Shown here: positions 1 through 64,000 of the stretch, in pieces | Layout of the letters: every line of letters begins with the position of its first letter | Position numbering within the stretch: the first letter of the stretch is position 1 | Assembly: GCA_012523095.1 (NCBI GenBank) | Contig: JAAYJE010000038.1 | Span: 40,244 to 104,243 of the forward strand | Reading direction: 5' to 3' | DNA length: 64,000 nt | Origin: Actinomycetota bacterium | GTDB taxonomy: Bacteria > Actinomycetota > Thermoleophilia > RBG-16-64-13 | Notes under the pieces: generated by a model | Told to the model about the DNA's origin: nothing | The model's database searches: none | The model's input: the letters and a program-made list of their open reading frames with translations, nothing else | Translations under genes and position numbers: made by a program

Positions 1-491
1 TGGACTATCGCCTGGATCTCAGGGACCGTGAGCGGCCGGATCATGTCTCGGTGGAAGTCGGCGGGAGTGGAGATGTTCACCGCGGACGCTCCTATGGGCG
101 GTCCCTCGTACGTAGCCGGATGGTTGTCGAACAGTGGGTTCTGCCAGGGACCGTCATGCTCCATCTGCAGGAATGTCGGGCACCCGTGGCTGTGGATCAT
201 GTCGACCAGGATCTTGATGCCGGGGATGTACTTATCGTCATCCATACGGTAGCGATAGTGCCAACGGCACCCCTGAGGGAAGTCCACCGTGGGAGCTTCA
301 ACCGAGATGATCCCCACCCCTCCGCGGGCCAGGGCATCGTAGAAGCCCATGGTGTTCTCGTTCATCGAGTCGTACTCGGTATCAAAGAACGTATGCATGC
401 CCGCGGCCGACTTGTAGAGACGATTGCGCGTCTTCACCTTACCGATCTGCCCTGGCTCGAGCAGCTTCGCGTACCTGCCTGGGTCGCTCAT
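1..491 (-). CDS. NADH:flavin oxidoreductase, Old Yellow Enzyme family; N-terminal part only, C-terminus beyond window start
   Basis: Minus-strand ATG at 489-491 preceded by GGAGGG. Manual translation MSDPGRYAKLLEPGQIGKVKTRNRLYKSAAGMHTFFDTEYDSMNENTMGFYDALARGGVGIISVE... matches the OYE TIM-barrel N-terminus. The frame runs off position 1, so it is absent from the ORF track. Confidence 0.6.
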   Translation of the reverse strand, partial: MSDPGRYAKLLEPGQIGKVKTRNRLYKSAAGMHTFFDTEYDSMNENTMGFYDALARGGVGIISVEAPTVDFPQGCRWHYRYRMDDDKYIPGIKILVDMIHSHGCPTFLQMEHDGPWQNPLFDNHPATYEGPPIGASAVNISTPADFHRDMIRPLTVPEIQAIV

Positions 492-574
492 ATGATCCGG
501 CCCTCCGTTCTTTCTGCTTTCGCGTGCCACTTCAGCGGCGCCGGCCTCCCGGCGTCATTTTTCCGTCCGGACCA

Positions 575-1516
575 TCAGACCGGCCCGAATGCTCCAATCT
601 CACTCAGATAGTCGAGCATCTTCAGGTACAGCTCATCGCGTTTCTTGAGGATCTCCACCTCGCTCCTGCCTTGATAATCGTAGATGCCACGCCCGCTCTT
701 GGCGCCGCAGTCCCCGCGTTCCACCCGCTCCTCCACGAACGAGTAGACCTTGCCCACGTTCTTCTGATAGGCCAGCAGCATGTCGAGGCCTTGGAAATCG
801 AAGGTCTGCATGACCCCGACGATCGGAAGCCGCACGCCCAGCGACGTCTTCACGGCCGTGTCGATCTCACCCGGCTCCACCAGACCTTCCTGGACCATGT
901 CCATGGCCGTCTCGCCAATGGCCCGCTGGATGCGGTTGACGATGAAGCCCGGGCCGAACTTCTTCATAGGCACCGGGCTCTTGCCGCAGACCTTCATGAG
1001 GGCCACGGTGAATTCCATGGTCTCGGGCGAGGTCCGCGGTCCCGGCACGACTTCGACCAGTGGGATGATGTGCGCCGGCGTGAAGAAGTGCGCGCACACG
1101 CCTCGAGGCTGCAATGCGTCCGGCAATAACTCGAAGATGTTGAGACTCGACGTGTTGCTGGCGATCACGGTCCGTTCAGGGCAGACGGCGGAGAGCTCAG
1201 CGTACAGTTCCCTCTTGGCGTCCTTGTTCTCGGCTATGGTCTCAAGGACGAAATCCGCATCCTTGGCGACATCCTTGACGTTCTGACTTGTCGTTATGCG
1301 GGCGATGGCCTCGTCTGCCACGGTTTGGGGGAGCGTGCCGTGTGCGACGAGAGTGGCGGAGTTGGCCCTCACCATCTTCATCGCCTTCTTCAACGTCTCC
1401 GCTTTGCGCGAGTACAGAGCCACCTCATACCCGGCGACGGCGAACATCTGAGCCACACCTGGGCCCATGGTGCCGGCGCCGAACACCGCTATCTTCTTGA
1501 CATCCTCGACTCTCAC
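575..1516 (-). CDS. 3-hydroxyacyl-CoA / 3-hydroxybutyryl-CoA dehydrogenase family protein (HBD-like), GTG start
   Basis: N-terminal Rossmann motif KKIAVFGAGTMGPGVAQ and C-terminal HCDH dimerisation region. AAAGGGG lies upstream of the GTG start. It is a paralog of 26931-27890. Confidence 0.8.
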   Translation of the reverse strand: MRVEDVKKIAVFGAGTMGPGVAQMFAVAGYEVALYSRKAETLKKAMKMVRANSATLVAHGTLPQTVADEAIARITTSQNVKDVAKDADFVLETIAENKDAKRELYAELSAVCPERTVIASNTSSLNIFELLPDALQPRGVCAHFFTPAHIIPLVEVVPGPRTSPETMEFTVALMKVCGKSPVPMKKFGPGFIVNRIQRAIGETAMDMVQEGLVEPGEIDTAVKTSLGVRLPIVGVMQTFDFQGLDMLLAYQKNVGKVYSFVEERVERGDCGAKSGRGIYDYQGRSEVEILKKRDELYLKMLDYLSEIGAFGPV

Positions 1517-1572
1517 CGACAGCCCCTTTCAGACCTCGCTTCTCCAGTCGCTCCCGTCCCGGGCAGCGGCGC

Positions 1573-2352
1573 CTAGGCCGTGCAGCTCCGGCCGCCGTCC
1601 ACATACACGACCTGCCCGGTCATGTAGTCAGAGGCCGCCGAGGCCAGGTAGATGCAGGTGCCCATGAGTTCCTCCGGCTCAGCGACCCGTCCGATGGGGT
1701 GCAGGGCGGTCGCCCCGGCCAGGACCTCGGGCGGCAGCGCGGCCTTCATGCCGGGGGTGAAGATCACCGACGGGCCGATGGCGTTGACGTTGACGCCGTG
1801 CTTGGCCCACTCGTACGCCAGCATGCGGGTGAGATTGCCGACGGCGGCTTTGCTGGCGCAGTAACCGACATTGCCCGCGAGCGGGACGCCGCGGTCGCCG
1901 GCCACCGAGCCGATGTTGATGATCTTGCCTTTCTTCTTCTCGAGCATGACCTTGCCGAATTCGCGACAGCAAAGCATGATGCTCTTCACATTGCTCTCGA
2001 AGAGCGTGTCCCAACTGCCTAAGGTCTGGTTCTCAAAGGGCTCTTTGATGTTCTGCCCCTGCGAGTTCACCAGGATGTCCACCGTGCCCATGGCCGCCAC
2101 GATCTCCCCGACCGCGTTCTTCACACCGGCCTCGTCGGTGGCGTCCATCCGGAAGGCCTTCACCTTCGTGGAGACTTCCGGATCGGCCGCAAGTTCACCG
2201 GCCACCACCTGCAGCTTCCCCAGATCGCGGCTGGCGAGAGCCACGTCCGCCCCTTGCCTGGCCAGCCCGAGCGCCAAGGCCTTTCCGATTCCTCCGCCTC
2301 CGCCGACGACCACTGCCACCTTGCCGTCGAGCCTGAAAAGGTCTCCCATCAT
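1573..2352 (-). CDS. SDR family oxidoreductase
   Basis: GKVAVVVGGGGGIGKA glycine-rich motif and YCASKAAV catalytic YxxxK. Start moved to the MMGDLFRL ATG at 2352; the track ORF extends to 2415 and would abut the upstream gene stop. Confidence 0.75.
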   Translation of the reverse strand: MMGDLFRLDGKVAVVVGGGGGIGKALALGLARQGADVALASRDLGKLQVVAGELAADPEVSTKVKAFRMDATDEAGVKNAVGEIVAAMGTVDILVNSQGQNIKEPFENQTLGSWDTLFESNVKSIMLCCREFGKVMLEKKKGKIINIGSVAGDRGVPLAGNVGYCASKAAVGNLTRMLAYEWAKHGVNVNAIGPSVIFTPGMKAALPPEVLAGATALHPIGRVAEPEELMGTCIYLASAASDYMTGQVVYVDGGRSCTA

Positions 2353-2416
2353 CGCCTCGTTTCGTCTTGCTCTGACATTCTCAGCTCCGTGCGCGGCTCG
2401 TTCCATCGTAGCCATC

Positions 2417-3661
2417 TCACCTGTAGGGCAACCAGCACTCCATCAACTCGTCGATGGGCCACAGGCTGAGCCGCTCGTAGCCGTCCTTGGTCACTAGGAT
2501 GTTCTCCTCCAGCCGCACACCGAACTTACCGCCCTTCTTGCCCGCGTAGGTCTCGACGGCCAGGCACATCCCTTCCCTGAAGGTCTGTTCGGGCACCCCG
2601 GCTACCTGGTTCATACGGTTGAAGAACGGCCGGTCGTGCAGAGTCAGACCCAGGCCGTGGCCGATGGCATAGGGGCCCACCTCAGCCCAGGTGTCGTGCC
2701 CCCAGTACTGGGGAGAGTCGGGCCACTTGTCGAGGAGCTGCCAGTCGGTCGAGCCGTCCTTGATGGTGCTCATGCCGTCATACAACATGGCCCGGCACTC
2801 CTCGTAGACGTCCTTCTGCTCTTGACTGGCCTTGCCCACGGAGAACGTACGGTAGACACACGACTTGTAGCCTTGGTAAGAGGCGCCGTCCACATCGATG
2901 TAGACCAAGTCGCCCACCTGCAGAGGCTTATCCGTGAACGACCACCCATAGGGGTTGGTATTGTGACCGGAACAGCAGACCAGGTCTTCGGTGTGGTCGT
3001 CCCCTTCCTCGTAGAGGGTCTTGATACCGATGGCGACCAGATCGCACTCCCGGATTCCCGGGCGGATGGCGTCCACGATCGCGGCAAAGGCCTTCTCGGA
3101 GTGTGCGCAGGTGATGCGCATCAATTCGATCTCATCCACCGTCTTGATCATGCGGGCAAGGTCCATGAAGGGTTTGGCGTGGACGACCTCCACGCCCCGC
3201 TTCTTGAAAGCCTCTGCGTAGATGTAGGAGAGCGTGGTGCCGTCGATGCCCAGCGGCTCCTTCTCCACGCCGTACTCCACCATGAAGCCGTAGATCTGGT
3301 CCACGACGTTCTGAACGACCTTGTCGTCGGGCGTGAAGGCCGCGATCTTCGCGATGCCGGCCGGAGCATGGATACGGCCCCCCATCCAGGGCATCCGCTG
3401 GATCAAGCCCTCTTGGTCGTTGCCTCCGATGATGTGCGGATCGCCGTTACGCGCACAGAAGCAGAACTGGGCCTCCAGAGGACGGTTGGGAGTGGTGATG
3501 TAGTAGCCCGTCATGTACCGGACATTGGCTTCGTCCCAGGTGACGATGGCTCCGAGCCCCGCCTTGTTGATCTCGGCCTTCGCACGCTGCAGGCGCTCCG
3601 CCCGTAGACGAGGATAGTTGACCCGTTCTTCGTAGTCGACCGCGTATTTTCCGAGTACCAT
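2417..3661 (-). CDS. M24 family metallohydrolase (creatinase/prolidase fold)
   Basis: Creatinase N-domain plus pita-bread catalytic domain with metal-ligand Asp/His/Glu pattern (..[18 protein letters not shown].., ..LHDRPFFNR..). ATG at 3661 follows GGAGGAG; the track start at 3664 is GTG. Confidence 0.75.
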
Positions 3662-3714
3662 CACTCCTCCTACCGTGTCGTCTATTCCGTCGTCTTAGGA
3701 CCCTGCGCGCGCTC

Positions 3715-4893
3715 CTACAGTCTTTCGAAGATCGCGGCGCACCCGATGCCGCCCGCCGCGCACATGCTGACCAATCCGTACCGGTTCTTGCGGCGTTTCA
3801 TCTCGTGCAACAGTGTCGCGGTGAGCTTGGCTCCGGTCGCACCCAGAGGATGGCCCAGAGCGATGGCTCCACCGTTCACGTTCAAGATCTCGCGGTCGAG
3901 GCCCAGTTCGCGCATGCAGTAGACAGACTGGCTGGCGAAGGCCTCGTTGAGCTCTATGAGCTCGATCTGGTCCATGGTGAGACCTGCGAGCTTCAGCACC
4001 TTCGGGATGGCGAACACCGGGCCGATGCCCATCACGGCCGGGTCGCAGCCGGCGGCGGCGAACGCTACGAAACGGGCCAGGGGCTCCAGCCCAAGCGACT
4101 CCGCCTTCTCCGCGCTCATCACGACCACGGCAGCGGCGCCGTCGCTGGTCTGCGACGAGTTGCCCGCCGTGACCGTGCCGTCCTTCTTGAAGACCGGCCT
4201 CAACTTGGAGAGGACTTCGACCGTGCTGCCCGGCCGCGGACCTTCGTCGGTGGTCGTTGTGGTGATCTTCTCGACCACCGTGCCGTCAGGGCCGGGGAGC
4301 CTGCGCTTGATCTCCACCGGCACGATCTCGTCGTCGAACGTGCCGTTCTCGATAGCCGCCAGAGCGCGGCGCTGGCTTTCGGCCGCGAACACATCCTGCT
4401 CTTCACGAGTGACGCTGAAGCGTTCGGCCACGTTCTCGGCCGTGATGCCCATACCGGCGTATACACCGGGGTTGACCTTCTGCATGTCCCAGCTGCTGAT
4501 CTGTTTGTTGCCGCCACCGGGCACCCGGGACATGCTCTCGATGCCCGCTGCAAGCACCACCTCGACCTGGCCCGACATGACGGCCTGGGCCGCATAAACG
4601 ACGGACTGCAGCCCGGAGGCGCAGAACCGAGTGAGGGTGACGCCCGGCACCGTGTCGGGGATGCCGGCGAGCAGGGCGTAGTTCCTCGCGCAGTTCAGCC
4701 CCTGTTCAGCCTCGGGGAAGGCGCAGCCCATGATGACGTCGTCTATCTCCGCCGGGTCGAGCCCGGGCGCGCGCTCCAGCGCCGCGCGGATGGACGTGAC
4801 CGAGAGGTGCTCCGGCTGGATGGTCCTGAACATCCCCCTCGGGGCTTTCCCGACCGGCGTACGTACCGCCGATACTACGACTGCTTCTATCAT
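3715..4893 (-). CDS. acetyl-CoA C-acetyltransferase (thiolase II)
   Basis: [13 protein letters not shown]-terminus, active-site Cys region [12 protein letters not shown] and C-terminal [21 protein letters not shown]. Confidence 0.85.
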
Positions 4894-4918
4894 GAAGGGT
4901 CTCCTTCGCTCCTCGCGC

Positions 4919-7297
4919 CTAGTTCCGGAGGGGCTTCCCGGTCCTCAGCATGTGTTGCATCCGCTCGATGCTCTTGGCCGTGCGGCACACCTCTAGGAAG
5001 GCCTTGCGCTCGAGGTCGAGGAGATACTGCTCGTCGACCTCTGCGTTGATCTCCACCTCGCCGCCCGACAGGACCCGGCCCACCATCATCGACAGATAGT
5101 GGTCGTGGTCGGAGATAAAGTCGCCGCTGCGGGCGTTATCGAGGATCCAACGGAAGTTCCCCATGCCGTCCACACCCATCACCTGCACCGTCACCGGCGC
5201 CGGCGTCTGCCAGCCCGACTCGAGCATCCCTAGGGCCACCTGCTTCGCCGCATGGATGAGGCCGTCGCGGTTCATAGTCACGCCGTCCCCGGGGCGAAGG
5301 TAACCGAGGTCGAACGCCTCCCAGGCCGAGGAGCTGACCTTAGCCATAGTGATGGCCTGGAATGAGCGCTGCATGATGAACCAGGCCCAGTTGACACCCT
5401 GAGCGGGGGCCGTGGTGCGGAACACCGCCTCCTTCATCCCTCCGGCCGCCGGCACAAGCCCTACGCCGGTCTCCACCAGCCCCATGTTGACGTCGGCGTG
5501 GGCCTGCACACGATGGCAATGCAGGCAGACCTCAAGGCCGCCGCCCAGTACCCTGCCGAACGGCGCCGCCACTATGGGGATAGGCGCGTACTTCATGGCC
5601 ATGCTCGTGCGTTGGGCCGTGCGGACCAGGTGCTCGATGCCGTCCCAGTCCTCAGCGGCGATCTTGTCGAGCATCAGCCTTATGTCTGCTCCGCCCGAGA
5701 AGTGTGCGCCTTGGTTACCGATGACCAGAGCGTCATAGGCGTCTCCGGCGTTCTCGATGGCCTTCAGAATGAAGAGCTGCACCCCTTCTCCCACGGTGTT
5801 GGCCTTGGTGTGGAACTCGATGCAGGCCACCCGGTCGCCCAGATCGACGAGACCGGCATGCTCGTTCTCCTCGAGCGTCCTGCCGTTCGCCTTGAGATCG
5901 GCGAGGTTGATCACACGCTTCCGCGCTGCAAGCGGCTTGTGTCCCTCCTGACCCGGTCCCCACACTTCGAGAGCGCCCGCCTCCTTCTTGTAGAACGAGG
6001 GAGCCTCGGTGGCCGCCAGCTGTAGCACCCATTCGGGAACGGCCCGGCCCTCCGCCTTCATCCGCTCGACGGTCTCCTTGACTCCGAGGGCGTCCCACAG
6101 CTCGAAGGGGCCCAGGTCCCAGGCATAGCCCCAACGCATGGACCGGTCGATCTGAGCGATGTCGGAGCAGATCTCGGGGATACGGTTGGCAGCGTAAACG
6201 AAGGTGGCGGCTAGAAGGTCCCACCCAAAACGAGCGGCCGCGTCGTCGAACGAGATGAACTTCCGCACGCGCGCTACCGGGTCGGAGATCTTGTTCGCCT
6301 CCGTGAGGCTCTCGTACTGCGGGTCCTGCCAGGGTCGGTATTCCAGCGTATTGGGATCGATGCACAGAGTGCGCTTCTCTCTGAAGAAGCTCCCGCCGGT
6401 CTTCTCGCCCAGATAGCCGCGGTCGACCATGTCCAGGATCCACTGAGGAAGCTTCCACTGCTCGCGCATCTCGTCGCCCACGGCGGTCTCGTAGTGGCTC
6501 TCGACCGCGTAGGCCAGCACATCGGTGCCGGCCAGGTTAGACGTGCCATAGGTGGCGGTCACCGAGCGGGCCAGGGCCCGGCCGCTGGCCGCGTCGACGT
6601 CCTCGATGGTGAGGCCGTACTTCTCCTGTTGATTGATCGCGTAAACGGTCGAGAAGATGCCGATGCGGTTGGCGACGAAGTTCGGGGTGTCCTCGCTCAG
6701 CACCACTCCCTTTCCCAGTCGAAGCTCGGCAAACTCCTGCAGACCTTTCACAACGGCCTTATCGGTATGACGGCCCGGGATCACTTCCAGGAGGTACATG
6801 AAGCGGGGCGGGAAGAAGAAGTGACTGCCCAGAAAACGCCTCTTCACGTCGTCGGGGAGGACCGATGCCATCGCGTTGACCGAAAGTCCTGAAGAGTTCG
6901 TCGACACGATAGTCTTAGGGCCGATGTACCCGGCCACCCGGCTCAGAAGGCTCTGTTTCACGTCGAGCCTCTCCACCACAGCTTCCACTACCCAATCCAC
7001 ATCCGCAAGCTTCGCCAGGTCGTCATCGAGGTTCCCCGGAGTGAGCAGATGGGCGCGGCTTGGGTGTGCGAAGGCGGCGGGGCGCCCCTTGAGAGCTGTG
7101 GAGATCGCAGCCTTGGCCAGACGGTTCCGCACGCCCGGGTCATCCAACCCCAGACCGAGCTTCTTCTCGTCGTCGTTCAGCTCCGTCGGAGCCAGATCGA
7201 GGAGCAGTGTGGGTATGCCGGCGTTCGCCAGATGGGCCGCAACCGCGGTACCCATGCGGCCCGCTCCGAGAACAGCCGCCCTTCGGATCACTAACAT
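4919..7297 (-). CDS. FadN-type bifunctional 3-hydroxyacyl-CoA dehydrogenase (N-terminal) / enoyl-CoA hydratase (C-terminal)
   Basis: N-terminal NAD-binding AVLGAGRMGTAVAAHLA followed by HCDH C-domains. C-terminal crotonase fold (..GGGLEVCLHCHRVQAHADVNMGLVETGVGLVPAAGG..). 792 aa with the same domain order as Bacillus FadN. GGAGG RBS overlaps the TetR stop. Confidence 0.85.
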   Translation of the reverse strand: MLVIRRAAVLGAGRMGTAVAAHLANAGIPTLLLDLAPTELNDDEKKLGLGLDDPGVRNRLAKAAISTALKGRPAAFAHPSRAHLLTPGNLDDDLAKLADVDWVVEAVVERLDVKQSLLSRVAGYIGPKTIVSTNSSGLSVNAMASVLPDDVKRRFLGSHFFFPPRFMYLLEVIPGRHTDKAVVKGLQEFAELRLGKGVVLSEDTPNFVANRIGIFSTVYAINQQEKYGLTIEDVDAASGRALARSVTATYGTSNLAGTDVLAYAVESHYETAVGDEMREQWKLPQWILDMVDRGYLGEKTGGSFFREKRTLCIDPNTLEYRPWQDPQYESLTEANKISDPVARVRKFISFDDAAARFGWDLLAATFVYAANRIPEICSDIAQIDRSMRWGYAWDLGPFELWDALGVKETVERMKAEGRAVPEWVLQLAATEAPSFYKKEAGALEVWGPGQEGHKPLAARKRVINLADLKANGRTLEENEHAGLVDLGDRVACIEFHTKANTVGEGVQLFILKAIENAGDAYDALVIGNQGAHFSGGADIRLMLDKIAAEDWDGIEHLVRTAQRTSMAMKYAPIPIVAAPFGRVLGGGLEVCLHCHRVQAHADVNMGLVETGVGLVPAAGGMKEAVFRTTAPAQGVNWAWFIMQRSFQAITMAKVSSSAWEAFDLGYLRPGDGVTMNRDGLIHAAKQVALGMLESGWQTPAPVTVQVMGVDGMGNFRWILDNARSGDFISDHDHYLSMMVGRVLSGGEVEINAEVDEQYLLDLERKAFLEVCRTAKSIERMQHMLRTGKPLRN

Positions 7298-7300
7298 ACT

Positions 7301-7992
7301 CTAGTCCTCCCCAGAATTATCTCCGCGATCCAGACCAAGACCCCGGAAGATGAAACCGATTAGAAACTCAACCGTCGACTCGACATCTTCGGGGCCGGAC
7401 AGCTTAAGGTTCCAGCCCCTAAGAACAAGGAATAGACACACGTACGAGACCAGATTCGCAGCCAACTCAGATTCCCGCCCCCGCAGCTGGTGTCCGGGGA
7501 TCAGCGAAAGAAGGTGCCGATAGAAGCCCACGACGTTCCGGTCGTCCAACTCGAGCACCTTTCGGAGGTGCTCCTTGTCGAGGTACTTGCTCTCGGTGAA
7601 TATGAACTGGTAGAGCTGCCGATTCGCGGAAAGATGCTTCATGGTGATCCGCAGCCCATGCTCCAACTTGGCCACAGGGTCGGTGATCTCCTCGATACCG
7701 GCGTCGACCAAACTCTGATTCCACAACTCCTGACTGTGACGGTGCATGAGGTACAGGATGTCGTCTTTTGAGGAGATGTAGTGGTACAGCTGACCCATGG
7801 ACATCCCGCACGCGGAGGCGATATCGCGGATGGAGGTCTTGCCGAAGCCCTTCTCGAAGAGCACGCTGCTCGCTCCTTCCACGATGATGCGCTGCTTCAT
7901 CTCGGTCAACTCGCGGTCGGTCGAGGCCGCCTGCAGAGATCCCTCCGCAACCCTCTGCAGCATCTCATCAAGCTGGTGTTTGGTGCTCGTCA
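7301..7992 (-). CDS. TetR/AcrR family transcriptional regulator
   Basis: HTH at ..KTSIRDIASACGMSMGQLYHYISSKDDIL.. The track ORF extends to 8287 but would overlap the SnoaL-like gene. The ATG at 7992 (MTSTKHQ...) gives a typical ~230 aa TetR. Confidence 0.75.
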
Positions 7993-8093
7993 TGAAGGTC
8001 GCGCACTCCTTGCGTCCGATATAGTGTTGTCCGCGGCCGGCCTCTCCCGGCCTGATGAACCGATCTGCCGGAAGAGCGGATGACCGCCTTCGA

Positions 8094-8142
8094 TAGAGCG
8101 CTCGCTCTAACCATTCTGGCAGGTATTCCGGCCCGGTGTCAA
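8094..8142 (-). promoter_or_regulatory. Predicted sigma70-type promoter (TTGACA-N17-CAGAAT on minus strand) with a 16-bp palindromic operator TAGAGCG-N2-CGCTCTA just downstream; copy 1
   Basis: Plus-strand tgtcaa 8137-8142 (-35), attctg 8113-8118 (-10), palindrome tagagcgctcgctcta 8094-8109. Near-identical architecture to copy 2 at 10740-10786. Confidence 0.45.
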
Positions 8143-8180
8143 GAGACATGCCGAGACGGACAGGCAACGCGTACCAATCC

Positions 8181-8687
8181 TCACCAGAGACCGCTTGGCG
8201 GGCCGCCACCCGGCAGTCCATGGATTTCGCTCCAACGCATGCAGGCGATCTTCCATCTGCCGTTCTCGCGTACAAAATCGTTGTCATAGCGGCCCTGGAC
8301 CCAGAACATCGACTGGCCGGTCCTCTTGTAGAAGTACATCATGAAGAGCATGAAGTCGCCCTTGGCGTTGTCTCCCTCAACGGTGATGATGGGATTCACG
8401 CAGACGTCGCCTTCATTGCCCGCGTGCGTCTGAGACAGCTCTTCTTTCAGCCATCGCCGGATATTCTCTTTGCCTCTCACAGGCTCATGCAGGTACACGT
8501 CCACCTGGGCGTCTTCGGCGAAGCACTCGGCGCACTCGTCCCACTCCATGAGCATGAGCGCATTGAGGTACCGGTACTGTACTTCCTGGATCTCCCTGAC
8601 ATCTGCGGTCTCGCGGGCAAGCGCCGACAGCCTGCCGACCCTCTCTTCGAGTTCGGCGATCCGCGCTTCCAATCCCGGCTTGTCCAT
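8181..8687 (-). CDS. SnoaL-like / NTF2-fold (ketosteroid-isomerase-like) protein
   Basis: 168 aa. ATG with AAGGAG RBS. NTF2-like pattern (..EDAQVDVYLHEPVRGKENIRRWL.. ..ITVEGDNAKGDFM..). Confidence 0.55.
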   Translation of the reverse strand: MDKPGLEARIAELEERVGRLSALARETADVREIQEVQYRYLNALMLMEWDECAECFAEDAQVDVYLHEPVRGKENIRRWLKEELSQTHAGNEGDVCVNPIITVEGDNAKGDFMLFMMYFYKRTGQSMFWVQGRYDNDFVRENGRWKIACMRWSEIHGLPGGGPPSGLW

Positions 8688-8857
8688 ACCCTGCTCCTTT
8701 TTCTCTCGGCATCACTTCTCGTACACGATCTCAGACCGGGGGCGCCTATATCGCAGAGCCGATCTTCCCCGGCTCCAACAGCTTCTCGTACTTGGCGCTC
8801 ATGCTCGACTGCGCTCCTCCGGGTCGCGCCTCGCTGCCGAGGCTCTGTACCGAGGTT

Positions 8858-9913
8858 CTACGTCGTCAGCAGTATTTTGACGGCCCCCTCGAGACGCTTG
8901 TCAAAGATCTCGTACGCCCGGATAACGTCGTCTAAGCTCATCCGATGGGTCACTACTGGGGAAACGTCGAGCTCTCCATCTTCGATCACCTTCACGAGCT
9001 TAGGCATGGCACCGAGATCACCCATGCCCATGGCCACCGTCACGTTCCTGGCCTGCATGCGGGGCGCGTTGATCTTGATAGGCGCTTGGAAGGCACCGAC
9101 CACAGCGACGACCCCACCTGGAGCAGCGACCCGGATGGCGTTCTCCAGGCTCTCCTCTTTGCCTACCGCTTCGACGATGTAGTCCGCGCCCCAGCCGTCC
9201 GTGTGTTGCCGCACCGCTTTGCGGACGTCTTCGGTTCCGGCGGCATCGATGGTCACGTCCGCGCCCAGCCTCTCGGCGAGGGCCAACCGCTCGGCGCGAT
9301 TGCCCACCGCGATGATTTTGGCGGGGCGGAACAGCTTGGCGGAGGCCACGGAGCAGAGACCCACCGGACCGAGGCCGAACACCACGACATGGTCCCCCTC
9401 ACGCACGCCGCGCCCGCCCGGAGAAAGCCCGGCAACCGCCGAATACCCGGTCGGGAGGATGTCTCCCGCGAAGATGATGCGATCGTCCGGTGCAGTGACA
9501 TGCTGCAGCGTGTTGTCGGCGAAGGGCACCCGCACGTAGTCGGCCTGCGCCCCAGGCAGATCGCCCAGTAGGGGCCCGTGGCCGAAGGTCGCTCCGCGCT
9601 CGCACGCGCTATAGAGGCCCCGCCTGCAGGCCCGACACCGGCCACACCAGACGGCCGCGGCACCCACCACCCGATCCCCCGGTTTGAACCTACCGACCGC
9701 CCCGCCCACCTCGTGCACCACACCACAGAACTCATGCCCGATGATCCGCCCGGGTTCCATCTTGGGAAGAAGGCCGTGCACGATATGGGTGTCGCTGCCG
9801 CAGATACTGGCCGTCGTGACCCGGACGACGGCGTCTTCGGGATCCTGGACGACCGGCTCCGGCACGTCCTCCAGCCGGATATCATTCGGGCCTTCGTATA
9901 CGACGGCTCTCAT
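8858..9913 (-). CDS. zinc-dependent alcohol dehydrogenase (MDR family)
   Basis: MRAVVYEGPNDIRL, CGSDTHIV, GHEFCGVVHEVG zinc motifs, and a Rossmann VVVFGLGPVGL segment. The ATG at 9913 overlaps the upstream SDR stop (ATGA). Confidence 0.8.
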   Translation of the reverse strand: MRAVVYEGPNDIRLEDVPEPVVQDPEDAVVRVTTASICGSDTHIVHGLLPKMEPGRIIGHEFCGVVHEVGGAVGRFKPGDRVVGAAAVWCGRCRACRRGLYSACERGATFGHGPLLGDLPGAQADYVRVPFADNTLQHVTAPDDRIIFAGDILPTGYSAVAGLSPGGRGVREGDHVVVFGLGPVGLCSVASAKLFRPAKIIAVGNRAERLALAERLGADVTIDAAGTEDVRKAVRQHTDGWGADYIVEAVGKEESLENAIRVAAPGGVVAVVGAFQAPIKINAPRMQARNVTVAMGMGDLGAMPKLVKVIEDGELDVSPVVTHRMSLDDVIRAYEIFDKRLEGAVKILLTT

Positions 9914-10683
9914 CCCTCTTCGACCTCGAGACCGTGCCAGCAAACGAGCTCGTCGTCAAAGGCCACGCAACCCGTGACCCCATTCGCATCCTGCTTGGCG
10001 AGGAACATGACGCATGTCACCATAGATGCCGGGGACTTCCAGCCGATCTGGTCCTCGGGCTTAGCCCACATCCGCATCCCCTCGGTGCTCACCACACCCC
10101 ACGGTTTGACGGCGTTGACTGCGATGTTGTTCTTGCCTTCTTCAGCCGCGAGCGCCCAGGTGAACCGGTCAAGACCCGCCTTTGAGACGGCATAGACGGC
10201 GCTGTAGCCCACGGTGCCGCTACCGCGTTCGGCGCCCGCGTTGGAGGCGATGTTGACGATGCTCCCGCCACCCTGCCCGCGCATGCTTGGTATGACCGCT
10301 TTGGAGCACAGGAAGGGTCCCGTCGTGTTGACTTTGAGCACGACCTCCCAACGTTTCAAGGGCATCTCAACGCACGGGAACGGGAAGTCGATGGCCGCGT
10401 TGTTCACCAGGATGTCGATGCGTCCCCACTTGGCCAGAGTCGCCTCGACCATGGCGTTGACACTCTCCTCGCTGGTCACGTCACAACGCACGGCGATGGC
10501 CTCGCCGCCCAGCTTCTCGATGTCGGCCACCGTCTCGCCGATGGTGCCCGGCAGCTTCTCGTGCGGCTGGACCTCGCTGCGGGCCGCCACGACCACCTTT
10601 ACACCCTCTCTCGCGAACCTCAGGGCAACAGCTTTTCCGATACCCCGGCTGGCTCCGGTGACGATAGCTACCTTGCCACGCAT
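9910..10683 (-). CDS. SDR family oxidoreductase
   Basis: MRGKVAIVTGASRGIGKA start, NNAA, and YAVSKAG catalytic motif. GGAGG RBS. Confidence 0.8.
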   Translation of the reverse strand: MRGKVAIVTGASRGIGKAVALRFAREGVKVVVAARSEVQPHEKLPGTIGETVADIEKLGGEAIAVRCDVTSEESVNAMVEATLAKWGRIDILVNNAAIDFPFPCVEMPLKRWEVVLKVNTTGPFLCSKAVIPSMRGQGGGSIVNIASNAGAERGSGTVGYSAVYAVSKAGLDRFTWALAAEEGKNNIAVNAVKPWGVVSTEGMRMWAKPEDQIGWKSPASMVTCVMFLAKQDANGVTGCVAFDDELVCWHGLEVEEG

Positions 10684-10739
10684 TCCTGCCTCCTCTTACT
10701 TGGAACCGGCATCACGCACCCGAAGCAGCAGACTTGGAT

Positions 10740-10786
10740 AGAGCGCTCGCTCTATCATTCTGGCAGAAGTCCGCTGCTTGTGTCAA
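10740..10786 (-). promoter_or_regulatory. Predicted promoter plus palindromic operator, copy 2 (same architecture as 8094-8142)
   Basis: Plus-strand tgtcaa 10781-10786, attctg 10758-10763, palindrome tagagcgctcgctcta 10740-10755. It sits 57-103 nt upstream of the SDR start at 10683. Confidence 0.45.
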
Positions 10787-10897
10787 GGACTGAAGAGCCG
10801 TAGTCTCAACCATGATGGACGCGCCGGACGCCGCGATGAGCATCGCTTTTCGGGTAGAATCCAGGCCACCGGCACTTCGACCACAGGTGAACACTCG

Positions 10898-11621
10898 CAT
10901 GAAGTACTACAACTACAGCATATCCCCAGGGATCTTCGCACGCTTCCCCGGTTACGTCCGCGGCGTGGTGATAGCCCACGAGGTCAAGAACGGCCCGTCC
11001 CCGGCCGAACTGGTGGAGATGATGCGCGAAGCGGAAGAGTCGGTGCGGGCGAGGGTCGATCCGGAACAGATCGCCGAGGAACCACGGATCAAGTCCTGGC
11101 GCGAGGCGTACCGAGCCTTCGGCGCCAAACCCTCAGAATTCCGCTCCTCAGTGGAGGCCATGGCAAGGCGGGCTCTGCGGGGCGACCGGCTTCCCAGCAT
11201 CAGTGCGCTGGTCGACCTCGGTAACGTCATGTCGCTGCGGCACCTGATACCGGCCGGGGCCCATGCCATCGACCTCTTGCAGGGAGACATAGAGCTCCGT
11301 TTTGCCAACGGCGATGAAGACTTCGTGGCCTTCGGCTCCGAGAAGTTGGAACACCCTCTACCGGGTGAGGTGGTCTTCGTCGAGGGCGGCACCAACACGG
11401 TGTTGACCAGACGCTGGACCTGGCGCCAGGGCAACCACACCCTGACCCTCCCCGACACAACCGCCATCGAGTTCAATGTCGACGGGTTACCGCCTGTCAC
11501 GCGCGAGGAGATCGAGGCCGCCTGCGCCGAAGTGGCGGAGTTGATCCGGCGGTTCTGCGGAGGTAGCAGCCGCATCGACTACCTGACGGCGGAGACCCCA
11601 CGCATCTCCCTGGCACCCTGA
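10898..11621 (+). CDS. B3/B4 tRNA-binding-domain protein (COG3382-like stand-alone PheT B3/4 domain)
   Basis: ATG at 10898 with AGGTGA RBS. Motifs MKYYNY...GVVIAHEVKN...KSWREAYRAFGAKPSEFRSSVEAMARR...LVDLGNV resemble stand-alone B3/4 proteins. Confidence 0.5.
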
Positions 11622-11662
11622 GCCGGCGGAGCCACTCGTTCCTACCGAACACCCGCCCGACG

Positions 11663-12859
11663 CTAAACCGCCTCCACCACCGTGGCGATGCCCTGGCCGC
11701 CGGCGATGCACAGCGTTGCCAGCCCGTAGCGCGTGCCCCGCTTCTGCATCTCATGGAGCAAGGTCGTGAACACCCTCGCCCCGGAGCAGCCTATAGGATG
11801 GCCGAGCGCGATGGCTCCTCCGTTGACGTTGAGGACGTCCATGCGGTCTCCGATGCCTAGCTCTTTGATGACCGCCAACGACTGCGCCGCGAACGCTTCG
11901 TTCAGTTCAATCAGACCCATATCGTCAAAGGTGAGGCCCGCGCGTTTCAGCGCCAAGCGCGAGGACGGCGCCGGCCCGAGACCCATGATCTCTGGAGGCA
12001 CGCCCGCGACGCCCATGCCTCGTATCGCCACCATGGGTTCGATACCGCGACGACCCGCCTCCTTGGCCGACATGACCACAGTGCAGCCGGCCCCGTCGTT
12101 GCGGCCCGAAGAATTGCCCGCGGTCACCTGCCCGTCCTTCTTGAAGACGGCCGGCAGTGCCGCCAGCCCCTCCAGAGTGCTCCTACGTGGATGCTCGTCG
12201 GTATCAAAGACGAGAGGATCCTTCTTCCGCTGCGGAACGTGTACCGCTACGATCTCGCCCTTGAAGCGACCTGACTCGATAGCGGCGAACGCCCGCTCCT
12301 GGCTCTGCAATGCGAAGGCATCCGATTCTTCGCGGGTGATGCCGTACTTCTCCCCCAGGTTCTCGGCCGTCAGCCCCATGGTCAGGTCGCCGTACACCTC
12401 GTAAGGTTGAGAGCGGGGCTGGCTTTCGGTGTTCGAGTCGAGCAGCACCGCGTTGCCGGCCCGGTACCCGTAGCGCGCGTCCCTGAGGTAGTAAGGAGCC
12501 CTGCTCATGCTCTCTACGCCACCCGCGACCACGATGTCGGCCTCGCCGATCATGATACTGGCCGCCGCGTTGTGGACAGATTGAAGACCCGAGCCACACT
12601 GCCGCATGACCGTGTAGGCGGGCACCTCCACAGGCAGCCCGGCCTTGAGCGCCGCCACACGCGCCAGATTGGCGGCGTCCGCACTCTGCTTGGCCTGGCC
12701 CATGATGACTTCGTCCACTTCGCCAGGTTCTACCTCGGCCCGTGCCAAGGCTTCCTGTATGACCAGCTTGGCGAGATCCTCGGGCTCCATGTCCTTGAGC
12801 CCTCCACCCAACCTGCCTACCGCCGTTCTCACGGCACTGACGATGACCACTTCGTCCAT
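11663..12859 (-). CDS. acetyl-CoA C-acyltransferase (thiolase)
   Basis: MDEVVIVSAVRTAVGR start, Cys region TVMRQCGSGLQS, and C-terminal GGQGIATVVE. ATG at 12859 with GGGAAGG RBS; the track start at 12895 is GTG. Confidence 0.85.
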   Translation of the reverse strand: MDEVVIVSAVRTAVGRLGGGLKDMEPEDLAKLVIQEALARAEVEPGEVDEVIMGQAKQSADAANLARVAALKAGLPVEVPAYTVMRQCGSGLQSVHNAAASIMIGEADIVVAGGVESMSRAPYYLRDARYGYRAGNAVLLDSNTESQPRSQPYEVYGDLTMGLTAENLGEKYGITREESDAFALQSQERAFAAIESGRFKGEIVAVHVPQRKKDPLVFDTDEHPRRSTLEGLAALPAVFKKDGQVTAGNSSGRNDGAGCTVVMSAKEAGRRGIEPMVAIRGMGVAGVPPEIMGLGPAPSSRLALKRAGLTFDDMGLIELNEAFAAQSLAVIKELGIGDRMDVLNVNGGAIALGHPIGCSGARVFTTLLHEMQKRGTRYGLATLCIAGGQGIATVVEAV

Positions 12860-13009
12860 GAGACCTTCCCTGTCTATCCGCCAAGAGTTCAACACGGCCG
12901 GCCGTAGAGGACTCCACCGCCGGCCGAGACCGCCCCGACCGTCAAAGGATCCCCGACGGCCGAGGCCATTCCAGCGGCCTGAGGATCGCTCCCCGACCGC
13001 TTCAGATCA

Positions 13010-13849
13010 TCAGTCGAACGGCTCCAGCACGATGCCGCCTAGATCGACGTCGGTATGCGTGAACACCTCGATGATCATCGACGCGTATCCGTCGCACTCG
13101 ATGTTCACACGGTAGTCCTTGTTCTTCTCCAAGCCGTCGAACTCGAAGTCCCCATAGTTGTCTGTGTGGGTCTCGAGCCTGATCCCCTCTCCCTCGAGAG
13201 TGACCCACACTCCTTCGGCGCACTCGTCAGGGACGTCACGCCGGATGACCTCACCGACCACGAAGCGTTTGGGGATGCCGACGTACTTGACCAGCGGAGA
13301 GGTATTGTACTCGGGATGAAGCGCCTCCGTATCGAGGGTCGCAACCAGCTTCGATATCTCGCTGTTCGGGTCGTCCAGGTCGCCGAAAACGAGAGCGCCG
13401 GTCGGACAGGCTTCTACGCACCGGGGTTGCTTCTCCCCCGCATCCAGCATGTGCGCACACAGGGTACATTTCTGGGGGATATCCAGTTCGGCGTTCCAGA
13501 AGACCACCCGGTAGGGACAAGCGTTCACTACCGCCTTCTGCCCCTTGGCCCTCACCGGGTCGATCATGACGACGCCGTCGTCGCGCCGGTATACGGCGTC
13601 GTCCAGGGCCACGGCGATACAAGGCGCCTCTTCGCAATGTAGGCACGGAATCGGCAGGTAGTCCACTTTAGGTTTGGGATAACTCCCGCGCTCGATCTCC
13701 TTGACCTGCATCCAGAACTGCCCCTCGAGAGGTTGGGGAGCCGAATAAGAGCCGTAGTCGTTGCCATAGTACTCGTCGCGGCACGCCAAGAAGCAGTTGT
13801 GGCAGCCACTGCACTTGGTCACGTCTATAAGCAAGCTAAGCCGCGCCAT
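13010..13849 (-). CDS. Molybdoenzyme small (beta) subunit of the pyrogallol-phloroglucinol transhydroxylase family, copy 1: three [4Fe-4S] motifs plus C-terminal beta-sandwich domain
   Basis: CSGCHNCFLAC, PCLHCEEAPC, CPYRVV and CTLCAH...CVEACPTGA Cys clusters. C-terminal ..NYGDFEFDGLEKNKDYRVNIECDGY...VDLGGIVL resembles the Pelobacter BthL C-domain. GGAGGG RBS inside the alpha gene end, 3-nt gap. Confidence 0.8.
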   Translation of the reverse strand: MARLSLLIDVTKCSGCHNCFLACRDEYYGNDYGSYSAPQPLEGQFWMQVKEIERGSYPKPKVDYLPIPCLHCEEAPCIAVALDDAVYRRDDGVVMIDPVRAKGQKAVVNACPYRVVFWNAELDIPQKCTLCAHMLDAGEKQPRCVEACPTGALVFGDLDDPNSEISKLVATLDTEALHPEYNTSPLVKYVGIPKRFVVGEVIRRDVPDECAEGVWVTLEGEGIRLETHTDNYGDFEFDGLEKNKDYRVNIECDGYASMIIEVFTHTDVDLGGIVLEPFD

Positions 13850-13852
13850 CTC

Positions 13853-16402
13853 TCAGCCCTCCCATTTCCCTATCTCGATGAGGCACGAGTTGGGCGTCAT
13901 CCCCGGCGCATTCTTGGACAGCATCCGAGACGGGGTCAGCATGCTGACACACCCGCCCCTGTCCGGGGAGTCAGGGTCGCCCGGCATCAACGGGTCGTAC
14001 AGGGCCGAAGAAGCGTAGCTGTGCACCGTCCCAGGACGGACCCGACCTGTGACGACGGCGATGCAGAGCACCGACGCTCTGTCGTTGTAGAGGCGGACGA
14101 TATCGCCACTGTTGATGCCCCTCTCAGCCGCGTCCTCCGGATTCAGCCGCGCCGGCCACCAAGGATAGCCGTCCTTCTTGATGCGATGCACCGGGATGTC
14201 GTTAAGCCAGTCGGTGTGCTTGTCGTAGTGGCAGTGGAACGAGAAACGTGGATGCGGAGACAAGAGCTGCAACGGGTATTTGTCATACAGTCCGGGCGTG
14301 CGATACCCCTCCCAGCTACGGAGATATCGGGGCACTACCGGCCGTTCCTCGTCATCGGGGAAGTACTGCTTCAGACTCTCCGAGGCGAACTCGATCTTGC
14401 CGCTGAAGGTTCCCAGCTCGTGGTTCGCCGCGGTCAGCCGCTTGGGATTGCCGACGTCGGGCGTATCGCAGGCCCGGCCCTCGTAGAACCAACGCAGCCC
14501 AGGCGTGGGTTCGTAGTCGTCCTTGATGTTGATGATGTGATAACCCTTACGGTTGAACTCTTCCCAGCTCACCTCTTTGGGCAGGTCGCAGGCGTCGAAG
14601 AAACCTTTGACCCAATCGACCTCGGTCTTGCCGCCATCGGTGTACTCATCGCGGAGACCCATCTTCTCGAAGATGAGAGCGAAGATCTCATAATCCGATT
14701 TGGAATCCCAAAGTGGTTCGATGCACTTCTGCTCACGGACCACCACCCGGTAGTTGCAACCGCTGCTGGCGTGCCAGGTGTAGCCGTTAACGGCGGCCCA
14801 CTCCCCGATGTCGTCACGTTCGAAGTTGGTGCAGGCGGGCAGGATGACGTCGGCCATGCGGGTCTCGCTGTTCCACCAGATGTCTTGGTTCACCACGAAC
14901 TCCAGCTTGGGGCTCTGATACATACGCGCCCACTTCGTGGTGTCGCTCATGGTGCCCATGAAGGAGCCGCCGTATCGGTACCACAGCTTGACCTCAGAGC
15001 ACCCCTCCGCCGGGTACTTGAAATGCATGAATTGCTGCTCGAGGCTCCTGCCGCAGAAGCCCTCGCCGTACCACTCCACCGGAGGGTCGAGGATAGCGTC
15101 GGGCACCGTCAAGCGCCAAAGCCGCTGGGGGTTCGAATTGACCGGGATGTAGTCCGCGACCTTGGGAGACATCGATATGCGACCGTTAGGCTCACCATAG
15201 GCGGGCACCCAGACCGTGGTGTCGTTCGGAGCCCCCATCGTCGTACCCCAGATGCTGCGGCCCGGTGCGCCCAACCCCTGCATCGCCTGCAGCAACACCA
15301 TCATGCGGGCCCACTCAGTGCCGTATGCCTCCCGGCAGGCGCCGCCCTCGCCGCCGCGAGACCCCCCGGAAAGGATGGTGCGCTTGGCCGCCCACTCTCG
15401 GGCCAGGGCGCGGATCACTCGAGCCTCCACGTCGCACTCTTCGGCGGCCCACTCGGGGGTTTTGGGCACTCCGTCGATATCCCCCAGTATGTACTCCTTG
15501 AACTCTTCGAAACCGATGGTACGGTCGGCGACATACTCTTTGTTGTAGGTGTCCTCGGTGATCCACACGAAGGCTATGGCCATAGCCATGGCTGCGTCGG
15601 TGCCCATGCGCGGAGTGATCCACTTGCCGCCCATAACAGCGTTCGTGTAGTTATAGAAGGGGTCGATGAAGACCATCTTGACACCCTTCTCCTTGAGCCA
15701 CTGGCGCCAGAGCGCAGAGTCTTGGCCCGAGTATGTTCCCCGGGTGCTGTCCGGATCGTTGGACCAGTAGACGATCATCTCGGCATTCTGTAACGCATCG
15801 CCCAACATGTCGTACGGTTCGGGCATCCCGAGACGCCAGTAGAACCCGTAGCTGTGCGTGGCTCCCCAGTGCCAGCCCTCCCAGCTGTCGGGGTTGTCGA
15901 GCACCGGGGTGCCTTCCATCATGTTGAGGAACCGCGCGAAGGGCCCCATCTTATAACCCACGATGCCCCAGTTGTGGTGCGACGAGGTCATGCCGCTGAT
16001 GGCTGAGCCGCCGTAAGCATCCTTCACTCTCGTCAGCTCGGAGCTCACCAGAGTAGCAGCCTCATCCCAAGAGATGTGCTCGTAGGGAGACCTGCCACGG
16101 TTCTGCGGATTTCGGCCCCCGGGCCCGGTGGAGCCTGGAGCACCATTCGCGTCGAAATCGACCCGCTTCATCGGGTACTTGATGCGCTCGTCGGAGTAGA
16201 TGCGGCGGCGTTCTGCGTGGGTATAAGGCGACAGCGTCACCTTCTTAGGGGGAGAGTACTCTTTGCCGCCGGCTTCGATGGTCCAAGGCTTGAAGTCCTT
16301 CTCATCGACCACCAGTGGACGAACCCGAACGATCTTCCCGTCTTTGACATAGACAGACACGGGCCCGCTGTTGGTACAGTTGGCGAACACCCTTTCGGCC
16401 AT
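13853..16402 (-). CDS. Molybdopterin-dependent large (alpha) subunit of the pyrogallol hydroxytransferase (transhydroxylase) family, copy 1
   Basis: 849 aa MopB-type protein without an N-terminal CxxCxxxC FeS motif and without a Tat signal. Blocks PDSWEGWHWG, MIVYWSNDP, GVPKTPEWAAEE, ILPACTNFERDDIGEW and SDYEIF are as in the Pelobacter acidigallici large subunit. Confidence 0.8.
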   Translation of the reverse strand: MAERVFANCTNSGPVSVYVKDGKIVRVRPLVVDEKDFKPWTIEAGGKEYSPPKKVTLSPYTHAERRRIYSDERIKYPMKRVDFDANGAPGSTGPGGRNPQNRGRSPYEHISWDEAATLVSSELTRVKDAYGGSAISGMTSSHHNWGIVGYKMGPFARFLNMMEGTPVLDNPDSWEGWHWGATHSYGFYWRLGMPEPYDMLGDALQNAEMIVYWSNDPDSTRGTYSGQDSALWRQWLKEKGVKMVFIDPFYNYTNAVMGGKWITPRMGTDAAMAMAIAFVWITEDTYNKEYVADRTIGFEEFKEYILGDIDGVPKTPEWAAEECDVEARVIRALAREWAAKRTILSGGSRGGEGGACREAYGTEWARMMVLLQAMQGLGAPGRSIWGTTMGAPNDTTVWVPAYGEPNGRISMSPKVADYIPVNSNPQRLWRLTVPDAILDPPVEWYGEGFCGRSLEQQFMHFKYPAEGCSEVKLWYRYGGSFMGTMSDTTKWARMYQSPKLEFVVNQDIWWNSETRMADVILPACTNFERDDIGEWAAVNGYTWHASSGCNYRVVVREQKCIEPLWDSKSDYEIFALIFEKMGLRDEYTDGGKTEVDWVKGFFDACDLPKEVSWEEFNRKGYHIINIKDDYEPTPGLRWFYEGRACDTPDVGNPKRLTAANHELGTFSGKIEFASESLKQYFPDDEERPVVPRYLRSWEGYRTPGLYDKYPLQLLSPHPRFSFHCHYDKHTDWLNDIPVHRIKKDGYPWWPARLNPEDAAERGINSGDIVRLYNDRASVLCIAVVTGRVRPGTVHSYASSALYDPLMPGDPDSPDRGGCVSMLTPSRMLSKNAPGMTPNSCLIEIGKWEG

Positions 16403-16453
16403 CAGTCATCAGCTCCCATGAGATTCCGTGGTGGGCGGCTTCAAGAGGTAAAA

Positions 16454-16492
16454 CGATATCTCGATATTATTGAGTAATACTGCTAGTATCGT
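16454..16492. promoter_or_regulatory. 39-bp conserved operator-like motif, copy A, in the divergent promoter region between the transhydroxylase-1 operon and IclR/transhydroxylase-2
   Basis: cgatatctcgatattattgagtaatactgctagtatcgt matches the reverse complement of 28095-28133 at 30/39 positions, including an identical 18-mer cgatattattgagtaata. Confidence 0.45.
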
Positions 16493-16501
16493 AGAGTAGG
16501 C

Positions 16502-17362
16502 ATGGTCCATTTGCAAGGCATGCGCTCGCCTGGAAGAGCGGCCCCGATCGACGGGAGAGATATGGCCGCGACGACAGCATCGCGAGATACCGATCCTTTC
16601 TCGGTCAGAGCGCTGGCCCGAGGCCTCTCCATTCTATGCCTTTTTGACGTGGACCACAGAGAGTGGACCATCGACGAGATGGTGGAGCGGACCGGGCTGG
16701 TTCGCATGACGGCCTACCGGATGGTGCGGACTCTGGAGTCCATGGCCTTCCTGGTGCGGGATTCCGCGACCAATCGCTACCGGCTCGGGCCGGCCATGTT
16801 GGCGCTCTGCTACGTCGCCGCCGATCAGTCGGAGTTCATCGCGGCGGCCCGACCTTTTCTCGAATCCCTCGTGGAGCAGACGGGAGAATCGGTCACTCTG
16901 GCCGTGGAGGTCGACGGGTTCCCCGTGTGTGTGGACATCATCAACACCACCCGTCCCTTCAAGCGCCAAACGGCCCCCGGCCGCATCCTCGGTGACATCG
17001 CGACGGTCCACGGAAAGATCTTCACCGCCTTCAAGTCGCCGGAGGAAAGAGAAGCGCTTCTCGCTCGGCCCCGCGCCAGGCGGACACCTCAGACCGTGAC
17101 CGACCGGGAGGTCATCCTGGCGGAGCTCGACCGGGTAGTCAAGGACGGCGTAGCCTACGATCTCGAAGGGTACTACCAGGGTCTGTGCGCGGTGGGCGCT
17201 CCGGTACGCGACCAGTTCGGAGCGGTCACGGCCTCAATCTCCGTGGTGGCTCCTGCGGGCCGCTTCGGTCCCGCCGAGAGCGCCGCTTTCGCGGAGGCCG
17301 TCACGGAGGCGGCCGGCGCCTTCTCCGCCTATCTGGGGTGGACCCCCCGAGCATCTACTTAG
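16502..17362 (+). CDS. IclR family transcriptional regulator
   Basis: N-terminal wHTH (..SVRALARGLSILCLFD...WTIDEMVERTGLVRMTAYRMVRTLESMAFL..) and C-terminal IclR effector domain. The start codon is uncertain; later Met at 16520 or 16562 are possible. Confidence 0.75.
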   Translation: MVHLQGMRSPGRAAPIDGRDMAATTASRDTDPFSVRALARGLSILCLFDVDHREWTIDEMVERTGLVRMTAYRMVRTLESMAFLVRDSATNRYRLGPAMLALCYVAADQSEFIAAARPFLESLVEQTGESVTLAVEVDGFPVCVDIINTTRPFKRQTAPGRILGDIATVHGKIFTAFKSPEEREALLARPRARRTPQTVTDREVILAELDRVVKDGVAYDLEGYYQGLCAVGAPVRDQFGAVTASISVVAPAGRFGPAESAAFAEAVTEAAGAFSAYLGWTPRAST

Positions 17363-17488
17363 GTAGTTTGGACCCCCGTTCTGCCGGGCAACTATTGACT
17401 GATCGCTCCCAGCAAGGTACAAAGGATTGGCCAATAATCTCAAACCCGAGGCGTCCATTCACCCCTCTTCGAAAGGACGACGATTGCT

Positions 17489-20140
17489 ATGGCCAAAGGG
17501 GAACGCGCAAAGGTCGACGTGAGTGTCGACAAAACAACGATCAAGAACCTCGCGATGGGGGGCCTTTTGGGAGGAGGCGGCGAGTGCTTCGTGGATGTCA
17601 AAGATGGGAAAGCGATCCGTATCAGACCCTTCAAATACGACTGGAAGTGCGACTACGACTCGCTCAGACCGTGGAAGATCGAGCGTAACGGCGAGACGCT
17701 GCAGCCGCTGCCCAAGGCCTTGCCGGCCCCGTTCTCTCTCGCGTACAAGAAGAGGACCTTTTCCCCCAACCGTATCAAGTTCCCTTTGAAGCGGGTGGAC
17801 TGGGACCCGAATGGAGCACCCGGGTCCACCGGGCCCGGCGGCCGCAACACCCAGAACCGTGGCAAGAGCAAGTTCGTGAGGATCTCGTGGGACGAAGCCA
17901 TTGACCTTGTCGCCTCGGAGGTCAAGCGCGTCCATAAGGAATACGGCCCGCTCGCCATCCTGGCGCAGGGTGACGGCCACGGAGAGTGCAAGACCATCCA
18001 CACACCGCACGGCCATCAGGCCCGCCTGCTCGATATGATGGGGGGCTTCACGCAGCAGGTGCGCAACCCCGACAGCTGGGAGGGCTGGTACTGGGGCGCG
18101 AAGCACGTGTGGGGGCAGGGCTTCCAAGGCATGATGTCACCGGCGGCCAACCTCACCAAGGACATCTCCGAACACTCCACCATGGTCCTCAAATGGGGCT
18201 GCGACGAAGAGACCACGCCCTGGGGTTTCACCGGCCAGTATGCTACCCGCATCTCGCAGTTCTGGACGCGGGCCGGCATCAAGCAGGTGTATATCTGCCC
18301 CGACCTCAACTACGCCGCCGCCGTCCACGCCGACAAATGGATCCCGGTGCTCCCTAACACAGACGCCGCGCTCCAGCTGGCCATCATCTACGTGTGGCTG
18401 ACCGAGGACACCTGGGACAGAGAGTACGTCGAGACGCACGCGGTAGGCATGGACAAGGTGGCCGCCTACGTGCTGGGCGAGGACCAGGAGGGTATCCCCA
18501 AGACGCCTGAATGGGCCTCGAAGAGGTGCGGCGTGCCGGAGTGGACCATCAAAGCCCTGGCCCGCCAGTTCGCCAAGAACACCACATCCATCATCCACTA
18601 TTTCGGCGGCTCGGCTTTCCGGGGTCCATACTCACATGAGCCCGGCCGTCTGGAGTGCATCCTTCTCGGCATGCAGGGGCTCGGCAGACCAGGCGTTCAC
18701 CAGTGCCAGATGACGTACTTCGGTATGCCCCGCGCGGAGGGGTTGGGCAGCATCCGTTTCTTCAACCCTGAGTTGCCCGAGCGGCTCACGAAGCCCTGCT
18801 GGACCACGGTGCATTCGTGGGGTCCACAGCTCATCCCCAAGACACTCATCCAGGACGCCATCCTCAAACCACCCCTGGTATTCCACGGCGCCGGCGGCCA
18901 GGAGAGCCCGACCGAGGAGCAGTTCGACCGCTACACTTATCCCATCGCGAAGGAAAAGGGCGGCGTCCCCATCCACATGATCTGGACCGACACGCCCTGC
19001 CGCATCACCTGCTGGAACCACGGCAACTGGACCATCGAAGCTTTCAAGGATCCCAGCATAGAGTGTGTGGTCGCACAGCACCCGTGGATGGAGAACGAAT
19101 GCCTCTACGCCGACATCGTGTTACCGGCCAACACCACCCTCGAGGTGGAGGACATCGTCACCACCACCCGGCAGGGACCTCACTTCGCAAGCGTCTCCAT
19201 CCAGGAGCAGTCCATTCTGCCGATCGGCGAGTCGAAGAGCGACTACGAGATCGTGGCCGCCATCGCTGAAGAGCTGGGCTACGGCGAAGAGTTCACTGGG
19301 GACATGAGCACGTACGATCTCCAGAAGCTCGTGTTCGACAGCATGCACCTGGACAAGCTCACCACGTGGGAGGACTTCTACGAGAAGAAGACCTACGTGT
19401 ACAAGACGGCTCCCGACTGGGAGGACGACCCGCCCGGCTTGCGCAAGTTCTACGAGGATCCCAAGAACAACCCGCTCCCGACTCCGAGCGGCCTTCTGGA
19501 GTTCTATTCCGCTCGACTGGCCGAGCACTTCCCTGACGATAAGGAGCGGCCGCCGTTACCGAAGTGGATCGAGAAGGGCGTCACTCACGACGAAGCCCTG
19601 TCGAGCGAACGGGCGGCCATGTTCCCGCTGCTTCTGATCTCCAACCATCCGCGCTGGCGCACACACGCCCAGGGTGACGACAACAGCTGGGCCCGGGAGA
19701 CCCCTACCGGCAAGGTGCTGGGCTTCGACGGCTACAAGTACGAGCCTATCTGGATCAACCCTGTTGATGCTGATGAGCGTGGCATCAACGACGGCGACGT
19801 GGTCAAGATCTTCAACGAGCGTGGCGTCGTACTCGTCGGCGCCCGCGTCTGGGAGCGGATCAAACCCGGCGTGGTTTATGTAGACCACGGCGCCCGGCAT
19901 GACCCGCTGGTGCCGGGCAAGGTATGCCGCGGAGGCGCCATCAACACTATCGCCCCCAATGGGATCACCTCCAAGAACGCCGTCGGCCAGGCCACAAGTG
20001 GTTACCTGGTCGACGTGCAGAAGGTGAAGAACGAGGAATGGGAGGAGTGGCGTAGGGACCATCCCGAAGCCTTCGCACGGGTCTACGACCCGGGTGCCGG
20101 TTTACGCTTCGACGCATGGATCGAAGGAGGCGACAAATGA
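17489..20140 (+). CDS. Molybdopterin-dependent large (alpha) subunit of the transhydroxylase family, copy 2
   Basis: 883 aa with no Cys4 N-motif and no Tat signal. It shares NGAPGSTGPGGRN.QNRG, PDSWEGWYWG, GIPKTPEWA, VLPANTTLEVEDI and SDYEIVAAIAEELG blocks with copy 1. Confidence 0.8.
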   Translation: MAKGERAKVDVSVDKTTIKNLAMGGLLGGGGECFVDVKDGKAIRIRPFKYDWKCDYDSLRPWKIERNGETLQPLPKALPAPFSLAYKKRTFSPNRIKFPLKRVDWDPNGAPGSTGPGGRNTQNRGKSKFVRISWDEAIDLVASEVKRVHKEYGPLAILAQGDGHGECKTIHTPHGHQARLLDMMGGFTQQVRNPDSWEGWYWGAKHVWGQGFQGMMSPAANLTKDISEHSTMVLKWGCDEETTPWGFTGQYATRISQFWTRAGIKQVYICPDLNYAAAVHADKWIPVLPNTDAALQLAIIYVWLTEDTWDREYVETHAVGMDKVAAYVLGEDQEGIPKTPEWASKRCGVPEWTIKALARQFAKNTTSIIHYFGGSAFRGPYSHEPGRLECILLGMQGLGRPGVHQCQMTYFGMPRAEGLGSIRFFNPELPERLTKPCWTTVHSWGPQLIPKTLIQDAILKPPLVFHGAGGQESPTEEQFDRYTYPIAKEKGGVPIHMIWTDTPCRITCWNHGNWTIEAFKDPSIECVVAQHPWMENECLYADIVLPANTTLEVEDIVTTTRQGPHFASVSIQEQSILPIGESKSDYEIVAAIAEELGYGEEFTGDMSTYDLQKLVFDSMHLDKLTTWEDFYEKKTYVYKTAPDWEDDPPGLRKFYEDPKNNPLPTPSGLLEFYSARLAEHFPDDKERPPLPKWIEKGVTHDEALSSERAAMFPLLLISNHPRWRTHAQGDDNSWARETPTGKVLGFDGYKYEPIWINPVDADERGINDGDVVKIFNERGVVLVGARVWERIKPGVVYVDHGARHDPLVPGKVCRGGAINTIAPNGITSKNAVGQATSGYLVDVQKVKNEEWEEWRRDHPEAFARVYDPGAGLRFDAWIEGGDK

Positions 20141-20955
20141 AGGTCTTCGTCATCGATGTCGGCCTTTGTGTAGGCTGCTACGCCTGCCAGTTCGTCTGCA
20201 AGGACGAGCACGTGGGCAACGACTGGTCGCCGATCGCCAAGCCCCAGCCCGACACCGGCCAGTTCTGGATGCGGCTGGACGAACACATCCGCGGCACGGT
20301 CCCCAAGGTGGAGATGCATTACGTGCCGAACCCCTGCATGCACTGTGACGAGGCCCCCTGCATCCCGCCCTGCCCCATCGAGGGAGCCATCTATAAGCGC
20401 GACGACGGGCTGGTGATCATCGACTCGATGAAGTGTACGGGGTGTAGGTTATGTGTCGACGCCTGCCCCTACGACGCCATCTACTTCAACGACGACTTGA
20501 ATCTGGCCCAGAAGTGTACAGGCTGCGCCCATCTCCTCGACGGCGGTGAATGGATGGTCCCGCGCTGCGTCGACGCCTGTCCCACTGAGGCCATCAAGTT
20601 CGGTGAAGAGAGCGAGTTCGCTGCCGAGATAGCGAAGGCCGAAGTGCTGAAGCCCGAGCTGGGCCACAAACCGCGCGTCTATTACCTCAACATCCCGAAG
20701 AAGTTCATCGCGGGCACCGTATACGATCCGGTTGCTAAGGAGATCATCGAGGGCGCCACCTGCACGCTCACGAACGGCAACGACAAGGCCCTCACCGCCA
20801 CGACCGACGGCTTCGGCGACTTCTGGTTCCGGGGGCTCCCCGACGACGCCTCTTACAAGCTGAGCGTCTCGGCCCCGGGCTTCAGAACCAAGACGATGGA
20901 GGACATCCGCACCGAGAAAGACGTCAATCTAGGCGACATAGCGCTTGCCAAGTAA
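20137..20955 (+). CDS. Transhydroxylase-family small (beta) FeS subunit, copy 2
   Basis: ATG at 20137 overlaps the alpha stop (ATGA) with GGAGG 6 nt upstream; the track ORF starts earlier at 20116. Motifs MKVFVIDVGLCVGCYACQFVC, PCMHCDEAPC, CTGCRLCVDACPY, CTGCAH...CVDACPTEA, plus C-terminal GFGDFWFRGL...VNLGDIAL domain. Confidence 0.8.
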   Translation: MKVFVIDVGLCVGCYACQFVCKDEHVGNDWSPIAKPQPDTGQFWMRLDEHIRGTVPKVEMHYVPNPCMHCDEAPCIPPCPIEGAIYKRDDGLVIIDSMKCTGCRLCVDACPYDAIYFNDDLNLAQKCTGCAHLLDGGEWMVPRCVDACPTEAIKFGEESEFAAEIAKAEVLKPELGHKPRVYYLNIPKKFIAGTVYDPVAKEIIEGATCTLTNGNDKALTATTDGFGDFWFRGLPDDASYKLSVSAPGFRTKTMEDIRTEKDVNLGDIALAK

Positions 20956-20992
20956 TGACCTGATCAGTCTCTCGCGCGGACGTCGAAACAAA

Positions 20993-21028
20993 GGCCCCCT
21001 GCCGCAGGTCACGGCAGGGGGCCTTTTT
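20993..21028. terminator. Rho-independent terminator hairpin (12-bp GC stem, 7-nt loop, T5 tail), probably bidirectional between convergent genes
   Basis: ggccccctgccg caggtca cggcagggggcc ttttt immediately after the 20955 stop. The minus-strand gene ends at 21086. Confidence 0.6.
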
Positions 21029-21085
21029 CTTCCCACGGTGGTCTCGCACGGGTTCCCCGTGAAAGGTCCGCTACAGCGAGATAGG

Positions 21086-22216
21086 TTACCTCGATCTTGC
21101 CGGGTCGGCGTCTATCAGGCCCTCGAGTCCGTGAGAGAGCTCCTGCAGCTTTCTGGCCTGCTCCTCCACCTCCCTGGTGGCTGCCACCGACTGCTTCTCC
21201 GCCTCGTTGATGCTGGACATGGCCTTGCCGATCTGCTCCACACCCGCCAGCTGTTGACCGCTCGCGGTGGAGATGTCCGTCGTCGCTTCGGCGGTCCTGG
21301 TCGCCGCCTCCATCCTCTCACTGATGTTCTCCAGAGCCTTGTTGGCTTCGAGCCTGCCCATCTCCACGGTCTCCCGACCCTGTTCCGCAGCCTGGACAAC
21401 CACGTCGCTGGCCTTCTGGATCTCGCCGAGGACCGCCCGCACCTGCGCGACCGCCTGTTTGGATTGCTCGGCCAGGCTCTTGACCTCTTGGGCGACCACG
21501 GTGAAGCCTTTGCCGGCCTCTCCGGCCTTGGCCGCTTCGATCGATGCGTTCACGGAGAGCAGATTGGATTGCTCGGCGATATCGTTGACCGTGGCGATTA
21601 CCTCTCCCACCGACTCGTTCTGCTCCTTCAGCCGATCTATGGCCTCCGCCACCACGCCCATATCGCGGTGTATCTGTTCGAAATGATCGAAGTTCCTTCT
21701 TGCCGACTCAGCACCGAATCTCGACTTCTCCACCACACTCTGTGAAACCTCCGAGGCCTCAGAAGCCTTCTCTCGGGTCAGCGCCGCCGTCTGCCTGACT
21801 TCTTCCACCGTGACCGTGGTCTCGTTCGTGGCTGTCGCCGTCTGCGCAGCCGCGGCCGCGACCTGCGACGAAACGGCCAGCAGTCCGGCCGCGGCCTCAG
21901 CGATACTGGTGACGGCGGCCCGAAGTCGGCGGCGGATCCCACGGCTGAGGGCCACGGTCCCCACGCCGCTCAGCGCCACCGCCACAGCCGCAAGAACAAC
22001 TATGGCGATCAAGAACACGGTGGCCGTGCCGTCCAGCGTGTCCAACATGCCTTGGAGTGTCTGATCCCCCGAGACTCCTGCCTGTCCGGCCGACTTGACG
22101 AAGTCCCCATGCCAAGACCTGACCCAGACCATGGCGCCGATGCCGACACCTGCCACCGCCAGCGTCAATACCAAGGGGCCGACCATCGCAGTCGTGATAC
22201 GCCGTCCGATCGTCAT
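21086..22216 (-). CDS. methyl-accepting chemotaxis protein (two TM helices, short periplasmic loop, MCP signalling domain)
   Basis: Conserved MCP signalling-domain core (..[32 protein letters not shown]..) and two hydrophobic segments near the N-terminus. ATG at 22216 with GGAGGA RBS; the track start at 22297 is rejected. Confidence 0.8.
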
Positions 22217-22417
22217 CTCACGTCCTCCCTCTCTTGCCCTCGACCCGCACCTTTGCTGGTCGTCAAGAGGCATGCCTCCTGCGTCTATTTCGTCCACGCA
22301 GGCCGATTTCCCCCAAGGACTTGCCTGCGCCCCAGGGTCCGGCCATCGAAACAGGTGCTGAAGACGACGAGGCGTCCGGAAGGAGTGATGCCTCTCCCCG
22401 TCCGTGTCGACGGACGT

Positions 22418-23233
22418 CTACCCCCAGCTTGAGCCGTATTGCCCGATCGCCGCCGCAAACGCGTCGATGAAGTGGACGCCTCCGTCGACGAGTATGGTGG
22501 ATCCGGTCATGAAGTTGGAGTCCTCACCGGCCAGGAATACGAACAACCCGGCGATATCAGTCGGAGTCGCGATGCGGTGCAGAGGCACGTGGCCGGCCAT
22601 GGTCGCGAAGACACCGTCCATGTCGGTGTTGAGGACCTCGGCCATCGGTTCGAAGTTGCTTTCAAGCATAGCCGTGCGCACCGGCCCCGGGCAGACCACG
22701 TTGCATCGCACGTTGTTCTTGCCGTAGTCGAGAGCCACCTGCTTGGTCAGATGGATCAGGCCGGCCTTGGTGGTGCAGTAGGCGGGTCCTCCGGGTACGG
22801 CCACCACTCCGGCCAGCGACGCCACGTTGATGATCGAGCCGCCTCCAGCCTTGGCCATCTCAGGGATGGCGGCCTTCATCATCAGGAAGGGGCCCGTCAG
22901 GTTCACCTCAAGCATCTGGCGCCAAGCCGCCGGGTCCATGTCGACAACCCCGGCGTTCATCTCGATAGCAGCGTTGTTGACCAAGATGTCGAGCCGCCCC
23001 GTGAAGCCGAGCGCCGCCTCGACCATCTTGCCGGCGTTGCCGTCCTCCGTCACGTCTCCGCAGAAGACCGTGACGCTGTCCGTGGGCAGTAACGCGGCCA
23101 CCTCGTCCAGCTTCTCTCTACGCCGACCCGTGATGACGATCTTGGCGCCTTCCTCCACGAAACGCTTCGCGACCCCCGCGCCGATGCCGGTGCCGCCGCC
23201 GGTGATGAGTGCGACCTTGTTTTCTAGTTGCAT
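22418..23233 (-). CDS. SDR family oxidoreductase
   Basis: NKVALITGGGTGIGAGVA, NNAA, YCTTKAG. ATG at 23233 with AAGGGGA RBS, 10 nt after the upstream MBL gene stop. Confidence 0.75.
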   Translation of the reverse strand: MQLENKVALITGGGTGIGAGVAKRFVEEGAKIVITGRRREKLDEVAALLPTDSVTVFCGDVTEDGNAGKMVEAALGFTGRLDILVNNAAIEMNAGVVDMDPAAWRQMLEVNLTGPFLMMKAAIPEMAKAGGGSIINVASLAGVVAVPGGPAYCTTKAGLIHLTKQVALDYGKNNVRCNVVCPGPVRTAMLESNFEPMAEVLNTDMDGVFATMAGHVPLHRIATPTDIAGLFVFLAGEDSNFMTGSTILVDGGVHFIDAFAAAIGQYGSSWG

Positions 23234-23243
23234 TGCCGTCCCC

Positions 23244-24170
23244 TTACTCTCTGGGCGGGTCACCGTCGAACCCGCCGTTTGGATTCAAGAATATCTTCCC
23301 AGGTTCGCCGGGAAGAGGGGTGAGCCAATCGGGGCTGCTGTGGGGAAAGAGCAACCTCGCCTGCCAGTGGATGGCAAAATCCTCCGCTTTCACGTCCCCA
23401 TAGTACCTCGCCATGCCCTCGACCAGGTCCGCCCCGGTCTTGGCGATGTTATACATCTCCTCGTAGACATCCAGGTAGCGCACCGACCAGTCGACGCAGT
23501 CGGTATAGGTGCGAGAGGTGTCCTCCTGCACATCCTCCAAGATGCGTAACTTGGCTTCGTCGCAGTGACCTGGGATGACGATGCGGGGGTCGAATTCCAG
23601 GAGCTTCTTGATAGAGGCCCTCCACTTGACCCGTCGCTCCACGTTGCTTTCGATGGGCCATAGGTGACAGTCGTGGAAGGCCACATCAGTCGCACACAGG
23701 ACCCGGATCGACGGCGCCCAGACCACGGAGTTGTTGACGCTGTCTCCCTCCCAGCCGTCCGACACCAGCAGTTCTTCGCCCTCCAGTTCGAGACGAGGCT
23801 CGTGCATGGGCATAGGGATGATGGTCTTCGGTGGAATATCCGGCCCAAAACGATCTATTGCCCACATATCCACCTTGTCGCTCGAGGTGAACACCACATC
23901 TCTCACCACGCTCGGCAGCGCCACGATCTTGGCGTGCGGGAACGCATGCGCAAGGACGCTCAGCCCGAAATGGTGGTCGGGATGGAAGTGAGAGACATAT
24001 ATATGGGTGAGGTTCTTCCTCATCGGGATGATCTCCGCGATCATCCTGTGGGTGTCGCTCAGCAATTGGGACGCGTCGACAAGGACGGCGTCGCGCTCCC
24101 CATAGAACAACGTGGAGTTGCTGTTGAAACCCAGGTAGCTGTGAAGAAACACGCGGTATTTCAGCGTCAC
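23244..24170 (-). CDS. MBL-fold metallo-hydrolase
   Basis: HxHxDH motif YVSHFHPDHHFG with downstream His/Asp ligands. GTG start with GGAAGGGG RBS. Confidence 0.7.
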   Translation of the reverse strand: MTLKYRVFLHSYLGFNSNSTLFYGERDAVLVDASQLLSDTHRMIAEIIPMRKNLTHIYVSHFHPDHHFGLSVLAHAFPHAKIVALPSVVRDVVFTSSDKVDMWAIDRFGPDIPPKTIIPMPMHEPRLELEGEELLVSDGWEGDSVNNSVVWAPSIRVLCATDVAFHDCHLWPIESNVERRVKWRASIKKLLEFDPRIVIPGHCDEAKLRILEDVQEDTSRTYTDCVDWSVRYLDVYEEMYNIAKTGADLVEGMARYYGDVKAEDFAIHWQARLLFPHSSPDWLTPLPGEPGKIFLNPNGGFDGDPPRE

Positions 24171-24321
24171 ATCAACCCCTTCCTATCGACAGGCTGCAAA
24201 TCTTCTCCAGACCACGAGTACTCCTTGAAGATGTCCAGCATGATACCGGTTGCCTTGAGCGCATGCTCCCTTGGAATCGCAGCCAAGAGCCTTCCCGACG
24301 CAGGTGAAGGACGAGTCGCTG

Positions 24322-25155
24322 CTACGTCGGGTCCAAGTCCCGTCGCGAGTAACCCAGAAAAGCCGAGAGGTCGGTGGCCGTGGATTTGATCGCCTCGGCG
24401 TACTCGCGCTTCTCGTCGGGCCCAAACCGTCCTGCGGGTACGATGAGGGAGATGGCGGCGATCACTTTGCCGAGTTGGTCGCGCACCGGGGCTGCGACGG
24501 CACAGGTGCCTACATTGCGCTCCTCGATGTCAAACGCCACTTCCTCGCGCGCCACCCGTCCCAACTCCTTGGCCAGGACCTTCGGGTCGGTGATGGTGTG
24601 GGGAGTGAGTCGAGGATGATCGCCGGCCAAGATCTCAGCCTTTTCGGCTTCGGTCTTGAAGGCCGCGAAGATCTTACCGTTTGCGCTGGCCGTATCGCCG
24701 ATGATGCGGCCCACGGCGACCTCCCGTCTGAGCGGCCGCGGCGTATCCACCATATCGACGCTCACCGCCACCCCGTCCAACTCGATGGCCAGCGTAGCCG
24801 CTTCGCCCGTTTGCTCGGTCAGGTCCACTAGGTAAGGCCGCACGATCGCCGCGAGCTCCGAGTAGCCGCCCGACAAGTACATGGTGGCCAGCAACGCAGG
24901 ACCCAGGTGATACCGGTTGGTCACGGGATCCCGTACCAAATAGCGCGAAGACTCCATGGTCCGGATCATCCGGTAGGCCGTCATCCTTGGAAGGCCGGCG
25001 CCCTCAGCGATCTCGTCCAACGTCCATTCTCGGTTCTCAGCGTCGAACAGGCCAAGGATAGTAAGACCCTTCGCCAGGGCCCTCACCAAGAAGGCCCCGT
25101 CCGCACCTTCCGCGGACCCCGCCCGCTGTTCAGGTTTTGCAGTCGATTTGGCCAC
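24322..25155 (-). CDS. IclR family transcriptional regulator (second copy)
   Basis: ..FLVRALAKGLTILGLFDAENREWTLDEIAEGAGLPRMTAYRMIRTMESSRYL.. and IclR C-domain. Paralog of 16502-17362. GTG start. Confidence 0.75.
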   Translation of the reverse strand: MAKSTAKPEQRAGSAEGADGAFLVRALAKGLTILGLFDAENREWTLDEIAEGAGLPRMTAYRMIRTMESSRYLVRDPVTNRYHLGPALLATMYLSGGYSELAAIVRPYLVDLTEQTGEAATLAIELDGVAVSVDMVDTPRPLRREVAVGRIIGDTASANGKIFAAFKTEAEKAEILAGDHPRLTPHTITDPKVLAKELGRVAREEVAFDIEERNVGTCAVAAPVRDQLGKVIAAISLIVPAGRFGPDEKREYAEAIKSTATDLSAFLGYSRRDLDPT

Positions 25156-25201
25156 TCTGGCTCACACCCCTTCAGGCTTCACCACTCACACCGAAGCTCT
25201 C

Positions 25202-25990
25202 TCACACAAAGGCCATAGTCCCGCCGTCAGGATACAAGATGGTCCCGGTCACGAAGTCCGACGCGGCCGAGGCCAAGAAGACGGTCGGGCCGATGAGGTC
25301 GGGCACTGTGCCCATGCGGCCCATGGGCACATTCACAAGCATCTTCTCATAGCGGTCGGCTTCTCTGCGAACACGCTCCTCGGTCATGGGTGTGACGGTG
25401 ATTATCGGGGCGATGGCGTTCACCATGACCTTCTTCGAAGCCAATTCAACCGCCAACTGCTTCGTGAGCATGTCAACCGCGCCCTTGCTGGCGCAGTAAG
25501 CGAGATTGCCGCCCAGTGCGGCGCGCGCCCCACGTATCGAAGACAGATTGATGATCTTACCACCCCCGTGCTCAACCATGTGCTTCGCGAAGTGCTTGCA
25601 GCAGAGCATCACACCGCGGACGTTCACGCTGAAAAGATTGTCCCAATCTTCGAGAGGGAACTCCGTGGCCGGCGCCTTCACATTGAAACCCTGCGCGTTG
25701 ACGCCCACATGAATGCGGCCCATGTCTTCGACGGCGGCCGCGATTATCTCTTCGACGTTCTTCTCCTGGTCTTGGCCCGTCACCACCGGGTAGGTGAACA
25801 CCCTCTGCCCCGTGGTCGCGTGGATCTCTTCCACCGCGCTGTCGATGGCGTCCAGGTTGATGTCGGCGATACCCACCCGAGCGCCGAACACGACTAAACC
25901 CTGCGCCAACCCGCGCCCGATCCCGCCGGCGCCGCCCACCACCACGACATTCTTGCCTTTCAGGGAGAACAGGTCAGGCGATATTTCCAT
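25202..25990 (-). CDS. SDR family oxidoreductase; candidate phloroglucinol reductase-type enzyme
   Basis: GKNVVVVGGAGGIGRG, NAQG, YCASKGAV. First gene upstream of the IclR regulator and last of the HBD-like / BKACE / SDR operon. Confidence 0.7.
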   Translation of the reverse strand: MEISPDLFSLKGKNVVVVGGAGGIGRGLAQGLVVFGARVGIADINLDAIDSAVEEIHATTGQRVFTYPVVTGQDQEKNVEEIIAAAVEDMGRIHVGVNAQGFNVKAPATEFPLEDWDNLFSVNVRGVMLCCKHFAKHMVEHGGGKIINLSSIRGARAALGGNLAYCASKGAVDMLTKQLAVELASKKVMVNAIAPIITVTPMTEERVRREADRYEKMLVNVPMGRMGTVPDLIGPTVFLASAASDFVTGTILYPDGGTMAFV

Positions 25991-26067
25991 GGCCCTGCCA
26001 CCATCCTTTTTCCGTCAGATCTCGTTGCGAGGTTCCTGATCTTGTGAACTGTTGCATGCCGCTCACG

Positions 26068-26922
26068 CTACCGCTTCACAATGCCCAGCATCTGCCGGAC
26101 CTCGTCAGGGGTGGTGGGCTCTATGTTGAGCTCTCGAGCGATGCGGACCGACCGCTCCACCAACTGAGCGTTACTCTTCGCCAGCACGCCCCGCGAGTAG
26201 TAGATGTTGTCCTCGAGCCCCACTCGGATGGCGCCGCCCCTGATCATCGCCATGGTGGTGATAGGGAGTTGCGCGGCCGACGTCGCACAGCAGTTGAAGT
26301 AGCAGCCTTCGGGCAGGAATTCGATCATCGAATTGAGACTCTCGGGCGTCGCCTCCACCGCACCTTGGTACATCATGCCGAGTACGATGTTGACGTAGTA
26401 CGGCGGTTTGATGAGTTCCTTCTTGATGAGGTTGCTCACGTCCCGATACATGCTCTGCGAGTAGCACTCCATCTCGGGCTTGATGTCGAGTTCCCGCATC
26501 TTGGTCGCCCAAGCCTCGATGTCCTTGGTGAGGTTCGAGAATGGAGTGCCGGCGAATTCGCCCGTCTGCCGCATGAGCGTCCCCATGTTGAGCGAGGCCG
26601 ATTCAGGTTTGGCGTCAAGGCAGCGCACCCGCTCCTCGATGGTGAGGTTGGCTCCCCCGCCGGTAGAGAACTGGATGATGATGTCGCCGCATCTGCCCCG
26701 GACCGCCGCCAGTATCTCTTCGAACTTCTCTTTGGTGCCGGTAGGCTTGCCCTTCTCATCGCGGGCGTGGATGTGCACTATGGAGGCCCCGGCGTTGTAG
26801 CATTCAAGCGCAGCCTGGGCAATCTCCGCCGGCTGTTCGGGGACGTTAGGGTTCATATCTTTGGTGACCATCGCCCCGTTCAGCGAAGCGGTGACGATGA
26901 CCTTGCCGGCGGGCAGTTTCAT
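26068..26922 (-). CDS. BKACE family (beta-keto acid cleavage enzyme, DUF849 TIM barrel) protein; candidate triacetate acetoacetate-lyase type
   Basis: KVIVTASLNGAMVTKDMNPNVPEQPAEIAQAALECYNAGASIVHIHARD and later GGGANLTIEER, RVGLEDNIYY blocks are typical of 3-keto-5-aminohexanoate-cleavage-enzyme-like proteins. AGGAG RBS. Confidence 0.75.
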   Translation of the reverse strand: MKLPAGKVIVTASLNGAMVTKDMNPNVPEQPAEIAQAALECYNAGASIVHIHARDEKGKPTGTKEKFEEILAAVRGRCGDIIIQFSTGGGANLTIEERVRCLDAKPESASLNMGTLMRQTGEFAGTPFSNLTKDIEAWATKMRELDIKPEMECYSQSMYRDVSNLIKKELIKPPYYVNIVLGMMYQGAVEATPESLNSMIEFLPEGCYFNCCATSAAQLPITTMAMIRGGAIRVGLEDNIYYSRGVLAKSNAQLVERSVRIARELNIEPTTPDEVRQMLGIVKR

Positions 26923-26930
26923 GGTTGCTC

Positions 26931-27890
26931 CTATATCTTCTCGTAGATGAGGTCTTTGACGTCCTCGAAGACCTTGATGAGTGCGGCGTCGCGTTCTCGT
27001 AGCACCTGCTCCAGGGGACGATCGGTGTAGTCGAAGAAACCCTTGCCCGTCTTCACGCCCAGGTCGCCCGCCTCCATGAGTTCTTTCAGACTCTTGGGCT
27101 GATTGTCGATGGGCGCCTCTACGAAGTCAGGGTTCTGTAGGTTCCCATAGCTGAGGTCGATGCCCGTGAAGTCGTATCGCTGGACGAATCCAAGCACCAT
27201 AGCCCGAGGAATGATGCTGGCCTTGACGGCGAGATCGAGTTGCTCGGCGGTCATGTACCCGTTGTCGAGGAGGAAGAAGATCTCTCGTCCTATGATGCGC
27301 AGAAAGCGGTTGATGCAGAATCCGGGAACGAACTTCTCGAGCACCGTGGGGACCCTCTCCACCTTCTTCAGGAATCCCACCACGAAATCGACAGTGGTCT
27401 GCGCCGTCTCCGGCCCCTTGACCACTTCGACGAGCGGCACTATGTGCGGAGGGGCGAACCAGTGGGCTATCAAGGTCCGGGGCAGACGCTTGACCGGCAT
27501 GATCTCGTAGATGTTGAGGTAGGAGGTATTGCTGGTGATTATGGTCCGCTCGGGACAGACGGCGTCGAGAGCCTCGTAGAGCTCCTTCTTCGCGTCCATA
27601 TTCTCGGCGATGGTCTCTATGACGAAATCGGCGTTCTCGCCCGCCTCTTCCACCGATTGGGTCGTCCTGACGCGGGCCAACACCCTCGGCACCGCGCTCT
27701 CAGCAAGGAGCTCGTTCTCGACGAAGGTCGCGAGATTTGCCTGGGCCACCCTCATCGCCTTGTCGAGAGTCTCAGCCTTGCGCGAATACATCGTCACGTC
27801 GTATCCAGCGGTGGCGAACACCTGAGCAAGGCCGGGACCCATAGTGCCGGCTCCAAAGATGGCAACTTCCTTCACGTCAGCCAGTTCCAC
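26931..27890 (-). CDS. 3-hydroxyacyl-CoA dehydrogenase family protein (HBD-like); candidate 3-hydroxy-5-oxohexanoate dehydrogenase type
   Basis: VKEVAIFGAGTMGPGLAQVFATAGYDV Rossmann start and HCDH C-domain. About 50 % identical by eye to 575-1516. GTG start with GGAGG RBS. Its stop overlaps the BKACE RBS. Confidence 0.75.
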   Translation of the reverse strand: MELADVKEVAIFGAGTMGPGLAQVFATAGYDVTMYSRKAETLDKAMRVAQANLATFVENELLAESAVPRVLARVRTTQSVEEAGENADFVIETIAENMDAKKELYEALDAVCPERTIITSNTSYLNIYEIMPVKRLPRTLIAHWFAPPHIVPLVEVVKGPETAQTTVDFVVGFLKKVERVPTVLEKFVPGFCINRFLRIIGREIFFLLDNGYMTAEQLDLAVKASIIPRAMVLGFVQRYDFTGIDLSYGNLQNPDFVEAPIDNQPKSLKELMEAGDLGVKTGKGFFDYTDRPLEQVLRERDAALIKVFEDVKDLIYEKI

Positions 27891-28094
27891 GCGAGTCCTC
27901 CCTGCCCTCGTCCTTCTCCAAGCTAAGTATGATCGGTCCTGGTATCAGTATACCGCGATACATAGATGAAATATCGAGTTTGGGAGATATGAGCGGCATC
28001 TCAGCCGTCTCTGGAGATCCCGCCGGCCCGGGGCATGCGGGCGTGGGTCCGTTGAAGACGCCGCCCATCTTGAAAATCGACCAGCCCTAGTCTA

Positions 28095-28133
28095 CGATAT
28101 CGCTGATATTACTCAATAATATCGCGATATCGT
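28095..28133. promoter_or_regulatory. 39-bp conserved operator-like motif, copy B, in the divergent promoter region between the phloroglucinol-type operon and the third molybdoenzyme operon
   Basis: acgatatcgctgatattactcaataatatcgcgatatcg is the reverse complement partner of 16454-16492. It contains the inverted repeat CGATATCGC...GCGATATCG. Confidence 0.45.
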
Positions 28134-28269
28134 AACTGTCTTTGTTTAGGCCTTTGCCGGTGTCGGCGATCTCAAGCTGGAGAAACGACGTCCGCACCGG
28201 CGACAATGAAAGGGGTGCCCTGATGGCAGCATCGAAGGCTTCTTGGCACAGCGAAGGGAGAACCGCATC

Positions 28270-29037
28270 ATGAGATGGGGGATGGTCATCAACCTCGCGA
28301 AGTGCACCCGGTGCCACGCATGCGTCGCCGCCTGCAGAATAGAGCATTTCCTGCCGCTCAGGATCACCTGGCCCAGACTGATCGCACTGGAGGTGGACGA
28401 CGGCGTCACGGTGGACGTCTCGACCTACCCGGTGCGCTGCAACCAGTGCCAAGAGGCGCCCTGCGTGGAGGTCTGCCCGACTGAGGCTTCATATAAGAGA
28501 GAGGACGGGATCGTCGCCATCGACTCCGACAAGTGCTTCGGATGCCGGTACTGCGTCATCGCGTGCCCTTATCAGAACCGCACGTATCTTTCCAGGAGAA
28601 GGAACGTCAACTACTTCCCCGAGCACGCCAAGACGAGCTTCGAGAAGAAGGGCAAGAAGCTCTATCCACACGTGGTGGGAACCACCGAGAAGTGCAACTT
28701 CTGTATGGAGCGTATCGACGCAGGCATGGCGAAGGGTCTGAGGCCGGGCATCGACCGCGAAGCAACCCCAGCCTGCGTGAACATCTGCCAGGCCAGGGCT
28801 CTGACTTTCGGCGATTTGGACGACCCTAACAGCAACGTTTCCGAACTGATCCGCGAGAAGAACGGGTTTGTGCTTCACGCTGAGTACGGCACGGAGCCTT
28901 CCGTCTATTACATCGATTACAAGATCGGTAGAGCTCCCTCGAACAAGGCTCCCATCGAGGCTCAGACGGGCAGCCACATACAGCACCTGAGCACTGTCTA
29001 CGGCCCGTCCAAAGAAAAACTCGCCAAGAAGTACTAG
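28270..29037 (+). CDS. 4Fe-4S ferredoxin-type electron-transfer (beta) subunit of a DMSO-reductase-family oxidoreductase (PsrB/TtrB/DmsB-like); no Tat signal
   Basis: Four Cys clusters: CTRCHACVAAC, CNQCQEAPCVEVCP, CFGCRYCVIACP, CNFC...C. ATG at 28270 with AAGGGAG RBS; the track start at 28243 is rejected. Confidence 0.8.
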   Translation: MRWGMVINLAKCTRCHACVAACRIEHFLPLRITWPRLIALEVDDGVTVDVSTYPVRCNQCQEAPCVEVCPTEASYKREDGIVAIDSDKCFGCRYCVIACPYQNRTYLSRRRNVNYFPEHAKTSFEKKGKKLYPHVVGTTEKCNFCMERIDAGMAKGLRPGIDREATPACVNICQARALTFGDLDDPNSNVSELIREKNGFVLHAEYGTEPSVYYIDYKIGRAPSNKAPIEAQTGSHIQHLSTVYGPSKEKLAKKY

Positions 29038-29055
29038 ACAGGGAGCGAAGAGAGC

Positions 29056-30012
29056 ATGAACGCAAGAACCTCACGTCAATGGATGGTCACCCACGAGTGG
29101 ATGGTCAAACCCATGGGCCAGGTCGAGTGGATCCAAGGGAAGGGTCTCCTGGTGTGGCTGGCGGAGGTCTTCTCCGCCCTAGGAACCGGTCTATACCTGG
29201 TGGCGCTCTTCTTTACCCAGTCGCATCCGCTCACCGCCTTCTGGGCCGGGCTCTTCGGCTGGATAGGGATCGCCATCTTCAAATTACCCTTACACTTCCT
29301 CTACCTCGGGAAGCCCTGGCGCTTCTGGAGAGCTTTTCCGCCGGTAAGTGGCGCATGGAGGACCTCGTGGTTCGCACGGGGCATCGTCTTCACAATGATC
29401 TTTTTGGCCTGCGGCGCCGTGCAATTGATAATGATCGGGCTGATGGGCTACGGCAAAGGTAACGTCAGCATAGAGGTGATCAACTGGATCTTCATGGTCT
29501 TGGCCGGCCTCACCGGCGTGGTCACCGCCATCTACTGCGGTTTCGCGATGAGTTACTGCAAGAGCGTGCCATTCTGGAACACCGGCCTGCTGCCGTTCGT
29601 GTTCCTTATCATGGGCGTCGCCGACGGTCTGGCACTGATCATGGGTGTCGCCCTCGGCACCGGCGAACAGCTCATCGCCACTGCGGAAGCGGCCACACGC
29701 ATCTTGCTCATCGTCAACGCGCTGCTGATCATCATGTACCTGGTGAATGCGAACTACCAGTCGAGCACGGCTGAGCTGTCGGCGCGAGAACTCGTGCGTG
29801 GACACATGGCCTGGGTCTTCTGGCTGGGGATCGTGGTGTTCGGCATCGTCATCCCCTTCGTGATCGCCGTGATCGGAGCCGCTACTCATGTGCCGACCGG
29901 GTTGCTGATCTTTGCCGTTGTCAGTCACACCATCGGAGCGTTCTCGCTGAAGTACGGCGTGCTCAAGGTAGGCATCTACAGGCCACTTCTTCCCAAGGCG
30001 CAGGCCTACTAG
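29056..30012 (+). CDS. NrfD/PsrC-type polytopic membrane anchor subunit
   Basis: 318 aa with eight or more hydrophobic helices. The position between the FeS and catalytic subunits matches Ttr/Srd-type B-C-A operons. Confidence 0.7.
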   Translation: MNARTSRQWMVTHEWMVKPMGQVEWIQGKGLLVWLAEVFSALGTGLYLVALFFTQSHPLTAFWAGLFGWIGIAIFKLPLHFLYLGKPWRFWRAFPPVSGAWRTSWFARGIVFTMIFLACGAVQLIMIGLMGYGKGNVSIEVINWIFMVLAGLTGVVTAIYCGFAMSYCKSVPFWNTGLLPFVFLIMGVADGLALIMGVALGTGEQLIATAEAATRILLIVNALLIIMYLVNANYQSSTAELSARELVRGHMAWVFWLGIVVFGIVIPFVIAVIGAATHVPTGLLIFAVVSHTIGAFSLKYGVLKVGIYRPLLPKAQAY

Positions 30013-30041
30013 GGCGCCCGGGTTAGGTTGAGGAGACACTG

Positions 30042-32282
30042 ATGGCAAGAGAAGTCATATATTCAACGTGTAAGAGCTGCCACGGCGGCTGCGGCGTCAA
30101 AGTCACCAAGGAAGACGGGGTCGTCATCCACATCGAGGGCAACCCCGACTCTCTAACTGCGGGCACCATGTGCTCGAAAGGTCTCTCGAGCATCCAGCAT
30201 ATCGATAACCCTTACCGCCTCAAGTACCCCATGAAACAGGTGGGCAAGAAGGGTCACGGCAAGTGGAAGAGGATCTCCTGGGACGAGGCGCTGGACACCA
30301 TCGCCGAGAAGATGAAGGAGGCGATCAAGGATCCGGGGCCTCACAGCATCGCCATCTCCCAAGGCACGGGGCGCGGTTACAACCGCTACACTATGCGCAT
30401 GGCGCGCTCCCTGGGCACCGGAAACGCGATCACGCCCGGTTATGTATGCCACAGCCCCCGCCTGGGCCTTTACGCCCTCGTGACCGGCTATGGCCGCCTC
30501 TACTGCGACTACCACGGCTGGGGCGGCGAGTTCCCCAAGACCCAGATCATGTGGGCGAAGCAGCTGGAGATATCGAGCGCCGACTCCGAGATGTGCTACT
30601 GGTACATGAACTCCCTCGACTACGTCAAGAACCTCATCATCATCGACCCGCGGGCCAGCGCCTACGCCACCCGCGCAGGTCTCTGGATCCAACCCCGGCC
30701 GGGCACCGACTGCGCTCTGGCCCTGGGCATGGGCCACGTCATCATCGAGGAAGAGTTGTGGGACAAGGACTTCGTTGAGAACTGGACCTTCGGCTTCGAC
30801 GACTACCGAGAATGCGTCAAGGAGTGGACGCCGGAGAAGGTCTCCGACGTCTGCTGGATACCCAAGGAACAGGTCATCGAGGCCGCCCGCATGTGGGCGA
30901 TCGACACGCCCGGCTGCATCCAGGTGGGTAGCTCGCTCGAGCGACAGGCCAACTGCGGTTACACGATCAGAGCAATCACCTGTCTCATGGGACTGGCCGG
31001 CAACATCGAACGGCCGGGTAGCATGATCAGCTGGGTACTGCCGGACACCGGCCTCATCGAAGACTTCAACCTCGAGCTCCCCATCACCGATGAGATGAAG
31101 GCCAAGATCATCGGCGGCGACCGGTTCAAGATGGGCGCAACCCGTACCTGCAACCCCGACACCATGGTCAAGGCCATCAACTCCGGCAATGCCCCCATCC
31201 GAGTCTGGTTCAGCGTGGGCGGGCAGCAGATCTTGCACATGGCCAACACCAAGGAAGTCGTGGAGGCCATCGAGAAGGTCGAATTCATGGCTCACGCCGA
31301 TCAGTTCATGGGTCCCATGGCCGAAGCCGCAGACATAGTGCTGCCGGCCGCCCACTGGCTGGAGCTGGACGACGTCTACGATATGCACCCCCGTTTCATG
31401 ATCGAAGCCCACAACAAGGTGGTCGACCCGCCGGGCGAGGCCAGATCCGACGCATGGATCTTCAACGAGATAGGTAAGAGGGTCGTGCCCGACAAGTGGT
31501 GGGACAGCGTGGATGACATGCTCGACTACCAGCTCAGACGCGGTGAGTCCAAAGACGGCGGCCCACTCAAGTGGAACGAGTTCGCCGAGAAACTGGTCAG
31601 CGGATGTTGGGGCCCCGACCAGGTGTACTACAAGTACAAGACCGACTTCTGGAAAGAGGGCGGCGGTTTCCCGACTCCGTCGGGCAAGTTCGAGTTCCGA
31701 TCCCAGCACCTGGAATCGCTGGGGTACGATGGGCTGCCGGTTTACAATGAGCCCGGAGAGAGCCCTTACTCGACTCCCGAGCTGTTCAAGGAATACCCTA
31801 TCGTGATGAGTAGCGGATTCCGGCAACCCTGGTACTTCCTCGGGCAGTATCGCAACATCCCCTGGCTCCGGAGTTTCATGGAGTTTCCAACCGCCCAGCT
31901 CCATCCGGAGACCGCTAAGCTGTACGATGTGGAAGACGGCGACATCATCTGGATCGAATCCCCCAGGGGCAGGATCCGACAGAAGCTCCGTTGCTTCCCA
32001 GGCATCAAGAAGGGTGTCCTGATGGCGACGGCCAACTGCTTCTATCCGGAGGAACCACCCGAAGGCTACCACGGCTTGTTCATCTCCAACCCGAACGTAC
32101 TCACCAGCAACGACCACCTCGACCCCATGTACGGGTCACCCGACCTCACCTGCCTGATCTGCAAGGTGTACAAGGCCAAGGATGAGGAACTGACCGAGGA
32201 GGTCTTCCGGAGCGAGGAGTACGGGTTCGTGCCGGAGAGCATCGGAGCGACCGAACCCAAGGTGAAGAAGGACGACGACTAG
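30042..32282 (+). CDS. molybdopterin (bis-MGD) oxidoreductase catalytic subunit with N-terminal [4Fe-4S] Cys motif; no twin-arginine signal
   Basis: N-terminus MAREVIYSTCKSCHGGCGVKV...C (CxxCxxxC...C MopB FeS-0 motif). 746 aa with molybdopterin-binding and C-terminal MopB_CT-like regions. GAGGAG RBS. Confidence 0.85.
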   Translation: MAREVIYSTCKSCHGGCGVKVTKEDGVVIHIEGNPDSLTAGTMCSKGLSSIQHIDNPYRLKYPMKQVGKKGHGKWKRISWDEALDTIAEKMKEAIKDPGPHSIAISQGTGRGYNRYTMRMARSLGTGNAITPGYVCHSPRLGLYALVTGYGRLYCDYHGWGGEFPKTQIMWAKQLEISSADSEMCYWYMNSLDYVKNLIIIDPRASAYATRAGLWIQPRPGTDCALALGMGHVIIEEELWDKDFVENWTFGFDDYRECVKEWTPEKVSDVCWIPKEQVIEAARMWAIDTPGCIQVGSSLERQANCGYTIRAITCLMGLAGNIERPGSMISWVLPDTGLIEDFNLELPITDEMKAKIIGGDRFKMGATRTCNPDTMVKAINSGNAPIRVWFSVGGQQILHMANTKEVVEAIEKVEFMAHADQFMGPMAEAADIVLPAAHWLELDDVYDMHPRFMIEAHNKVVDPPGEARSDAWIFNEIGKRVVPDKWWDSVDDMLDYQLRRGESKDGGPLKWNEFAEKLVSGCWGPDQVYYKYKTDFWKEGGGFPTPSGKFEFRSQHLESLGYDGLPVYNEPGESPYSTPELFKEYPIVMSSGFRQPWYFLGQYRNIPWLRSFMEFPTAQLHPETAKLYDVEDGDIIWIESPRGRIRQKLRCFPGIKKGVLMATANCFYPEEPPEGYHGLFISNPNVLTSNDHLDPMYGSPDLTCLICKVYKAKDEELTEEVFRSEEYGFVPESIGATEPKVKKDDD

Positions 32283-32375
32283 ACCCAGAGGCGCCTCGGC
32301 ACAACAGCCGAGGCGCCTCTGGGTGAACGAAGCCCCCGGCCGGCATCCGCCGACCGGGGGCTTTCTCTTTCTCTC
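32283..32375. terminator. Two tandem GC-rich hairpins (putative intrinsic terminators) between convergent genes
   Basis: cccagaggcgcctcgg-cacaaca-gccgaggcgcctctggg (32283-32322), then gcccccggccgg-catccg-ccgaccgggggc followed by ctttctctttctc. Confidence 0.5.
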
Positions 32376-32432
32376 CTTCTCTCCGTAAGACCTAGGAAGC
32401 CCTGGCGTGTACGGCGCACCCGGACCCGGCCG

Positions 32433-32738
32433 CTACTTCCTACCGTACTCCGTTGCGAAGAACATATCGTGGAACAGGATAGGCTTCGAGGGGTCGTTGA
32501 TCTTCTTGAAGTTGAGCGGGCAATGGTAAAGACCGGCAGGCACCGAGACGAACGTGGCTTGGGTGAACGTGAACTTCTCCATATGGTCTGCATCTTCCCC
32601 CAGCCAAAGCTCCACTTCGCCGCCCAGATCCATCATATTGGTGATGTCCCCCCCCACCAGCAGGATGAACTGATCGAAGTCGTGGGCGTGGCTTTCGGAG
32701 ATCATCTCAAAGGGCTCCGAGATGGGCCACCAGGTCAT
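32433..32738 (-). CDS. small cupin-fold protein of unknown function
   Basis: ~100 aa with His/Glu-rich beta-barrel-like pattern (..SHAHDFDQFILLVGGD...GEVELWLGED...VPAGLYHCP..). ATG at 32738 preferred over the TTG track start at 32786. Weak call. Confidence 0.4.
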   Translation of the reverse strand: MTWWPISEPFEMISESHAHDFDQFILLVGGDITNMMDLGGEVELWLGEDADHMEKFTFTQATFVSVPAGLYHCPLNFKKINDPSKPILFHDMFFATEYGRK

Positions 32739-32968
32739 ACGCACGTTCTTGTCCTCGGGGCCCCATCCATCGACACCGCTTCGCAAGGCCAGTCGAGGGC
32801 CGCTTACCTCAGGATGAGGGTTCTCACCGGCCTATCACCAGGCCGAAACGCTGTCAATAACCTGTGCGTCAGTGGGATTCCCCCGTCTGCCGACGCGTCG
32901 CAGCGCCGTGCGATGAGCCCTCGTCATCGCAAACGTCGATGCCGGCGTGATCGGGCCGGATGCTCACG

Positions 32969-34429
32969 CTACGCTTCTGTCTGGCGGCGTGCCTCATCAG
33001 GTGTGACGGGTGGTTTCGACGCCGTGCTGCGGTTGCACCTCTCGGCGGTCCATCCCGTCTCGCGGAGAAAAGCCGCCAGCACCGTCCCCACGAGAAACAC
33101 GCCGGCGGCCAGCAGGTAGGAGTACTTGAGCGAGCCGAAAGCATCGGCCATCAGACCGGCCGCGTACGGTCCGAGAACTTGCCCCACCCCTATGAAGATC
33201 GTGACGAAACCCAGAGAGGCGGAGGCTAGAACGGGACCGAACTGGTCGCCGCAGCCGGCTCCGACAATGCCGGGCACCGCGACTGCGGTGAGCCCACAAA
33301 GAACGGCCGAGATCATAAGTCCCGGCGTGGTCGGACACCAGGCGAAGAGGGCCGCCGAGACGGCCTGGAGCAGGCAACTGATGCCGATGGCCCGCCCTCG
33401 TCCGATGCGGTCGGAGATGCTGCCCCAGATGAAGCCGGCGGCGATGCTCATCACCCCCAGGGCAAGGAAGAACCTGCCCGCGGACTGAGCACTGAGGCCC
33501 AAGTCGACGGTAAGACGCCTTTGGAAGAACGTGAAGTAGATCATGTAGGCAAAGCCGAACATGAAGTAAACGAAGCCCATATGCCAGGCGTAGCGGGAGC
33601 GGTAGACTTTCCGCAGGTCAAACGGGATCGGCGCAGTCCGCGGCGCGGGCGCGGGCGCCGGCGACCAGCTCGCCAGCGTAGCCGCCAGGGCCACCTCGTT
33701 GCCCTTACCGGCCTCGCCTTTGGCCGTCTCGGCCTCCCAGATCGATCCCTTCATGACAGGAGTATGCGCCGAGCGGTCCGGACGATTACGCTGGATGATG
33801 AACGTCAGAACCCCCACGGCTAGAGTCAAGGCAGCGAAGAAGTACCAGGCAAGACGCCACCCCTCGGCTCCGCCGCCCTCTATGATGCGCGGAACGACAG
33901 GCCCCGTGATCACCAAGGCAAGTGACGAACCTGATGAGACCACACCCGAGGCCATGCCCCGCCGGCGGATATCGAACCATGCCGACATCAGCGCCACCGA
34001 GGGCACCAGCACCATGCCGCTGCCCACCCCGGTAAGGAGACGGGCCGCGGAAGCCGCCACCACGCCATTGGAGAGCCCTGTGGCCGCCATCCCCAGGGCC
34101 GCCACCACCGAACCCACCCCTACAACTATGCGGGGGCCGAACCTGGAAGCCAGGATACCCCCGACGGCCGCCATCAGTACGTACCCGCCCAGGTTCCAAG
34201 AAGCGAGCGAACCGGCGGCGGCGCTGCTGATACCCAGATCGTCCTGCATGGCCGGCAGGATGGCGCTGTAGCCGAAGCGACCGAAACCCAGTGCGCCGAA
34301 CACGGCCAAGAAACCCATGGCCAGCACCACCCATCGATACGAAGGGCGTTGGGTGAGCCGCCGCGATCCGGCGCGGGGGCCGCCGGCCGGAGGAGTCACC
34401 TTCGGAGACGAGTCAGCCGCTGTCAACAC
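32969..34429 (-). CDS. MFS transporter (oxalate/formate-antiporter-like subfamily)
   Basis: Twelve predicted helices and an MFS signature region. GTG start 3 nt after the IorB stop; the start is uncertain. Confidence 0.7.
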   Translation of the reverse strand: MLTAADSSPKVTPPAGGPRAGSRRLTQRPSYRWVVLAMGFLAVFGALGFGRFGYSAILPAMQDDLGISSAAAGSLASWNLGGYVLMAAVGGILASRFGPRIVVGVGSVVAALGMAATGLSNGVVAASAARLLTGVGSGMVLVPSVALMSAWFDIRRRGMASGVVSSGSSLALVITGPVVPRIIEGGGAEGWRLAWYFFAALTLAVGVLTFIIQRNRPDRSAHTPVMKGSIWEAETAKGEAGKGNEVALAATLASWSPAPAPAPRTAPIPFDLRKVYRSRYAWHMGFVYFMFGFAYMIYFTFFQRRLTVDLGLSAQSAGRFFLALGVMSIAAGFIWGSISDRIGRGRAIGISCLLQAVSAALFAWCPTTPGLMISAVLCGLTAVAVPGIVGAGCGDQFGPVLASASLGFVTIFIGVGQVLGPYAAGLMADAFGSLKYSYLLAAGVFLVGTVLAAFLRETGWTAERCNRSTASKPPVTPDEARRQTEA

Positions 34430-34432
34430 ACA

Positions 34433-35047
34433 CTACCGGGTAGAGCAATCCGTGTCGGATGTGGAGGCACCGGCGGCGCCCAGCCGGAAGGCTTCGAGGT
34501 TCACTTCGACGGTCTTGGGCGGCACCGCCTTACGGATCACCTCTTCCCAGGTTCCGAGCGCAAAGGGAAGAGTGGACGAGATGGCGCCCAGCATTGCTAC
34601 GTTGGCCGCCTTCACGGTACCCGCCTTGGCGGCCAACTCATTGGCGTTCACACACTTGGTGTTGGGCCAAGCCGCCCTGATGAGGCCGTCCACGTCGTCG
34701 GGATAGGAGGCGAGTCCGGCCGAGACCGGGCTGGGGTTGATGCGCAGGGCGTTATAGACGAGCACACCTCCCGGCTTCAGCCAATGTACATAGCGTAATC
34801 CTTCCAGAGCCTCGAAGGCCATGAGGAGATCAGCCGTACCCTCAGGCACCAACGGCGACCAGACTTTGTCGCCGAAGCGGAAGTGGCTGGTGACGCTACC
34901 ACCGCGCTGGGCCATGCCGTGCACCTCGCTCTGCTTCACATCGTAGCCCTCGCTCATGGCGACGTGGCTCAACACGAAACTGGCGAGGACGACTCCTTGA
35001 CCCCCAACGCCGGTGAGTAGTACGTTCATGGTCGGGCGGGCGGTCAT
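34433..35047 (-). CDS. iorB: indolepyruvate/2-oxoacid:ferredoxin oxidoreductase subunit beta (IorB-type)
   Basis: NVLLTGVGGQGVVLAS...SEVHGMAQRGGSV...GTADLLMAFE pattern. ATGA overlap with the IorA stop. Confidence 0.8.
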   Translation of the reverse strand: MTARPTMNVLLTGVGGQGVVLASFVLSHVAMSEGYDVKQSEVHGMAQRGGSVTSHFRFGDKVWSPLVPEGTADLLMAFEALEGLRYVHWLKPGGVLVYNALRINPSPVSAGLASYPDDVDGLIRAAWPNTKCVNANELAAKAGTVKAANVAMLGAISSTLPFALGTWEEVIRKAVPPKTVEVNLEAFRLGAAGASTSDTDCSTR

Positions 35048-36891
35048 CAGGATCCCTCCCCTTCAGCCGACACTGGTCGGACGATCGCATCTTGTCTGCA
35101 CAGTTGCGAACAGATCCCACAGCCGGCACATTCGGTCGCGCTGATCTCCACCTTGAGATCGTCGTCGGCGTCGGTGTAGAGGTTGAGCGCCCCACACCCC
35201 GCCTGGAGACAACGTTTGCACCCTATGCAGAGCTCGGAAACGACCTGATAGACAGGCTTGCGGATCTTGAATTGTAGAACGCACGGGGCTTTGGCGATCA
35301 CCACGGAGGCCTCGTCGGCGGCGAGTTCCTCACGGAGCACCCGCTCCGTCTCAGCCATGTCATAAGGGTCGATGGTCGTCACCCGCTTGATGCCGAGCGC
35401 AGCACACAAAGCGGGAATGTCCACCACCGCTGAGGGTTCGCCCAGCAGTGTCTTGCCCGTCCCTGGGTTCTCCTGACCTCCGGTCATGGCGGTCGTGCTG
35501 TTGTCGGCGATGATGCTGAGCGTCTTGCCGCCGTTGTAGGCCACATCCATGAGAGAGGTGATGCCCGAGTGGAAGAAGGTGCTATCGCCGATGACGCCGA
35601 CGATCTTCTTGCGGAGGTCGGGCTTGGCGTCCTCAGCCGGCGGCTCCAACACCTTGGCCATGCCGTGCGCCATGCTGATGCTGGCTCCCATGCAGGTGCT
35701 GCAATGCACCGCGTTGTACGGGGGCAACGCGCCCATGGTGTAGCACCCGATGTCGCCGCTCACGTAGACCCGCAGCTTCTTGAGCACTACAAACAGGCCT
35801 CGATGCGAACATCCGGGGCAGAATGTGGGAGGCCGGCCCGGCAGATCCGTCGCCTGCGGGCCCAGGTCGCCGAGAAGATCGGGGTTGACGCCCGGCAATC
35901 CTGCGCGGGCAAGCGACTGCGCAACCAGTCGAGCGTTCAGTTCGCCCTCCAGACTGTTCAGCTCCTTGCCTCCGTCGACCTTGATACCCATGAGCCTGAT
36001 GGCTTCTTCGAGGAAGGGGTCTAGCTCTTCGACCACATACAACTTATCCACCTTGGCCCGGAAGTCAGCGATAAGCTTTGCCGGCAGGGGGAAGATCATG
36101 CCTAGTTTGAGGTAGCTGGCGTCCGGAAGAGCCTCGCGCACGTAGCCGTAGATGGCTCCTGAAGTGATGATGCCCACACGGGTATCACCCATTTCCACCC
36201 GATTGAACGGGCAGGTCTCGGCGTACTCGGCCATATCCAGGACCCTCTGCTCGACCACCTGATGCCGTACGATGGCGTTTTGCGGCATCATGAGGTACTT
36301 GGTCCAGTCGCGGCGTACCGCGGCGACGGGCGCCGTCTCGACGCGTTCACCCATCGTCACCAGACTCTTCGAATGCGACGTCCGGGTGGTGGTGCGGAAC
36401 AGCACCGGGGTATCGAATCGCTCGGAAAGATCGTAGGCGGCAACCATGAACTCCTTGGCTTCGCCGCTGTCGGAAGGCTCCAACACGGGGACGCGCGCGA
36501 ACTTGGCATAGTTGCGATTATCCTGCTCATCCTGAGAACTGTGCATCCCCGGGTCGTCAGCGGACACCACGACCAGACCCGCCTCCACCCCCACGTAGGA
36601 GGATGAGAAGAAGGGGTCGGCGGCTACGTTCAATCCCACGTGTTTCATACACACGAGCGCCCGTCCACCGGCCATGGACGCTCCGACGCCCACCTCCATC
36701 GCCACCTTCTCGTTGGGCGACCACTCGCAGTAGACGCCCTCGTAGTCCACCATGGACTCGAGTATCTCTGTGCTAGGGGTACCTGGATAGGCCGCCGCCA
36801 GCCGGACACCGGCTTCCCATGCGCCTCGAGCGATCGCCTCGTTGCCCGAGAGGATCTCCACCGCTTCTGCCGTCTGAGTCTTACTCGTCAT
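35047..36891 (-). CDS. iorA: indolepyruvate/2-oxoacid:ferredoxin oxidoreductase subunit alpha (TPP-binding, two C-terminal [4Fe-4S] motifs)
   Basis: TPP-binding GDIGCYT / GDSTFFHSG regions and C-terminal CIGCKRCLQAGC...CAGCGICSQLC. ATG at 36891 follows GGAGGAGAT. The track start at 36945 would overlap the upstream gene by 43 nt. Confidence 0.8.
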   Translation of the reverse strand: MTSKTQTAEAVEILSGNEAIARGAWEAGVRLAAAYPGTPSTEILESMVDYEGVYCEWSPNEKVAMEVGVGASMAGGRALVCMKHVGLNVAADPFFSSSYVGVEAGLVVVSADDPGMHSSQDEQDNRNYAKFARVPVLEPSDSGEAKEFMVAAYDLSERFDTPVLFRTTTRTSHSKSLVTMGERVETAPVAAVRRDWTKYLMMPQNAIVRHQVVEQRVLDMAEYAETCPFNRVEMGDTRVGIITSGAIYGYVREALPDASYLKLGMIFPLPAKLIADFRAKVDKLYVVEELDPFLEEAIRLMGIKVDGGKELNSLEGELNARLVAQSLARAGLPGVNPDLLGDLGPQATDLPGRPPTFCPGCSHRGLFVVLKKLRVYVSGDIGCYTMGALPPYNAVHCSTCMGASISMAHGMAKVLEPPAEDAKPDLRKKIVGVIGDSTFFHSGITSLMDVAYNGGKTLSIIADNSTTAMTGGQENPGTGKTLLGEPSAVVDIPALCAALGIKRVTTIDPYDMAETERVLREELAADEASVVIAKAPCVLQFKIRKPVYQVVSELCIGCKRCLQAGCGALNLYTDADDDLKVEISATECAGCGICSQLCRQDAIVRPVSAEGEGS

Positions 36892-36902
36892 ATCTCCTCC
36901 GC

Positions 36903-39080
36903 CTATGAAAGGGGGTTGCGGTCGCACCGCCGAGTCGCGTACCACTCCATTCTATCGAGTGCCAGCGCCGCCGACCGGGGCGATGTGAGCACGATGGGGT
37001 GGTAGCGTCTGCCTCGATCGAACACCGAACCACGGATGGGGGTGTCGGGTACGTTGATTATAGGCTTGTCGGTCGTCTCCATCAGCTCGGCGATCAGGTC
37101 GATGAACTCCGTTTCCCAAGGACTGAGCCCCGCATATTCGCCGTCGTCGCAGGTGGGTCGCACGTTACTGCCGCTCGTGGGGATCCCCAATGTGGACAGC
37201 ACGACGACGGCGTCTACAGCGTCACACTCTGCGACAAGCCGGAGCACCCGCGGACCGACATCTCCGCCGGCCGCGGTCACCATGTCGAGCGGATTCTGTC
37301 TGCTCCAGTAGGGAGGCAGGATCTCGTCAAGAGCCTCGTACAACTCGGGCGGGAATTCGGCCAGCTGCAGCCCATGACGAGCCGCCTCGTCGGCCGCCAT
37401 CACGCCGGCACCACCACCGTTGGTGACTATCGCCACCCGGCGTCCTTTGGGCAGCGGGTTGTACGCAAGACAGGCGCCCAACTCTATTACGTCCTGAGAG
37501 CTGGTACAGGTCACTATCCCGGCCTGCCTTGCCGCCGCCTCCCACACCGCGGCGGAACCGGCCATGGCTCCGGTGTGTGACGCCGCAGCTCTGCTGCCGA
37601 ACTCGGTCAGACCGGCCCGGAGCACAACGACCGGCTTGACGGCGGTGGTGCGTCGCGCCGCTTCGAGGAAGCGCCGTCCATCATCGACGCCTTCAACATA
37701 CATCATGATGCACGTGGTGTTCGGATCGTCCCTCAGGTAGTCGAGGGCCTCGGTGACTCCTATCTGGGCTTCGTTGCCGACGCTCAGGAACTTGTCGATG
37801 CCTATGTTGCGCCGTTGGCAGAAGTTCGTGGTCTGGACCCCTATGTTGCCCGATTGCGATACAAAGCTGAGTGTCCCTTTGAGCGGGTGAAGAACAACGA
37901 ACCCGACGGCATGCAGGCTCACCTCGTTGGAGACCATCCCCATGCAGTTAGGTCCCATCAAGGTGACGCCGCCCTCGGACGCGATCCGGGCTATCTCCTG
38001 CTCGGCCTCCACGCCGGAAGCGCCGGTTTCGGAGAAACCGGCGGCGATGGCGATCGCGGCCTTGATACCCTTGCGCCCGCACTGTTCAAGCATCGCGGCC
38101 ACCTGGTGGCCGCCGACGGCGAGCAGAGCCAGATCGGGGGCCTCAGGCAGGTCTTCGATGCTCGTATAGGCCTTCAGACCGAAGAACTCGCCCCCTCTTG
38201 GGTTCACCGGATATACAGTCCCCGTGTAGCCGCCGTCGAGGATGTTCTTGAGGGCGGACCCTCCCCATTTGGTTATGTCTCCGGAAGCTCCGACAACCGC
38301 CATGGATCGCGGCGCCACCAACGGCTTGAGATCAGGGACAAACGCGCTCCGCCGCGGTTCCTTGGTCTGTTCACGAGCAAGGATGATCAGAGCGTCGGCG
38401 GCCACCGGCCGGCCGCCCTCCACCAAGACCGGATTAATATCAATCTCGGCGATCTCGGGATGGTCGAGCGCTATCTGCCCTACAGCCTGAAGGATCTTCC
38501 CGAGCTCAGCTCGGTCCACGGGTGGATAGCCACGGAAAACGCCTAACAGCCGCTTAGCTTTGATCAGATCCGGTAGTTCGGCCGCGTCCTGATCGTCGAG
38601 GGGAGCAAGGCCGAGCACCACGTCGCCAAGCGCCTCCGTGAGAACCCCGCCCAGTCCGAAAGCCACCACCGGCCCGAAGACGGAATCCCGCTTCATCCCC
38701 ACCATGAACTCTCGGTTACCGGCCACCATCTGCTCCACCAGCACCGCTTCGAGTGCGTCTCCGGCCCGCTCCTCCAACAAACGGTACGTCTCGGCCACCG
38801 CTTCCGCGCCTTCGACACCCAACACCACCAGCCCCGCTTCGGTCTTGTGATGGATCTCGCCGCCGACGCCCTTCATCACCACTTTGCCCCCGATGCGCAT
38901 AGCTGCCGCCACCGCCTCGGCTTCGCCCCTTACGAGAGCGCCCGCCGGCACCGGGATACCGTATGTCGCGAACACCTGCTTCGATTGTCGCTCGTCGAGG
39001 GCCGTGGCCCCGGATGCCAGAGCCGCCGATATCAGTTGCTGTACGGCTGCGAAGCCGAGCGCTTGTGATCGTGTGTCCAT
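36903..39080 (-). CDS. ADP-forming acyl-CoA synthetase (acetate--CoA ligase, NDP-forming); fused ATP-grasp (N-terminal) and CoA-binding/ligase-CoA (C-terminal) domains
   Basis: ATP-grasp block SKQVFATYGIPVPAG...GGKVVMKGVGGEIHHKTEAGLVVLGV; CoA-binding MAVVGASGDITKWGGSALKNILDGGYTGTVYPVNP; ..MGPNCMGM.. ATG at 39080 with AAAGGGG RBS. The track start at 39146 is not ATG. Confidence 0.8.
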   Translation of the reverse strand: MDTRSQALGFAAVQQLISAALASGATALDERQSKQVFATYGIPVPAGALVRGEAEAVAAAMRIGGKVVMKGVGGEIHHKTEAGLVVLGVEGAEAVAETYRLLEERAGDALEAVLVEQMVAGNREFMVGMKRDSVFGPVVAFGLGGVLTEALGDVVLGLAPLDDQDAAELPDLIKAKRLLGVFRGYPPVDRAELGKILQAVGQIALDHPEIAEIDINPVLVEGGRPVAADALIILAREQTKEPRRSAFVPDLKPLVAPRSMAVVGASGDITKWGGSALKNILDGGYTGTVYPVNPRGGEFFGLKAYTSIEDLPEAPDLALLAVGGHQVAAMLEQCGRKGIKAAIAIAAGFSETGASGVEAEQEIARIASEGGVTLMGPNCMGMVSNEVSLHAVGFVVLHPLKGTLSFVSQSGNIGVQTTNFCQRRNIGIDKFLSVGNEAQIGVTEALDYLRDDPNTTCIMMYVEGVDDGRRFLEAARRTTAVKPVVVLRAGLTEFGSRAAASHTGAMAGSAAVWEAAARQAGIVTCTSSQDVIELGACLAYNPLPKGRRVAIVTNGGGAGVMAADEAARHGLQLAEFPPELYEALDEILPPYWSRQNPLDMVTAAGGDVGPRVLRLVAECDAVDAVVVLSTLGIPTSGSNVRPTCDDGEYAGLSPWETEFIDLIAELMETTDKPIINVPDTPIRGSVFDRGRRYHPIVLTSPRSAALALDRMEWYATRRCDRNPLS

Positions 39081-39177
39081 GCAGTTACTCACACCCCTTT
39101 GGCTCCTCGCGGATCCCTCGTCGAGCCGGCCCTTTCGCACGCCCACGGCGATGCTAGGTTGTTTGAATGTCCATATG

Positions 39178-39189
39178 ATAACTCGTTAT
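39178..39189. promoter_or_regulatory. Perfect palindrome ATAAC-TC-GTTAT in the divergent promoter between the acyl-CoA synthetase/Ior operon and the GntR gene (candidate FadR-type operator)
   Basis: ataactcgttat at 39178-39189. A nearby direct repeat GTGATT...GTGATT is at 39214-39233. Confidence 0.35.
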
Positions 39190-39261
39190 ACCTTTACGTC
39201 AAGCCGCTATGGTGATTTGGTATAGTGATTATGCCAGTAACCTGCTCCGCAAGGGGAGAGC

Positions 39262-40026
39262 ATGCCCACGTGCAGACAACAGCCCGACGACCTGCAGGAG
39301 ATATCCCTCCTCCCTGAAACCGCGAGCGACAGCGCGGTGCGCTTCCTACGGGCCATGATCTTCTCCGGTGAGCTAGGGCCGGGCGACAAGCTGCCGCCCG
39401 AACGTGACCTCGGTGCGCGACTAGGTATCTCCCGCATGACACTCCGGCTGGCCTTGAAAGCGCTCGAAAGCACGGGCTATATCGTGACCACGCGTGGTTC
39501 GCACGGAGGTTCCCGAGTGGCCGACGCCGATTCCTTGATCCGGTGCTGGAATCAATGGATGTCTCTGCATGCGCAGGAATTGGCCGACATCTTCGAGTTC
39601 CGGACCACTGTGGAAGCGAGGCTTGCGGCTCTGGCCGCAGAGCGGCGCACAGAGGAGGACCTGCGAGCTATGCAGAGGGCGGTCGCCAAAGAACGACGAC
39701 CTCAGGATTGGTCGTCCCTATTCCGCGTCGATGTCGACATCCACAGAAGCATAGCGCGTGCGGCCCGCAGTCCGCGTTTGGAACGAGCCATGCTCTCGTC
39801 TCGAGAGGATTTCTTCGCCCCCGTCAACCTGGCCCATTTCGAAGAGCGGGAACATCAGGTCCACGCTTCACACAACGCCATACTGGAGGCCATCCGGCGC
39901 CGGGACGCCGCGGCGGCTGAAGAGGAGATGCGGCGACACATCCTAGTCATACGGATGCTCACCGATAAGGCTCTGAAGGCTGCGGGGATCGCGCTGCCGC
40001 CGGCCCTTCTCTCATCCCCGCGCTGA
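39262..40026 (+). CDS. GntR family transcriptional regulator (FadR/FCD subfamily)
   Basis: wHTH ..LPPERDLGARLGISRMTLRLALKALESTGYIVTTRGSHGGSRV.. and C-terminal all-helical FCD-like domain. AAGGGGAGAG RBS. Confidence 0.75.
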   Translation: MPTCRQQPDDLQEISLLPETASDSAVRFLRAMIFSGELGPGDKLPPERDLGARLGISRMTLRLALKALESTGYIVTTRGSHGGSRVADADSLIRCWNQWMSLHAQELADIFEFRTTVEARLAALAAERRTEEDLRAMQRAVAKERRPQDWSSLFRVDVDIHRSIARAARSPRLERAMLSSREDFFAPVNLAHFEEREHQVHASHNAILEAIRRRDAAAAEEEMRRHILVIRMLTDKALKAAGIALPPALLSSPR

Positions 40027-40135
40027 GAAGCAGCGCGGAGGCCACGAGCGGCGATCCTCTCCGCCGGCGCCAAGATCAGCGTCGTCTTTACCCGAGCCCA
40101 AGGATCCGACGAGAAGCAACAGGCGCATCTTGCCT

Positions 40136-40879
40136 CTAACGGATCGCGAAGAACACGCGGGTATCGTCACGCGCAAAGGCCTCTTCGACCATCAACGTGC
40201 CGCCGACGATCTGGTCTGACGTCACGGCAAAAAGCAGATTGCCGGCGACGGAGCCGCCCGGCAAGACTTCGCCTGAGTCGAGTATGGAGTCTGGGGCGAT
40301 CGCACCGCTCGGCTTCAATGCGGTCCCCCTTCCACCCACAAACTCATACAGCATATCCATCCAGAACGTGCTCGACTTCTCCCCGACGTAGACGGCTTCT
40401 ATGCTCACAAGGAGATACTGGCTGTCGGGAGCGGGCGGGTCGTTGAACATGTTCTCCTCGAGGACGGCCTGGGTCGCGTTCAGTGTCGTGCTCACAACCT
40501 TCACCCTCCAGCCGCCGACTTGGACTTCCCGGCCTACAGGGATGGGGTTCCGTCGGCCTCCTAACTCACCGATGGTCACGCTCGTCGTAGTCCTGCCCGG
40601 TCTGTCCTCGCTCGTGGTCGCGCTTCCGGTCGCCCCGTCGGCGACGACCGAATCGCCCTCGGTAGTCGTAGCGCCGGCGCCTCCTGTCCGCGCGGTCGAG
40701 GCCTCTGAGGTAGGCTCGCTCCCGGCGCCTCGCGCATCGCACCCTACCGCAGGGCAGACCACAACGACAGAGAGCAGGAACGCTATGACGAGGGCCAGTA
40801 GCGTACGGAGAGCGCCTTGGCCGATGCCATGGTGCTCGTCCGATGCGGCCTTTCCAGATGACCGGCCGGCTGGTAGCAA
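40136..40879 (-). CDS. DUF4352-domain (Ig-like) secreted/lipoprotein with Thr/Gly-rich linker
   Basis: C-terminal ..SQYLLVSIEAVYVGEKSSTFWMDM.. block is typical of DUF4352. Hydrophobic signal-anchor TLLALVIAFLLSVVVVCPAVGC. Start assigned to TTG at 40879 behind AGGAGGGG; the track ORF extends to 41005 with no convincing start. Confidence 0.45.
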   Translation of the reverse strand: MLPAGRSSGKAASDEHHGIGQGALRTLLALVIAFLLSVVVVCPAVGCDARGAGSEPTSEASTARTGGAGATTTEGDSVVADGATGSATTSEDRPGRTTTSVTIGELGGRRNPIPVGREVQVGGWRVKVVSTTLNATQAVLEENMFNDPPAPDSQYLLVSIEAVYVGEKSSTFWMDMLYEFVGGRGTALKPSGAIAPDSILDSGEVLPGGSVAGNLLFAVTSDQIVGGTLMVEEAFARDDTRVFFAIR

Positions 40880-41311
40880 TACCCCTCCTAACGATTCCGG
40901 CTTCTGACACTGGGAGAGTTTAGTGCCTACCGGGCATATAGGACCAGGGTGTAGACATACACGCTGCGCGGACTTACGGCTGCGGCGTGAAAGTGGCCGC
41001 CTCAAGCTCCATGATCGCCTCGGCGATGCCGGGTAGACCGGGGAGCCTGACCCCGCCCAACGAGCTGCCGGAGTCTGGAGTCGCCGTAGATGTAGTAGGA
41101 CGAGCGGGTCGGGGCGATTCGCCTTGATGAGGGCGGAGAACCGCCGCCGACTGTTCCCGAGGCCGCCCCACCCCAGGCTTCCATCATCGACGACGGATAC
41201 TCTGGACTCCGCCTCCTAATAGTCCATGCACGAGCCACGCAAGACGGCCTGTTCACTCCCGGGGCACGTGAAGAGCCCACGCGGCCGACGGTCCTCACGC
41301 CTCTTGCCTTG

Positions 41312-42490
41312 TCAGGCCAGCTGTTCTTGTGCGTGCTTCTGACTGATGGCGGCCGCCAGGTCCTCCAGAGCCTTCAGATCGGTCTCTCTCGGGAAGCCTT
41401 TGCAGATGACGGGATCGAGCACTTCTACCTTCAGATTGGGGATCATCCCGGAGAGAGTCTCCACCATCCTACCGCCCCACCCATACGAGCCCACGATGGA
41501 AAGGAAGCGCGCTTTGGGTTTGAGCGCGTTGGCCAGCAAGGTGGCATAGGCCGCCAACGGGTGTGGTCCCGCAAGAACAGTGCAGCTCCCCACTACCACG
41601 GTACAGGCGTCGAGGAGCACCATGGCCAGCTTGCCGATATCGGTCACGGCTAGATCGAACAGCTCCACCCGAACCCCCCGCTCTTCGAGAGCGGCGGCCA
41701 AGTGCTTCACCATGGTCTCGGTGCTGCCGTGCATGGAGACGTACGGTATGACCACCAGGTTCTTGGGGGGTGCCGACACCCACTCTTTGTACAGATCCAC
41801 GATGAATGCCGGTCGCTCGTAGATCTGCCCGTGACTGGGGGCGATCATTTGGATGTCGTATCCTTTGAGCTTCTCCAGGTTCTTCTCGATCTGAGGCCGG
41901 AACGGAGCCATGATCTCGGCGAAGTAGCGCTTAGCCGCCTCTTCCACCCTGCACTCGTCGGTCACGTAGAGGTCGGAGGCGGCGATGTGAGAGCCGAAGA
42001 AATCGCAACTGAAGAGGATGCGTTCTTCTTCCAGATAGGTGACCATGGTCTCCGGCCAATGGACCCACGGGGTGTGGATGAACGTGAGGGTCTTGCCGCC
42101 CAGCGATAGCTGCTCACCGTCTCCTACGGTGAGAAACGCCTCCTCTCGGATGGCAAGGGCGTCGATCAGCATGTCCTTGCCCCGGGGCGTGACTACCACC
42201 TTCGCGTCGGGATACTTCTCCAACACCATGCCGATGGAGCCGGAGTGATCCTGTTCGGCATGGTGGGAGACGATGTAGTCGATCCTGGGCACATCAGCCA
42301 ACTGACTCAGCAGGGTGGCGGCCTTGGGTGGATCGACCGTGTCTAACAGGGCCACCTTCTCTGTGCCTTCCAACAGATAGGCGTTGTAGGAAGTGCCGTC
42401 CGGGAGCGGGATGAGCGAATCGAAAAGACGCCTCTCCCAATCTACCGCCCCGAGCCACTGGACACCATCTCTGATCTTTCTACGATTCAT
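41312..42490 (-). CDS. FprA-family flavodiiron protein (MBL-like diiron domain plus flavodoxin domain)
   Basis: Diiron ligand motif SHHAEQDHSGS, MBL fold, and C-terminal flavodoxin region (..VIPYVSMHGSTETM..). ATG at 42490 with GGAGG RBS; the track start at 42805 is rejected. Confidence 0.8.
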   Translation of the reverse strand: MNRRKIRDGVQWLGAVDWERRLFDSLIPLPDGTSYNAYLLEGTEKVALLDTVDPPKAATLLSQLADVPRIDYIVSHHAEQDHSGSIGMVLEKYPDAKVVVTPRGKDMLIDALAIREEAFLTVGDGEQLSLGGKTLTFIHTPWVHWPETMVTYLEEERILFSCDFFGSHIAASDLYVTDECRVEEAAKRYFAEIMAPFRPQIEKNLEKLKGYDIQMIAPSHGQIYERPAFIVDLYKEWVSAPPKNLVVIPYVSMHGSTETMVKHLAAALEERGVRVELFDLAVTDIGKLAMVLLDACTVVVGSCTVLAGPHPLAAYATLLANALKPKARFLSIVGSYGWGGRMVETLSGMIPNLKVEVLDPVICKGFPRETDLKALEDLAAAISQKHAQEQLA

Positions 42491-42599
42491 ACTTGTACCT
42501 CCACAAGACTTACCCGGGCAACGCGGGAAGAGGCCCCACGGCCACGTCTCCGGCGCGCCGGTTCTGAGTATCTCTGCCCGATAGACTGCGAAAGAAAAC

Positions 42600-42635
42600 G
42601 TGCGACCACCTGTGCGACCACCTGTGCGACCACCG
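42600..42635. repeat. Three tandem 12-bp direct repeats (gtgcgaccacct x2, gtgcgaccaccg)
   Basis: Read directly at 42600-42635 in the intergenic region between divergent genes 41312-42490 (minus) and 42706-43929 (plus). Confidence 0.7.
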
Positions 42636-42705
42636 GGCAAGCCGGGCGCGTGTGAACGATTGTCGACCACCCGGGTTCTGAGCCCGTTGGTACAATGGAT
42701 GCGTA

Positions 42706-43929
42706 ATGGATTGGAAGACCATGCTCGTCGTCCACCTAGTGGTGGGAGCCCGGGTTCTACTGCCCCTCGTGATCCCTCGCTATCCCTTGTGGGGCATCCT
42801 CGCATGCATGATCCTCGACTCCGCCGATCAGAGCATCCTGGAAGCCTTTGGTGTCGTCTTCCCCCGTTACCAGAGCTACGACAAGGCCCTCGACATCTAC
42901 TACCTTGCGGTGGCGTACCTGGCCACTATGCGCAACTGGGAGAATCTCGCGGCCTTTCAGGTAGGCAGGGTTCTGTTTTATCTCCGTCTCCTCGGAGTGC
43001 TGGCGTTTGAGCTGACGGAAGCCCGCTGGCTTCTGTTCGTCTTTCCCAACGCGTTCGAGGCCTTCTTCGTCTACTACGAGATCGTCCGGCGCCGCGGCAA
43101 CCCGCGGCTCCTGACCCGCAACGCCCTGCTGGTTGTGGTGGCCGTCATCTGGTTCGTGCTCAAGCTTCCACATGAATGGTGGGTCCACATCGCGAAGCTC
43201 GATGCCACGGACTTCGTCAAGACTCACATCCTGGGCGCACCTCCGTCCACCTCTTTCTGGCGGGCGATCATAGAGGCCCCCGCCGTGACAGGGTCGCTGA
43301 CCCTCATCGCGGCGATTCTAGCGTTGGCCGCATGGCACTTCGCTAAGAAGAGAAAGCGCAGGACGGCCCTGAACAGGACCCTGCACGGCGCGACGGCGAA
43401 CGACGCCGGGAGCCTGTTGTCGACGACAGATTCCGATGTGGCTGCGGTCTCGGCGGGTCGGGCCCGGCGCACGCTACGGGTATCCCTCTTTCGTTACCAA
43501 GCCGCGTTCGGTCTGCGGGTCGGGGTCCTCGTGGAAAAGGTTGCGTTGGTAAGTGCCGTATCGGTGATCTTCGGACAGATCCTGCCCGGTATGGAGGCCA
43601 ACGGCATCCGCACGGCGTTCTTCGTCTCGCTGACGGTGGTCATCGGCGACTTCTTGCTCCGCTGGACGCTTCGGCGCTTCATGATCCTGGTGGGAACCTG
43701 GGTGGATGTCTCGATGATGGCCGTTCTCAACTTCTTCTTCGTGCTGCTGTTCCAGTTCATCATCCCGTACGCACCGCGGCACAACCTGGCGCCGGCCCTG
43801 ATCTTTGCTTCGCTCATCACCCTTTTCGTCGCCCTCTACGACGGCTGCCGGCCCATCTATGACGTGCGCGAAGCGGATACTCAGGTCGCCAAGCGTGGCG
43901 CAAGCGCGCCTTCAGCGAGAGGGTATTGA
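42706..43929 (+). CDS. hypothetical polytopic membrane protein
   Basis: 407 aa. Multiple hydrophobic helices at both ends, with a basic loop (KKRKRRTALNRT) in the middle. No recognisable family. Confidence 0.45.
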   Translation: MDWKTMLVVHLVVGARVLLPLVIPRYPLWGILACMILDSADQSILEAFGVVFPRYQSYDKALDIYYLAVAYLATMRNWENLAAFQVGRVLFYLRLLGVLAFELTEARWLLFVFPNAFEAFFVYYEIVRRRGNPRLLTRNALLVVVAVIWFVLKLPHEWWVHIAKLDATDFVKTHILGAPPSTSFWRAIIEAPAVTGSLTLIAAILALAAWHFAKKRKRRTALNRTLHGATANDAGSLLSTTDSDVAAVSAGRARRTLRVSLFRYQAAFGLRVGVLVEKVALVSAVSVIFGQILPGMEANGIRTAFFVSLTVVIGDFLLRWTLRRFMILVGTWVDVSMMAVLNFFFVLLFQFIIPYAPRHNLAPALIFASLITLFVALYDGCRPIYDVREADTQVAKRGASAPSARGY

Positions 43930-44109
43930 TCGCCTGTGTAGATCGCCGCCACCTCCGAGGCGGCCCAGTTCTGCCCAGCCCAGGTCGACGGCAAGTGGGG
44001 ATCCACCAGCCTCTTTCGAAGTCATCGCCCGCGGAGTCTCACTTACGGAGTCTTTATCGACTTGTTCGTATGCTGGACGAGCATCCCCACTCGTGAAGGA
44101 ACAATGACC

Positions 44110-45693
44110 ATGAGAAGATCATCACACGTCGGCAGAACGTTGCAGGTGCTGGCAGTCGCGGTTCTCCTTGGTTCAGCAGGCCTAGCCGCAACAGGATGCG
44201 GGTCAGGTGCAGCAGCCGATACCACTATTGCCACCGACCGGACCGTGTCCTCGGCGACCTCGACACCCGTCACCTCTTCGGCAGGTGTTTATGACGCGGC
44301 CGGCTTGTTCGACGACTCTGTGGTCCACCAGATCAGCGTCTCCTTCTCCCAAGACGATTACGACGCGATGATCGAGACTTACAAGAACAGCGATACCAAA
44401 GATTGGATCGAGGCCACGGTCACCATCGACGGTGCCACCTACCAGGACGTCGGTATCCGCCTCAAAGGCAACTCGTCCCTTAGCGGACTCAGGAACGGCC
44501 GCGGCGGAGGCCCGAGTGGCGACATCTCGGCCGACGAGCCCGAGGGGCTGCCTTGGCTCGTGCGTCTCGACAAGTTCGTAGACGGACAGAACCACGATGG
44601 AGTAAAAGAGTTGGTCGTGCGCTCCAACACCTCTGAGACGGCGCTGAACGAGGCCGTCGCGACCGAGCTCCTCGCACTTGCCGGCCTGGCCTCACAGAAG
44701 GCGATCGCCGTCAGTTTCAGCGTCAACGAGAGCGAAGCCGTCCTGCGGCTGGTCATCGAGCATCCGGACGATGTGTGGATGGCGGCCAACTTCAGCATCC
44801 AGGGAGCCCTCTACAAGGCGGAGAGCACCGGGGACTACAGCTACCGCGGCGCCGACCCCGAATCTTACGACGAGGTGTTCGACCAGGAGGCGGGCAAGAA
44901 GAACGCCGATCTGACGCCGCTGATCGACTTCCTGGATTTCCTCAACAACTCCGACGACGTCACCTTCTATTCCACGCTGGTCGAGAGACTGGATGTGGAA
45001 TCGTTCGCCACTTATTTGGCAATGCAGGAACTCATAGCGAACTCCGACGACATCGACGGTCCGGGCAACAACTCCTACTTGTACTACGACCCGGAGAGCG
45101 GCCGGTTCACCGTCGTCGCCTGGGATCACAATCTGGCCTTCGGAGCCATGTCGGAGATGGGCCCGGGCGCGATGGCCCCGGGTGCGGGTGGGAACATCCC
45201 GGACTGGGGAGGCAGCCCCCCTGATGCAGGAGGGGATCTTTCGGATACAGGCGAGATTTTCCCAGAAGCCGGTGCTCGGAACCGAGATGATACCGACCGC
45301 GGCGGCCGTAACCGCGGCGGTCGCGACACCGGCAGTGCACCTCCCGGCGATATGGTCCCCGGCGACATGCCTCCCGGCGGCATGACCCCGGAAGATATGC
45401 CTCCCGGCGACGCACGCACCGACCCTCGGAACGGGGGCTTCGGCGGCAAGAGCAACAAGCTGGTGGAACGATTCCACGCCGACAGCGAGCTGCAGGCACT
45501 CTATGAGGAACGGCTTGCCACTCTGAAAGCGCAGCTGTTCGACTCCGGCGTCGCAGCCGACGTCCTCGCCCGCTGGGTCTCGCTCCTCGAGACCCAAGCT
45601 TCGGATCTGGTCGATGCAGCCACCGTCCAGAGTGAAGCAGCGAAGATCAGCAGCTATTTCACCGGCGACCAGACGACGGGTGGAAAGCCGTGA
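44110..45693 (+). CDS. CotH kinase-family protein, predicted lipoprotein
   Basis: Lipobox LAATGC after the MRRSSHVGRTLQVLAVAVLL signal. CotH-type blocks (..ETALNEAVATELLALAGL.., ..NNSYLYYDPESGRFTVVAWDHNLAFG..). Pro/Gly/Asp-rich C-terminal region. GAAGGA RBS before the ATG at 44110. Confidence 0.7.
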   Translation: MRRSSHVGRTLQVLAVAVLLGSAGLAATGCGSGAAADTTIATDRTVSSATSTPVTSSAGVYDAAGLFDDSVVHQISVSFSQDDYDAMIETYKNSDTKDWIEATVTIDGATYQDVGIRLKGNSSLSGLRNGRGGGPSGDISADEPEGLPWLVRLDKFVDGQNHDGVKELVVRSNTSETALNEAVATELLALAGLASQKAIAVSFSVNESEAVLRLVIEHPDDVWMAANFSIQGALYKAESTGDYSYRGADPESYDEVFDQEAGKKNADLTPLIDFLDFLNNSDDVTFYSTLVERLDVESFATYLAMQELIANSDDIDGPGNNSYLYYDPESGRFTVVAWDHNLAFGAMSEMGPGAMAPGAGGNIPDWGGSPPDAGGDLSDTGEIFPEAGARNRDDTDRGGRNRGGRDTGSAPPGDMVPGDMPPGGMTPEDMPPGDARTDPRNGGFGGKSNKLVERFHADSELQALYEERLATLKAQLFDSGVAADVLARWVSLLETQASDLVDAATVQSEAAKISSYFTGDQTTGGKP

Positions 45694-46778
45694 GAAGACG
45701 ATCGCTCAAACACAGTACCGTGACGGCGGATGACCTACGACGCAGCCCCTGCGAGACCGGGGCAGGAGGGCCGCCCAACCTCCATATCAGTGTCACCAGC
45801 AGTGCGTCGACCGCCCCCCGGCTGCGCGAGCGCGTGGAGCAGAAGTTCTTCATCAGACCGGAGCGCATAGCCATCACGCTCGCCCTTCTCTCAAGGACCT
45901 GCAGACCTGATGGCCTGCACCCCGCCGACCAGGTGAACAGTCTCTACTTCGACACGATCGATCTCGACGAGTACCGCAGGTCGGATGCAGGCGATTCCGC
46001 CAAAGACAAGATCCGCATCCGGTGGTACGGCCGAGACCCCGACCCCAATCTTCGCACCGATGTCGGCGCCGCGCCGGACCACTGGGGGGCGGCGCCGACA
46101 CGCGTGCCGCTGGGACGCGTGCCGCTGGGACGCGTGTCATTAGAAGCCCTCTCTGCAGAAGGCGCCCCCTTCCCAGTCGTCGCGGTGTGGCTTGAGCGCA
46201 AGACCCGTCGCGGTTTCGTTTCGACCAAACAGCGCCGGCCCTTGGAGGTCCCCTCCCCCTCGCTGGAGTTCGCCCGGCTCGGACGGGGGATCGTGCCTCC
46301 TACCCTGCTCGTGAGCACCATGGCCGATTTCGGTCTCTTCGTGCGCGGACGGATGTGTCCGGTGATAGCCATATCCTATTGGCGCTACCGCTTCGTGGAG
46401 CCTTTCACCGGCTTCCGCATCTCCCTGGATTCCCGCGTACGTTCGTCGGTGGTGATGCCGGGGTTCGGCCGAGGAGAACGAGGCCTGGAGCTACCCGGAG
46501 CGGTGGTCGAAGTGAAGGGACCCGTCTTCGCTCTACCGGCCCCTCTTGGGCCGTTGCTCGACATCGGGTCTTCCTGGACCCGGTATTCGAAATACGCATC
46601 CAGCCTCGATGCCCATGCGGCCGACCTGGGTGGCGTGTCGAGAGCCTGGCCCTCTGGGTCTATAGCGAGAGACCTCGGGATCCATTCGCGGGTGACCGAG
46701 CAGACTCCCGTGCTCGGAAGACTCCCCGAGCCGGGGCAGGCGACCGAGCGTGCACTGGAGACCCTGAGCAAGTACTAG
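45690..46778 (+). CDS. VTC-domain (CYTH-like, polyphosphate-polymerase-type) protein
   Basis: ..ERVEQKFFIRPERIAITLALL...VNSLYFDTIDLDEYRRS...DKIRIRWYG.. resembles the bacterial VTC domain. GTGA overlap with the CotH stop. The true start may be the internal GTG near 45835. Contains a 2x15-bp tandem repeat at 46101-46130. Confidence 0.55.
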   Translation: MRRRSLKHSTVTADDLRRSPCETGAGGPPNLHISVTSSASTAPRLRERVEQKFFIRPERIAITLALLSRTCRPDGLHPADQVNSLYFDTIDLDEYRRSDAGDSAKDKIRIRWYGRDPDPNLRTDVGAAPDHWGAAPTRVPLGRVPLGRVSLEALSAEGAPFPVVAVWLERKTRRGFVSTKQRRPLEVPSPSLEFARLGRGIVPPTLLVSTMADFGLFVRGRMCPVIAISYWRYRFVEPFTGFRISLDSRVRSSVVMPGFGRGERGLELPGAVVEVKGPVFALPAPLGPLLDIGSSWTRYSKYASSLDAHAADLGGVSRAWPSGSIARDLGIHSRVTEQTPVLGRLPEPGQATERALETLSKY

Positions 46779-46805
46779 AGAACAGATCGAAAGGACCGCA
46801 AGAGA

Positions 46806-47477
46806 ATGTGGCAAGACATCGTATCGGTGTGGCAGGGGATGCAGTCGTCGCTGGGTTGGACGGAGGCGCTCATAGCCATCGGATTCTCAGTGGTGTTCTC
46901 ACTGATCGTCTACTTCATGTACCAACTGTTCTACGGCTCCAGGCACATCGGCGCCGGGGTGAACCGCATGTTCCTCATGGGCGGGCCTGCCATCACCGTG
47001 CTGTTCTTGGGCATCCAGACATCCATCCCCTTGTCCCTGGGTCTGTTGGGAGCCCTCTCCTTCGTGCGCTTCCGTACTCCCGTCAAGGATCCGGCCGAGA
47101 TCGGCTTCCTCCTCCTGCTCATCGCCTGCTCCATCGGCGCCTCGTCGGGCAACTTCATGGTCACGGCTCTGCTGCTGGTGGGGGTGTTCATTATCCTCGG
47201 CGTCAAATGGCTACTGCGTGATCGGGCGGCGCTCGGAGCGCGGGGGAGCATGATGCTGTCTCTCGACCAGGCCGCCTTCGACGCCGTCGAGAGCAGGGTG
47301 AAAGGAGTGCTGGCGGCCAAGTTCAGGGGTCTGAACCTCGAATCGATGTCGGTGGTCGACGGCCGGGTCAATCTGCAATACCAGTTCAAACAGAAGGCGG
47401 GTTTCGACTGGACGGCTTTCGCCTCCGAGATGAACCGGACGACCGCCCCGGCGACGGTGGAGATATTCGTAGGATGA
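46806..47477 (+). CDS. DUF4956-domain membrane protein
   Basis: Four hydrophobic helices then a soluble C-terminal domain. Its position directly after CotH and VTC matches the known CotH/VTC/DUF4956 neighbourhood. Confidence 0.6.
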   Translation: MWQDIVSVWQGMQSSLGWTEALIAIGFSVVFSLIVYFMYQLFYGSRHIGAGVNRMFLMGGPAITVLFLGIQTSIPLSLGLLGALSFVRFRTPVKDPAEIGFLLLLIACSIGASSGNFMVTALLLVGVFIILGVKWLLRDRAALGARGSMMLSLDQAAFDAVESRVKGVLAAKFRGLNLESMSVVDGRVNLQYQFKQKAGFDWTAFASEMNRTTAPATVEIFVG

Positions 47478-49156
47478 GTGACATTCGTACAGCAAGAAGA
47501 ATCGCTCGGTCGACGCTCGCTGTGACGGTGGCCGCCGTCGTGCTGTTCGGGGCCTTCGGCTGCGGGGACCGAACGGAGCCGACGACCACCACGTCTGTAG
47601 CCACCGCCGGCGACGACAAGACGACGGCAACGACTGTGACCGCCGTGACGGCAATCGCCTCAGAACCCACGTTCGCCGCTTTCGCTGAAGAAGACCTGAG
47701 CGACACCTGGGACTCTGCCACGGCTTCCTTGGTCATCCTGGCCGGCGACTCGATCCGGTTCGAAGGCAGAGGCGCCACGGTGGCCGGGAGCAGGCTCACC
47801 ATCACGTCCCCCGGCACCTACGTGATCAGCGGCGTCCTCGATGGCGGACAGATCCTGGTGGAATCGGAAGACAAGGGTAGCGTCAGGCTGGTGCTGAAGG
47901 GAGCGGACATCTCGTGCTCCACCAGCGCCCCCATCCACGTACTGAGCGCCGGTAAGACCATCATCACCCTTGCCGAGGGGACCGAGAACCGGGTGAGCGA
48001 TGACGCTTCCGGCAGACCCGAGGAGGCCGGATCAGATGATCCCAACGCAGCCATCTTCAGCAAGGACGACCTGACGATCAACGGTTCCGGCTCGCTCACG
48101 GTCTCGGCCCGCTACAACAACGGCATCGCCACCAAGGACGACCTCAGGATCGCCGGTGGCTCCATCACGGTGGAGGCGGCCAACGACGCCCTCAAGGGAC
48201 GGGACAGCATCGGAGTGCGCGCGGGGACCATCACCGTGGATGCCGGCGGAGACGGCCTCCAGGCGAACAACAGTGACGACCTGAACAAGGGCTATGTCTC
48301 CATCGAAGGCGGCGTCTTCGACATCATCGCCGGCTCCGACGGCATCCAGGCCGAGACCACACTGGTCGTCAGCGGTGGCGACCTCAGCATCTCGACCGGC
48401 GGGACCACAGCGGACGACTCCACCAGCGCCAAGGGGCTCAAAGCCGGCACCGGAGTGTTCGTGACGGGCGGCGCCTTCGTCATCGACTCATCCGACGATG
48501 CCGTTCATTCTGACGGTGTCGTGAAGATCGATGGAGGGATCCTCGAGATCGCGTCCGGCGATGATGGGATCCACGCCGACAAGACGCTCGAGATCAACGG
48601 CGGCTACATCACGATAGATTCGGGTGGCGACGGCTTGGATTGCAACGGACCCGTCTTCATGACCGGTGGCACGGTCATCATCAACGGTCCGGCCGACGAC
48701 CGTGACGGCGCCCTCGACTATCTGAGTGAGTTCACAATCACCGGTGGATACTTGGTGGCGGTGGGCAGTTCGGGCATGGCCGAGACGCCCAGCGAGACGT
48801 CCGGTCAGCACTCCATCATGGTGAATCTCGACCAGGCCCAGAAGGCCGGGACCCTCATCCACATCGAGAGCACCATGGACGAGGACATCCTGACCATGGC
48901 TCCCACCAAGCAGTTCCAGTCGGTGGTGCTCTCTTCCCCGGCCATCGAAGCCGGCGAGACCTACAAAGTCTATCTGGGCGGCACTTCGACCGGCACGGTC
49001 ACCGACACCGTCTATTCCGACGGGACGTACACGCCCGGCACTGAATATGTCAGCCTCACCATCGAGGGGATGGTCACCGTCGTCGGCGCGGGCGGAGGCA
49101 TGGATCGCGGTGGGCGGCCCGACGGCGGTGGGCGGTCGAGCGGCGGGCGCCCGTGA
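47474..49156 (+). CDS. beta-helix repeat carbohydrate-binding-domain lipoprotein (Cthe_2159/PF14262-like)
   Basis: Lipobox FGAFGC, Thr-rich linker, then many ~22-aa repeats with DGIxA / GGD motifs and a Gly/Arg-rich tail. ATGA overlap with the upstream gene. Confidence 0.5.
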   Translation: MSDIRTARRIARSTLAVTVAAVVLFGAFGCGDRTEPTTTTSVATAGDDKTTATTVTAVTAIASEPTFAAFAEEDLSDTWDSATASLVILAGDSIRFEGRGATVAGSRLTITSPGTYVISGVLDGGQILVESEDKGSVRLVLKGADISCSTSAPIHVLSAGKTIITLAEGTENRVSDDASGRPEEAGSDDPNAAIFSKDDLTINGSGSLTVSARYNNGIATKDDLRIAGGSITVEAANDALKGRDSIGVRAGTITVDAGGDGLQANNSDDLNKGYVSIEGGVFDIIAGSDGIQAETTLVVSGGDLSISTGGTTADDSTSAKGLKAGTGVFVTGGAFVIDSSDDAVHSDGVVKIDGGILEIASGDDGIHADKTLEINGGYITIDSGGDGLDCNGPVFMTGGTVIINGPADDRDGALDYLSEFTITGGYLVAVGSSGMAETPSETSGQHSIMVNLDQAQKAGTLIHIESTMDEDILTMAPTKQFQSVVLSSPAIEAGETYKVYLGGTSTGTVTDTVYSDGTYTPGTEYVSLTIEGMVTVVGAGGGMDRGGRPDGGGRSSGGRP

Positions 49157-49210
49157 TCGGCAAGGCGGAGCGCCTGACGCGGGTGCGCAGCGTGCGCCGC
49201 CGCCGGCCGT

Positions 49211-50011
49211 TCACCACGGCGGCAGCCCCTGCTCCATGAGGGCGCGAAGATCGAACATACTCCGCTGGCTCACCGTGATGACACCGCGGTAGGGACGGTC
49301 GAAGTCCATGATGACGAAAAGGACGACCGCTACCACCGCCGCAAGGATCAGTGTGGCGGTCAACGAGCGCCCCCCGGTGATGCCCGATAGGTAGCCGATG
49401 ATGCCCATCACGGCGAAGGATACGACCATGATCATGTACAGAACTGACTCAGGCACATGGTTGCGAAGTCCGGCGTCCCGGCGGGCGGCCGAATCGTTCA
49501 TCTCGTTCAACGCCTCAAGGTAGAGGCCGGCGGTCACCGCCCCCGGGTCATCCTGAGCGGTCCTCACACCGAGAGACCACAACTCGTGCCGCAGGGGGAC
49601 CTCCTTCTTCGCCATCTCAGACAGACCCTTCAGATACCAGTCGGGACGGGCCAGTTCCAGGCGCACGTCCAGATACTCTTGGAACACGTCCACCGCGTGC
49701 GCCTGTTCGGATTCCGGCAGAAGCGCGGCCCGCAGGAAGGCGGTGCCGATGGCGTTGGATTCGTCCGTCACCGCGGCTTGACGGTCCTCGAAGCGGGAGA
49801 CGGCCATCGAGACGGTGAAGGCAAGAAGTAGGCCGAGCAGGGCGGCCACCATGGCCTGGACATAGACGTAGTGGTCCTTGCGGCGACTGCCCGCGACCGC
49901 ACGGCGGCGGCTCAGTCGATAGGCCCCCTCCGCCACGGCAAAACAGACCACCATGAAGACCAGGGCAACGACCCAGCTTTTGGTCCCGAACAAGAAAGTG
50001 AAAGAATCCAT
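49211..50011 (-). CDS. hypothetical membrane protein (two N-terminal and two C-terminal TM helices; DUF4239-like topology)
   Basis: ATG at 50011 (MDSFTFLF...) chosen; the track start at 50095 is rejected. Family recalled from topology only. Confidence 0.4.
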   Translation of the reverse strand: MDSFTFLFGTKSWVVALVFMVVCFAVAEGAYRLSRRRAVAGSRRKDHYVYVQAMVAALLGLLLAFTVSMAVSRFEDRQAAVTDESNAIGTAFLRAALLPESEQAHAVDVFQEYLDVRLELARPDWYLKGLSEMAKKEVPLRHELWSLGVRTAQDDPGAVTAGLYLEALNEMNDSAARRDAGLRNHVPESVLYMIMVVSFAVMGIIGYLSGITGGRSLTATLILAAVVAVVLFVIMDFDRPYRGVITVSQRSMFDLRALMEQGLPPW

Positions 50012-50217
50012 GACCTTCGTCCCTTCGCAGCCTCCCGCGCCCTCCACTCGAGGGCGTCCGCGGTTCTTCTTATGCCCGCTGCGCAGCCTGTTCACACGGG
50101 ACTGCGAGATTCACACGGGCGGCCGGGCTCGGATCGTACCCCTGGACGGACCGATGATCCCGATCAGGCCCGGAAAGTGGTATGATTTTATCAATCGAGC
50201 GATTCATCGATGGGAGC

Positions 50218-50529
50218 ATGGAAGTCGTGGAACATGTGCTGAGCGCCACAGAGGCACGCGTCCGTTTCGGCGAGTTGCTACGGCGCGTGACCGAACAGAA
50301 CGAGACGGTGGTGGTCGAACGCGGGGGCGTCCCCCAGGCGGTGGTGATGAGCATGGCCGAGTACCAGCGGCTCTCCGTGAAGCAGACCCCTGGAGGTTGG
50401 CGCAGCCTCGCACGCACAGCCCATGACAAGGCCATGAAGGAGCTGAGAGGCAGACCCGCTCACCGACCTGAAGACATGCTCGAACAAGCACGCAAAGAAC
50501 GCGATGGTCGACTCAGTAGTCTGCGTTGA
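50218..50529 (+). CDS. Phd/YefM family type II antitoxin
   Basis: MEVVEHVLSATEARVRFGELLRRVTEQNETVVVERGGVPQAVVMSMAEYQRL fits the Phd/YefM N-terminal fold. The start is ambiguous (50182, 50218 or 50230). Confidence 0.55.
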   Translation: MEVVEHVLSATEARVRFGELLRRVTEQNETVVVERGGVPQAVVMSMAEYQRLSVKQTPGGWRSLARTAHDKAMKELRGRPAHRPEDMLEQARKERDGRLSSLR

Positions 50530-50956
50530 TGCCTGCCTGATCGCCCGCCTGTTCGTCGGACCAGACGATGCCCGCACCTGGGAGCTCTTCGACACCTGGA
50601 CCGCACAGGGGACACTCATATGCGCCCCTTCGCTATTGGTCTACGAACTCACTGACGCCTTATACCGGTACCACAGGGCCGGTCTGCTGAGCCAAGCGAC
50701 CCTGCAGCTCGTGATCGACGCGGTGGAAAGCCTCCCTCTCGCGCTCGAGCCCTTCACCACCTTGGTGAAGCCGGCCGTCCGCCTCGCTTCGACCCTTGGG
50801 CTTAGCTCCACCTACGATGCGTACTACTTGGCGCTCGCAGAGCGGCTGGACACCGAGCTTTGGACGGCCGCTGCCCGACTCAAACAACGAGTGGGCGACC
50901 GAGGTCCCCGTATCCGGCTGGTGAGTGAGACGGCGGCTCCACACCGAAGACCCTAG
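50504..50956 (+). CDS. PIN-domain toxin (VapC-like)
   Basis: N-terminal VVCVDACLIARLF with conserved acidic residues later (..YDAYYLALAERLD..). It overlaps the antitoxin 3' end. Confidence 0.55.
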   Translation: MVDSVVCVDACLIARLFVGPDDARTWELFDTWTAQGTLICAPSLLVYELTDALYRYHRAGLLSQATLQLVIDAVESLPLALEPFTTLVKPAVRLASTLGLSSTYDAYYLALAERLDTELWTAAARLKQRVGDRGPRIRLVSETAAPHRRP

Positions 50957-51075
50957 CCGTCCACTCCCGACGGCTCAGACACGCAGCCAGGGCCACGAGC
51001 GTCCCCACGTCGAGGGCTCCCTGGATGATCTGAGCATCCTGCCACCACCGCCGCCTTCCGAGGCGCCGGGCCTGG

Positions 51076-51510
51076 TCAGTCCTCCTGCAGCGGCTCTATG
51101 GCGGCGAAGAAGTCCCGCAACTGCCGGAGTCGCTCGTCGGAGAGACCGTCCAGCAGCTTCATCCCCTTGGCGAGTACGATGCCGCCCAGCTCATCGACCA
51201 ACGCGTGACCGGCATCGGTGGGGGTGAGCAACCGTATCCGCCGGTCATCAGGGTTTTCCCGGCGGTCGATCAAACCTCGGTCGACGAGCCGCTGGGTGAT
51301 GCCCGTGGCCACGTTGGGCCTGATGTCCAGCGCCTCCGCCACCCTGCTAACGGGTGTCTCCTGCTGGGCGAAGATGAACGCGAACGCGCGGATCTGCTGG
51401 ATGGTGAGTTCGTAATCGAGCAGCGACGAAGTCTGCTCCGGCAGACTCACCGCCAGCAGGCGGAGCCAGACGGCGCCGATCTCCTGCTTCAGTCGGTCCC
51501 GCTCGGTCAT
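51076..51510 (-). CDS. MarR family transcriptional regulator
   Basis: wHTH ..PVSRVAEALDIRPNVATGITQRLVDRGLIDRRENPDDRRIRLLTPTDAG.. Confidence 0.8.
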   Translation of the reverse strand: MTERDRLKQEIGAVWLRLLAVSLPEQTSSLLDYELTIQQIRAFAFIFAQQETPVSRVAEALDIRPNVATGITQRLVDRGLIDRRENPDDRRIRLLTPTDAGHALVDELGGIVLAKGMKLLDGLSDERLRQLRDFFAAIEPLQED

Positions 51511-51745
51511 GGCCCAAGTGCCTCCTGGTCGGCGCCGGCAGCATCTCCCTCGGCTGCATGCCTACGTACTTTTATACACCTCAGATAGACAGTACACTAC
51601 TATGATATGAACTGCGGGTAGCGATGGTGTCGTGATGTCGTCGCCTCGACGGCGCTTTGACGCTCCCACAGGGCATCACATCGATGATAGCAGCAAGGTG
51701 CCGCGCTCCGGCGATGAGCTACCGAACGACCAAGGAGCAGCCAGG

Positions 51746-53989
51746 ATGAGGGTCACCGAACGGATAGGCAGGATCGTCGAACGCCACGCGTTGGCCATCC
51801 TCATCGTCGTCGTGGTCCTTTCAGCGTTGGCGGCGTGGGGCGTGAGCAGGATATCGGTCATCACCACGCAGGACACCTTCCTTTCGCCGAAGAGCGAGGC
51901 CTTCCAGGGACACAAAGCCTACGAGGAGACCTTCGGCGGCGACTCCATGCTGATACTCGTCCCGGGGTCGCCTTTGCAGCTGGCCACCCCAGAAGCCCTG
52001 CAGAGCTTCACCGAACTCGAAGCGACACTCGAAGCCGATCCGAAGATCCTCTCGGTGCTGAGCCCGCTCACGCTCCTGGAAGGAGCCTCCGCACAGGCCG
52101 ATCTGGATCTCAGCGACCCCGCCGCCCTTCTCGAGGCCGCCTTCGCCGACGAGTCTCTACTCACGCAACTCGAGCGCTTCTTCCGCAACAACCACGCCCT
52201 TGTCGTGGTGCGCTTGGCCGGCGGTCTGACCACCGACGAACAGTCTGAGGCCGTGCGCTCCATCCAGGCCGCCGTCGATGCCGCTCCCTTCGCTGCCGAC
52301 GCCATCGTGGCCGGCAACCCCCGGATGATCTCAGACATAACTTCAGCCATCTTCTCCGGTCTCATCCAGACCGGGGTGATCGCGGTCGTACTCATGGTGC
52401 TCATCCTCTTCATAGCCTTCCCCGCCCGCTGGCGCCTGCTGTCACTCCCCCTGGTGCTGCTGGGCGTACTCTGGACCTTCGGCGTCGCCTCCGGCGCGGG
52501 TGTCCCCCTGACCTTGGTGACCCTGGCCGGCCTGCCGGTACTGATCGGCCTGGGAGTCGACTTCGGCATCCAGTTCCACAACCGCTACGAAGAAGAGATG
52601 CGGCGGGGACAAGCACCTGCCGAGGCCCTCAAGACCTCCGTCTCGCGCATCGCCCCCACCATGGGAGTGGCTGTGACGGTGATGGTGTTGGGCTTCATGA
52701 CTCTCCTCATCTCGACCATCCCTGCCGTGAAGGATTTCGGCGTGCTGCTGGCTATCGGAGCGGCGGTGCTTTACGTCGTATCCCTGTTCGTTCTGAACGC
52801 CTTCCTCTATCGGTTCGATCGTCGGCCGCGGATCGTCACCGTCAAGGCGGACGTAGGTCTTGCCCGCAGACTGCTCGCTAAGGATTGGTTGTGTCTGGGG
52901 AGGGCCCTCCCTGCGGTCGCGCGCTGGTCCCGGCGCCGGGCCGTCTGGGTGATATTGGTGGCCGTGGCCTTGGCCGCCTTCGGTTTCGCCATCGACAGAG
53001 ACCTCGACGTCCAGGCCGACATCGAGAAGCTCATCCCTACAGACACGCCGGGGGTCGTGGCCCTCAACCAGGCCCGCCAGGTAGTCGGCAGCGGCATCGA
53101 CCTCCCGGTTCTCATCCAGGCCCCGGACGTCACTGCGCCGTCGTTCTTGGAATGGCTGGTCCGCTTCCAGACCGAGGCACTGACGTCCCACCCGGAGGTC
53201 GTCTCGGCCGACAGTGTGGTCGGGGTACTCGGCCTTGAGCCGGGGGAGCCGGCCCCACCCGCGGACGAAGTGGCCGCGGCCCTCGACATGCTGCCCCAAG
53301 AGATGCGCGACGGCTTGGTGAGTGCGGATGGGACCAAAGCCTCTTTCACTTTCACCATGGCTGACATGGAGATGGCCACGCTGAACGACCTGATAGACGA
53401 TCTCACCACCGCGGCCGACCTGCCTGCCGGAGTGAGCCTGACGACCGGAGGCGCCGCCACCCTGACCGCGCGGACGGTAGAAGCCTTCGCCCAGAATCGA
53501 GGACTGGTGACGGCGATGGGCATCCTCGTCGTACTCTTGGGGCTGCTCGCCATCTACCGCAACTGGCGGCGCGCCGTCATCGCGGTGGTCCCCATAGTGC
53601 TGGTGACGGGCTGGTCTTCGGCCCTCATGTGGGTGGCGGGCATAGACCTCAGTCCGCTCACCGCCGTGCTCGGAGCCCTTGTCATCGCCATCGGGACGGA
53701 GTTCACGGTCCTCCTCCTCAGTCGTTATTGGGAAGAAAGGGGCAAAGGCAACGGACACGCCCTCGCCATGGAGGAAGCCGTGGCCAAGGTGGGCCGGGCC
53801 ATCACCGCCTCGGCCCTCACCGTGGCCGCCGGCTTCGGAGCCCTCATCGCCTCGTCGTTCCCCGCCCTGCGCGACTTCGGCATCGTGACTGTGGTGGATG
53901 TGGTCTTCGCCCTCATAGTGACGTTGACCGTGGTGCCCGCGTTGGTGCGCTGGCTCGACCGGGAGAAGACCCCGACGTCGGCAGGATGA
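51746..53989 (+). CDS. MMPL/RND-superfamily (HAE3-type) transporter
   Basis: Two 6-TM bundles, each followed by a large loop; RND-type. ATG at 51746 with AAGGAG RBS; the track start at 51632 is rejected. Divergent from the MarR gene. Confidence 0.8.
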   Translation: MRVTERIGRIVERHALAILIVVVVLSALAAWGVSRISVITTQDTFLSPKSEAFQGHKAYEETFGGDSMLILVPGSPLQLATPEALQSFTELEATLEADPKILSVLSPLTLLEGASAQADLDLSDPAALLEAAFADESLLTQLERFFRNNHALVVVRLAGGLTTDEQSEAVRSIQAAVDAAPFAADAIVAGNPRMISDITSAIFSGLIQTGVIAVVLMVLILFIAFPARWRLLSLPLVLLGVLWTFGVASGAGVPLTLVTLAGLPVLIGLGVDFGIQFHNRYEEEMRRGQAPAEALKTSVSRIAPTMGVAVTVMVLGFMTLLISTIPAVKDFGVLLAIGAAVLYVVSLFVLNAFLYRFDRRPRIVTVKADVGLARRLLAKDWLCLGRALPAVARWSRRRAVWVILVAVALAAFGFAIDRDLDVQADIEKLIPTDTPGVVALNQARQVVGSGIDLPVLIQAPDVTAPSFLEWLVRFQTEALTSHPEVVSADSVVGVLGLEPGEPAPPADEVAAALDMLPQEMRDGLVSADGTKASFTFTMADMEMATLNDLIDDLTTAADLPAGVSLTTGGAATLTARTVEAFAQNRGLVTAMGILVVLLGLLAIYRNWRRAVIAVVPIVLVTGWSSALMWVAGIDLSPLTAVLGALVIAIGTEFTVLLLSRYWEERGKGNGHALAMEEAVAKVGRAITASALTVAAGFGALIASSFPALRDFGIVTVVDVVFALIVTLTVVPALVRWLDREKTPTSAG

Positions 53990-54049
53990 GCGGCCGGTCG
54001 GAAGTTGTGAACGTGAACCTTTCCGCCCTCTTGAACGTTCTATTGGTAG

Positions 54050-54610
54050 GTGACAGACGACAAGGGAGGCGCTACGGAGCAAAGCGAAGACACCAGGGGC
54101 CTCATTGTGGAGGGGACCGACCGTCGCGGACACGACGAGAGCTTCGAGTCGCTTTTCCGGCGGTATTATCCCCGCGTGGTCCAGGTTCTCTGTCTCACCA
54201 CCCTGGATAGAGAAACAGCCGCGGATGCTGCCCAGGAGGCCTTCCTCCAGCTGCATCTCGATTGGGAACGAGTGTCCCAGTACGGGAACCCGGCCGGCTG
54301 GATCTATCGCGTGGCCCTCAACCGCTCTCGTGACTACAGGCGCCGTGCGGTGAAGACTCTGAAATTTCGCCAGAGCCAAGCCGGAGGTGCAACCGATCCC
54401 CAGGAAGTCGTCTGGGAGCCGCAACTGAGCTTTCTCGAGGCATTGAAGGCACTGCCCGAACGACAGCGACAGGCGGCGGCCCTTCATTACGTCGCGGGAT
54501 TCTCGCAAAAGGAGACCGCCGAAGCCATGGGTCTGTCTGAAGGCACCGTCAAGAGCCATCTGTTTCGAGCGCGAGACACACTGCGCAGGAAGATCGAGGT
54601 GGAATCATGA
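54050..54610 (+). CDS. ECF (sigma-70 family) RNA polymerase sigma factor
   Basis: Region 2 (..FESLFRRYYPRVVQVLCLTT..AQEAFLQLH..WIYRVALNRSRDYRRR..) and region 4 (..ALPERQRQAAALHYVAGFSQKETAEAMGLSEGTVKSHLFRAR..). The start is uncertain: GTG at 54050 or GTG at about 54109. Confidence 0.8.
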   Translation: MTDDKGGATEQSEDTRGLIVEGTDRRGHDESFESLFRRYYPRVVQVLCLTTLDRETAADAAQEAFLQLHLDWERVSQYGNPAGWIYRVALNRSRDYRRRAVKTLKFRQSQAGGATDPQEVVWEPQLSFLEALKALPERQRQAAALHYVAGFSQKETAEAMGLSEGTVKSHLFRARDTLRRKIEVES

Positions 54611-56124
54611 AGCAGACGGAGATGAACGACGAGCAATTGCAGCAGGAGTTTCAGAAGAACCTGCCCAGGGTCGACGCCCAGCAGGGATGGAGGCGGTTGC
54701 AGGCAAGGCTCGCAGATAAACGGTCACCCGGGTTGAGAAGATTCAAGCAACGCCGGCCACGCGTGATCATCACCGCAGTTACCGTCGGTGCCGCTGCAAT
54801 AGTGATCATTCTGGTTGCCGCCACAGTTCTCGGGGTCTTCGGTGACGGTACCGAGGTAGCTTCAGTAGACGTGACAACCGGGTCGACCGGCGGTGGACCT
54901 GCGACCGTCACGACAACATCCCCCGGTCCCGTGAGGCCGACCACAGACGGTCCATCCGGAGCCGGATCGGTGTTGACCACGTCTCCCTGGGCTGACTCCT
55001 GGCCGTCTGTGGGAGCGTCCGAAGCGGCGAAGTCGGCCATATCGGCTTGGCCGGCAGGCATCGAGTTCCTCGTGCTCAGTACGGGGTACGAAGTCTACGT
55101 AGTGGACCACGATGGCATCAGGTGGAGCCAGGAGATACAGGCGCGCCCCGAGAACACGAGCCTTGCACCTTCCACTCCCTTCGACGGTGTGGCCGTTAGC
55201 AAAAACCAACAGTTCCTCGCCTACGTCGATCATGCGAAGGAGGTGGTTGTCCGCTCGATCAGTGACGGAGCCGAGGTCGGTCGCGTCCCGTATCGGGCCG
55301 AAAGTGAGACGCAACTGCGCTGCCTGTCCTCCGACGGGAACTTGGTTGCGCTTGCCTCGGTGTCTCCGGACCTGCCCAAGGGGACGGTCGGCTCCCGGTT
55401 GCCGTGGAAGGTCATAATCTTGAACCTGCACACCGGCGAGACCTTCATCGAGCAGCCGCTTGAGGACCTGGTCAAGGAACGGACCGCCACGGACTCCAAA
55501 GCCGCCTTCACGCTCTATTCACTGCATTGGCTGTCGGAAGGACGACTTCTCGTCCAGTACAGCGGGTCGGGGCAGACTGCCTATGTCTATGACATCCAAA
55601 CGGACAGCATGGTGCCCATCCCCGGCCTGAGCATGGTCTCCGCCGTCGGCGATGACGACACCGTCTATGGGTGGGGGGATGACCCGAAGGGTCCTCGCCC
55701 GGTGATCTGGGACGGCGGTGCGATCAAAGCACTCGAGCTCGATGCCGATTCGGCCTACGCCGGCTCGGGAGCCTTCAATCAGGCGGGGGATGCTCTTGTG
55801 GTCCAAGTGCTGTCCTCCACCCATCAGGCCCGGGGATGGCAGCTCTACCGCCTCACCGAGGGGCACTGGGAACGCTCCGGCCCCGTCTCGGAGATCTCAT
55901 GGATGAAGGCAGGCCCCCGTGTCCTGAGTGCTGACGGCACCTCCGCTTATACCGCTCTGGAAGGGGGCCGCCAATGGGAGAGCGGTCAGTACGCCGCACT
56001 TCTCTCCCATGACTTTCAAACGGGAGCATGGCAGGAGTGGCTGGGGCCGGAGGACCTTCTCGTCGACTTCGGCCAATACCCCTTCGTGGCGATCGTTCCT
56101 ACGGCTGCGCCGATAGGCGGATAG
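54607..56124 (+). CDS. ECF-sigma-associated single-pass membrane protein with large extracytoplasmic beta-propeller-like domain (putative anti-sigma factor)
   Basis: ATGA overlap with the sigma gene. Short cytoplasmic N-region, one TM (VIITAVTVGAAAIVIILVAATVLGV), then a Thr/Pro linker and ~380 aa beta-rich domain. No zinc-finger anti-sigma motif. Confidence 0.45.
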   Translation: MKQTEMNDEQLQQEFQKNLPRVDAQQGWRRLQARLADKRSPGLRRFKQRRPRVIITAVTVGAAAIVIILVAATVLGVFGDGTEVASVDVTTGSTGGGPATVTTTSPGPVRPTTDGPSGAGSVLTTSPWADSWPSVGASEAAKSAISAWPAGIEFLVLSTGYEVYVVDHDGIRWSQEIQARPENTSLAPSTPFDGVAVSKNQQFLAYVDHAKEVVVRSISDGAEVGRVPYRAESETQLRCLSSDGNLVALASVSPDLPKGTVGSRLPWKVIILNLHTGETFIEQPLEDLVKERTATDSKAAFTLYSLHWLSEGRLLVQYSGSGQTAYVYDIQTDSMVPIPGLSMVSAVGDDDTVYGWGDDPKGPRPVIWDGGAIKALELDADSAYAGSGAFNQAGDALVVQVLSSTHQARGWQLYRLTEGHWERSGPVSEISWMKAGPRVLSADGTSAYTALEGGRQWESGQYAALLSHDFQTGAWQEWLGPEDLLVDFGQYPFVAIVPTAAPIGG

Positions 56125-56125
56125 C

Positions 56126-56157
56126 GGCGTCATCCGACGGAGGCGTCATCCGACGGA
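56126..56157. repeat. Two tandem 16-bp direct repeats (ggcgtcatccgacgga)
   Basis: Read directly, immediately after the 56124 stop codon, at the start of a 487-nt noncoding stretch. Confidence 0.6.
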
Positions 56158-56611
56158 GTCGCCGTCCCCGTGGCTCTCGTCGTATTCGTCGCTGCTAAGT
56201 GGGTCGCTGAATCGCCGGGCGACCCGTTGTGCCTCGACGCCTTTGGGGGCGGGCGCGCCCCGAGCCGCGACGCGCCCCAAGCCGCAGGTCCACTTGAATC
56301 CGTCGGCCAAGTCCCCTAGAGTGAGTGGCTGCGCACTCCGTGCGCTCGTGGCCGTTGCGTTACACGGAACGCGGCGGCTTCCTTGCGAAGCAGAGAGGAG
56401 GGCAGAGATGACACGTTATCGGACTTGATCCTGGGCAGCGGCATGTACGGGTTGCATGTGCGTCACAACTAGTCAATCGCGCCCAGGTTCTCGCTCTCCC
56501 CTTCGCAGTCTGCCCTCGTCGGACCCGGGGTCTCCTGACTCCAGACGAACGAGGTCGGTCTAGATACTGAGGAAGAGGTGTTCGGCCTGGGCCCGGCTCA
56601 AGGAAAGGCTC

Positions 56612-57742
56612 ATGGCCAAGAACACCAGTAGGACTTCACTCATAGGACTCAAGAGTTTTTTCACATCCCGATGGGGCCCGATTGTGACAGGGGCGATCAT
56701 CGGCATCCTAGCGCCCCTCCTCGTATTCTGGGGCAACCCCGGCAACATGGGCATCTGCGTGGCCTGTTTCACACGGGATATCGCAGGAGCCCTCGGGATG
56801 CACCGAGCAGGCGTGGTCCAATATATACGTCCCGAGATCATCGGAATCGTGCTCGGAGCACTGGCCGCGGGTCTGTTGTTCAAGGAGTTCAAGGCGAAGG
56901 GAGGCTCGGCCCCGCTCGTCCGCTTCATCCTCGGTTTCTTCGCCATGGTCGGTGCCCTGGTTTTCTTGGGCTGTCCTTGGCGGGCTTATCTTCGCCTCGC
57001 CGGTGGTGACCTGAACGCGCTGTTCGGGATCCTGGGACTCATAATCGGCATCGGCATAGGGGTCGTCTTCCTGCGCAGGGGCTTCTCGCTCGGTCGTGCC
57101 CGGCCCGCATCCGCGGCAGTCGGTTGGATCATGCCCATCGCCATGATCGCCCTCTTGGTCTTGCTCTTGGTCGCCCCTCTGTTCGGGCGCGATGCGGACG
57201 GCAACCCGGTCGGCCCCATCTTCTTCTCTGAGAGCGGTCCGGGCAGTCAGTACGCCTTCTGGGTCATCGCTCTGGTGGTGGGTCTGGTAATCGGTTTCCT
57301 GGCGCAGCGGAGCCGCTTCTGCACGGTGGGGGGCATCAGAGACGTGATGCTGATGCGCGATCGACATCTGCTGAACGGGATCATCGCTCTGGTCGTGTTC
57401 GCATTCATCACCAACCTCATACTCGGCCAGTTCCACTTAGGCATCGCCGACCAGCCTGTGGCCCACACCGACCAGTGGTGGAACGTCCTGGGGATGGTGC
57501 TCGCAGGATTCGCCTTCACCCTCTCTGGAGGATGTCCGGGCCGTCATCTGGTCATGTCCGGCGAAGGTAACGCCGACTCGGGCATGTTCGTGATCGGGAT
57601 GCTTGTCGGGGCCGGGTTCGCCCACCAGTTCTCGATGGCCAGCTCAGGAGCCGGAGCGGGAGCTTTCGGCCCCATGGCCGTCGGTATCGGCTTGGCGGTG
57701 TGCCTGGCCATAGGACTGACGATGAAACAAAAGGCCTCCTGA
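56612..57742 (+). CDS. YeeE/YedE family membrane transporter (thiosulfate / sulfur-selenium compound uptake, TsuA-like)
   Basis: Conserved Cys-containing loops GICVACF, FCTVGG and GGCPGRH, with two internally repeated halves. AAGGAAAGG RBS. Confidence 0.8.
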   Translation: MAKNTSRTSLIGLKSFFTSRWGPIVTGAIIGILAPLLVFWGNPGNMGICVACFTRDIAGALGMHRAGVVQYIRPEIIGIVLGALAAGLLFKEFKAKGGSAPLVRFILGFFAMVGALVFLGCPWRAYLRLAGGDLNALFGILGLIIGIGIGVVFLRRGFSLGRARPASAAVGWIMPIAMIALLVLLLVAPLFGRDADGNPVGPIFFSESGPGSQYAFWVIALVVGLVIGFLAQRSRFCTVGGIRDVMLMRDRHLLNGIIALVVFAFITNLILGQFHLGIADQPVAHTDQWWNVLGMVLAGFAFTLSGGCPGRHLVMSGEGNADSGMFVIGMLVGAGFAHQFSMASSGAGAGAFGPMAVGIGLAVCLAIGLTMKQKAS

Positions 57743-57832
57743 GGAAGGCCTTCTGACGAGGGCCTCTTGAGACCGCCGCGATAGCCCCCAAGACCGGCAC
57801 GGATATCTGACGACACAGAAGGAGTACAAGAC

Positions 57833-58075
57833 ATGAGCGACACGACCAACATGGCCGACGACCGATTGACAATCGACTGCAGCGGCCTCTCCTGTCCTGA
57901 GCCCGCGTTCACAGCTAAGAAGGTCCTCACGTCGACCGATGCGAAGACCGTGGAGATACTGGTCGACTCGGCCACCTCCCAGAACAACGTGCTGCGCGCC
58001 GGCGAAAAAGCAGGCTGGACCGGTGAGGCGGAAGAGCGTGACGACGGGGGATTCCGAGTGGTCTTCCGAAGGTGA
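57833..58075 (+). CDS. TusA-like sulfurtransferase (TsuB/YedF-like)
   Basis: 80 aa with the CPxP motif LTIDCSGLSCPEPA. AAGGAG RBS. Confidence 0.75.
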   Translation: MSDTTNMADDRLTIDCSGLSCPEPAFTAKKVLTSTDAKTVEILVDSATSQNNVLRAGEKAGWTGEAEERDDGGFRVVFRR

Positions 58076-58083
58076 TATGACGC

Positions 58084-58638
58084 ATGCGGCTGTTCAAGAG
58101 AAAAGATAAGACCGGCGAAACCTCGACAGACGAGGCCCTTGGGCTCTTCTTGTTCGACGAGGTGCCCGACGCCTTGGCGGCCGAACAAGCACTCAAGGCG
58201 GCCGGGTATCAGGTCTCACTCGTCTCTCCCCCGCCGGAGCTCCGGGCCGGCTGCGACTTGGCCGTAGTCCTGCCGCGGGTGGAACAGGTCGGAGCCCAAA
58301 GGGTGCTTGCAGACTCCGACGTCCACGTACGCGACTGGGTCGACGACACCGAGCGGAGCAGCGCCGTCACCGATCTGGTCACCACGGTGGATCTCGGCGA
58401 CTGGCTGATGGTCCGAGCGGGCAACATGAAGATCGTGGTAGACAAGAAGACCACGGAGATCGTCAATACATCCGGCGGCGGCTGTCCCGATATCCCCTAC
58501 CTCAACCTGCATTATGTGGGAAAGCGCCTGGCGGACGCCCAGCGCCCGAAGAACGTCGGGTTCACCCTGTGCGGACTCATGCTCGATCGCGCCTATCTTG
58601 AGGCCTGCGCGCTCCTCGACAACGGAGCCGGATCATGA
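58084..58638 (+). CDS. DUF3343-domain (putative S/Se carrier) protein with an extra C-terminal Cys-containing domain
   Basis: N-terminal ~75 aa (..LFLFDEVPDALAAEQALKAAGYQVSLVSPPPELRAGCDLAVVL..) resembles DUF3343. The C-terminal ~100 aa carries GGGCPD and TLCGLM cysteines and belongs to no family I recognise. Confidence 0.5.
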   Translation: MRLFKRKDKTGETSTDEALGLFLFDEVPDALAAEQALKAAGYQVSLVSPPPELRAGCDLAVVLPRVEQVGAQRVLADSDVHVRDWVDDTERSSAVTDLVTTVDLGDWLMVRAGNMKIVVDKKTTEIVNTSGGGCPDIPYLNLHYVGKRLADAQRPKNVGFTLCGLMLDRAYLEACALLDNGAGS

Positions 58639-59573
58639 GTCTGCTCGTGGTGGCCACTTATCCTGTCGAGGGCGGTCGGGTGCTGGATGGAGCGGCCGAG
58701 CTCACAGAAGACGGCCGCCTGACCATCGACGGGTCGCCTCTACCGGCCTCCCAAGGCACCTACGCGCTTCTCGCAGCCGCCTGCCGGACCGCCTCGTTCC
58801 TCGATGCGCCGTCACCCCACGCCTTGATCGCCGGCGACATCGGCCGTGGCGACGGGACTCGGGCTGCATTCAAGCAGCTGGTCGAGACGGTGTCACGCAT
58901 CAGACCGGCCGTGGTGGTCTTCCACTATATGCAACCGATCATGGCGCTGATGAGGCACGCGCTCGCTGAACTAGCGGGCGCGTGCCCCGACGCCCTCCTT
59001 GTGGCCGACGCCGGCGGGATGTACGCGGCGAAGGCCGCAGGGCTTGCACCCCGTTTCGAGCTCATGACCCCGGATATCGGCGAGATCGGTTTTCTGGCCG
59101 ATCCCAAGGTCAGCCATCCTGCATATGTGGGCCACCACCTTCTCGGCGGCGCTGACTTCGACCCGGCCGCGCTGGCGCGGGAGGCTCACGAAAACGGTGG
59201 TTCTTCACGAGTTCTGCTCATCAAGGGTGCCGTCGACCACGTCGTAGAGGAGGGGGCGGTCACGGCCGTCATCGACGAACCGAACGTACCTGCCCTGGAA
59301 GCCATCGGGGGCACGGGAGACACCATCACCGGGCTCGCCTCGGCCTTCATGGCAGCCGGGTTAGACACGGTGGGTGCCGCCATCTGCGCCGCCCGCGCCA
59401 ATCGGGAGGCCGGTGTCCTCATGCAGGCCACGCCGGCCATGAGCGCCGCAGATCTTGTCGACAGACTCCCAGAGGTGCTCGTGAACCACCTCGAACATGC
59501 CGGCAACGATCGAAGCAGGTCCCGGCGAAGCCGACGCGGGGAATCGAACCCCGGACCTGCTCATTACGAGTGA
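58635..59573 (+). CDS. ribokinase-fold carbohydrate-kinase-domain protein (YjeF-C / ThiM-like), function unknown
   Basis: ..LLIKGAVDHVVEEGAVTAVIDEPNVPALEAIGGTGDTITGLASAFMAAGL.. matches the GxGD anion-hole region of YjeF-C/hydroxyethylthiazole-kinase-type proteins. ATGA overlap with the upstream gene. The last 45 nt overlap the antisense tRNA-Thr. Confidence 0.5.
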   Translation: MSLLVVATYPVEGGRVLDGAAELTEDGRLTIDGSPLPASQGTYALLAAACRTASFLDAPSPHALIAGDIGRGDGTRAAFKQLVETVSRIRPAVVVFHYMQPIMALMRHALAELAGACPDALLVADAGGMYAAKAAGLAPRFELMTPDIGEIGFLADPKVSHPAYVGHHLLGGADFDPAALAREAHENGGSSRVLLIKGAVDHVVEEGAVTAVIDEPNVPALEAIGGTGDTITGLASAFMAAGLDTVGAAICAARANREAGVLMQATPAMSAADLVDRLPEVLVNHLEHAGNDRSRSRRSRRGESNPGPAHYE

Positions 59574-59601
59574 GCCGCTCTGCCATCTGAGCTACGTCGG
59601 C
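59529..59601 (-). tRNA. tRNA-Thr (anticodon CGT)
   Basis: Manual cloverleaf: acceptor GCCGACG/CGUCGGC, D arm GCUC-AGAUGGCA-GAGC, anticodon arm GCUCA-CUCGUAA-UGAGC, variable AGGUC, T arm CGGGG-UUCGAUU-CCCCG, discriminator U. No encoded CCA. Confidence 0.9.
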
Positions 59602-59670
59602 AAAATGCAACTTTTGGCTGCAATATCCCCTGCTACGCCACACTCCGAGTTGTGCTATGTTTAGTGTTGG

Positions 59671-60922
59671 TTGGTGTGTATTAATCGGTCTTTTTATGAC
59701 GCCACTGTGACGCGAAAAACACACCTGACCAGACGCATGCTCGACAGCCTGGAACCCAGAGGGGGCCAGTATACCGTGTGGGATGATGAGCTGCCCGGGT
59801 TTGGCGTCCGGGTAACACGGGCAGGCACCATTTCGTTCGTTCTCGATTACATCACCCGGAGCAGCATCCGGCACCGCCAAACCATCGGGCGCTACGGAGC
59901 CATCACTGTCGACCAGGCGCGTGATGAGGCGATGAAGATACTCGGACAGGTCGCCGCCGGACTCGATCCTCTCGATATCAAACGGAAGGCGCGCGAAGGT
60001 CAGACAATCCGGGAGTTCGCTGCAGAATACCTGGCTCACGCGAAGGGCTACAAGAAGCCGGCTTCGATCCGCGCCGACACCTATGCACTTGACGCTGTGA
60101 TCGTGAAGAAACAGGATAGTCGACGGCTAGACGCAGTGACACGCGAAGATGTGGCACGCCTCCATCGTAGTCTTCAAGCACGTCCTCACCAGGCGAACCG
60201 GATCCTCGCCACTTTCAGCCACCTATACACCGTGGCCGCCGCCTGGGGCAGAGTGCCCGAAGGCTTCAACCCTTGCCGACACGTGGCCAAGTTCCAGGAA
60301 ACGAAACGCAAGCGTTTCCTCGACACCGACGAACTGGCCCGCCTTGGTGAAACACTTGTCGCTCTTGAGCCGGATCACCCTTACGAGGTACGCGTCGTCC
60401 GCCTGCTCCTGCTCACGGGCTGCCGCTTGAACGAGATCTTGTCGTTCGCCTGGGCAGATGTCGACCTTGAGCACGCCGTCCGACGTCTCCGCGACGCCAA
60501 GGCCGGGCCGCGGGATGTTCCTTTGGGTGCTGCGGCCATCGATGTGCTGCAACCGCTCGCCCGAGAGTCCGAGTGGGTGATCCCCAGTCGCAGCCGCAAG
60601 GGCAGGCACTTGGTGAATCTCTCCACTTTCTGGCATCGGGACGTGATCACGGCCGCCGAACTGCCAGGTGTCCCGCTTGCATGATCTACGCCATACCGTT
60701 GGAGGCGCGGGTGCCAGTGCGGGTCTCTCTATGCTGGAGATACAGGCCATTCTTGGCCACAGCCAGGTTTCCACCACCGAGCGCTATTCTCATCTGTCTA
60801 GAAGCGCGGCCCACGAAGCTGCAGACAAGGTCTCCGGGGATATCGCCGCCGCTCTTGCGACACCTACCCGAAGCGCTGACATCATCGACATGCGGGAGCG
60901 GCGGCGACAGAAGGCGAAGTAG
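59671..60922 (+). pseudogene. Tyrosine-type site-specific integrase (P4-like, with N-terminal arm-binding DUF4102-type domain), interrupted by a 1-nt frameshift near 60668-60685
   Basis: N-ORF 59671-60684 carries ..YTVWDDELPGFGVRVTRAGTISFVLDY.. and the core-binding domain. The catalytic HDLRHT...LGHSQVSTTERYSHL (His and Tyr nucleophile) continue in the next frame as ORF 60668-60922. The frameshift falls in a ggtgtcccgc C-run. Confidence 0.75.
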
Positions 60923-61437
60923 TGGATGCTGGAAAGGGGGCGGTGATGAGCGGCACGGATTGGGAACCTGAGCGGCCCGGCTGGTGGTCACGGCAGGGCT
61001 ATGCGACCAAAGTGGTCATCGTCATCGTCGTTGTCATGGTTGTCGGAGGCATAGTAGCCATCGCCACACATGATCGCGAGGAAGAAGCCGTGACCTACTA
61101 CACTTATTCAGCCACCGATCGTCCCACCACCACGGTGCGTAGCCCGACCAAGCAGGTGGAGCTGGTGAGCGAGACGCTGCAAGTGAGCCACGAGCGCAAG
61201 TACATGAGGTTCACGGGGAAGGTCAAGAACACCGGCACTCGGGCGCTCAAGTTCGTCAAAGTCCGTGGCTATGCCCTTACCGACCGCGGCGCCACGGTGA
61301 ACACCGACTATGCGTACATCGACAGCGACATCCTCGCCCCCCGCGCGACGGCCACCTTCACGATCATCATCGATGACCCTCACAATGAGGCCACTCGGGG
61401 CAGATTCGAAGTGATGGAGGCGCGTTACGCCGACTAA
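60922..61437 (+). CDS. hypothetical membrane-anchored protein
   Basis: One TM (VVIVIVVVMVVGGIVAIA) then a ~120-aa beta-rich extracytoplasmic domain. No family recognised. Confidence 0.35.
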   Translation: MDAGKGAVMSGTDWEPERPGWWSRQGYATKVVIVIVVVMVVGGIVAIATHDREEEAVTYYTYSATDRPTTTVRSPTKQVELVSETLQVSHERKYMRFTGKVKNTGTRALKFVKVRGYALTDRGATVNTDYAYIDSDILAPRATATFTIIIDDPHNEATRGRFEVMEARYAD

Positions 61438-61469
61438 CCGGGACAGCAGATGGCCATGACGCAGCGAGC

Positions 61470-62291
61470 TCACTGCGGCGGCTTACACACTTTGCAGGGC
61501 TCATATCCCTGGGCCATGGCATCAGCGAGGCTAATGGGGATCTTGCTCTTCTTGAGGTGCCGGCAACCAGCGCGATGGTATTTTTCGCCCGTGTTTGTGA
61601 TGTAGACGGTGGGGCCGTCACTTTTCTCCGAGCTAACGGTGGTGGTCGGTGCTTCCGTCGTTGTGGTGGTTGGGGTTTCCGTCGTTGTGGTGGCGGCTCC
61701 CCATAGACCTGCGTCGGCATTGCGAGCTGCCTCTTGCGCCGATTGGAAGGTCTCTACGTATTTCACGTTGGGAGGATAGGTGGCTATCTGCGCATAGCCA
61801 TCAAGGACCAGACGGTGGTTAATGCAGGTGTCGCCCGCCCAGACGTAAGCCAAGAGGCGGCCGTAACGATCGTGCTCGTCAACATCGAGCTCCAACGACA
61901 GTGGACCCAAACACAATAGTTGCTCGTTGTAGGCTGTGGCCATAGCGCCGTATTCGTCGTCGTCCGTCTCCGGGCAGTCGACACCGATGTAACGGACTCT
62001 TTCGTTGCTGCCGTCGGGCATCTGCACCTCAATGGTGTCGCCATCGATGATGCGCACTAGTTCGACGGCGATCCTGCCCAGGGTAGTGGTGGTCGAGGGG
62101 ATGGTGGTGGTCGAGGGGATGGTGGTAGTGGTGTATTCTGTGGTGGCAGGTGCTGTTGTAGTGGGTGCCGTGATGGTGGTTGACTCCCCTGTCACGACTG
62201 TGACGAGAGCTTCATTGTCTCCGCAGGAGGTGGCGGTAACAGCCAGCGCGAGACATACGCAAAGTGTCGCGATCACCCGGTAGATTCTCAT
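61470..62291 (-). CDS. thermonuclease (staphylococcal-nuclease SNase-fold) family lipoprotein with Thr-rich linkers and a C-terminal Cys/His zinc-ribbon-like tail
   Basis: Signal and lipobox MRIYRVIATLCVCLALAVTATSCG. SNase core ..IIDGDTIEVQMPDGSNERVRYIGVDCPE...YGRLLAYVW...NHRLVLDGYA.. Tail ..YHRAGCRHL...CKVCKPPQ. Contains an 18-bp x2 tandem repeat at 62088-62123. Confidence 0.75.
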   Translation of the reverse strand: MRIYRVIATLCVCLALAVTATSCGDNEALVTVVTGESTTITAPTTTAPATTEYTTTTIPSTTTIPSTTTTLGRIAVELVRIIDGDTIEVQMPDGSNERVRYIGVDCPETDDDEYGAMATAYNEQLLCLGPLSLELDVDEHDRYGRLLAYVWAGDTCINHRLVLDGYAQIATYPPNVKYVETFQSAQEAARNADAGLWGAATTTTETPTTTTTEAPTTTVSSEKSDGPTVYITNTGEKYHRAGCRHLKKSKIPISLADAMAQGYEPCKVCKPPQ

Positions 62292-62407
62292 TTACGCCCC
62301 CAACGTTTTATGAGCATCTGAAGCACAGGCGGCACGCATCTATACTAACAGTTGGTCAAGAATGGTGGTCCCGCGGGATATTGTGTTCCAAAGACGGGCA
62401 AAGTACC

Positions 62408-62662
62408 ATGGCCCTCATGGGAAAACAGGACCTGCCAGGCGAACTGAATCCGGGAATATTGGTCGACTTCGCAAAGTCGAGGGGCTTCACTCTTGATAAG
62501 TCAGAGGGCAGTCACATGCTATACCGCAAGCCTGGTTGGGGCCACGTATCGATACCGAATAAGCCGATCCCGACGCGGCGAAACAGCTGGACCTTCAAGA
62601 ACATCCTTACAGCCTGCGGAGCTACGCGCAAGGAATTCACTGAGTGGCTGCGCGCCCACTAA
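62408..62662 (+). CDS. HicA-family toxin (YcfA-like mRNA interferase)
   Basis: ..FTLDKSEGSHMLYRKPGWGHVSIPNKPIPTRRNSWTFKNILTACG.. has the HicA G-SH motif and C-terminal pattern. ATG at 62408; the track start at 62264 is rejected. Confidence 0.6.
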   Translation: MALMGKQDLPGELNPGILVDFAKSRGFTLDKSEGSHMLYRKPGWGHVSIPNKPIPTRRNSWTFKNILTACGATRKEFTEWLRAH

Positions 62663-62665
62663 TTT

Positions 62666-62986
62666 CTAGTGGGCCCAGGCCTCCAGGTCTTGGATGAACG
62701 GCATCGAGCGCCCATCCGTTCCCGGCCTGTTGCCGGGCGAAAGCCTGGACAGGCACTTCAATACACGGAACTTGATTCTCAGCCGTAGAGGAGCCGGACG
62801 TCTAAGTTCTCCCAGCGTCCTGCCCAATTTGCGGCCTTCTTCGATGTAGGCCTCAGCCATCCAGATGGAACTCTTGATGGCTTCATCCGACGTGTCGCCG
62901 GTGCCGACGACGTTGTAGTCCAAAACGATGGATGCCCAGTACTCCCCTTCGCGCCGGACGATGCCGCGCATCTTTACGGCGTCCAT
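62666..62986 (-). CDS. HicB-family antitoxin-like protein (UPF0150 fold)
   Basis: ..MRGIVRREGEYWASIVLDYNVVGTGDTSDEAIKSSIWMAEAYIEEGRKLG.. fits the HicB N-domain. Convergent to the HicA gene with a 3-nt gap. Start ambiguous (62986 or 62971). Confidence 0.5.
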   Translation of the reverse strand: MDAVKMRGIVRREGEYWASIVLDYNVVGTGDTSDEAIKSSIWMAEAYIEEGRKLGRTLGELRRPAPLRLRIKFRVLKCLSRLSPGNRPGTDGRSMPFIQDLEAWAH

Positions 62987-63136
62987 GCTGTGCAATCTCC
63001 TGTAATGGTCGTCTCCCTCCGTGCCCTCATCTTATACCCAGTATCTGCATCGTGTCCACATTCAGCAACATAATCCTGAACTCCTCTATTAGAGACGCGG
63101 AAAGCCCCGCCCCCTCGAAAGGGGACGAGGCGAAGG

Positions 63137-63207
63137 TAGCGCCGGTGGGAATCGAACCCACGTCTGCGGGATATGAACCCGCCGAGAAACCTCTCCTCTA
63201 CGGCGCG
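63137..63207 (-). tRNA. tRNA-Met (anticodon CAT), initiator-like features
   Basis: Manual fold: acceptor CGCGCCG/CGGCGCU with 1:72 C:U mismatch, D arm GAGG-AGAGGUU-UCUC (A11:U24), anticodon arm GCGGG-UUCAUAU-CCCGC with three consecutive G:C pairs, short variable loop, T arm GUGGG-UUCGAUU-CCCAC, discriminator A followed by CC. Confidence 0.6.
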
Positions 63208-63255
63208 ACGGGACCCGACCTGCAAGGGGTCGGGTGGGTCATCAGTCAGGTGGGA

Positions 63256-63576
63256 CTATTCTTCAGGCGGCGCCTTGCGTTGTCCGAGCAGCGGCACCTT
63301 CAGGTCTTCCGCACTCTTCGCCTTGATGACCGCAAGCGCCACGATGCTCCCGTTGATGAGCGCCGCCACGTACGCCGCCGGATCCTCGGGTCTAGCGAGC
63401 GCGGTACCGAGCTCGACCAACCCGGTCGCAATCACGAGCGTGGCGATCCGATTGACGATATCGGTCCAGTACTCGGGAACCGCGAAGCGGAAAGCCGAGA
63501 TCAGGATGTAGACGATGGCGGCCGCGAGCGGGACGGTCAGGTTCTTGAGCGTTTCGAGCGTGATGAATTCATCCAT
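63256..63576 (-). CDS. small two-TM membrane protein (holin-like)
   Basis: 106 aa from the ATG at 63576 (MDEFITLETLKNLTVPLAAAIVYILISAF...) with GAGAGGA RBS. Two hydrophobic helices and a charged C-terminus. Family not recognised. Confidence 0.35.
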   Translation of the reverse strand: MDEFITLETLKNLTVPLAAAIVYILISAFRFAVPEYWTDIVNRIATLVIATGLVELGTALARPEDPAAYVAALINGSIVALAVIKAKSAEDLKVPLLGQRKAPPEE

Positions 63577-63811
63577 CTGTGTCCTCTCTTTCGTTCTTCT
63601 CTTTGCGCATGGCTCGCCAGTCAAGCGCCCCCTCGACGAGCAGGAAGGCGGGAACCACCACTTCGATGATGCGTGTCGTCGTCTCCCCCAGGGGGTGCCC
63701 GCACACGTCGAGCACAACGCCGACGATGACGGCCCCGGCCGCGAGCCCCCACTTGCGACTGAGAAGCTTGTTCTGCGTCCAGGTCCCGCAGATCCCTCCC
63801 CACAGCTTCAT
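63569..63811 (-). CDS. small two-TM membrane protein
   Basis: 80 aa overlapping the downstream holin-like start. Coupled (ATGA) to the upstream HTH gene. Weak call. Confidence 0.3.
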   Translation of the reverse strand: MKLWGGICGTWTQNKLLSRKWGLAAGAVIVGVVLDVCGHPLGETTTRIIEVVVPAFLLVEGALDWRAMRKEKNEREDTDG

Positions 63812-63993
63812 AGGCGTCTCCTTACTTCGAGTTCGAACAGGCGCAGGAAGCGACGGGTCTGGGCTTGCTCGAAGGCTTCCACCTCAGTGAGCGAGTACCG
63901 TACGGCCCGGCCGAACTTACGGAAACAGGGGCCGTAGCCAGTCTTACGCCAGGCTCTGACGGTGTTCACGCTGATGACAAGGCGGACGGCCAC
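63808..63993 (-). CDS. AlpA/excisionase-family helix-turn-helix DNA-binding protein (HTH_17-like)
   Basis: 61 aa; ..VRLVISVNTVRAWRKTGYGPCFRKFGRAVRYSLTEVEAF.. matches the phage excisionase/AlpA pattern. Confidence 0.55.
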   Translation of the reverse strand: MAVRLVISVNTVRAWRKTGYGPCFRKFGRAVRYSLTEVEAFEQAQTRRFLRLFELEVRRRL

Positions 63994-64000
63994 CTGGTGT

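Follow-up and report, generated by a model that had tools for sequence, protein, structure and literature searches.

An actinobacterial MAG from anaerobic digesters contains a phloroglucinol-fermentation island, in which there are two large-plus-small subunit pairs of the AthL/BthL molybdoenzyme family, here called L1S1 and L2S2. Our reading, to which we give a probability of about 0.6, is that this region forms the aromatic 'front end' of an island for fermenting trihydroxybenzenes and phloroglucinol, and that the two pairs, though both of the transhydroxylase family, would differ in mechanism. More generally, our sequence comparisons indicate that AthL-like genes fall into at least two deeply separated types, which appear to differ in active sites and FeS content and are frequently encoded together. 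The host looks to be an uncultured anaerobic actinobacterium, Thermoleophilia-like, and appears fermentative rather than nitrate-respiring.

The features concerned, within a window of 64,000 nucleotides, are listed in Table 1. Both pairs are arranged divergently around an IclR-family gene, as the first-pass annotation had described, with the ORFs in the places given there. The regulator matches TIGR02431 at 127 bits, below the cutoff, and homologues (65-71%) occupy the same position in loci L011 and L016. A short palindrome, ATACT-GCT-AGTAT, is found in the AT-rich region between L1 and the regulator gene. No operator common to this region and the region upstream of L2 was found. The thiolase gene reported after copy 1 is indeed there, and the order L1-S1-thiolase is seen again in L011, L050 and L079. 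So too is the strong terminator after copy 2, with a 12-bp GC stem, a 7-nt loop and then a T-run (dG -32.9 kcal/mol, z -5.97). Note that a simple terminator scan did not list this hairpin. The MCP gene that converges on S2 has a homologue (59%) in the syntenic locus L011.

Table 1. Coordinates of the two enzyme pairs and of surrounding features in the window.
Feature	Position	Strand	Details
Acetyl-CoA C-acetyltransferase (thiolase), downstream of S1	11663..12895	-	NCBIfam TIGR01930, 466 bits
S1, small FeS subunit; three [4Fe-4S] predicted, C-terminal beta-sandwich	13010..13849	-	279 aa; 4v4c_B match
L1, large (Mo-bisMGD) subunit, transhydroxylase type	13853..16402	-	849 aa; 4v4c_A 868 bits
Divergent AT-rich intergenic region, L1/IclR gene; probable promoters/operator	16403..16501		Sequence read
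IclR-family regulator, PcaR/PcaU/PobR-like	16502..17362	+	Pfam HTH_IclR and IclR_C
L2, large Mo subunit, distinct AthL-family subclade	17489..20140	+	883 aa; 4v4c_A 403 bits
S2, small FeS subunit; four [4Fe-4S] predicted, C-terminal beta-sandwich	20137..20955	+	272 aa, corrected start (first ORF 20116-20955)
Intrinsic terminator hairpin between convergent S2 and MCP genes	20990..21031		Fold energy
Methyl-accepting chemotaxis protein (MCP) within island	21086..22297	-	Pfam MCPsignal
SDR oxidoreductase	22418..23263	-	271 aa as called; Pfam adh_short; NCBIfam generic SDR matches only
Metallo-beta-lactamase-fold hydrolase	23244..24170	-	308 aa; Pfam Lactamase_B; Vmh-family MBL 129 bits, below cutoff
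Second IclR-family regulator	24322..25155	-	Pfam HTH_IclR and IclR_C
SDR, best candidate for phloroglucinol reductase	25202..25990	-	44% identity to L010 SDR adjoining two cyclase (DPGC-family) genes
BKACE-family enzyme, candidate triacetate acetoacetate-lyase	26068..26922	-	Pfam BKACE
3-Hydroxyacyl-CoA-dehydrogenase-family enzyme, candidate 3-hydroxy-5-oxohexanoate dehydrogenase	26931..27890	-	Pfam 3HCDH_N/3HCDH; NCBIfam matches
Third Mo module, B-C-A	28243..32282	+	Pfam, NCBIfam; ~7 kb from S2
FeS subunit of third Mo module	28243-29037	+	Pfam
NrfD-type membrane subunit of third Mo module	29056-30012	+	Pfam
Catalytic subunit of third Mo module	30042-32282	+	746 aa; Fe4S4 domain; no Tat signal

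Matches to 4v4c, the domains and the beta-sandwich place both pairs in the AthL/BthL family and not among the respiratory DMSO-reductase types; here we agree with the first-pass annotation. The best solved relative of L1 is the large subunit of the P. acidigallici transhydroxylase (4v4c_A, E 4e-260). The same chain is the best match of L2 (E 2e-119). The next-best structures are TMAO/DMSO reductases, at ~235-257 bits (235 or less for L2). According to Pfam, each large subunit consists of AhtL-like_1st (PF21423; E 5e-23 in L1 and 6e-9 in L2), Molybdopterin (PF00384) and Molydop_binding (PF01568) domains. Neither has the Molybdop_Fe4S4 domain (PF04879), and each has one Cys in its N-terminal region, so that the absence of the N-terminal Cys4 FeS motif, as originally proposed, holds for both. 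Reading of the N-termini likewise revealed no twin-arginine or Sec signal on the subunits of either pair, as had been claimed for the large ones; the alignments with 4v4c begin at residues 7 (L1) and 29 (L2). RRDFL Tat signals are present on some other members of the family. The peptides quoted earlier as examples of divergence, NPQNRGRSPYEH and NTQNRGKSKFVR, both occur in the translations. L1 and L2 are ancient paralogues, as first proposed, being 38% identical and in different, well-supported clades.

To place the two copies we used a tree of 194 sequences and 789 columns, built by neighbour joining only, with 100 bootstraps and with RehL and DbhL not among the sequences. L1, 51% identical to AthL, falls in an L1 clade (91% bootstrap) inside an L1+AthL superclade (100%). 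In this tree the L1 clade is sister to the AthL-proper clade (Holophaga 86%). L2, 37% identical to AthL, falls outside the AthL superclade, in an L2 superclade of its own (95% bootstrap).

The active site divides in the same way. We presume that the roles of Ser175 (the Mo ligand), Asp174, His144 and Tyr404 are those given by Messerschmidt et al. 2004. Residues H144, D174, S175, W176 and R359 are conserved across all three groups (L1, AthL and L2). L1 additionally retains Y152, Y404 and Y560, and Trp147 is also common to L1 and AthL. Among other members of the L1+AthL superclade, Y404 is kept in 93/96 and Y560 in 91/96; for the L1 clade the counts are 77/79 and 75/79. Two substitutions, R153K and W354E, distinguish L1 from AthL. 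Because of these, and since the proteins are 51% identical and belong to sister clades, the substrate pair of L1 may differ from that of AthL. In L2, the core is intact, with Ser175, Asp174 and His144 conserved in 29/29 L2-core sequences. Note that Asp174, before the Ser ligand, is present in only 5/45 outgroup sequences. The Tyr404 loop (xPGYAE) is swapped for unrelated sequence, a segment of about 10 residues is deleted from the Tyr560 region of the L2 core, and Tyr occurs at 404 or 560 in 0/29 L2-core sequences. Tyr152 and Trp147 are also replaced or deleted throughout the L2 clade. Thus copy 1 withstands the refuting check set in the first-pass annotation, since its Mo-ligand Ser and pocket residues are conserved and it groups with AthL; copy 2 withstands it in part, as conservation extends to Ser175, Asp174 and His144 and not to Tyr404, Tyr560, Tyr152 or Trp147.

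The small subunits also differ. S1 aligns with BthL (4v4c_B) at 211 bits, over residues 4-273, and S2 does so at 190 bits. The C-terminal beta-sandwich attributed to both is borne out, with the alignment reaching residue 272 of 274 in BthL. Pfam CarboxypepD_reg is matched by S2 (E 2.5e-15) and by S1 below the gathering score (8e-6); S2 also matches Fer4_11. Three [4Fe-4S] motifs had been claimed for each small subunit. This is right for S1, which has the 12 Cys of BthL and has lost the FS3 ligands. In S2, by contrast, no Cys group is missing: both CTGCRLCVDACP and the fourth Cys that completes group II are present, making four groups. Because all 16 canonical ligand Cys are present, we predict four clusters. 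The VDLGxI ending, also claimed for both, does not apply to S2, which ends VNLGDI. The most likely start codon of S2 is ATG 20137, which overlaps the stop codon of L2 (ATGA) and gives a protein of 272 aa. Gene callers use it as well, and homologues are 271-272 aa. Therefore, the extra 'MDRRRRQ' of the longer ORF is probably untranslated, and would not constitute a Tat signal.

The 12-Cys pattern of BthL is found in 51/51 small-subunit partners of L1/AthL-type genes. The full 16 Cys are found in S2 and in 7/14 paired L2-type partners from other loci, including all five with a large subunit that shares at least 62% identity with L2. The other 7/14 comprise three from Dehalococcoidia with 15 Cys, those of Firmicutes loci L084, L050 and L064 with 12 Cys and the cluster lost, and that of a fourth Firmicutes locus, L085, which is further degenerate. 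An aerobic proteobacterial clade keeps Tyr404 and Tyr560, yet has only two clusters in its small subunit.

A phloroglucinol route is indeed encoded nearby, and it matches the pathway of PMC10470551. Island genes specify SDRs, a BKACE enzyme, a 3-hydroxyacyl-CoA dehydrogenase, thiolases and an ADP-forming acetyl-CoA synthetase. The best candidate for phloroglucinol reductase matches the known PGR structure 5g4k at 114 bits, though not as its top match. No sequence relative in the PDB was found for the metallo-beta-lactamase-fold hydrolase. The BKACE enzyme scores 292 bits with NCBIfam Kce and 209 bits with 3,5-dioxohexanoate:acetyl-CoA transferase, both below cutoff. A role for this family in the phloroglucinol pathway has been described, and the C. 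scatologenes cluster contains a 3HCDH-family gene too (PMC10470551).

Linkage of the two types recurs elsewhere. At 16/79 loci an L2-type gene and an L1/AthL-type gene are less than 10 kb apart, or at 10/34 when only loci with at least 5 kb of flanks are counted. Four phyla are represented among the linked loci: Actinomycetota, Desulfobacterota, Chloroflexota and Firmicutes. Those of Firmicutes and Dehalococcoidia have co-directional genes in the order L2-S2-L1-S1, and this operon is conserved in Lachnospiraceae, Oscillospiraceae and Dehalococcoidia. At L050 and L079 it is found amid genes for MFS transporters, thiolase, SDR, cyclase (DPGC family), 3HCDH, BKACE and acetate kinase. The closest named relatives of L2 include those of Chloroflexi RBG bins (P0147, P0193).

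Family membership, clade placement, residue and Cys patterns and gene linkage are shown by these comparisons; from them we infer what each pair acts on, which way electrons flow and what the redox partner is, as follows. Judged by sequence, L1S1 is a transhydroxylase-type enzyme. It would be cytoplasmic, with Mo held by the Ser of the D-S-W motif, His144 and Asp174 serving the Mo-bound phenol, and Tyr404 and Tyr560 forming the second (cosubstrate) site. S1 would be a degenerate three-cluster beta subunit with no need to carry net electrons. For L1S1 the most likely reaction would be a redox-neutral hydroxyl transfer that turns pyrogallol, or a close analogue, into phloroglucinol. The products of the neighbouring SDR, hydrolase, 3HCDH, BKACE, thiolase and ACD genes would then reduce phloroglucinol, open its ring and cleave it to yield acetyl-CoA and acetate.

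L2S2, by the same measures, is a member of a separate, old and widespread subfamily. It appears to keep the Mo-Ser/Asp/His phenol-binding core, to lack the tyrosines of the cosubstrate site, and to have a complete four-cluster electron wire. Since the core is kept, the tyrosines are lost and the wire is predicted to be complete, L2S2 most likely catalyses net two-electron hydroxylation or dehydroxylation of a polyhydroxybenzene. In this reading, four clusters would mean net redox chemistry; the 7/14 L2-type small subunits that depart from 16 Cys, and the aerobic clade with both tyrosines and two clusters, speak against so simple a link. For hydroxylation, water would be the O donor; in either case electrons would be exchanged with an external partner, for example ferredoxin or a membrane module. 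No redox partner gene is encoded next to S2. The product may feed the same phloroglucinol pathway, and we favour L2S2 as a hydroxylase that would make tetra- or trihydroxybenzene for L1S1.

The first-pass annotation had instead suggested two transhydroxylases with different substrate pairs. In that case both would be redox-neutral isoenzymes, acting on different phenolic substrate/cosubstrate pairs such as pyrogallol versus hydroxyhydroquinone-type isomerisations (Pelobacter massiliensis). We consider this unlikely, even though 4v4c is the best match for both pairs, with its unusual architecture and Ser/Asp/His core in each, and many genomes have both types close to phloroglucinol genes. Furthermore, the cluster lost from BthL is also lost from the L2-type partners at L084, L050 and L064, and the partner at L085 is further degenerate. 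In sediment Chloroflexi RBG-2 and RBG-1351, two pyrogallol-phloroglucinol transhydroxylase complexes were annotated (Hug et al. 2013), and these too are two such operons per genome. Against this, the L2 clade lacks Tyr404, Tyr560, Tyr152 and Trp147 without exception and is a separate superclade; and the fourth cluster, present in S2 and its nearest relatives, is lost throughout the transhydroxylase superclade (51/51). Therefore, one transhydroxylase-type enzyme and one mechanistically different relative fit better.

At the other extreme, L2S2 might be a cytoplasmic reductase of S-/N-oxides or other oxyanions, in the DMSO-reductase family, that is merely AthL-like and close to L1S1 incidentally. 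The best NCBIfam models for L2 are BisC, DmsA and TorA, all sub-threshold, and some Chloroflexi have L2-type genes alone amid housekeeping genes, with no phenolic pathway nearby. We nonetheless regard this as highly improbable, since L2 matches AthL far better than DMSO/TMAO reductases, has the AhtL-like first domain and the Asp174 that is rare in the outgroup, and is partnered by a BthL-type small subunit with beta-sandwich. Moreover, linkage of L2-type genes to L1-type and phloroglucinol genes, often within a single operon, recurs across four phyla. A different proposal concerns the third Mo module, with its NrfD anchor and acetylene-hydratase-like catalytic subunit (best PDB match 2e7z, 285 bits). 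This could form an electron-coupled hydroxylase/dehydroxylase pair with L2S2, where one enzyme adds OH from water and releases 2 e- while the other removes OH and consumes 2 e-. The result would be net isomerisation to phloroglucinol, or supply of tetrahydroxybenzene, without pre-existing cosubstrate. The module is near S2 in the window, and in L010 and L092 its homologues immediately precede those of L2-S2, forming with them a five-gene co-directional array (B-C-A plus L2-S2) that adjoins an SDR and two cyclase genes. In L016, part of it, the FeS and NrfD homologues (79% and 58%), is near an L1/L2 pair. Also, acetylene hydratase, the closest solved relative of the catalytic subunit, is kin to catechol dehydroxylases (PMC7028382). 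However, the association occurs in 4 loci only, all of related lineages, and no module is evident among the ORFs examined around Firmicutes and Dehalococcoidia L2-S2-L1-S1 operons. We think this purely inferential idea very unlikely to be correct.

A bolder version of the favoured reading, with L2S2 as hydroxylase, makes it the missing 'priming' enzyme. As a water-dependent Mo hydroxylase, it would convert pyrogallol or phloroglucinol to 1,2,3,5-tetrahydroxybenzene de novo, with electrons leaving by the four-cluster wire, possibly to the NrfD-anchored acetylene-hydratase-like dehydroxylase. The L2-S2-L1-S1 operon would then be a two-enzyme isomerase system. In this specific form we consider the proposal unlikely. 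The source of the cosubstrate needed by transhydroxylase has reportedly been an open point since the 1990s, and DMSO-dependent and tetrol-dependent activities are said to be separable in Eubacterium oxidoreducens.

In anoxic soils, sediments, digesters and guts, major pools of carbon from plants consist of gallate, tannins and pyrogallol, and the transhydroxylase step is the gateway to the phloroglucinol pathway. In metagenome studies, every AthL-like gene is now labelled 'pyrogallol hydroxytransferase'. If the L2 type is a net hydroxylase or dehydroxylase, predictions of polyphenol-turnover pathways change; the Tyr404 loop, the Tyr560 segment and a 12-Cys or 16-Cys small subunit become simple markers of type; and there is a concrete candidate for synthesis of the tetrahydroxybenzene cosubstrate. 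If both types are ordinary transhydroxylases, this is a routine paralogue pair.

Some of this was anticipated. A decade ago, Hug et al. 2013 already noted Chloroflexi, likewise anaerobic fermenters, whose genomes each carry two operons of the AthL family. Both operons were treated as transhydroxylases, and the types were not split by active-site residues or FeS content; nor was operonic pairing of the types across phyla reported. RehLS (RhLS, Aromatoleum anaerobium) and DbhLS (Thauera aromatica AR-1) are in the same RhL/PgtL family (PMC10100899), and set its precedent for water-dependent net oxidative phenol hydroxylation (PMC10084136). These, a resorcinol hydroxylase and a 3,5-dihydroxybenzoate hydroxylase, are the only characterised net hydroxylases of the family, and their chemistry is of the kind proposed for L2S2. 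In their genomes they are clustered with btdLS, for hydroxyhydroquinone dehydrogenase, and bqdLMS, for a PDH-like hydroxybenzoquinone dehydrogenase, which serve an oxidative HHQ pathway (PMC10084136). No PDH-like E1/E2/E3 genes were found among the window ORFs scanned; unlike the RehLS/DbhLS setting, the context here is the reductive phloroglucinol pathway.

The catechol dehydroxylases Dadh, Hcdh and Cldh (Eggerthella/Gordonibacter) are also Mo-bisMGD enzymes of anaerobic Actinobacteria that act on phenolic rings. They cluster apart from pyrogallol hydroxytransferase, and acetylene hydratase is their closest characterised relative (PMC7028382). We rejected this class for L1 and L2, whose matches to acetylene hydratase score 41 and 56 bits where those to AthL score 868 and 403 bits, and which have no PF04879. 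The catalytic subunit of the third Mo module does resemble the E. lenta enzymes, in its Fe4S4 domain, its relationship to acetylene hydratase and its FeS and membrane-anchor partners, although it has no Tat signal, unlike them.

The closest system is AthL/BthL itself (PgtL/PgtS, Pelobacter acidigallici, EC 1.97.1.2, PDB 4v4c), whose cytoplasmic architecture is common to both pairs. An AhtL-like first domain replacing the FS0 Cys motif, the D-S-W (NPDSWEGW) Mo-ligand motif, His144 and Arg359 are all found in L1 and L2 as well. With L1S1, AthL/BthL further shares Tyr404, Tyr560, Tyr152, Trp147 and the three-cluster Cys pattern, and is set apart by the level of identity, the sister clade, R153K and W354E. 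The difference from L2S2 is greater, at 37% identity and in another superclade, with the Tyr404 loop and Tyr560 segment missing and four clusters in S2. Finally, the pathway context of AthL/BthL, which is that of phloroglucinol, matches the window.

Between the two divergent pairs of genes studied here lies an IclR gene. Each pair encodes homologues of AthL and BthL, the large and small subunits of the Pelobacter acidigallici pyrogallol-phloroglucinol transhydroxylase (PDB 4v4c). Copy 1 comprises L1 and S1, and copy 2 comprises L2 and S2. All five ORFs described in the first-pass annotation were found where it had placed them. Its assignment of both copies to the transhydroxylase family, with large subunits lacking an FeS motif and an export signal, also holds. 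The top solved relative is the P. acidigallici large subunit (868 bits for L1, 403 bits for L2), with TMAO and DMSO reductases reaching only about 235-257 bits in the PDB comparison. L1 and L2 each have a Pfam AhtL-like first domain and two molybdopterin domains, with no Fe4S4 domain and no signal peptide. The whole of S1 and of S2 can be aligned with the small subunit of the transhydroxylase, and the match takes in the C-terminal beta-sandwich proposed for them. The thiolase gene reported 3' of copy 1 is real, and the terminator hairpin after S2 was confirmed by direct reading and folding; a simple terminator scan did not report it. Two details of S2 needed correction. The start is most likely at 20137, giving 272 rather than 279 amino acids, and the C-terminus is VNLGDI, not VDLGxI. 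We also considered a Tat signal on S2. This was rejected; the 'MDRRRRQ' of the 279-residue ORF is upstream of the start that gene callers choose and homologues share, and it is not followed by a hydrophobic stretch. No operator common to the L1 and L2 upstream regions was found, only weak (~75%) matches and unrelated short palindromes.

Judged from their sequences, copies 1 and 2 are different kinds of enzyme. Active-site positions follow AthL, whose numbering is that of the PDB sequence. Ser175 is reported to be the Mo ligand, and Asp174, His144 and Tyr404 catalytic or cosubstrate-site residues (Messerschmidt et al. 2004). In our alignment, His144, Asp174, Ser175, Trp176 and Arg359 are conserved in the AthL, L1 and L2 groups alike. 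The superclade of L1 and AthL additionally conserves Tyr404, which lies in an xPGYAE/D loop, as well as Tyr560, Tyr152 and Trp147. In the L2 core (29/29 sequences), unrelated variable sequence replaces the Tyr404 loop and a segment of ~10 residues, containing Tyr560, is deleted. Checking the Mo-ligand serine and pocket, as had been proposed, thus gave a split outcome. L1 retains all but two pocket residues, the changes R153K and W354E being fixed in its tight clade (31/31). L2 retains Ser175, Asp174 and His144 but not the Tyr404 loop or Tyr560.

The small subunits also differ. Both had been described as carrying three [4Fe-4S] clusters. This is right for S1, with 12 cysteines in the BthL pattern, but not for S2; since all 16 ligand cysteines are present, four clusters are predicted. 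Among the loci examined, every partner of an L1/AthL-type large subunit (51/51) has 12 cysteines, FS3 being lost as in BthL. Sixteen cysteines occur in 7 of 14 paired L2-type partners from other loci; among these 7 are all five that are paired with a large subunit sharing 62% identity or more with L2. In three L2-type partners from Dehalococcoidia the number is 15. Of the Firmicute partners, those at loci L084, L050 and L064 lack the fourth cluster and that at L085 is further degenerate.

The alignment used to place the copies has 194 sequences of the family. It combines the window proteins with AthL (rebuilt from the PDB alignments), representatives at 50% identity and large subunits from 80 GTDB genome loci, the best 80 matches to L1. 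Genome contigs were scanned with the patterns [DR]NPDSWEG and [YFH]P[ML][KI]RVD[FW][DN], which exclude AthL itself (HNPDSWEG). The tree was built by neighbour joining only, with 100 bootstraps, and does not contain RehLS (resorcinol hydroxylase) or DbhLS (3,5-dihydroxybenzoate hydroxylase), the only family members characterised as net hydroxylases. A homologue search seeded with a Paraburkholderia protein gave no named resorcinol hydroxylase among its matches. Bootstrap values were 100% for the L1 and AthL superclade, 91% for the L1 clade and 95% for the L2 superclade. Over trimmed columns, identities are 51% (L1-AthL), 37% (L2-AthL) and 38% (L1-L2). The AthL-proper group contains one Holophaga foetida copy (86%) and, at ~65%, a second Holophaga copy and Desulfosporosinus. 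Because this group and the L1 clade are separate, L1 belongs to a sister subfamily and is not a strict orthologue. Recent, lineage-specific duplication of L1 and L2 is rejected, since they are 38% identical and their pairing recurs in four phyla.

The two AthL-proper pairs of Holophaga foetida DSM 6591 (86% and 66% to Pelobacter AthL) are adjacent, keep Tyr404 and Tyr560 and have three-cluster small subunits. Tandem paralogy therefore occurs inside the transhydroxylase clade too. Four proteins of the L2 superclade (P0248, P0249, P0254 and P0255) have a twin-arginine signal, SRRDFLVGAG..., and after it a long linker rich in Thr and Val; hence, exported versions of this 'cytoplasmic' family exist. 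A tblastn search of plasmids identified a further, large clade, from aerobic or facultative Proteobacteria, that keeps Tyr404 and Tyr560. Here, the large subunit is ~990 aa, with an N-terminal extension of ~120 aa, and the small subunit has ligands for two clusters only. The genes adjoin others for VOC (extradiol-dioxygenase-type) and fumarylacetoacetate-hydrolase proteins, and some records label them 'pyrogallol hydroxytransferase'.

Among the matches listed, an L2-type gene is found within 10 kb in 16 of 79 loci having an L1/AthL-type gene, and in 10 of the 34 whose flanks extend 5 kb or more in each direction. Paired loci occur in Actinomycetota, Desulfobacterota, Chloroflexota and Firmicutes. 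The order is co-directional, L2-S2-L1-S1, in Lachnospiraceae, Oscillospiraceae, Clostridiales and Dehalococcoidia. At L050 and L079 this operon is within a full phloroglucinol cluster: MFS transporters, a thiolase directly 3' of S1 (as in the window), SDR, cyclase-family, 3HCDH, BKACE and acetate kinase genes. These contents match the phloroglucinol enzymology of Clostridium scatologenes (PMC10470551). We conclude, from shared loci and operons, that the L1 and L2 types are functionally linked. L2-type genes can also be solitary: in some Chloroflexi their neighbours are housekeeping genes. At other loci they come after an FeS-NrfD-Mo module, in an array of five genes that adjoins an SDR and two cyclases.

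Proteins identical to L1 and L2 are encoded by JGI metagenome contig Ga0239563_000076 (142.5 kb) and in anaerobic-digester metagenomes (PRJNA283612). In NCBI the L1 protein is assigned to an 'Actinobacteria bacterium' MAG. The nearest relative of L2 is a Thermoleophilia MAG protein (91% identity). An uncultured Actinomycetes MAG locus, L011, is syntenic (83-86% identity) and keeps the back-to-back layout. Protein P0215 (1016 aa, 70% identical to L2) has an extra IclR_C domain (PF01614). IclR and L2 are either truly fused here or were joined in gene calling; both explanations suggest conserved IclR-L2 adjacency.

The wider neighbourhood is summarised in the table.

Features of the window and of related loci
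Feature	Position	Strand
3HCDH	575-1516	-
SDR, 41% identical to PGR-like SDR of locus L010	1573-2415	-
Creatinase/M24-fold hydrolase	2417-3664	-
Thiolase	3715-4893	-
FadB-like bifunctional enzyme	4919-7297	-
Second beta-oxidation-like gene set (the five genes above)	575-7297	-
S1	13010-13849	-
L1	13853-16402	-
IclR	16502-17362	+
L2	17489-20140	+
S2 (most likely start)	20137-20955	+
SDR, MBL-fold hydrolase, IclR, SDR, BKACE, 3HCDH	downstream of S2	
Methyl-accepting chemotaxis protein, between Mo enzyme and phloroglucinol genes	21086-22297	-
Metallo-beta-lactamase (MBL)-fold hydrolase, 308 aa, between phloroglucinol-cluster SDR genes	23244-24170	-
B-C-A module: DsrO/PsrB-like FeS subunit, NrfD-type membrane subunit, 746-aa catalytic subunit	28243-32282	+
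MFS transporter, two-subunit 2-oxoacid (indolepyruvate-type):ferredoxin oxidoreductase, ADP-forming acetyl-CoA synthetase, GntR regulator	32969-39146, 39262-40026	-, +
CotH kinase/VTC-domain/DUF4956/Cthe_2159 cluster	44062-49156	+
Tyrosine integrase with Arm DNA-binding domain	59671-60684	+
Holophaga foetida pairs	L078 5105-8590, 9923-13404	
Proteobacterial clade, Paraburkholderia plasmid	L094 8683-12445	
Proteobacterial clade, Salipiger plasmid	L095 8584-12398	
Proteobacterial clade	L026 6810-9821	

The route encoded looks like a fermentative one, to acetate. The stretch with the acetyl-CoA synthetase is the ATP-yielding end of acetate fermentation, and its enzymes could supply or consume ferredoxin possibly used by L2S2. 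No UbiD-type gallate decarboxylase was present among the window ORFs scanned. For the candidate phloroglucinol reductase SDR, 5g4k was not the top match in the PDB comparison. Cyclase genes are found in many related loci (L010, L020, L034, L045, L050, L053, L079 and others); tblastn detected no cyclase-family (DPGC) homologue within the 64-kb window. The MBL-fold hydrolase, for which no PDB sequence relative was found, may be a non-homologous replacement of the dihydrophloroglucinol cyclohydrolase, or the cyclase may be elsewhere in the genome. Note that the MBL gene is not conserved across other loci. The chemotaxis protein, conserved at 59% in L011, may mediate chemotaxis towards phenolics. 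The second beta-oxidation-like set may serve as a parallel route, acting on a different cyclic dione or phenolic compound. The CotH/VTC cluster and integrase appear unrelated to the Mo enzyme pair.

The B-C-A module is a third molybdoenzyme. Its catalytic subunit has an Fe4S4 domain, no Tat signal and, as top solved relative, acetylene hydratase (285 bits), the nearest characterised relative of gut catechol dehydroxylases (PMC7028382). In L010 and L092 the module is fused to L2-S2 homologues, on their upstream side, and L016 has part of it. The enzyme could dehydroxylate or hydroxylate phenols, facing the cytoplasm and linked to quinone.

L1S1 shows all sequence hallmarks of the redox-neutral transhydroxylase, and its pathway setting fits. 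Its probable reaction is the conversion of pyrogallol, or of a closely similar compound, into phloroglucinol. For L2S2, the simplest reading is a net hydroxylase or dehydroxylase, since it keeps the portion of the site where phenol binds at Mo, lacks the second-phenol site and has a complete predicted electron wire. Such an enzyme would add a hydroxyl group to a polyhydroxybenzene, or remove one, in a net two-electron reaction feeding the same pathway; we infer substrate, direction and redox partner alike. The transhydroxylase needs a tetrahydroxybenzene cosubstrate. That L2S2 might supply it is consistent with the operon structure.

The AthL family and the phloroglucinol pathway are already known. 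Two transhydroxylase operons per genome have been remarked on for sediment Chloroflexi (PMC3971608), and metagenome studies uniformly annotate such genes as pgthAB. In the literature searched we did not find the division into two types that differ in active site and FeS signature, any mention that the types are paired in operons conserved across phyla, or the suggestion that the second is something other than a transhydroxylase. We rate L1S1 as a further member of the known transhydroxylase type and L2S2 as a new variant, known from sequence alone.

Follow-up and report, generated by a model that had tools for sequence, protein, structure and literature searches.

The operator of the repressor TtgV is reportedly about 40 bp long and overlaps divergent promoters. 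Transcription factors of the IclR family usually regulate their own genes together with one or two operons next to them, in many cases operons of aromatic catabolism, and their tetramers occupy tandem sites 18-22 nt apart, centre to centre; the tetramer binding and the DNA-contact residues of TtgV are described in the same source (PMC8222616). Three IclR motif classes have been published (GKTYCRYW3-4RYGRAMC, TGRAACAN1-2TGTTYCA and GTNCG-N5-6-CGNAC), and there is no universal consensus (PMC8222616). Bidirectional promoters are described in PMC10268837, which summarises Warman et al. 2021, as having divergent start pairs 7-25 bp apart with overlapping -10 elements; in the commonest class the starts are 18 bp apart and -7T and -11A are reciprocally paired. 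In the literature searched, no description was found of the regulation of anaerobic polyphenol (trihydroxybenzene/phloroglucinol) breakdown; an unnamed regulator has been noted in a Clostridium cluster (PMC10470551).

Here we describe an element present in two copies in a 64-kb window (the whole stretch of DNA analysed, 64,000 nucleotides) from an uncultured actinobacterium. The copies are placed among four operons for the anaerobic degradation of trihydroxybenzenes, each copy within a divergent promoter region next to operons for molybdenum enzymes and IclR-type regulators.

Two copies of an element between divergent operons

Copy A (16453-16517, plus strand) lies between TH1a, which starts at 16402 on the minus strand, and iclR1, which starts at 16562. 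The leftward TH1 operon (11663-16402, minus strand) encodes transhydroxylase alpha and beta subunits and a thiolase in conserved synteny, and TH1a matched the large subunit of the P. acidigallici pyrogallol hydroxytransferase with E = 4e-260. The first gene downstream of copy A is iclR1 (16562-17362, plus strand), with its start set by a Shine-Dalgarno sequence and by orthologs, followed by TH2 alpha and beta (17489-20955, plus strand). The TH2 genes are probably co-transcribed with iclR1, since the gap between them is unconserved and is short in many loci. A separate TH2 promoter was rejected for the same reason; the candidate TTGACT-17-TACAAA in this gap was present only in close relatives of the window and in loci L006 and L019.

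Copy B (28069-28133, minus strand) is the same module as copy A. On one side is the FeS-NrfD-Mo3 operon (28270-32282, plus strand), with the FeS gene starting at 28270, and on the other the HBD operon, composed of an HBD-like (3HCDH) gene, BKACE and SDR (25202-27890, minus strand) and closing with iclR2 (24322-25155, minus strand). The pathway comparison for this phloroglucinol-type module was drawn from PMC10470551. The element physically ties three Mo-enzyme operons and the phloroglucinol-type operon together, and Pfam searches confirmed the gene context that an earlier sequence-only reading had assigned to both copies.

That reading had reported an uninterrupted shared 18-mer, and indeed CGATATTATTGAGTAATA was found at 16462-16479 (plus strand) and 28107-28124 (minus strand) and was unique to these coordinates in the 64-kb window (2 occurrences versus 0.01 expected by chance), with no third match in the window at up to three mismatches. 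The similarity claimed over 39 bp was real, but the coordinates given for copy B were one base too high; in the correct register (16454-16492 versus the reverse complement of 28094-28132), 31 of the 39 positions were identical, not 30. The 39-bp operator did not hold as a unit. Ungapped similarity extended over 16453-16523 (plus strand) and 28133-28063 (minus strand), with 54/71 positions identical across a span of approximately 65-70 bp, and the unit is best read as a promoter-plus-operator module of approximately 65 bp. The 70-bp flanks of the two copies matched at only 21/70 and 24/70 positions, which is chance level. The element was AT-rich as described (41-42% GC), although the surrounding window was 62.3% GC rather than 65%. 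Similarly, the copies are opposite in orientation on the chromosome but identical in orientation relative to the genes: CGATATC always faces the Mo-enzyme operon, and TAGAGT the operon that contains an iclR gene.

Placement of CGATATC(G) half-sites at both ends was accurate for copy B, in which CGATATCG is present twice, and only partly so for copy A, the right end of which is AGTATCGT. An operator bounded by CGATATC at both ends was rejected, as the right-hand CGATATCG becomes TAGTATCG or TAATATCG in A-type copies; at this position the ATCG half alone is conserved, and it coincides with a TACGAT hexamer. Copy B also forms a near-perfect 40-bp palindrome, which was rejected as a functional unit because it is not preserved in A-type copies and is only partial in other B-type copies.

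Conservation and distribution of the element

A 27-nt core pattern had 12 matches in 185,579 species genomes (approximately 0.5 expected by chance, as an estimate), and all 12, in metagenome-assembled genomes (MAGs) of Actinomycetota, fell between TH1 and iclR1 or between FeS and HBD, with 1-2 matches per genome. The carriers were Thermoleophilia/Gaiellales-like, 9 species-level MAGs in all. An independent scan of the JGI metagenome collection with a right-half pattern gave 19 matches, 17 of them at the same two locus types. Two metagenome matches, L022 and L031, were without the left half and had the wrong spacing, and were treated as chance (approximately 1-3 chance matches expected, as an estimate). 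The ATTTGCAAG box and the left half were each recovered even though each was outside the search pattern of the scan concerned.

Alignment of the 30 distinct elements (23 orthologous A-type and 7 B-type sequences) revealed a 65-bp block that was 80-100% conserved per column, versus 30-60% in the flanks. The same pattern was observed within the A-type, in which the element was conserved across the 23 sequences and the flanks were not. By comparison with the flanks, this alignment shows purifying selection on the element. The differences between types A and B, namely TAGAGT/TAGACT, the O2 arms described below, and AAAACGAT versus GTTACGAT, were constant in every genome; the duplication thus predates the divergence of these lineages, which have kept both copies ever since. 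Conservation and restriction to these loci support the original proposal of a cis-regulatory element shared by two divergent promoter regions.

Predicted operators and promoter-like hexamers

Dyad analysis identified two palindromes in each copy. In copy A these are O1 (ATATC-TC-GATAT, 16456-16467) and O2 (ATACT-GCT-AGTAT, 16477-16489, also supported by pattern count), and in copy B O1 (ATATC-GC-GATAT, 28119-28130) and O2 (ATATC-AGC-GATAT, 28097-28109). The general forms are ATATC-N2-GATAT for O1 and ATAyy-N3-rrTAT for O2, with centres 21.5 bp, or two helical turns, apart. These two are the strongest dyads of the element. Over all elements, O1 was the best 5-N2-5 dyad (4.24 of 5 symmetric positions versus a background of 1.28) and O2 the best 5-N3-5 dyad (4.53 of 5 versus 1.40). 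The O2 pattern ATAYYNNNRRTAT matched twice in the window versus 0.08 expected, and in 295 kb of related DNA essentially all matches to the patterns of O1 and O2 fell within the elements. Three fully symmetric versions of O2 were found (ATACT/AGTAT, ATATT/AATAT and ATATC/GATAT), so that both arms change between lineages; this covariation amounts to approximately two independent events only, among related genomes. The A2 sub-lineage (loci L004, L010, L034 and L035) has another sequence in place of O1; in L004, L034 and L035 this is ATGGA-N4-TCCAT. O1 and O2, rather than the terminal CGATATC half-sites, are the best-supported predicted binding sites.

Besides O1 and O2, an additional conserved site, O3, belongs to the HBD operon. 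It is an invariant 21-mer, TATCGCGGTATACTGATACCA (27940-27960, minus strand), approximately 50 bp upstream of the HBD start, and includes a palindrome, GGTAT-N4-ATACC, as well as a -10-like hexamer, TATACT, from which a proximal HBD start near 27940 is predicted. Mismatch-tolerant searches of the window with each block and with O1-, O2- and O3-type patterns found no extra promoter-proximal site except O3.

In copy A, ATCGTAGAGT (16488-16497) was read as two overlapping -10-like hexamers and is invariant in all A-type elements. The top-strand hexamer, TAGAGT, points towards iclR1 and the bottom-strand hexamer, TACGAT, towards TH1. The distance to the ATTTGCAAG box (16509-16517, minus strand) is the same in every element recovered, and the bottom-strand TTGCAA of this box is 17 bp from TACGAT. 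The invariant box fits a candidate -35 for the Mo-enzyme operons, which at copy A is the TH1 operon. At copy B the corresponding TTGAAA-17-TACGAT promoter-like site (28070-28098, plus strand) points at the FeS-NrfD-Mo3 operon, matches the consensus at 9/12 positions and passes a sigma-70 scan; it overlaps a TAGACT hexamer (28089-28094, minus strand) that points at the HBD operon. The rightward candidate at copy A, TTGAGT-16-TAGAGT, matched the sigma-70 consensus at only 8/12 positions, and its -35 is poorly conserved, being the least conserved part of the element. The upstream regions of tRNA genes were uninformative as a guide to the host promoter consensus. A rightward promoter is needed in three B-type loci, where an ABC-transporter operon begins approximately 230 bp downstream of the element. 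The -10 hexamers on opposite strands overlap by 2 bp, from which divergent start sites approximately 23 bp apart are predicted. The predicted positions are near 16504 (plus strand) and 16481 (minus strand) at copy A, and near 28082 (minus strand) and 28105 (plus strand) at copy B. O2 of copy A falls within the spacer if the rightward candidate is considered, and on the -10/+1 region if the leftward candidate is considered.

IclR1 and IclR2 as candidate regulators

Both candidate regulators were assigned by Pfam (for IclR1, HTH_IclR and IclR_C). IclR2 is 55% identical to IclR1, and the identity is higher in the HTH/wing region than in the ligand domain (66% versus 51%). The predicted base-contacting residues, R-M-T-x-Y-R, are the same in both proteins. 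TtgV was a PDB homolog detectable from IclR1 (E = 5e-14). At the positions of its contacts R47, S48, T49, Q51 and R52, both IclR1 and IclR2, with all their orthologs, have R, M, T, Y and R.

IclR1 of the A2 sub-lineage has the usual predicted contact residues, although O1 is replaced there. Covariation within the recognition helix (TAY..V versus TVY..A) tracks the A1 and A2 operator types, and was rejected as protein-DNA co-evolution because it involves non-contact positions. A51V/V55A, the swap associated with A2, corresponds to positions 50 and 54 of TtgV and conserves volume; it probably affects core packing and not specificity, and is weak evidence at most.

The sequence-only reading had named the two IclR paralogs as the obvious candidates to bind the element, and the syntenic data support this choice, as they are the only regulators always syntenic with the element and are encoded in the operons downstream of the copies. 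Every A-type copy with sequence available had iclR1 immediately downstream, and in the loci recovered for B-type copies iclR2 closes the downstream operon. The TetR and GntR genes of the window are 8-11 kb from the element and are missing from the orthologous loci, in which no other regulators syntenic with the element were found. The best NCBIfam match for IclR1 was TIGR02431 (PcaR/PcaU/PobR), and for IclR2 it was BhcR, with TIGR02431 second. Neither protein is a member of the PcaR/PcaU/PobR family, the scores being 127.0 bits for IclR1 and 123.4 bits for IclR2 against a TIGR02431 cut-off of 284.75.

Regulatory model and alternative explanations

We consider it fairly probable, from the sequence comparisons above, that the element is a compact bidirectional promoter of approximately 65 bp with a tetramer-type predicted operator for IclR1 and/or IclR2. 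In this model the operon containing the iclR gene would be driven from the TAGAGT -10 (TAGACT in copy B), with its weak and variable -35; this operon is iclR1-TH2ab for copy A and HBD-BKACE-SDR-iclR2 for copy B. The Mo-enzyme operons, TH1ab-thiolase next to copy A and FeS-NrfD-Mo3 next to copy B, would be driven by TTGCAA-17-TACGAT on the opposite strand. A dimer of dimers of IclR1 and/or IclR2 bound to O1 and O2 would lie over the spacer between -35 and -10 in one promoter and over the -10/+1 region in the other, and binding would shut both operons and the regulator's own gene until a trihydroxybenzene or a pathway intermediate released the regulator. The bound protein, repression rather than activation, the effector and the start sites are what we infer; the anatomy of the element, its conservation, its restriction to two loci and its synteny with the iclR genes were observed. 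Some IclR proteins that bind across the -35 and -10 regions are activators, so the sign of regulation could be either.

The palindromes match no published IclR motif class, and O1 differs in the A2 lineage when the contact residues of IclR1 do not; both points would suit an operator for a different transcription factor encoded elsewhere, the promoter part being unchanged. We regard such a factor as rather unlikely, given that the iclR genes alone are always syntenic, that the TetR and GntR genes are distant and missing from the orthologous loci, that 1-2 sites per genome are typical of a local regulator, and that the IclR family is described as lacking one common consensus. It is less probable still that the element is promoter sequence only, recognized by RNA polymerase on both strands, possibly with a specialised sigma factor. 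The spacer and upstream DNA are continuously conserved too, the rightward -35 is the least conserved part, and polymerase contacts leave unexplained why two palindromes stay symmetric through changes in both arms, even though the invariant blocks do coincide with -10- and -35-like hexamers of both strands (TAGAGT, TACGAT and TTGCAA).

Folding analyses bear on the possibility that the operons share an element acting in the transcript, for instance as a leader hairpin or in the manner of a riboswitch. As a single strand, copy B folded into a strong hairpin, with energies of -23.1 kcal/mol and -21.6 kcal/mol (z = -6 to -7), but copy A, which is the commoner and an equally conserved type, folded insignificantly (z = -1.3 and -1.5). 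With no Rfam match, and with an iclR1 leader, ATTTGCAAG included, that lacked conserved structure (-0.9 kcal/mol, 0 compensatory pairs), we consider an RNA element very improbable. We give equally little credence to a dispersed repeat or MITE, or to a neutral remnant of recent duplication or gene conversion between the intergenic regions. The inverted arrangement of the chromosomal copies and the near-perfect 40-bp palindrome of copy B would be in keeping with such an origin; against it, flank identity is at chance, and type A/B differences identical in every genome indicate an old duplication with both copies kept. The sequence-only reading had itself named a dispersed repeat as an outcome that would overturn it; across the 185,579 genomes and the JGI metagenomes, the element was found at two syntenic positions only, in 1-2 copies per genome, among the 9 species-level MAGs and in metagenomes.

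The element is real, and the IclR-controlled bidirectional promoter that we favour would be a fairly ordinary gene switch of standard local-regulator design. It is a testable regulon candidate for widespread uncultured Actinomycetota of soil, sediment and bioreactors, and the regulon would join two transhydroxylase paralogs, an uncharacterised FeS/NrfD/Mo enzyme and a ring-cleavage module. The shared element argues for a functional place of Mo3 and TH2 in this pathway; it may be used as a marker for further regulon members, and offers a candidate sensor-operator pair for polyphenol biosensors. More tentatively, and with some doubt on our part, the element may be a portable cassette, anciently duplicated, that wires two unrelated operon pairs, with paralogs of diverged sensing competing for or co-occupying the operators. 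If so, two aromatic signals, e.g. pyrogallol-type substrates and phloroglucinol, would be integrated at each bidirectional promoter, and the operator would represent a new IclR motif class (rATAyy boxes).

Comparison with known systems

The 21.5-bp spacing of O1 and O2 fits the 18-22 nt rule for tandem sites of IclR tetramers, and at both copy types the regulator gene is adjacent or within the controlled operon, as is typical for IclR operators. By inspection, O1 and O2 matched none of the three published motif classes, having an rATAyy-type half-site instead; as there is no universal IclR consensus, this mismatch weakens the IclR assignment and does not exclude it.

In sequence, the element fits the described bidirectional promoters: -10-like hexamers of opposite strands overlap (ATCGTAGAGT), the predicted starts, approximately 23 bp apart, would fall within the 7-25 bp range, and mRNAs would run both ways. 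The offset, taken from predicted starts, is larger than in the commonest class.

The PcaR/PcaU/PobR regulators of the beta-ketoadipate pathway resemble our proposal in being aromatic-catabolism IclR regulators autoregulated from a divergent intergenic region, and their sites are multi-box, with a palindrome and an extra half-site. The CGATATCG units of copy B are similar to their motif core, TCGAT-W-ATCGA (PMC8222616, Table 1). However, the CGAT and ATCG halves abut here without the central W, and the covarying dyads are ATATC-N2-GATAT and ATAyy-N3-rrTAT, not GTNCG-N5-CGNAC.

TtgV (ttgV/ttgGHI of Pseudomonas putida, PDB 2XRO) is, like the regulator proposed here, a tetrameric dimer-of-dimers repressor with one long operator; it controls its own gene and a neighbouring operon, and small aromatic effectors cause its release. 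The half-site is different, and the present locus has two paralogous modules and two paralogous regulators, the binding of which is only predicted. The targets also differ, being catabolic Mo-enzyme operons here and an efflux pump in the case of TtgV.

A conserved element in two divergent promoter regions

The 18-mer CGATATTATTGAGTAATA occurred exactly at 16462-16479(+) and 28107-28124(-), and no further match with three or fewer mismatches was present elsewhere in the window (0.01 expected by chance). The sequence-only reading had reported a pair of 39-mers identical at 30 positions; the likeness is real, but 31 of 39 positions agree in the correct register, copy B lies one base lower than first placed, at 28094-28132, and the similarity runs well past 39 bp, with 54 of 71 ungapped positions identical between 16453-16523(+) and 28133-28063(-). 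Identity in the 70-bp flanks beside this block was at chance level (21/70 and 24/70). The GC content of the element was 41-42%, that of the window 62.3%. The copies are indeed inverted on the chromosome, as had been described, but relative to the genes their orientation is the same: the CGATATC end of both is toward a Mo-enzyme operon (transhydroxylase TH1 or FeS-NrfD-Mo3), and the TAGAGT/ATTTGCAAG end toward an iclR-containing operon (iclR1-TH2 or HBD-BKACE-SDR-iclR2).

Genes flanking the element

The earlier gene calls on this uncultured Actinomycetota MAG (Thermoleophilia/Gaiellales type) were confirmed with Pfam. Copy A separates the genes for TH1 alpha, TH1 beta and a thiolase (11663-16402, -) from iclR1 (16562-17362, +; true ATG at 16562, with a Shine-Dalgarno sequence) and TH2 alpha and beta (17489-20955, +). 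TH1a proved closely homologous to the large subunit of pyrogallol hydroxytransferase from Pelobacter acidigallici (E = 4e-260), and TH2a was a more distant paralog (E = 2e-119). In the iclR1-TH2a gap, TTGACT-17-TACAAA at 17394-17422(+) was shared by just L001, L009 and L020, the nearest relatives, and by L006 and L019; for that sub-lineage it may represent an internal TH2 promoter. Many other loci have a short gap here with no conservation.

Copy B separates FeS (28270-29037, +), NrfD (29056-30012, +) and Mo3 (30042-32282, +) from the HBD-like gene (26931-27890, -), BKACE (26068-26922, -), SDR (25202-25990, -) and iclR2 (24322-25155, -). Among solved structures Mo3 best matched acetylene hydratase (E = 7e-84), then FdhF-type enzymes and thiosulfate reductase. 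Because the protein begins directly at its Fe4S4 domain, Mo3 is without a Tat leader, though partnered with an NrfD-type membrane subunit. An upstream ORF of 16 codons (MAASKASWHSEGRTAS) at 28223-28273(+) has a strong Shine-Dalgarno sequence and a TGA stop overlapping the FeS start (ATGA). Read from an ATG, its length and position were constant in six of seven B-type loci, L014 having in addition a longer in-frame version with an ATG further upstream; L021 fits only with a GTG start. The peptide sequence is barely conserved, and the ORF may serve as a leader peptide or translational-coupling device.

The phloroglucinol-type operon comprises SDR (PGR-like), BKACE (TAL-like) and 3HCDH (TfD-like) genes (25202-27890, -). 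No 'cyclase'-family dihydrophloroglucinol cyclohydrolase like the Clostridium enzyme was found among the island genes scanned with Pfam; the SDR and MBL-fold hydrolase pair (22418-24170, -), kept nearby in L001, L002 and L018, might supply the ring-opening step. A methyl-accepting chemotaxis protein (MCP) gene (21086-22297, -) lies within the island beside these catabolic genes and is conserved (L001 6165-7295, L004 18859-19989); it may mediate chemotaxis toward aromatic substrates. A second set of beta-oxidation-like and phloroglucinol-like genes at 575-8287(-), encoding a 3HCDH, an SDR, an M24/creatinase-like protein, a thiolase and a 3HCDH-enoyl-CoA hydratase fusion, adjoins a long TetR-family gene and contains no copy of the element.

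Conservation and distribution

IclR1 homologs with 71-92% protein identity led to four orthologous loci, and each of them had the element. The pattern GTAATAYNNNNNRTATCGTAGASTAGG, compatible with both copies and with a distant ortholog, was searched for in 185,579 species, each represented by a single genome; it returned 12 sites in 9 MAGs, all Actinomycetota, at one or two per genome, against an estimated ~0.5 chance matches. When annotated by tblastn with the proteins of the window, every site occupied either the type A position, between TH1a and iclR1-TH2, or the type B position, between FeS-NrfD-Mo3 and HBD-BKACE-SDR-iclR2. An independent, right-half-only pattern (ATCGTAGASTAGG-N5-10-ATTTKCAAG) found 19 stretches in a metagenome collection, 17 of them type A or type B. 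The other two, L022 1117-1143(-) and L031 871-897(+), are one sequence matching ATCGTAGAGTAGG-N5-ATTTGCAAG, with the wrong spacing, no left half of the element, and no homologs of the island proteins on their contigs; this is probably a chance match, which fits the 1-3 estimated for that scan. The sequence-only reading had named occurrence at many unrelated loci as one result that would refute it. The genomes and metagenomes gave the opposite picture: apart from L022/L031, sites were confined to two syntenic positions, and a dispersed repeat or MITE was rejected.

In a set of 30 distinct elements, per-column conservation was 80-100% from ACGATATC through ATTTGCAAG, compared with 30-60% in flanking intergenic DNA. 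Neither ATTTGCAAG in the genome scan nor the left half as a whole in the metagenome scan had been part of the search pattern, so their conservation is not a search artefact. Types A and B showed the same differences in every genome (TAGAGT vs TAGACT, AAAACGAT vs GTTACGAT, and the arms of palindrome O2); the duplication is therefore older than these lineages, with both copies retained ever since.

Palindromes and promoter-like hexamers

Positions are numbered from the A of ACGATATC, at 16453(+) in copy A and 28133(-) in copy B. An unbiased search of all 5-Nx-5 dyads in every sequence ranked two palindromes highest: O1 (element 4-15, ATATC-N2-GATAT; 4.24/5 symmetric positions, background 1.28) and O2 (element 25-37, ATAyy-N3-rrTAT; 4.53/5, background 1.40), with centres 21.5 bp apart. 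Perfectly symmetric versions of O2 were ATACT/AGTAT (14 sequences), ATATT/AATAT (3) and ATATC/GATAT (3), and single-step intermediates were also found; these variants are two-arm changes that preserve the dyad. Across 295 kb (the window plus related loci), the O1 pattern matched 22 times, always inside an element, and the O2 pattern 27 times, with one match outside. The A2 sub-type (L004/L005, L010, L011, L017, L024, L034, L035) has ATATT/AATAT or GTATT/AATAT as O2, and its O1 is replaced, in L004, L034 and L035 by ATGGA-N4-TCCAT, reminiscent of the E. coli IclR box.

Between and beside the palindromes lie a variable -35-like hexamer on the top strand (TTGAGT, element 18-23), overlapping -10-like hexamers within ATCGTAGAGT (element 36-45; TAGAGT on the top and TACGAT on the bottom strand) and the ATTTGCAAG box (element 57-65), whose bottom-strand TTGCAA is exactly 17 bp from TACGAT. 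The promoter scan called TTGAAA-17-TACGAT in copy B, toward the FeS gene; the equivalent TTGCAA-17-TACGAT in copy A scored 8/12, just under threshold. Bacterial bidirectional promoters are defined by divergent starts 7-25 bp apart and overlapping -10 elements (PMC10268837), and the hexamers here predict divergent starts ~23 bp apart.

Taken as a promoter and nothing more, the element would leave its covarying palindromes and conserved spacer unexplained. An RNA element would account for the strong fold predicted for copy B, but copy A, commoner and equally conserved, has no significant fold (z = -1.3, -1.5), the iclR1 leader lacks conserved structure, and Rfam gave no match. Very probably, the element is a promoter/operator module that is conserved and confined to this regulon.

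A related site upstream of the HBD-like gene

An invariant 21-mer, O3 (TATCGCGGTATACTGATACCA, 27940-27960(-)), lies ~50 bp upstream of the HBD start codon, with counterparts at L012 ~3593-3614, L014 ~6084-6105 and L025 ~6018-6039. Within it are a TATACT -10-like hexamer and the perfect palindrome GGTAT-N4-ATACC, whose arms are related to the O2 arms but arranged the opposite way round. The only three matches to RRTAT-N4-ATAYY in the window are O1-A, O1-B and O3, which suggests that O3 is a third operator of the same regulon. It is probably a proximal promoter/operator of HBD-BKACE-SDR-iclR2, and was found in every locus covering the region, even where an ABC-transporter operon lies between HBD and element B. 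That five-gene branched-chain-type insertion (two permeases, two ATPases, one substrate-binding protein), seen in three B-type loci (L025 976-5608, also L015 and L023), begins ~230 bp past element B; the window is without it, and the gap there is only 190 bp.

Candidate regulators and a proposed model of regulation

IclR1 and IclR2 were the sole regulators consistently linked to the element; TetR (7301-8287) and GntR (39262-40026) are distant and non-syntenic in orthologous loci. Overall identity between the paralogs is 55%, rising to 66% across the HTH/wing and falling to 51% in the ligand domain; 11 of 14 recognition-helix positions agree. When mapped on the TtgV-DNA structure via Table 5 of PMC8222616, TtgV contacts R47, S48, T49, Q51 and R52 corresponded to R, M, T, Y and R in IclR1, IclR2 and all recovered orthologs, so a common half-site is predicted. 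As a rule, IclR-family factors regulate their own genes along with one or two neighbouring operons, often ones for aromatic catabolism, and bind as dimers or tetramers, commonly at tandem sites 18-22 nt apart (PMC8222616). Against the assignment, O1 and O2 fit none of the described IclR motif classes, both proteins fall below the PcaR/PcaU/PobR family cut-off, and O1 was replaced in A2 without change in the contact residues. All A2 IclR1 proteins have RMTVYRMARTLE in place of RMTAYRMVRTLE; this A51V/V55A swap tracks the lineage, falls on non-contact positions and looks like packing compensation. On balance the IclR paralogs are the probable binders of the element, and some other transcription factor is an unlikely one.

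In the proposed model, the core of a compact bidirectional promoter would be held by an IclR1 and/or IclR2 dimer-of-dimers at O1 and O2, keeping the two divergent operons, along with the gene for the regulator itself, shut off until the protein was released by a trihydroxybenzene or pathway intermediate. We lean slightly toward such repression rather than activation. The main use of the element is to connect TH2, as well as the uncharacterised FeS/NrfD/Mo3 enzyme, with anaerobic phloroglucinol breakdown, a pathway on whose regulation our literature search found no paper. Of known systems, TtgV at the divergent ttgV/ttgGHI promoters is the closest. Nearest in sequence flavour are the multi-box operators of PcaR/PcaU/PobR, with a TCGAT-W-ATCGA core where the element has CGATATCG; its half-site is non-canonical.

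Follow-up and report, generated by a model that had tools for sequence, protein, structure and literature searches.

Gene organization of the locus

Three consecutive genes lie on the minus strand of the window, by which we mean the whole 64,000-nucleotide stretch of DNA that was analysed, and a regulator gene follows them. They encode an HBD-family dehydrogenase (26931-27890; 319 aa, GTG start; Pfam 3HCDH_N 178 bits and 3HCDH 48 bits), a BKACE (DUF849) protein (26068-26922; 284 aa; Pfam BKACE 308 bits over profile positions 1-274 of 274), a classical SDR (25202-25990; 262 aa; Pfam adh_short_C2 179 bits) and, directly 3' of this trio, an IclR-family regulator (24322-25155; HTH_IclR and IclR_C). 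This order and the ORF coordinates agree exactly with the preliminary description. The contig is listed as JGI Ga0239563_000076; the closest named relative is 'Actinobacteria bacterium RBG_16_64_13'.

The HBD and BKACE genes are separated by 8 nt, and the HBD stop codon TAG shares letters with an AGGAG motif 5 nt 5' of the BKACE ATG (...ATAGGAGCAACCATG), which confirms the overlap of stop codon and ribosome-binding site noted earlier. The following gaps measure 77 nt (BKACE-SDR) and 46 nt (SDR-IclR). About 50 nt 5' of the HBD start is an inverted repeat, GGTATACTGATACC (27941-27954, minus strand), which contains TATACT and forms the most conserved block in an otherwise divergent alignment of upstream regions (window, L093, L097, L098 and L110). 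We regard it as a candidate for a promoter -10 element and an IclR operator, functions that we infer from sequence.

Transhydroxylase genes had been noted near the trio, and this holds. The large subunit of a pyrogallol-phloroglucinol transhydroxylase, an AthL orthologue (13853-16402, minus strand; 849 aa; Pfam AhtL-like_1st), matches the Pelobacter acidigallici large subunit 4V4C with 868 bits over residues 7-849, the next structure scoring 257 bits. Directly 3' of it lies the gene for a BthL-like Fe-S small subunit, a 4Fe-4S dicluster protein (13010-13849, minus strand), and behind both is an acetoacetyl-CoA thiolase gene (11663-12895, minus strand; NCBIfam acetyl-CoA C-acyltransferase, 466 bits). 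A second, more distant AthL-like molybdoenzyme (17489-20140, plus strand; 883 aa; 403 bits against 4V4C; Pfam AhtL-like_1st) is accompanied by an Fe-S partner (20116-20955, plus strand; NCBIfam Fe-S subunit families; Pfam Fer4_11 and CarboxypepD_reg), and a second IclR-family regulator is encoded between the two gene pairs (16502-17362, plus strand; NCBIfam pcaR/pcaU-type IclR, 127 bits).

Sequence features of the three enzymes

The phloroglucinol cluster of Clostridium scatologenes comprises PGR, DPGC, TfD and TAL together with a thiolase (Zhou et al., 2023, mBio, PMC10470551). Like that system, the window provides an SDR, an HBD-family enzyme and a BKACE protein for three of the four steps, and a thiolase partner is present. 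Unlike it, the window enzymes are only 28-46% identical to their counterparts, so that the comparison with characterised PGR, TfD and TAL, which had been suggested as a check, yielded no close relative. Because identity to characterised enzymes is low, the assignments for the trio rest on context and a few diagnostic residues.

In the HBD-family protein the catalytic trio is kept: Ser123, His143 and Asn194 correspond in the alignment to Ser117, His138 and Asn188 of Hbd. At the column of the CoA-contacting Lys56 of Hbd there is no lysine ('ENELLA'), and at Hbd Asn221 a three-residue insertion brings in Arg229 ('SIIPRAM', corresponding to 'FGLRLP' in TfDs and to 'GAN-HP' in Hbd; references read by machine from the supplement of PMC10470551). 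As in C. scatologenes, the enzyme thus lacks the CoA-binding residues. It is 34% identical to CsTfD, 31% to C. butyricum Hbd and 28-37% to 66 DPGC-linked TfDs, which does not amount to a close relationship to a characterised TfD. From the diagnostic residues and the context we predict a TfD-like NAD(P)-dependent 3-hydroxyacid dehydrogenase that would convert (S)-3-hydroxy-5-oxohexanoate to triacetate.

The BKACE protein shares with Kce the fold, the Zn site and the reaction type (beta-keto acid + acetyl-CoA to acetoacetate + acyl-CoA). In the alignment with 2Y7D, the Zn ligands (Kce His46, His48 and Glu230) as well as Glu143, Arg226 and Asp231, which, Glu14 apart, we take to be the key positions of Kce, are all conserved. 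The preliminary description had considered that the protein might carry the substrate-binding residues of Kce and act only on 3-keto-5-aminohexanoate. This objection fails: Met18 stands at the position of the amine-binding Glu14, a residue that is hydrophobic, as in C. scatologenes, though not Trp. Each of the 120 closest BKACE homologues has F, M, L or I in this column; among DPGC-linked TALs it is Trp in 57 of 63 (Trp16 in CsTAL) and Ile in five. Identity is 32-46% to the 63 DPGC-linked TALs and 37% to Kce (full length, 180 bits). A rough NJ tree places the protein in a clade of its own, separate from the canonical TALs, and orthology to a characterised TAL was not found; the pocket residue, Met or Phe as opposed to Trp, is a further difference from C. 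scatologenes. Its NCBIfam profile (Kce model Lys_ferment_KCE 292 bits, the best; TAL model 209; 3-oxoadipate model 196) mirrors that of a canonical clostridial TAL (316, 218 and 230), and both proteins fall below the cut-offs of the Kce model (382) and the TAL model (430), the latter thus missing even a canonical TAL. With TfD-like and SDR genes on its flanks and with these diagnostic residues, the protein is predicted to be TAL-like and to convert triacetate and acetyl-CoA to acetoacetate and acetoacetyl-CoA.

The SDR contains the catalytic residues Ser150/151, Tyr165 and Lys169. In place of the TGR(S/N) shared by 64 canonical PGRs and the PGR crystal structure 5G4K it reads I41-A-D43-I-N45, and the motif for the 2'-phosphate of NADPH is therefore absent; some orthologues retain an NADP-type residue (AAR in L010). 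From Asp43 we predict a preference for NAD(H), which is at odds with the NADPH-dependent phloroglucinol reduction put forward earlier and sets the enzyme apart from that of C. scatologenes. Identity to canonical PGRs is 31-33%, and 5G4K ranks about 25th among the PDB matches (114 bits; best 1VL8, 142 bits), so that by sequence the SDR is no closer to this PGR than to generic gluconate/KduD-type SDRs. It comes nearest (36-46%) to an alternative SDR lineage found at the PGR position of 13 among 80 DPGC loci, directly 5' of a canonical DPGC in Chloroflexi and Proteobacteria. Given its context, the SDR is a candidate phloroglucinol reductase.

Conserved synteny and the ring-opening step

The gene order of the trio recurs in about 40 metagenome loci. 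If metagenome and MAG loci with a BKACE of at least 68% identity are counted, 32 of the 35 with enough flank have the HBD gene immediately 5' of the BKACE gene, and 38 of 40 have the orthologous SDR gene immediately 3' of it, which is beyond chance. One form, type A, has the arrangement IclR-HBD-BKACE-SDR-thiolase-cyclase-cyclase, and so matches the characterised C. scatologenes cluster family for family (PMC10470551). Its DPGC-like cyclase genes are found in orthologous operons of related actinobacterial contigs (L006, L009, L010, L117 and L119-L121), and the second cyclase, 35-39% identical to CsDPGC, keeps the HxGTHxDAPxH metal motif plus the Trp of the IPxWP substrate motif. Identities between the window and the cyclase-containing type-A operons are 74-79% for BKACE, 64% for HBD, 57-62% for the SDR, whose orthologues are the only SDRs in these operons, and 70-75% for the thiolase (L006, L009 and L010). 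Judged by this similarity, the window thiolase is the orthologue of the in-operon thiolase, relocated here to a position behind the AthL and BthL genes.

In type-B loci, IclR-MBL-SDR2 takes the place of thiolase-cyclase-cyclase. Most related loci have an IclR gene beside the trio, which it precedes in type A and follows in type B. By their diagnostic residues the types cannot be told apart, L093 being of type B and yet having Phe. The two architectures are bridged by L109 (BKACE 83% identical), in which the trio is accompanied by two cyclase genes, two AthL/BthL pairs and a gene for a chalcone-isomerase-domain protein. Its cyclase genes form a separate unit 5 kb from the trio, and cyclases therefore need not adjoin it. 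Another relative, L094, has HBD-BKACE-thiolase but neither an SDR nor a cyclase, and a tie to ring reduction is therefore not a constant property of the core module. The earlier proposal that the trio represents the TfD, TAL and PGR enzyme types and is tied to transhydroxylases thus gains support from type-A synteny, L109 and the residue patterns, the synteny evidence going beyond what that proposal had drawn on.

The characterised ring-opening enzyme, DPGC, is a Mn2+-dependent protein of the 'cyclase' family (PMC10470551). No cyclase-family (PF04199) gene was detected in the 64-kb window by tblastn, for which DPGCs of Cs, Er and Fp and actinobacterial cyclases served as queries. A cyclase profile HMM run against all six-frame ORFs of the window reached no E-value better than 1.1, the positive control on L109 giving 1e-128. 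The flanks supplied by L091 and L157 (about 10 kb and 8 kb) contain no cyclase gene either, which brings the region covered to about 82 kb, and the other type-B loci likewise have none in the 10 kb around the trio. Because no cyclase-family gene lies near the trio, the phloroglucinol pathway as encoded in the region is incomplete, unlike that of C. scatologenes, from which the window also differs in the displaced thiolase and in the IclR-MBL-SDR2 block that follows the trio.

The preliminary description was accordingly right that the operon lacks a ring-opening enzyme; M24 or MBL proteins, which it named as candidate suppliers, are not supported: the known enzyme belongs to the cyclase family, and no evidence was found to connect the M24 or MBL protein of the window with ring opening. 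The MBL-fold metallo-hydrolase (23244-24170, minus strand; Lactamase_B, HFHPDH motif) follows the IclR gene in eight type-B loci and neighbours the trio only within the source lineage. It has orthologues (79-87% identical) in several phyla; the two whose surroundings were examined, from a Dehalococcoidales MAG and a Thermodesulfobacteriota genome (L158 and L159, about 80%), stand alone among unrelated genes. Its AF2 model (pLDDT 94) is nearest to an uncharacterised Burkholderia MBL protein and to B1 beta-lactamases. Tightly coupled to it, and co-occurring with it in type-B loci, is a gene for a second SDR, SDR2 (22418-23263, minus strand, with the start at 23233 in public assemblies; adh_short_C2 214 bits), which has an NADP-type TGRRR motif, exceeds the cut-off of an NCBIfam glucose 1-dehydrogenase subfamily (237 over 215 bits) and is only 25-33% identical to SDRs in the PGR position. 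The gene for the M24 protein (2417-3664) is flanked by paralogues of the trio's SDR and HBD genes. Conceivably, the cyclase-family dihydrophloroglucinol hydrolase has been replaced in the source lineage by an unrelated metal hydrolase, with the highly conserved MBL protein (together with SDR2 at the thiolase-cyclase-cyclase position) and the M24 protein as candidates, but we consider this improbable. If true, the replacement would represent a retro-Claisen C-C hydrolase of a new type, and would also account for genomes that have PGR and PgthAB without DPGC.

Proposed route and competing explanations

The structure of the genes, the families to which their products belong, the residue patterns and the conservation of synteny are established for this locus. 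On balance, we favour the view that the trio is an IclR-controlled operon of an uncultured anaerobic actinobacterium and encodes a divergent version of three anaerobic phloroglucinol steps. The trio very probably accounts for three of the four steps by which phloroglucinol, an intermediate of plant phenols, is broken down, as a divergent copy of the pathway described in 2023; its oddity is that the known ring-opener is absent from the whole region.

How might such a pathway proceed? The AthL/BthL transhydroxylase (13010-16402), a strong sequence match, would isomerise pyrogallol to phloroglucinol, which the SDR, as its context suggests, may reduce to dihydrophloroglucinol, probably with NADH. 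A ring hydrolase encoded outside the region, most likely a cyclase-family DPGC elsewhere in the genome, would then yield 3-hydroxy-5-oxohexanoate. We envision that the HBD-family enzyme oxidises this free acid to triacetate and that the BKACE protein moves the acetoacetyl unit to CoA with acetyl-CoA, giving acetoacetate and acetoacetyl-CoA; both steps are suggested by residues and context. Finally, the relocated thiolase would convert acetoacetyl-CoA to acetyl-CoA.

In Pelobacter, triacetate is activated to triacetyl-CoA and cleaved thiolytically, and both redox steps use NADP(H). The window differs in having a BKACE protein, as in the Clostridium-type route, and an SDR that looks NAD-dependent. 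It resembles Pelobacter acidigallici (AthL/BthL; Brune and Schink; 4V4C) in that an AthL orthologue and its Fe-S subunit are encoded in one island with phloroglucinol-pathway genes, and the overall sequence of pyrogallol to phloroglucinol, reduction, ring opening and acetyl-CoA units would be shared. The lower-pathway genes of Pelobacter were not available for comparison in the Clostridium study (PMC10470551).

Alternatively, the trio may be a generic module, leading from a 3-hydroxy acid via a beta-keto acid to acetoacetate and acyl-CoA, that has shifted to another polyphenol-derived substrate in a cyclase-less lineage. It would then work with the conserved MBL-SDR2 pair and/or the adjacent Psr-like Mo/NrfD/Fe-S complex and would not act on dihydrophloroglucinol products. 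Other substrates, carnitine among them, are commonly handled by HBD and BKACE pairs. In keeping with such a shift, type-B loci have IclR-MBL-SDR2 for thiolase-cyclase-cyclase, at least seven loci show the Psr-like molybdoenzyme operon (28243-32282) in synteny with the trio, the BKACE pocket residue is Met or Phe and not Trp, and the module of L094 has neither SDR nor cyclase. However, the trio proteins of the two types are clear orthologues (64-79%) and are not told apart by the diagnostic residues, L109 bridges both architectures, the island has kept its thiolase of the operon type along with a bona fide AthL orthologue, and in neither of the two other phyla examined is the MBL gene linked to genes of this kind. 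A substrate shift is rather unlikely in our view, if the best placed of the alternatives to a phloroglucinol operon.

It is also conceivable, albeit with little probability, that the operon is a remnant whose ring hydrolase has been lost, so that phloroglucinol is not mineralised alone but is partially converted, or the organism cross-feeds on ring-opened products of its neighbours. The lack of a DPGC gene in about 82 kb of contig and near the trio in other type-B loci is compatible with such a loss, and SAR116 genomes that have PGR and pgthAB without DPGC offer a precedent (bioRxiv 10.64898/2026.07.17.739263). The trio, however, is strongly conserved: many type-B and related contigs, drawn from different samples, carry it at 83-100% identity, and its ORFs are intact and its translation signals coupled. 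Moreover, the separate cyclase unit of L109 indicates that adjacency is not needed, and MAG and contig data cannot prove a gene missing from a genome.

The HBD-BKACE arrangement recalls a pair of L-carnitine dehydrogenase and dehydrocarnitine cleavage enzyme that was reportedly covered by Bastard and colleagues in their 2014 survey of the BKACE family. Like that pair, the window enzymes would first oxidise a free 3-hydroxy acid in an NAD(P)-dependent step and then split the beta-keto acid with the help of CoA; unlike it, they stand in a context of polyphenol catabolism and not of quaternary amines. That the BKACE protein is a lysine-fermentation Kce, or a dehydrocarnitine cleavage enzyme paired with a carnitine dehydrogenase, is hardly credible and effectively refuted by the residue pattern at Glu14: Lys_ferment_KCE is its best NCBIfam model, and class-III aminotransferase genes recur some kb off in several related loci, but its 291.9 bits are below the cut-off and below the score of a canonical TAL, the operon contains no kdd, kal or kam-type genes or other lysine-fermentation context, and the HBD-family protein reaches 99-110 bits with carnitine dehydrogenase models as against 191 bits with its best HBD-family model.

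Identity of the trio

The anaerobic mineralisation of tannins and flavonoids funnels through phloroglucinol. A four-enzyme route for its breakdown was defined only in 2023, in Clostridium scatologenes (Zhou et al., 2023; PMC10470551). It comprises phloroglucinol reductase (PGR), an NADPH-using SDR with a conserved TR(S/N) motif; dihydrophloroglucinol cyclohydrolase (DPGC), a Mn2+-dependent member of the 'cyclase' family related to isatin hydrolase; (S)-3-hydroxy-5-oxohexanoate dehydrogenase (TfD), an HBD-family enzyme that is without Lys56 and Asn221 of 3-hydroxybutyryl-CoA dehydrogenase (Hbd) and keeps His138, Ser117 and Asn188; and triacetate acetoacetate-lyase (TAL), a BKACE protein in which Trp16 replaces Glu14 of the lysine-fermentation enzyme Kce (PMC10470551). 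The pathway genes, together with those of the pyrogallol-phloroglucinol transhydroxylase AthL/BthL (pgthAB), are widespread in MAGs of many phyla (PMC10470551; bioRxiv 10.1101/2024.10.22.619724).

The preliminary description had placed three of these four enzyme families in a compact minus-strand operon, and the ORF listing matches its coordinates exactly: an HBD-family dehydrogenase (27890-26931, with 3HCDH_N and 3HCDH domains), a full-length BKACE protein (26922-26068, 308 bits) and a classical SDR (25990-25202, family domain match), followed on the same strand by an IclR gene (24322-25155). HBD ends in a stop codon that overlaps the AGGAG motif of BKACE, 8 nt separating the two genes, and the next gaps measure 77 nt (BKACE-SDR) and 46 nt (SDR-IclR). 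Where the BKACE of a locus is 68% identical or more, HBD directly precedes it in 32 of 35 loci and an orthologous SDR directly follows it in 38 of 40, so the order is not accidental. The window, with a G+C content of 59-66%, is matched by identical or nearly identical contigs from anaerobic-digester assemblies (its positions are those in the 142.5-kb JGI metagenome contig Ga0239563_000076 minus 41059), and the BKACE protein has its nearest named relative in the MAG 'Actinobacteria bacterium RBG_16_64_13'. An invariant inverted repeat, GGTATACTGATACC, sits 50 nt ahead of the HBD start and is a candidate IclR operator and -10 element; scans of the operon region for promoters, terminators, Rfam families and tRNAs gave nothing above background, the only two tRNAs being far away. 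A second, perfect 11-nt inverted repeat (TACGATATCGC / GCGATATCGTA, 28093-28134, arms 20 nt apart) occupies the intergenic stretch between the trio and a divergent molybdoenzyme operon; it is conserved in two related loci (L098 and L110) and is likely a regulator-binding site.

How far do these proteins resemble the characterised enzymes? As a reference we used 80 genome loci (L011-L090) around close DPGC homologues, whose HBD genes share 55-88% identity with the Cs, Er and Fp TfDs. Overall identity is low: the HBD protein is 28-37% identical to 66 TfDs (34% to CsTfD, 31% to Clostridium butyricum Hbd), the BKACE protein 32-46% identical to 63 TALs (37% to Kce), and the SDR 28-44% identical to SDRs in the PGR position. 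Diagnostic residues are more informative. The HBD protein keeps Ser123, His143 and Asn194, has no Lys in the Lys56 column, and carries, exactly as TfDs do, a three-residue insertion with Arg229 in place of the Asn221 region.

For the BKACE protein, the rival reading was a Kce acting in lysine fermentation, which the preliminary description had named as a refutation of its own reading. The protein does keep the Zn ligands and the counterparts of Kce Glu143, Arg226 and Asp231, and its best model match is the NCBIfam Kce model, at 292 bits and below the cut-off of 382. This match means little, because a canonical clostridial TAL (L011, 13500-14345) also scores best there (316 bits, again below cut-off) and reaches only 218 of the 430 bits set as cut-off for NF053538, the equivalog model with the name '3,5-dioxohexanoate:acetyl-CoA acetone transferase'; NF053538 was accordingly rejected as a TAL discriminator, and automated pipelines can be expected to label TALs as Kce. 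What decides against a lysine-pathway Kce is the Glu14 position, which is Met18 in the window protein and F, M, L or I in its 120 closest homologues. At the same position, Trp stands in 57 and Ile in 5 of the 63 DPGC-linked BKACEs. A rough NJ tree divides these into three or more clades and places the window protein in a separate one.

The catalytic Ser, Tyr and Lys are present in the SDR, with an Asp (I-A-D-I-N) where PGR has T-G-R-(S/N), a substitution that predicts NAD(H) rather than NADPH as cofactor. Assignment by identity or best PDB match proved uninformative: the PGR structure 5G4K is about the 25th-best PDB match (114 bits, versus 142 for the best), and pairwise scores among 5G4K, the window SDR and generic gluconate/KduD-type SDRs all fall in the range 110-140 bits. 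In 64 reference loci an SDR shares 50% identity or more with 5G4K, and in 13 of the 80 (Dehalococcoidia, Klebsiella, Kosakonia, Martelella) the PGR slot holds a different lineage, 31-36% identical to 5G4K; the window SDR and its orthologues share 36-46% identity with that lineage. These two unrelated-looking lineages lie directly upstream of near-identical DPGC genes, and the Chloroflexi DPGC loci with the second one likewise have a BKACE with Ile, not Trp, at the Kce Glu14 position.

Synteny and the transhydroxylase genes

The strongest evidence for a role of the trio in the phloroglucinol pathway is synteny. Two main architectures can be distinguished. In type A, with BKACEs 74-79% identical to that of the window, the order is IclR-HBD-BKACE-SDR-thiolase-cyclase-cyclase; both cyclases are PF04199 proteins, and the second, 35-39% identical to CsDPGC, retains both the HxGTHxDAPxH metal motif and the IPxWP Trp. 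Such an operon has the full family set in common with the Clostridium cluster. In type B (BKACE 83-100% identical; the window, L093 from RBG_16_64_13, L097, L098, L101, L122, L128 and L130), the order is HBD-BKACE-SDR-IclR-MBL-SDR2, where MBL is a metallo-beta-lactamase-fold protein (23244-24170) and SDR2 a second SDR (22418-23263), and the genes usually adjoin AthL/BthL genes. The two types are bridged by L109, a locus from a 518-kb sediment contig (BKACE 83% identical) with genes for a chalcone-isomerase-domain protein, an S15 hydrolase, two cyclases, an aldehyde:ferredoxin oxidoreductase (AOR), an Fe-ADH and IclR, as well as the trio and two AthL/BthL pairs.

The window's AthL (13853-16402) matches the Pelobacter enzyme over its full length with 868 bits, the next-best structure scoring 257 bits, and is, as judged by these matches, a genuine orthologue; an 883-residue protein at 17489-20140 (403 bits to Pelobacter AthL) is a more distant paralogue. 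Directly downstream of AthL-BthL lies a thiolase gene (11663-12895, minus strand) orthologous to that of the type-A operons (70-75% identical). The type-A thiolase is thus relocated in the window into a transhydroxylase-thiolase unit (11663-16402, minus strand). Between SDR2 and the second AthL-like pair lies a gene for a methyl-accepting chemotaxis protein (21086-22297, minus strand), which may be a polyphenol chemoreceptor and is absent from this position in L093.

The ring-opening step

Which enzyme opens the ring in type-B organisms is the concrete question posed by the missing known ring-opener, and a similar gap has been noted in SAR116 genomes, with PGR and PgthAB and no DPGC (bioRxiv 10.64898/2026.07.17.739263). 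The M24 and MBL candidates of the preliminary description depart from precedent, as the characterised ring-opener, DPGC, belongs to neither family (PMC10470551). A profile HMM found no cyclase-family ORF in the window (best E-value 1.1, versus 1e-128 for the positive control L109), and tblastn together with a purpose-built HMM found no such gene in the window and its flanks on the same contig (about 10 kb left and 8 kb right), nor up to 10 kb from the trio in four further type-B loci. A DPGC homologue encoded elsewhere in the genome would be the simplest expectation: the cyclases of L109 form a separate unit, and further related loci show no cyclase and no MBL near the trio.

Alternatively, the hydrolase might be the M24 protein (2417-3664, creatinase/prolidase fold). 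It is encoded in a separate minus-strand operon (575-8287) with TetR, a FadB-like protein, a thiolase and the paralogues SDR4 and HBD2 (42% and 45% identical to the trio SDR and HBD), and the operon continues beyond the window (left flank L091, 7639-17555) with an OYE/BaiCD-like flavoenzyme, a SnoaL-like protein (SnoaL_4), an HpaB/AbfD-like protein, an ADP-forming acyl-CoA synthetase and an ABC transporter. SDR4 is 44-45% identical to the alternative PGR-slot SDRs, as close as the trio SDR, and HBD2 carries the TfD-type 'LGVRLP' insertion. The M24 protein has weak NCBIfam matches (DddP, 95 bits; PepQ, 89 bits), and among about 150 fetched loci homologues occur solely in the same operon. This operon may represent a second, CoA-dependent route of ring reduction and cleavage in which M24 acts as hydrolase.

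As for MBL, the pair with SDR2 is conserved beside the trio only within type B, and the protein forms a single tight 50% cluster: orthologues 79-87% identical occur in at least four phyla (Actinobacteria, Chloroflexota, Thermodesulfobacteriota and Acidobacteriota), and no further full-length relative exceeds 47% identity. The family search returned no characterised member and no close solved structural relative. Its involvement in ring opening is speculative, because in the two contexts examined the orthologues stand alone among unrelated genes, and Foldseek matched the AF2 model (pLDDT 94) only to an uncharacterised MBL protein and B1 beta-lactamases; beyond local synteny, nothing argues for it as a replacement hydrolase. 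Genes for AOR, an AlaDH/PNT-family protein and a class-III aminotransferase recur near the trio (L006, L009, L010, L097, L106, L109, L130), and L098 and L128 have two glycyl-radical enzymes with activase; no obvious hydrolase candidate is among these neighbours.

Proposed route and neighbouring operons

We envision a route in which AthL/BthL, a strong homology match, would convert pyrogallol to phloroglucinol, which the SDR, going by context, would reduce, probably with NADH. After ring opening by a further enzyme, the HBD enzyme would oxidise free 3-hydroxy-5-oxohexanoate and the BKACE protein would cleave triacetate with acetyl-CoA, as residues and context suggest for both; acetoacetyl-CoA would then be cleaved by the thiolase, as homology and the relocated orthologue suggest. 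The pathway itself and the chemistry proposed for the trio are already known, and the finding is therefore incremental unless a new hydrolase emerges. What is new is a divergent actinobacterial lineage of the three enzymes, physically joined to transhydroxylase genes, with a predicted NAD-type reductase and a DPGC-less architecture. This distinct lineage is widely distributed in digesters, bioreactors and sediments. Standard annotation labels its members 'lysine-fermentation Kce', '3-hydroxybutyryl-CoA dehydrogenase' and 'SDR', and metagenome surveys of polyphenol turnover that use close clostridial homology or a DPGC marker therefore miss it.

Divergently from the trio runs an operon (28243-32282, plus strand) for a 4Fe-4S protein, an NrfD-type membrane protein and a 746-residue molybdopterin oxidoreductase with a Cys motif right at its start and no obvious Tat leader. 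It is Psr/Phs-like, not AthL-like, and syntenic with the trio in at least seven related loci (about 85% identity in L108 and L114); one guess is quinone-linked (de)hydroxylation of polyphenols. Adjoining it on the minus strand (32969-39146) are genes for an MFS transporter, a pair resembling indolepyruvate/2-oxoacid:ferredoxin oxidoreductase (POR gamma and a TPP enzyme) and a 747-residue ADP-forming acyl-CoA synthetase, which could conserve ATP from acetyl-CoA and may equally serve aromatic amino-acid fermentation. At the right end of the window, a database look-up of the protein at 62932-63669 returned no record. The right-end region (59529-63207; 6500-12600 of the right flank, L157), with tRNA-Thr, tRNA-Met, an integrase of phage type and several small ORFs, resembles a small integrated element that has no bearing on the trio.
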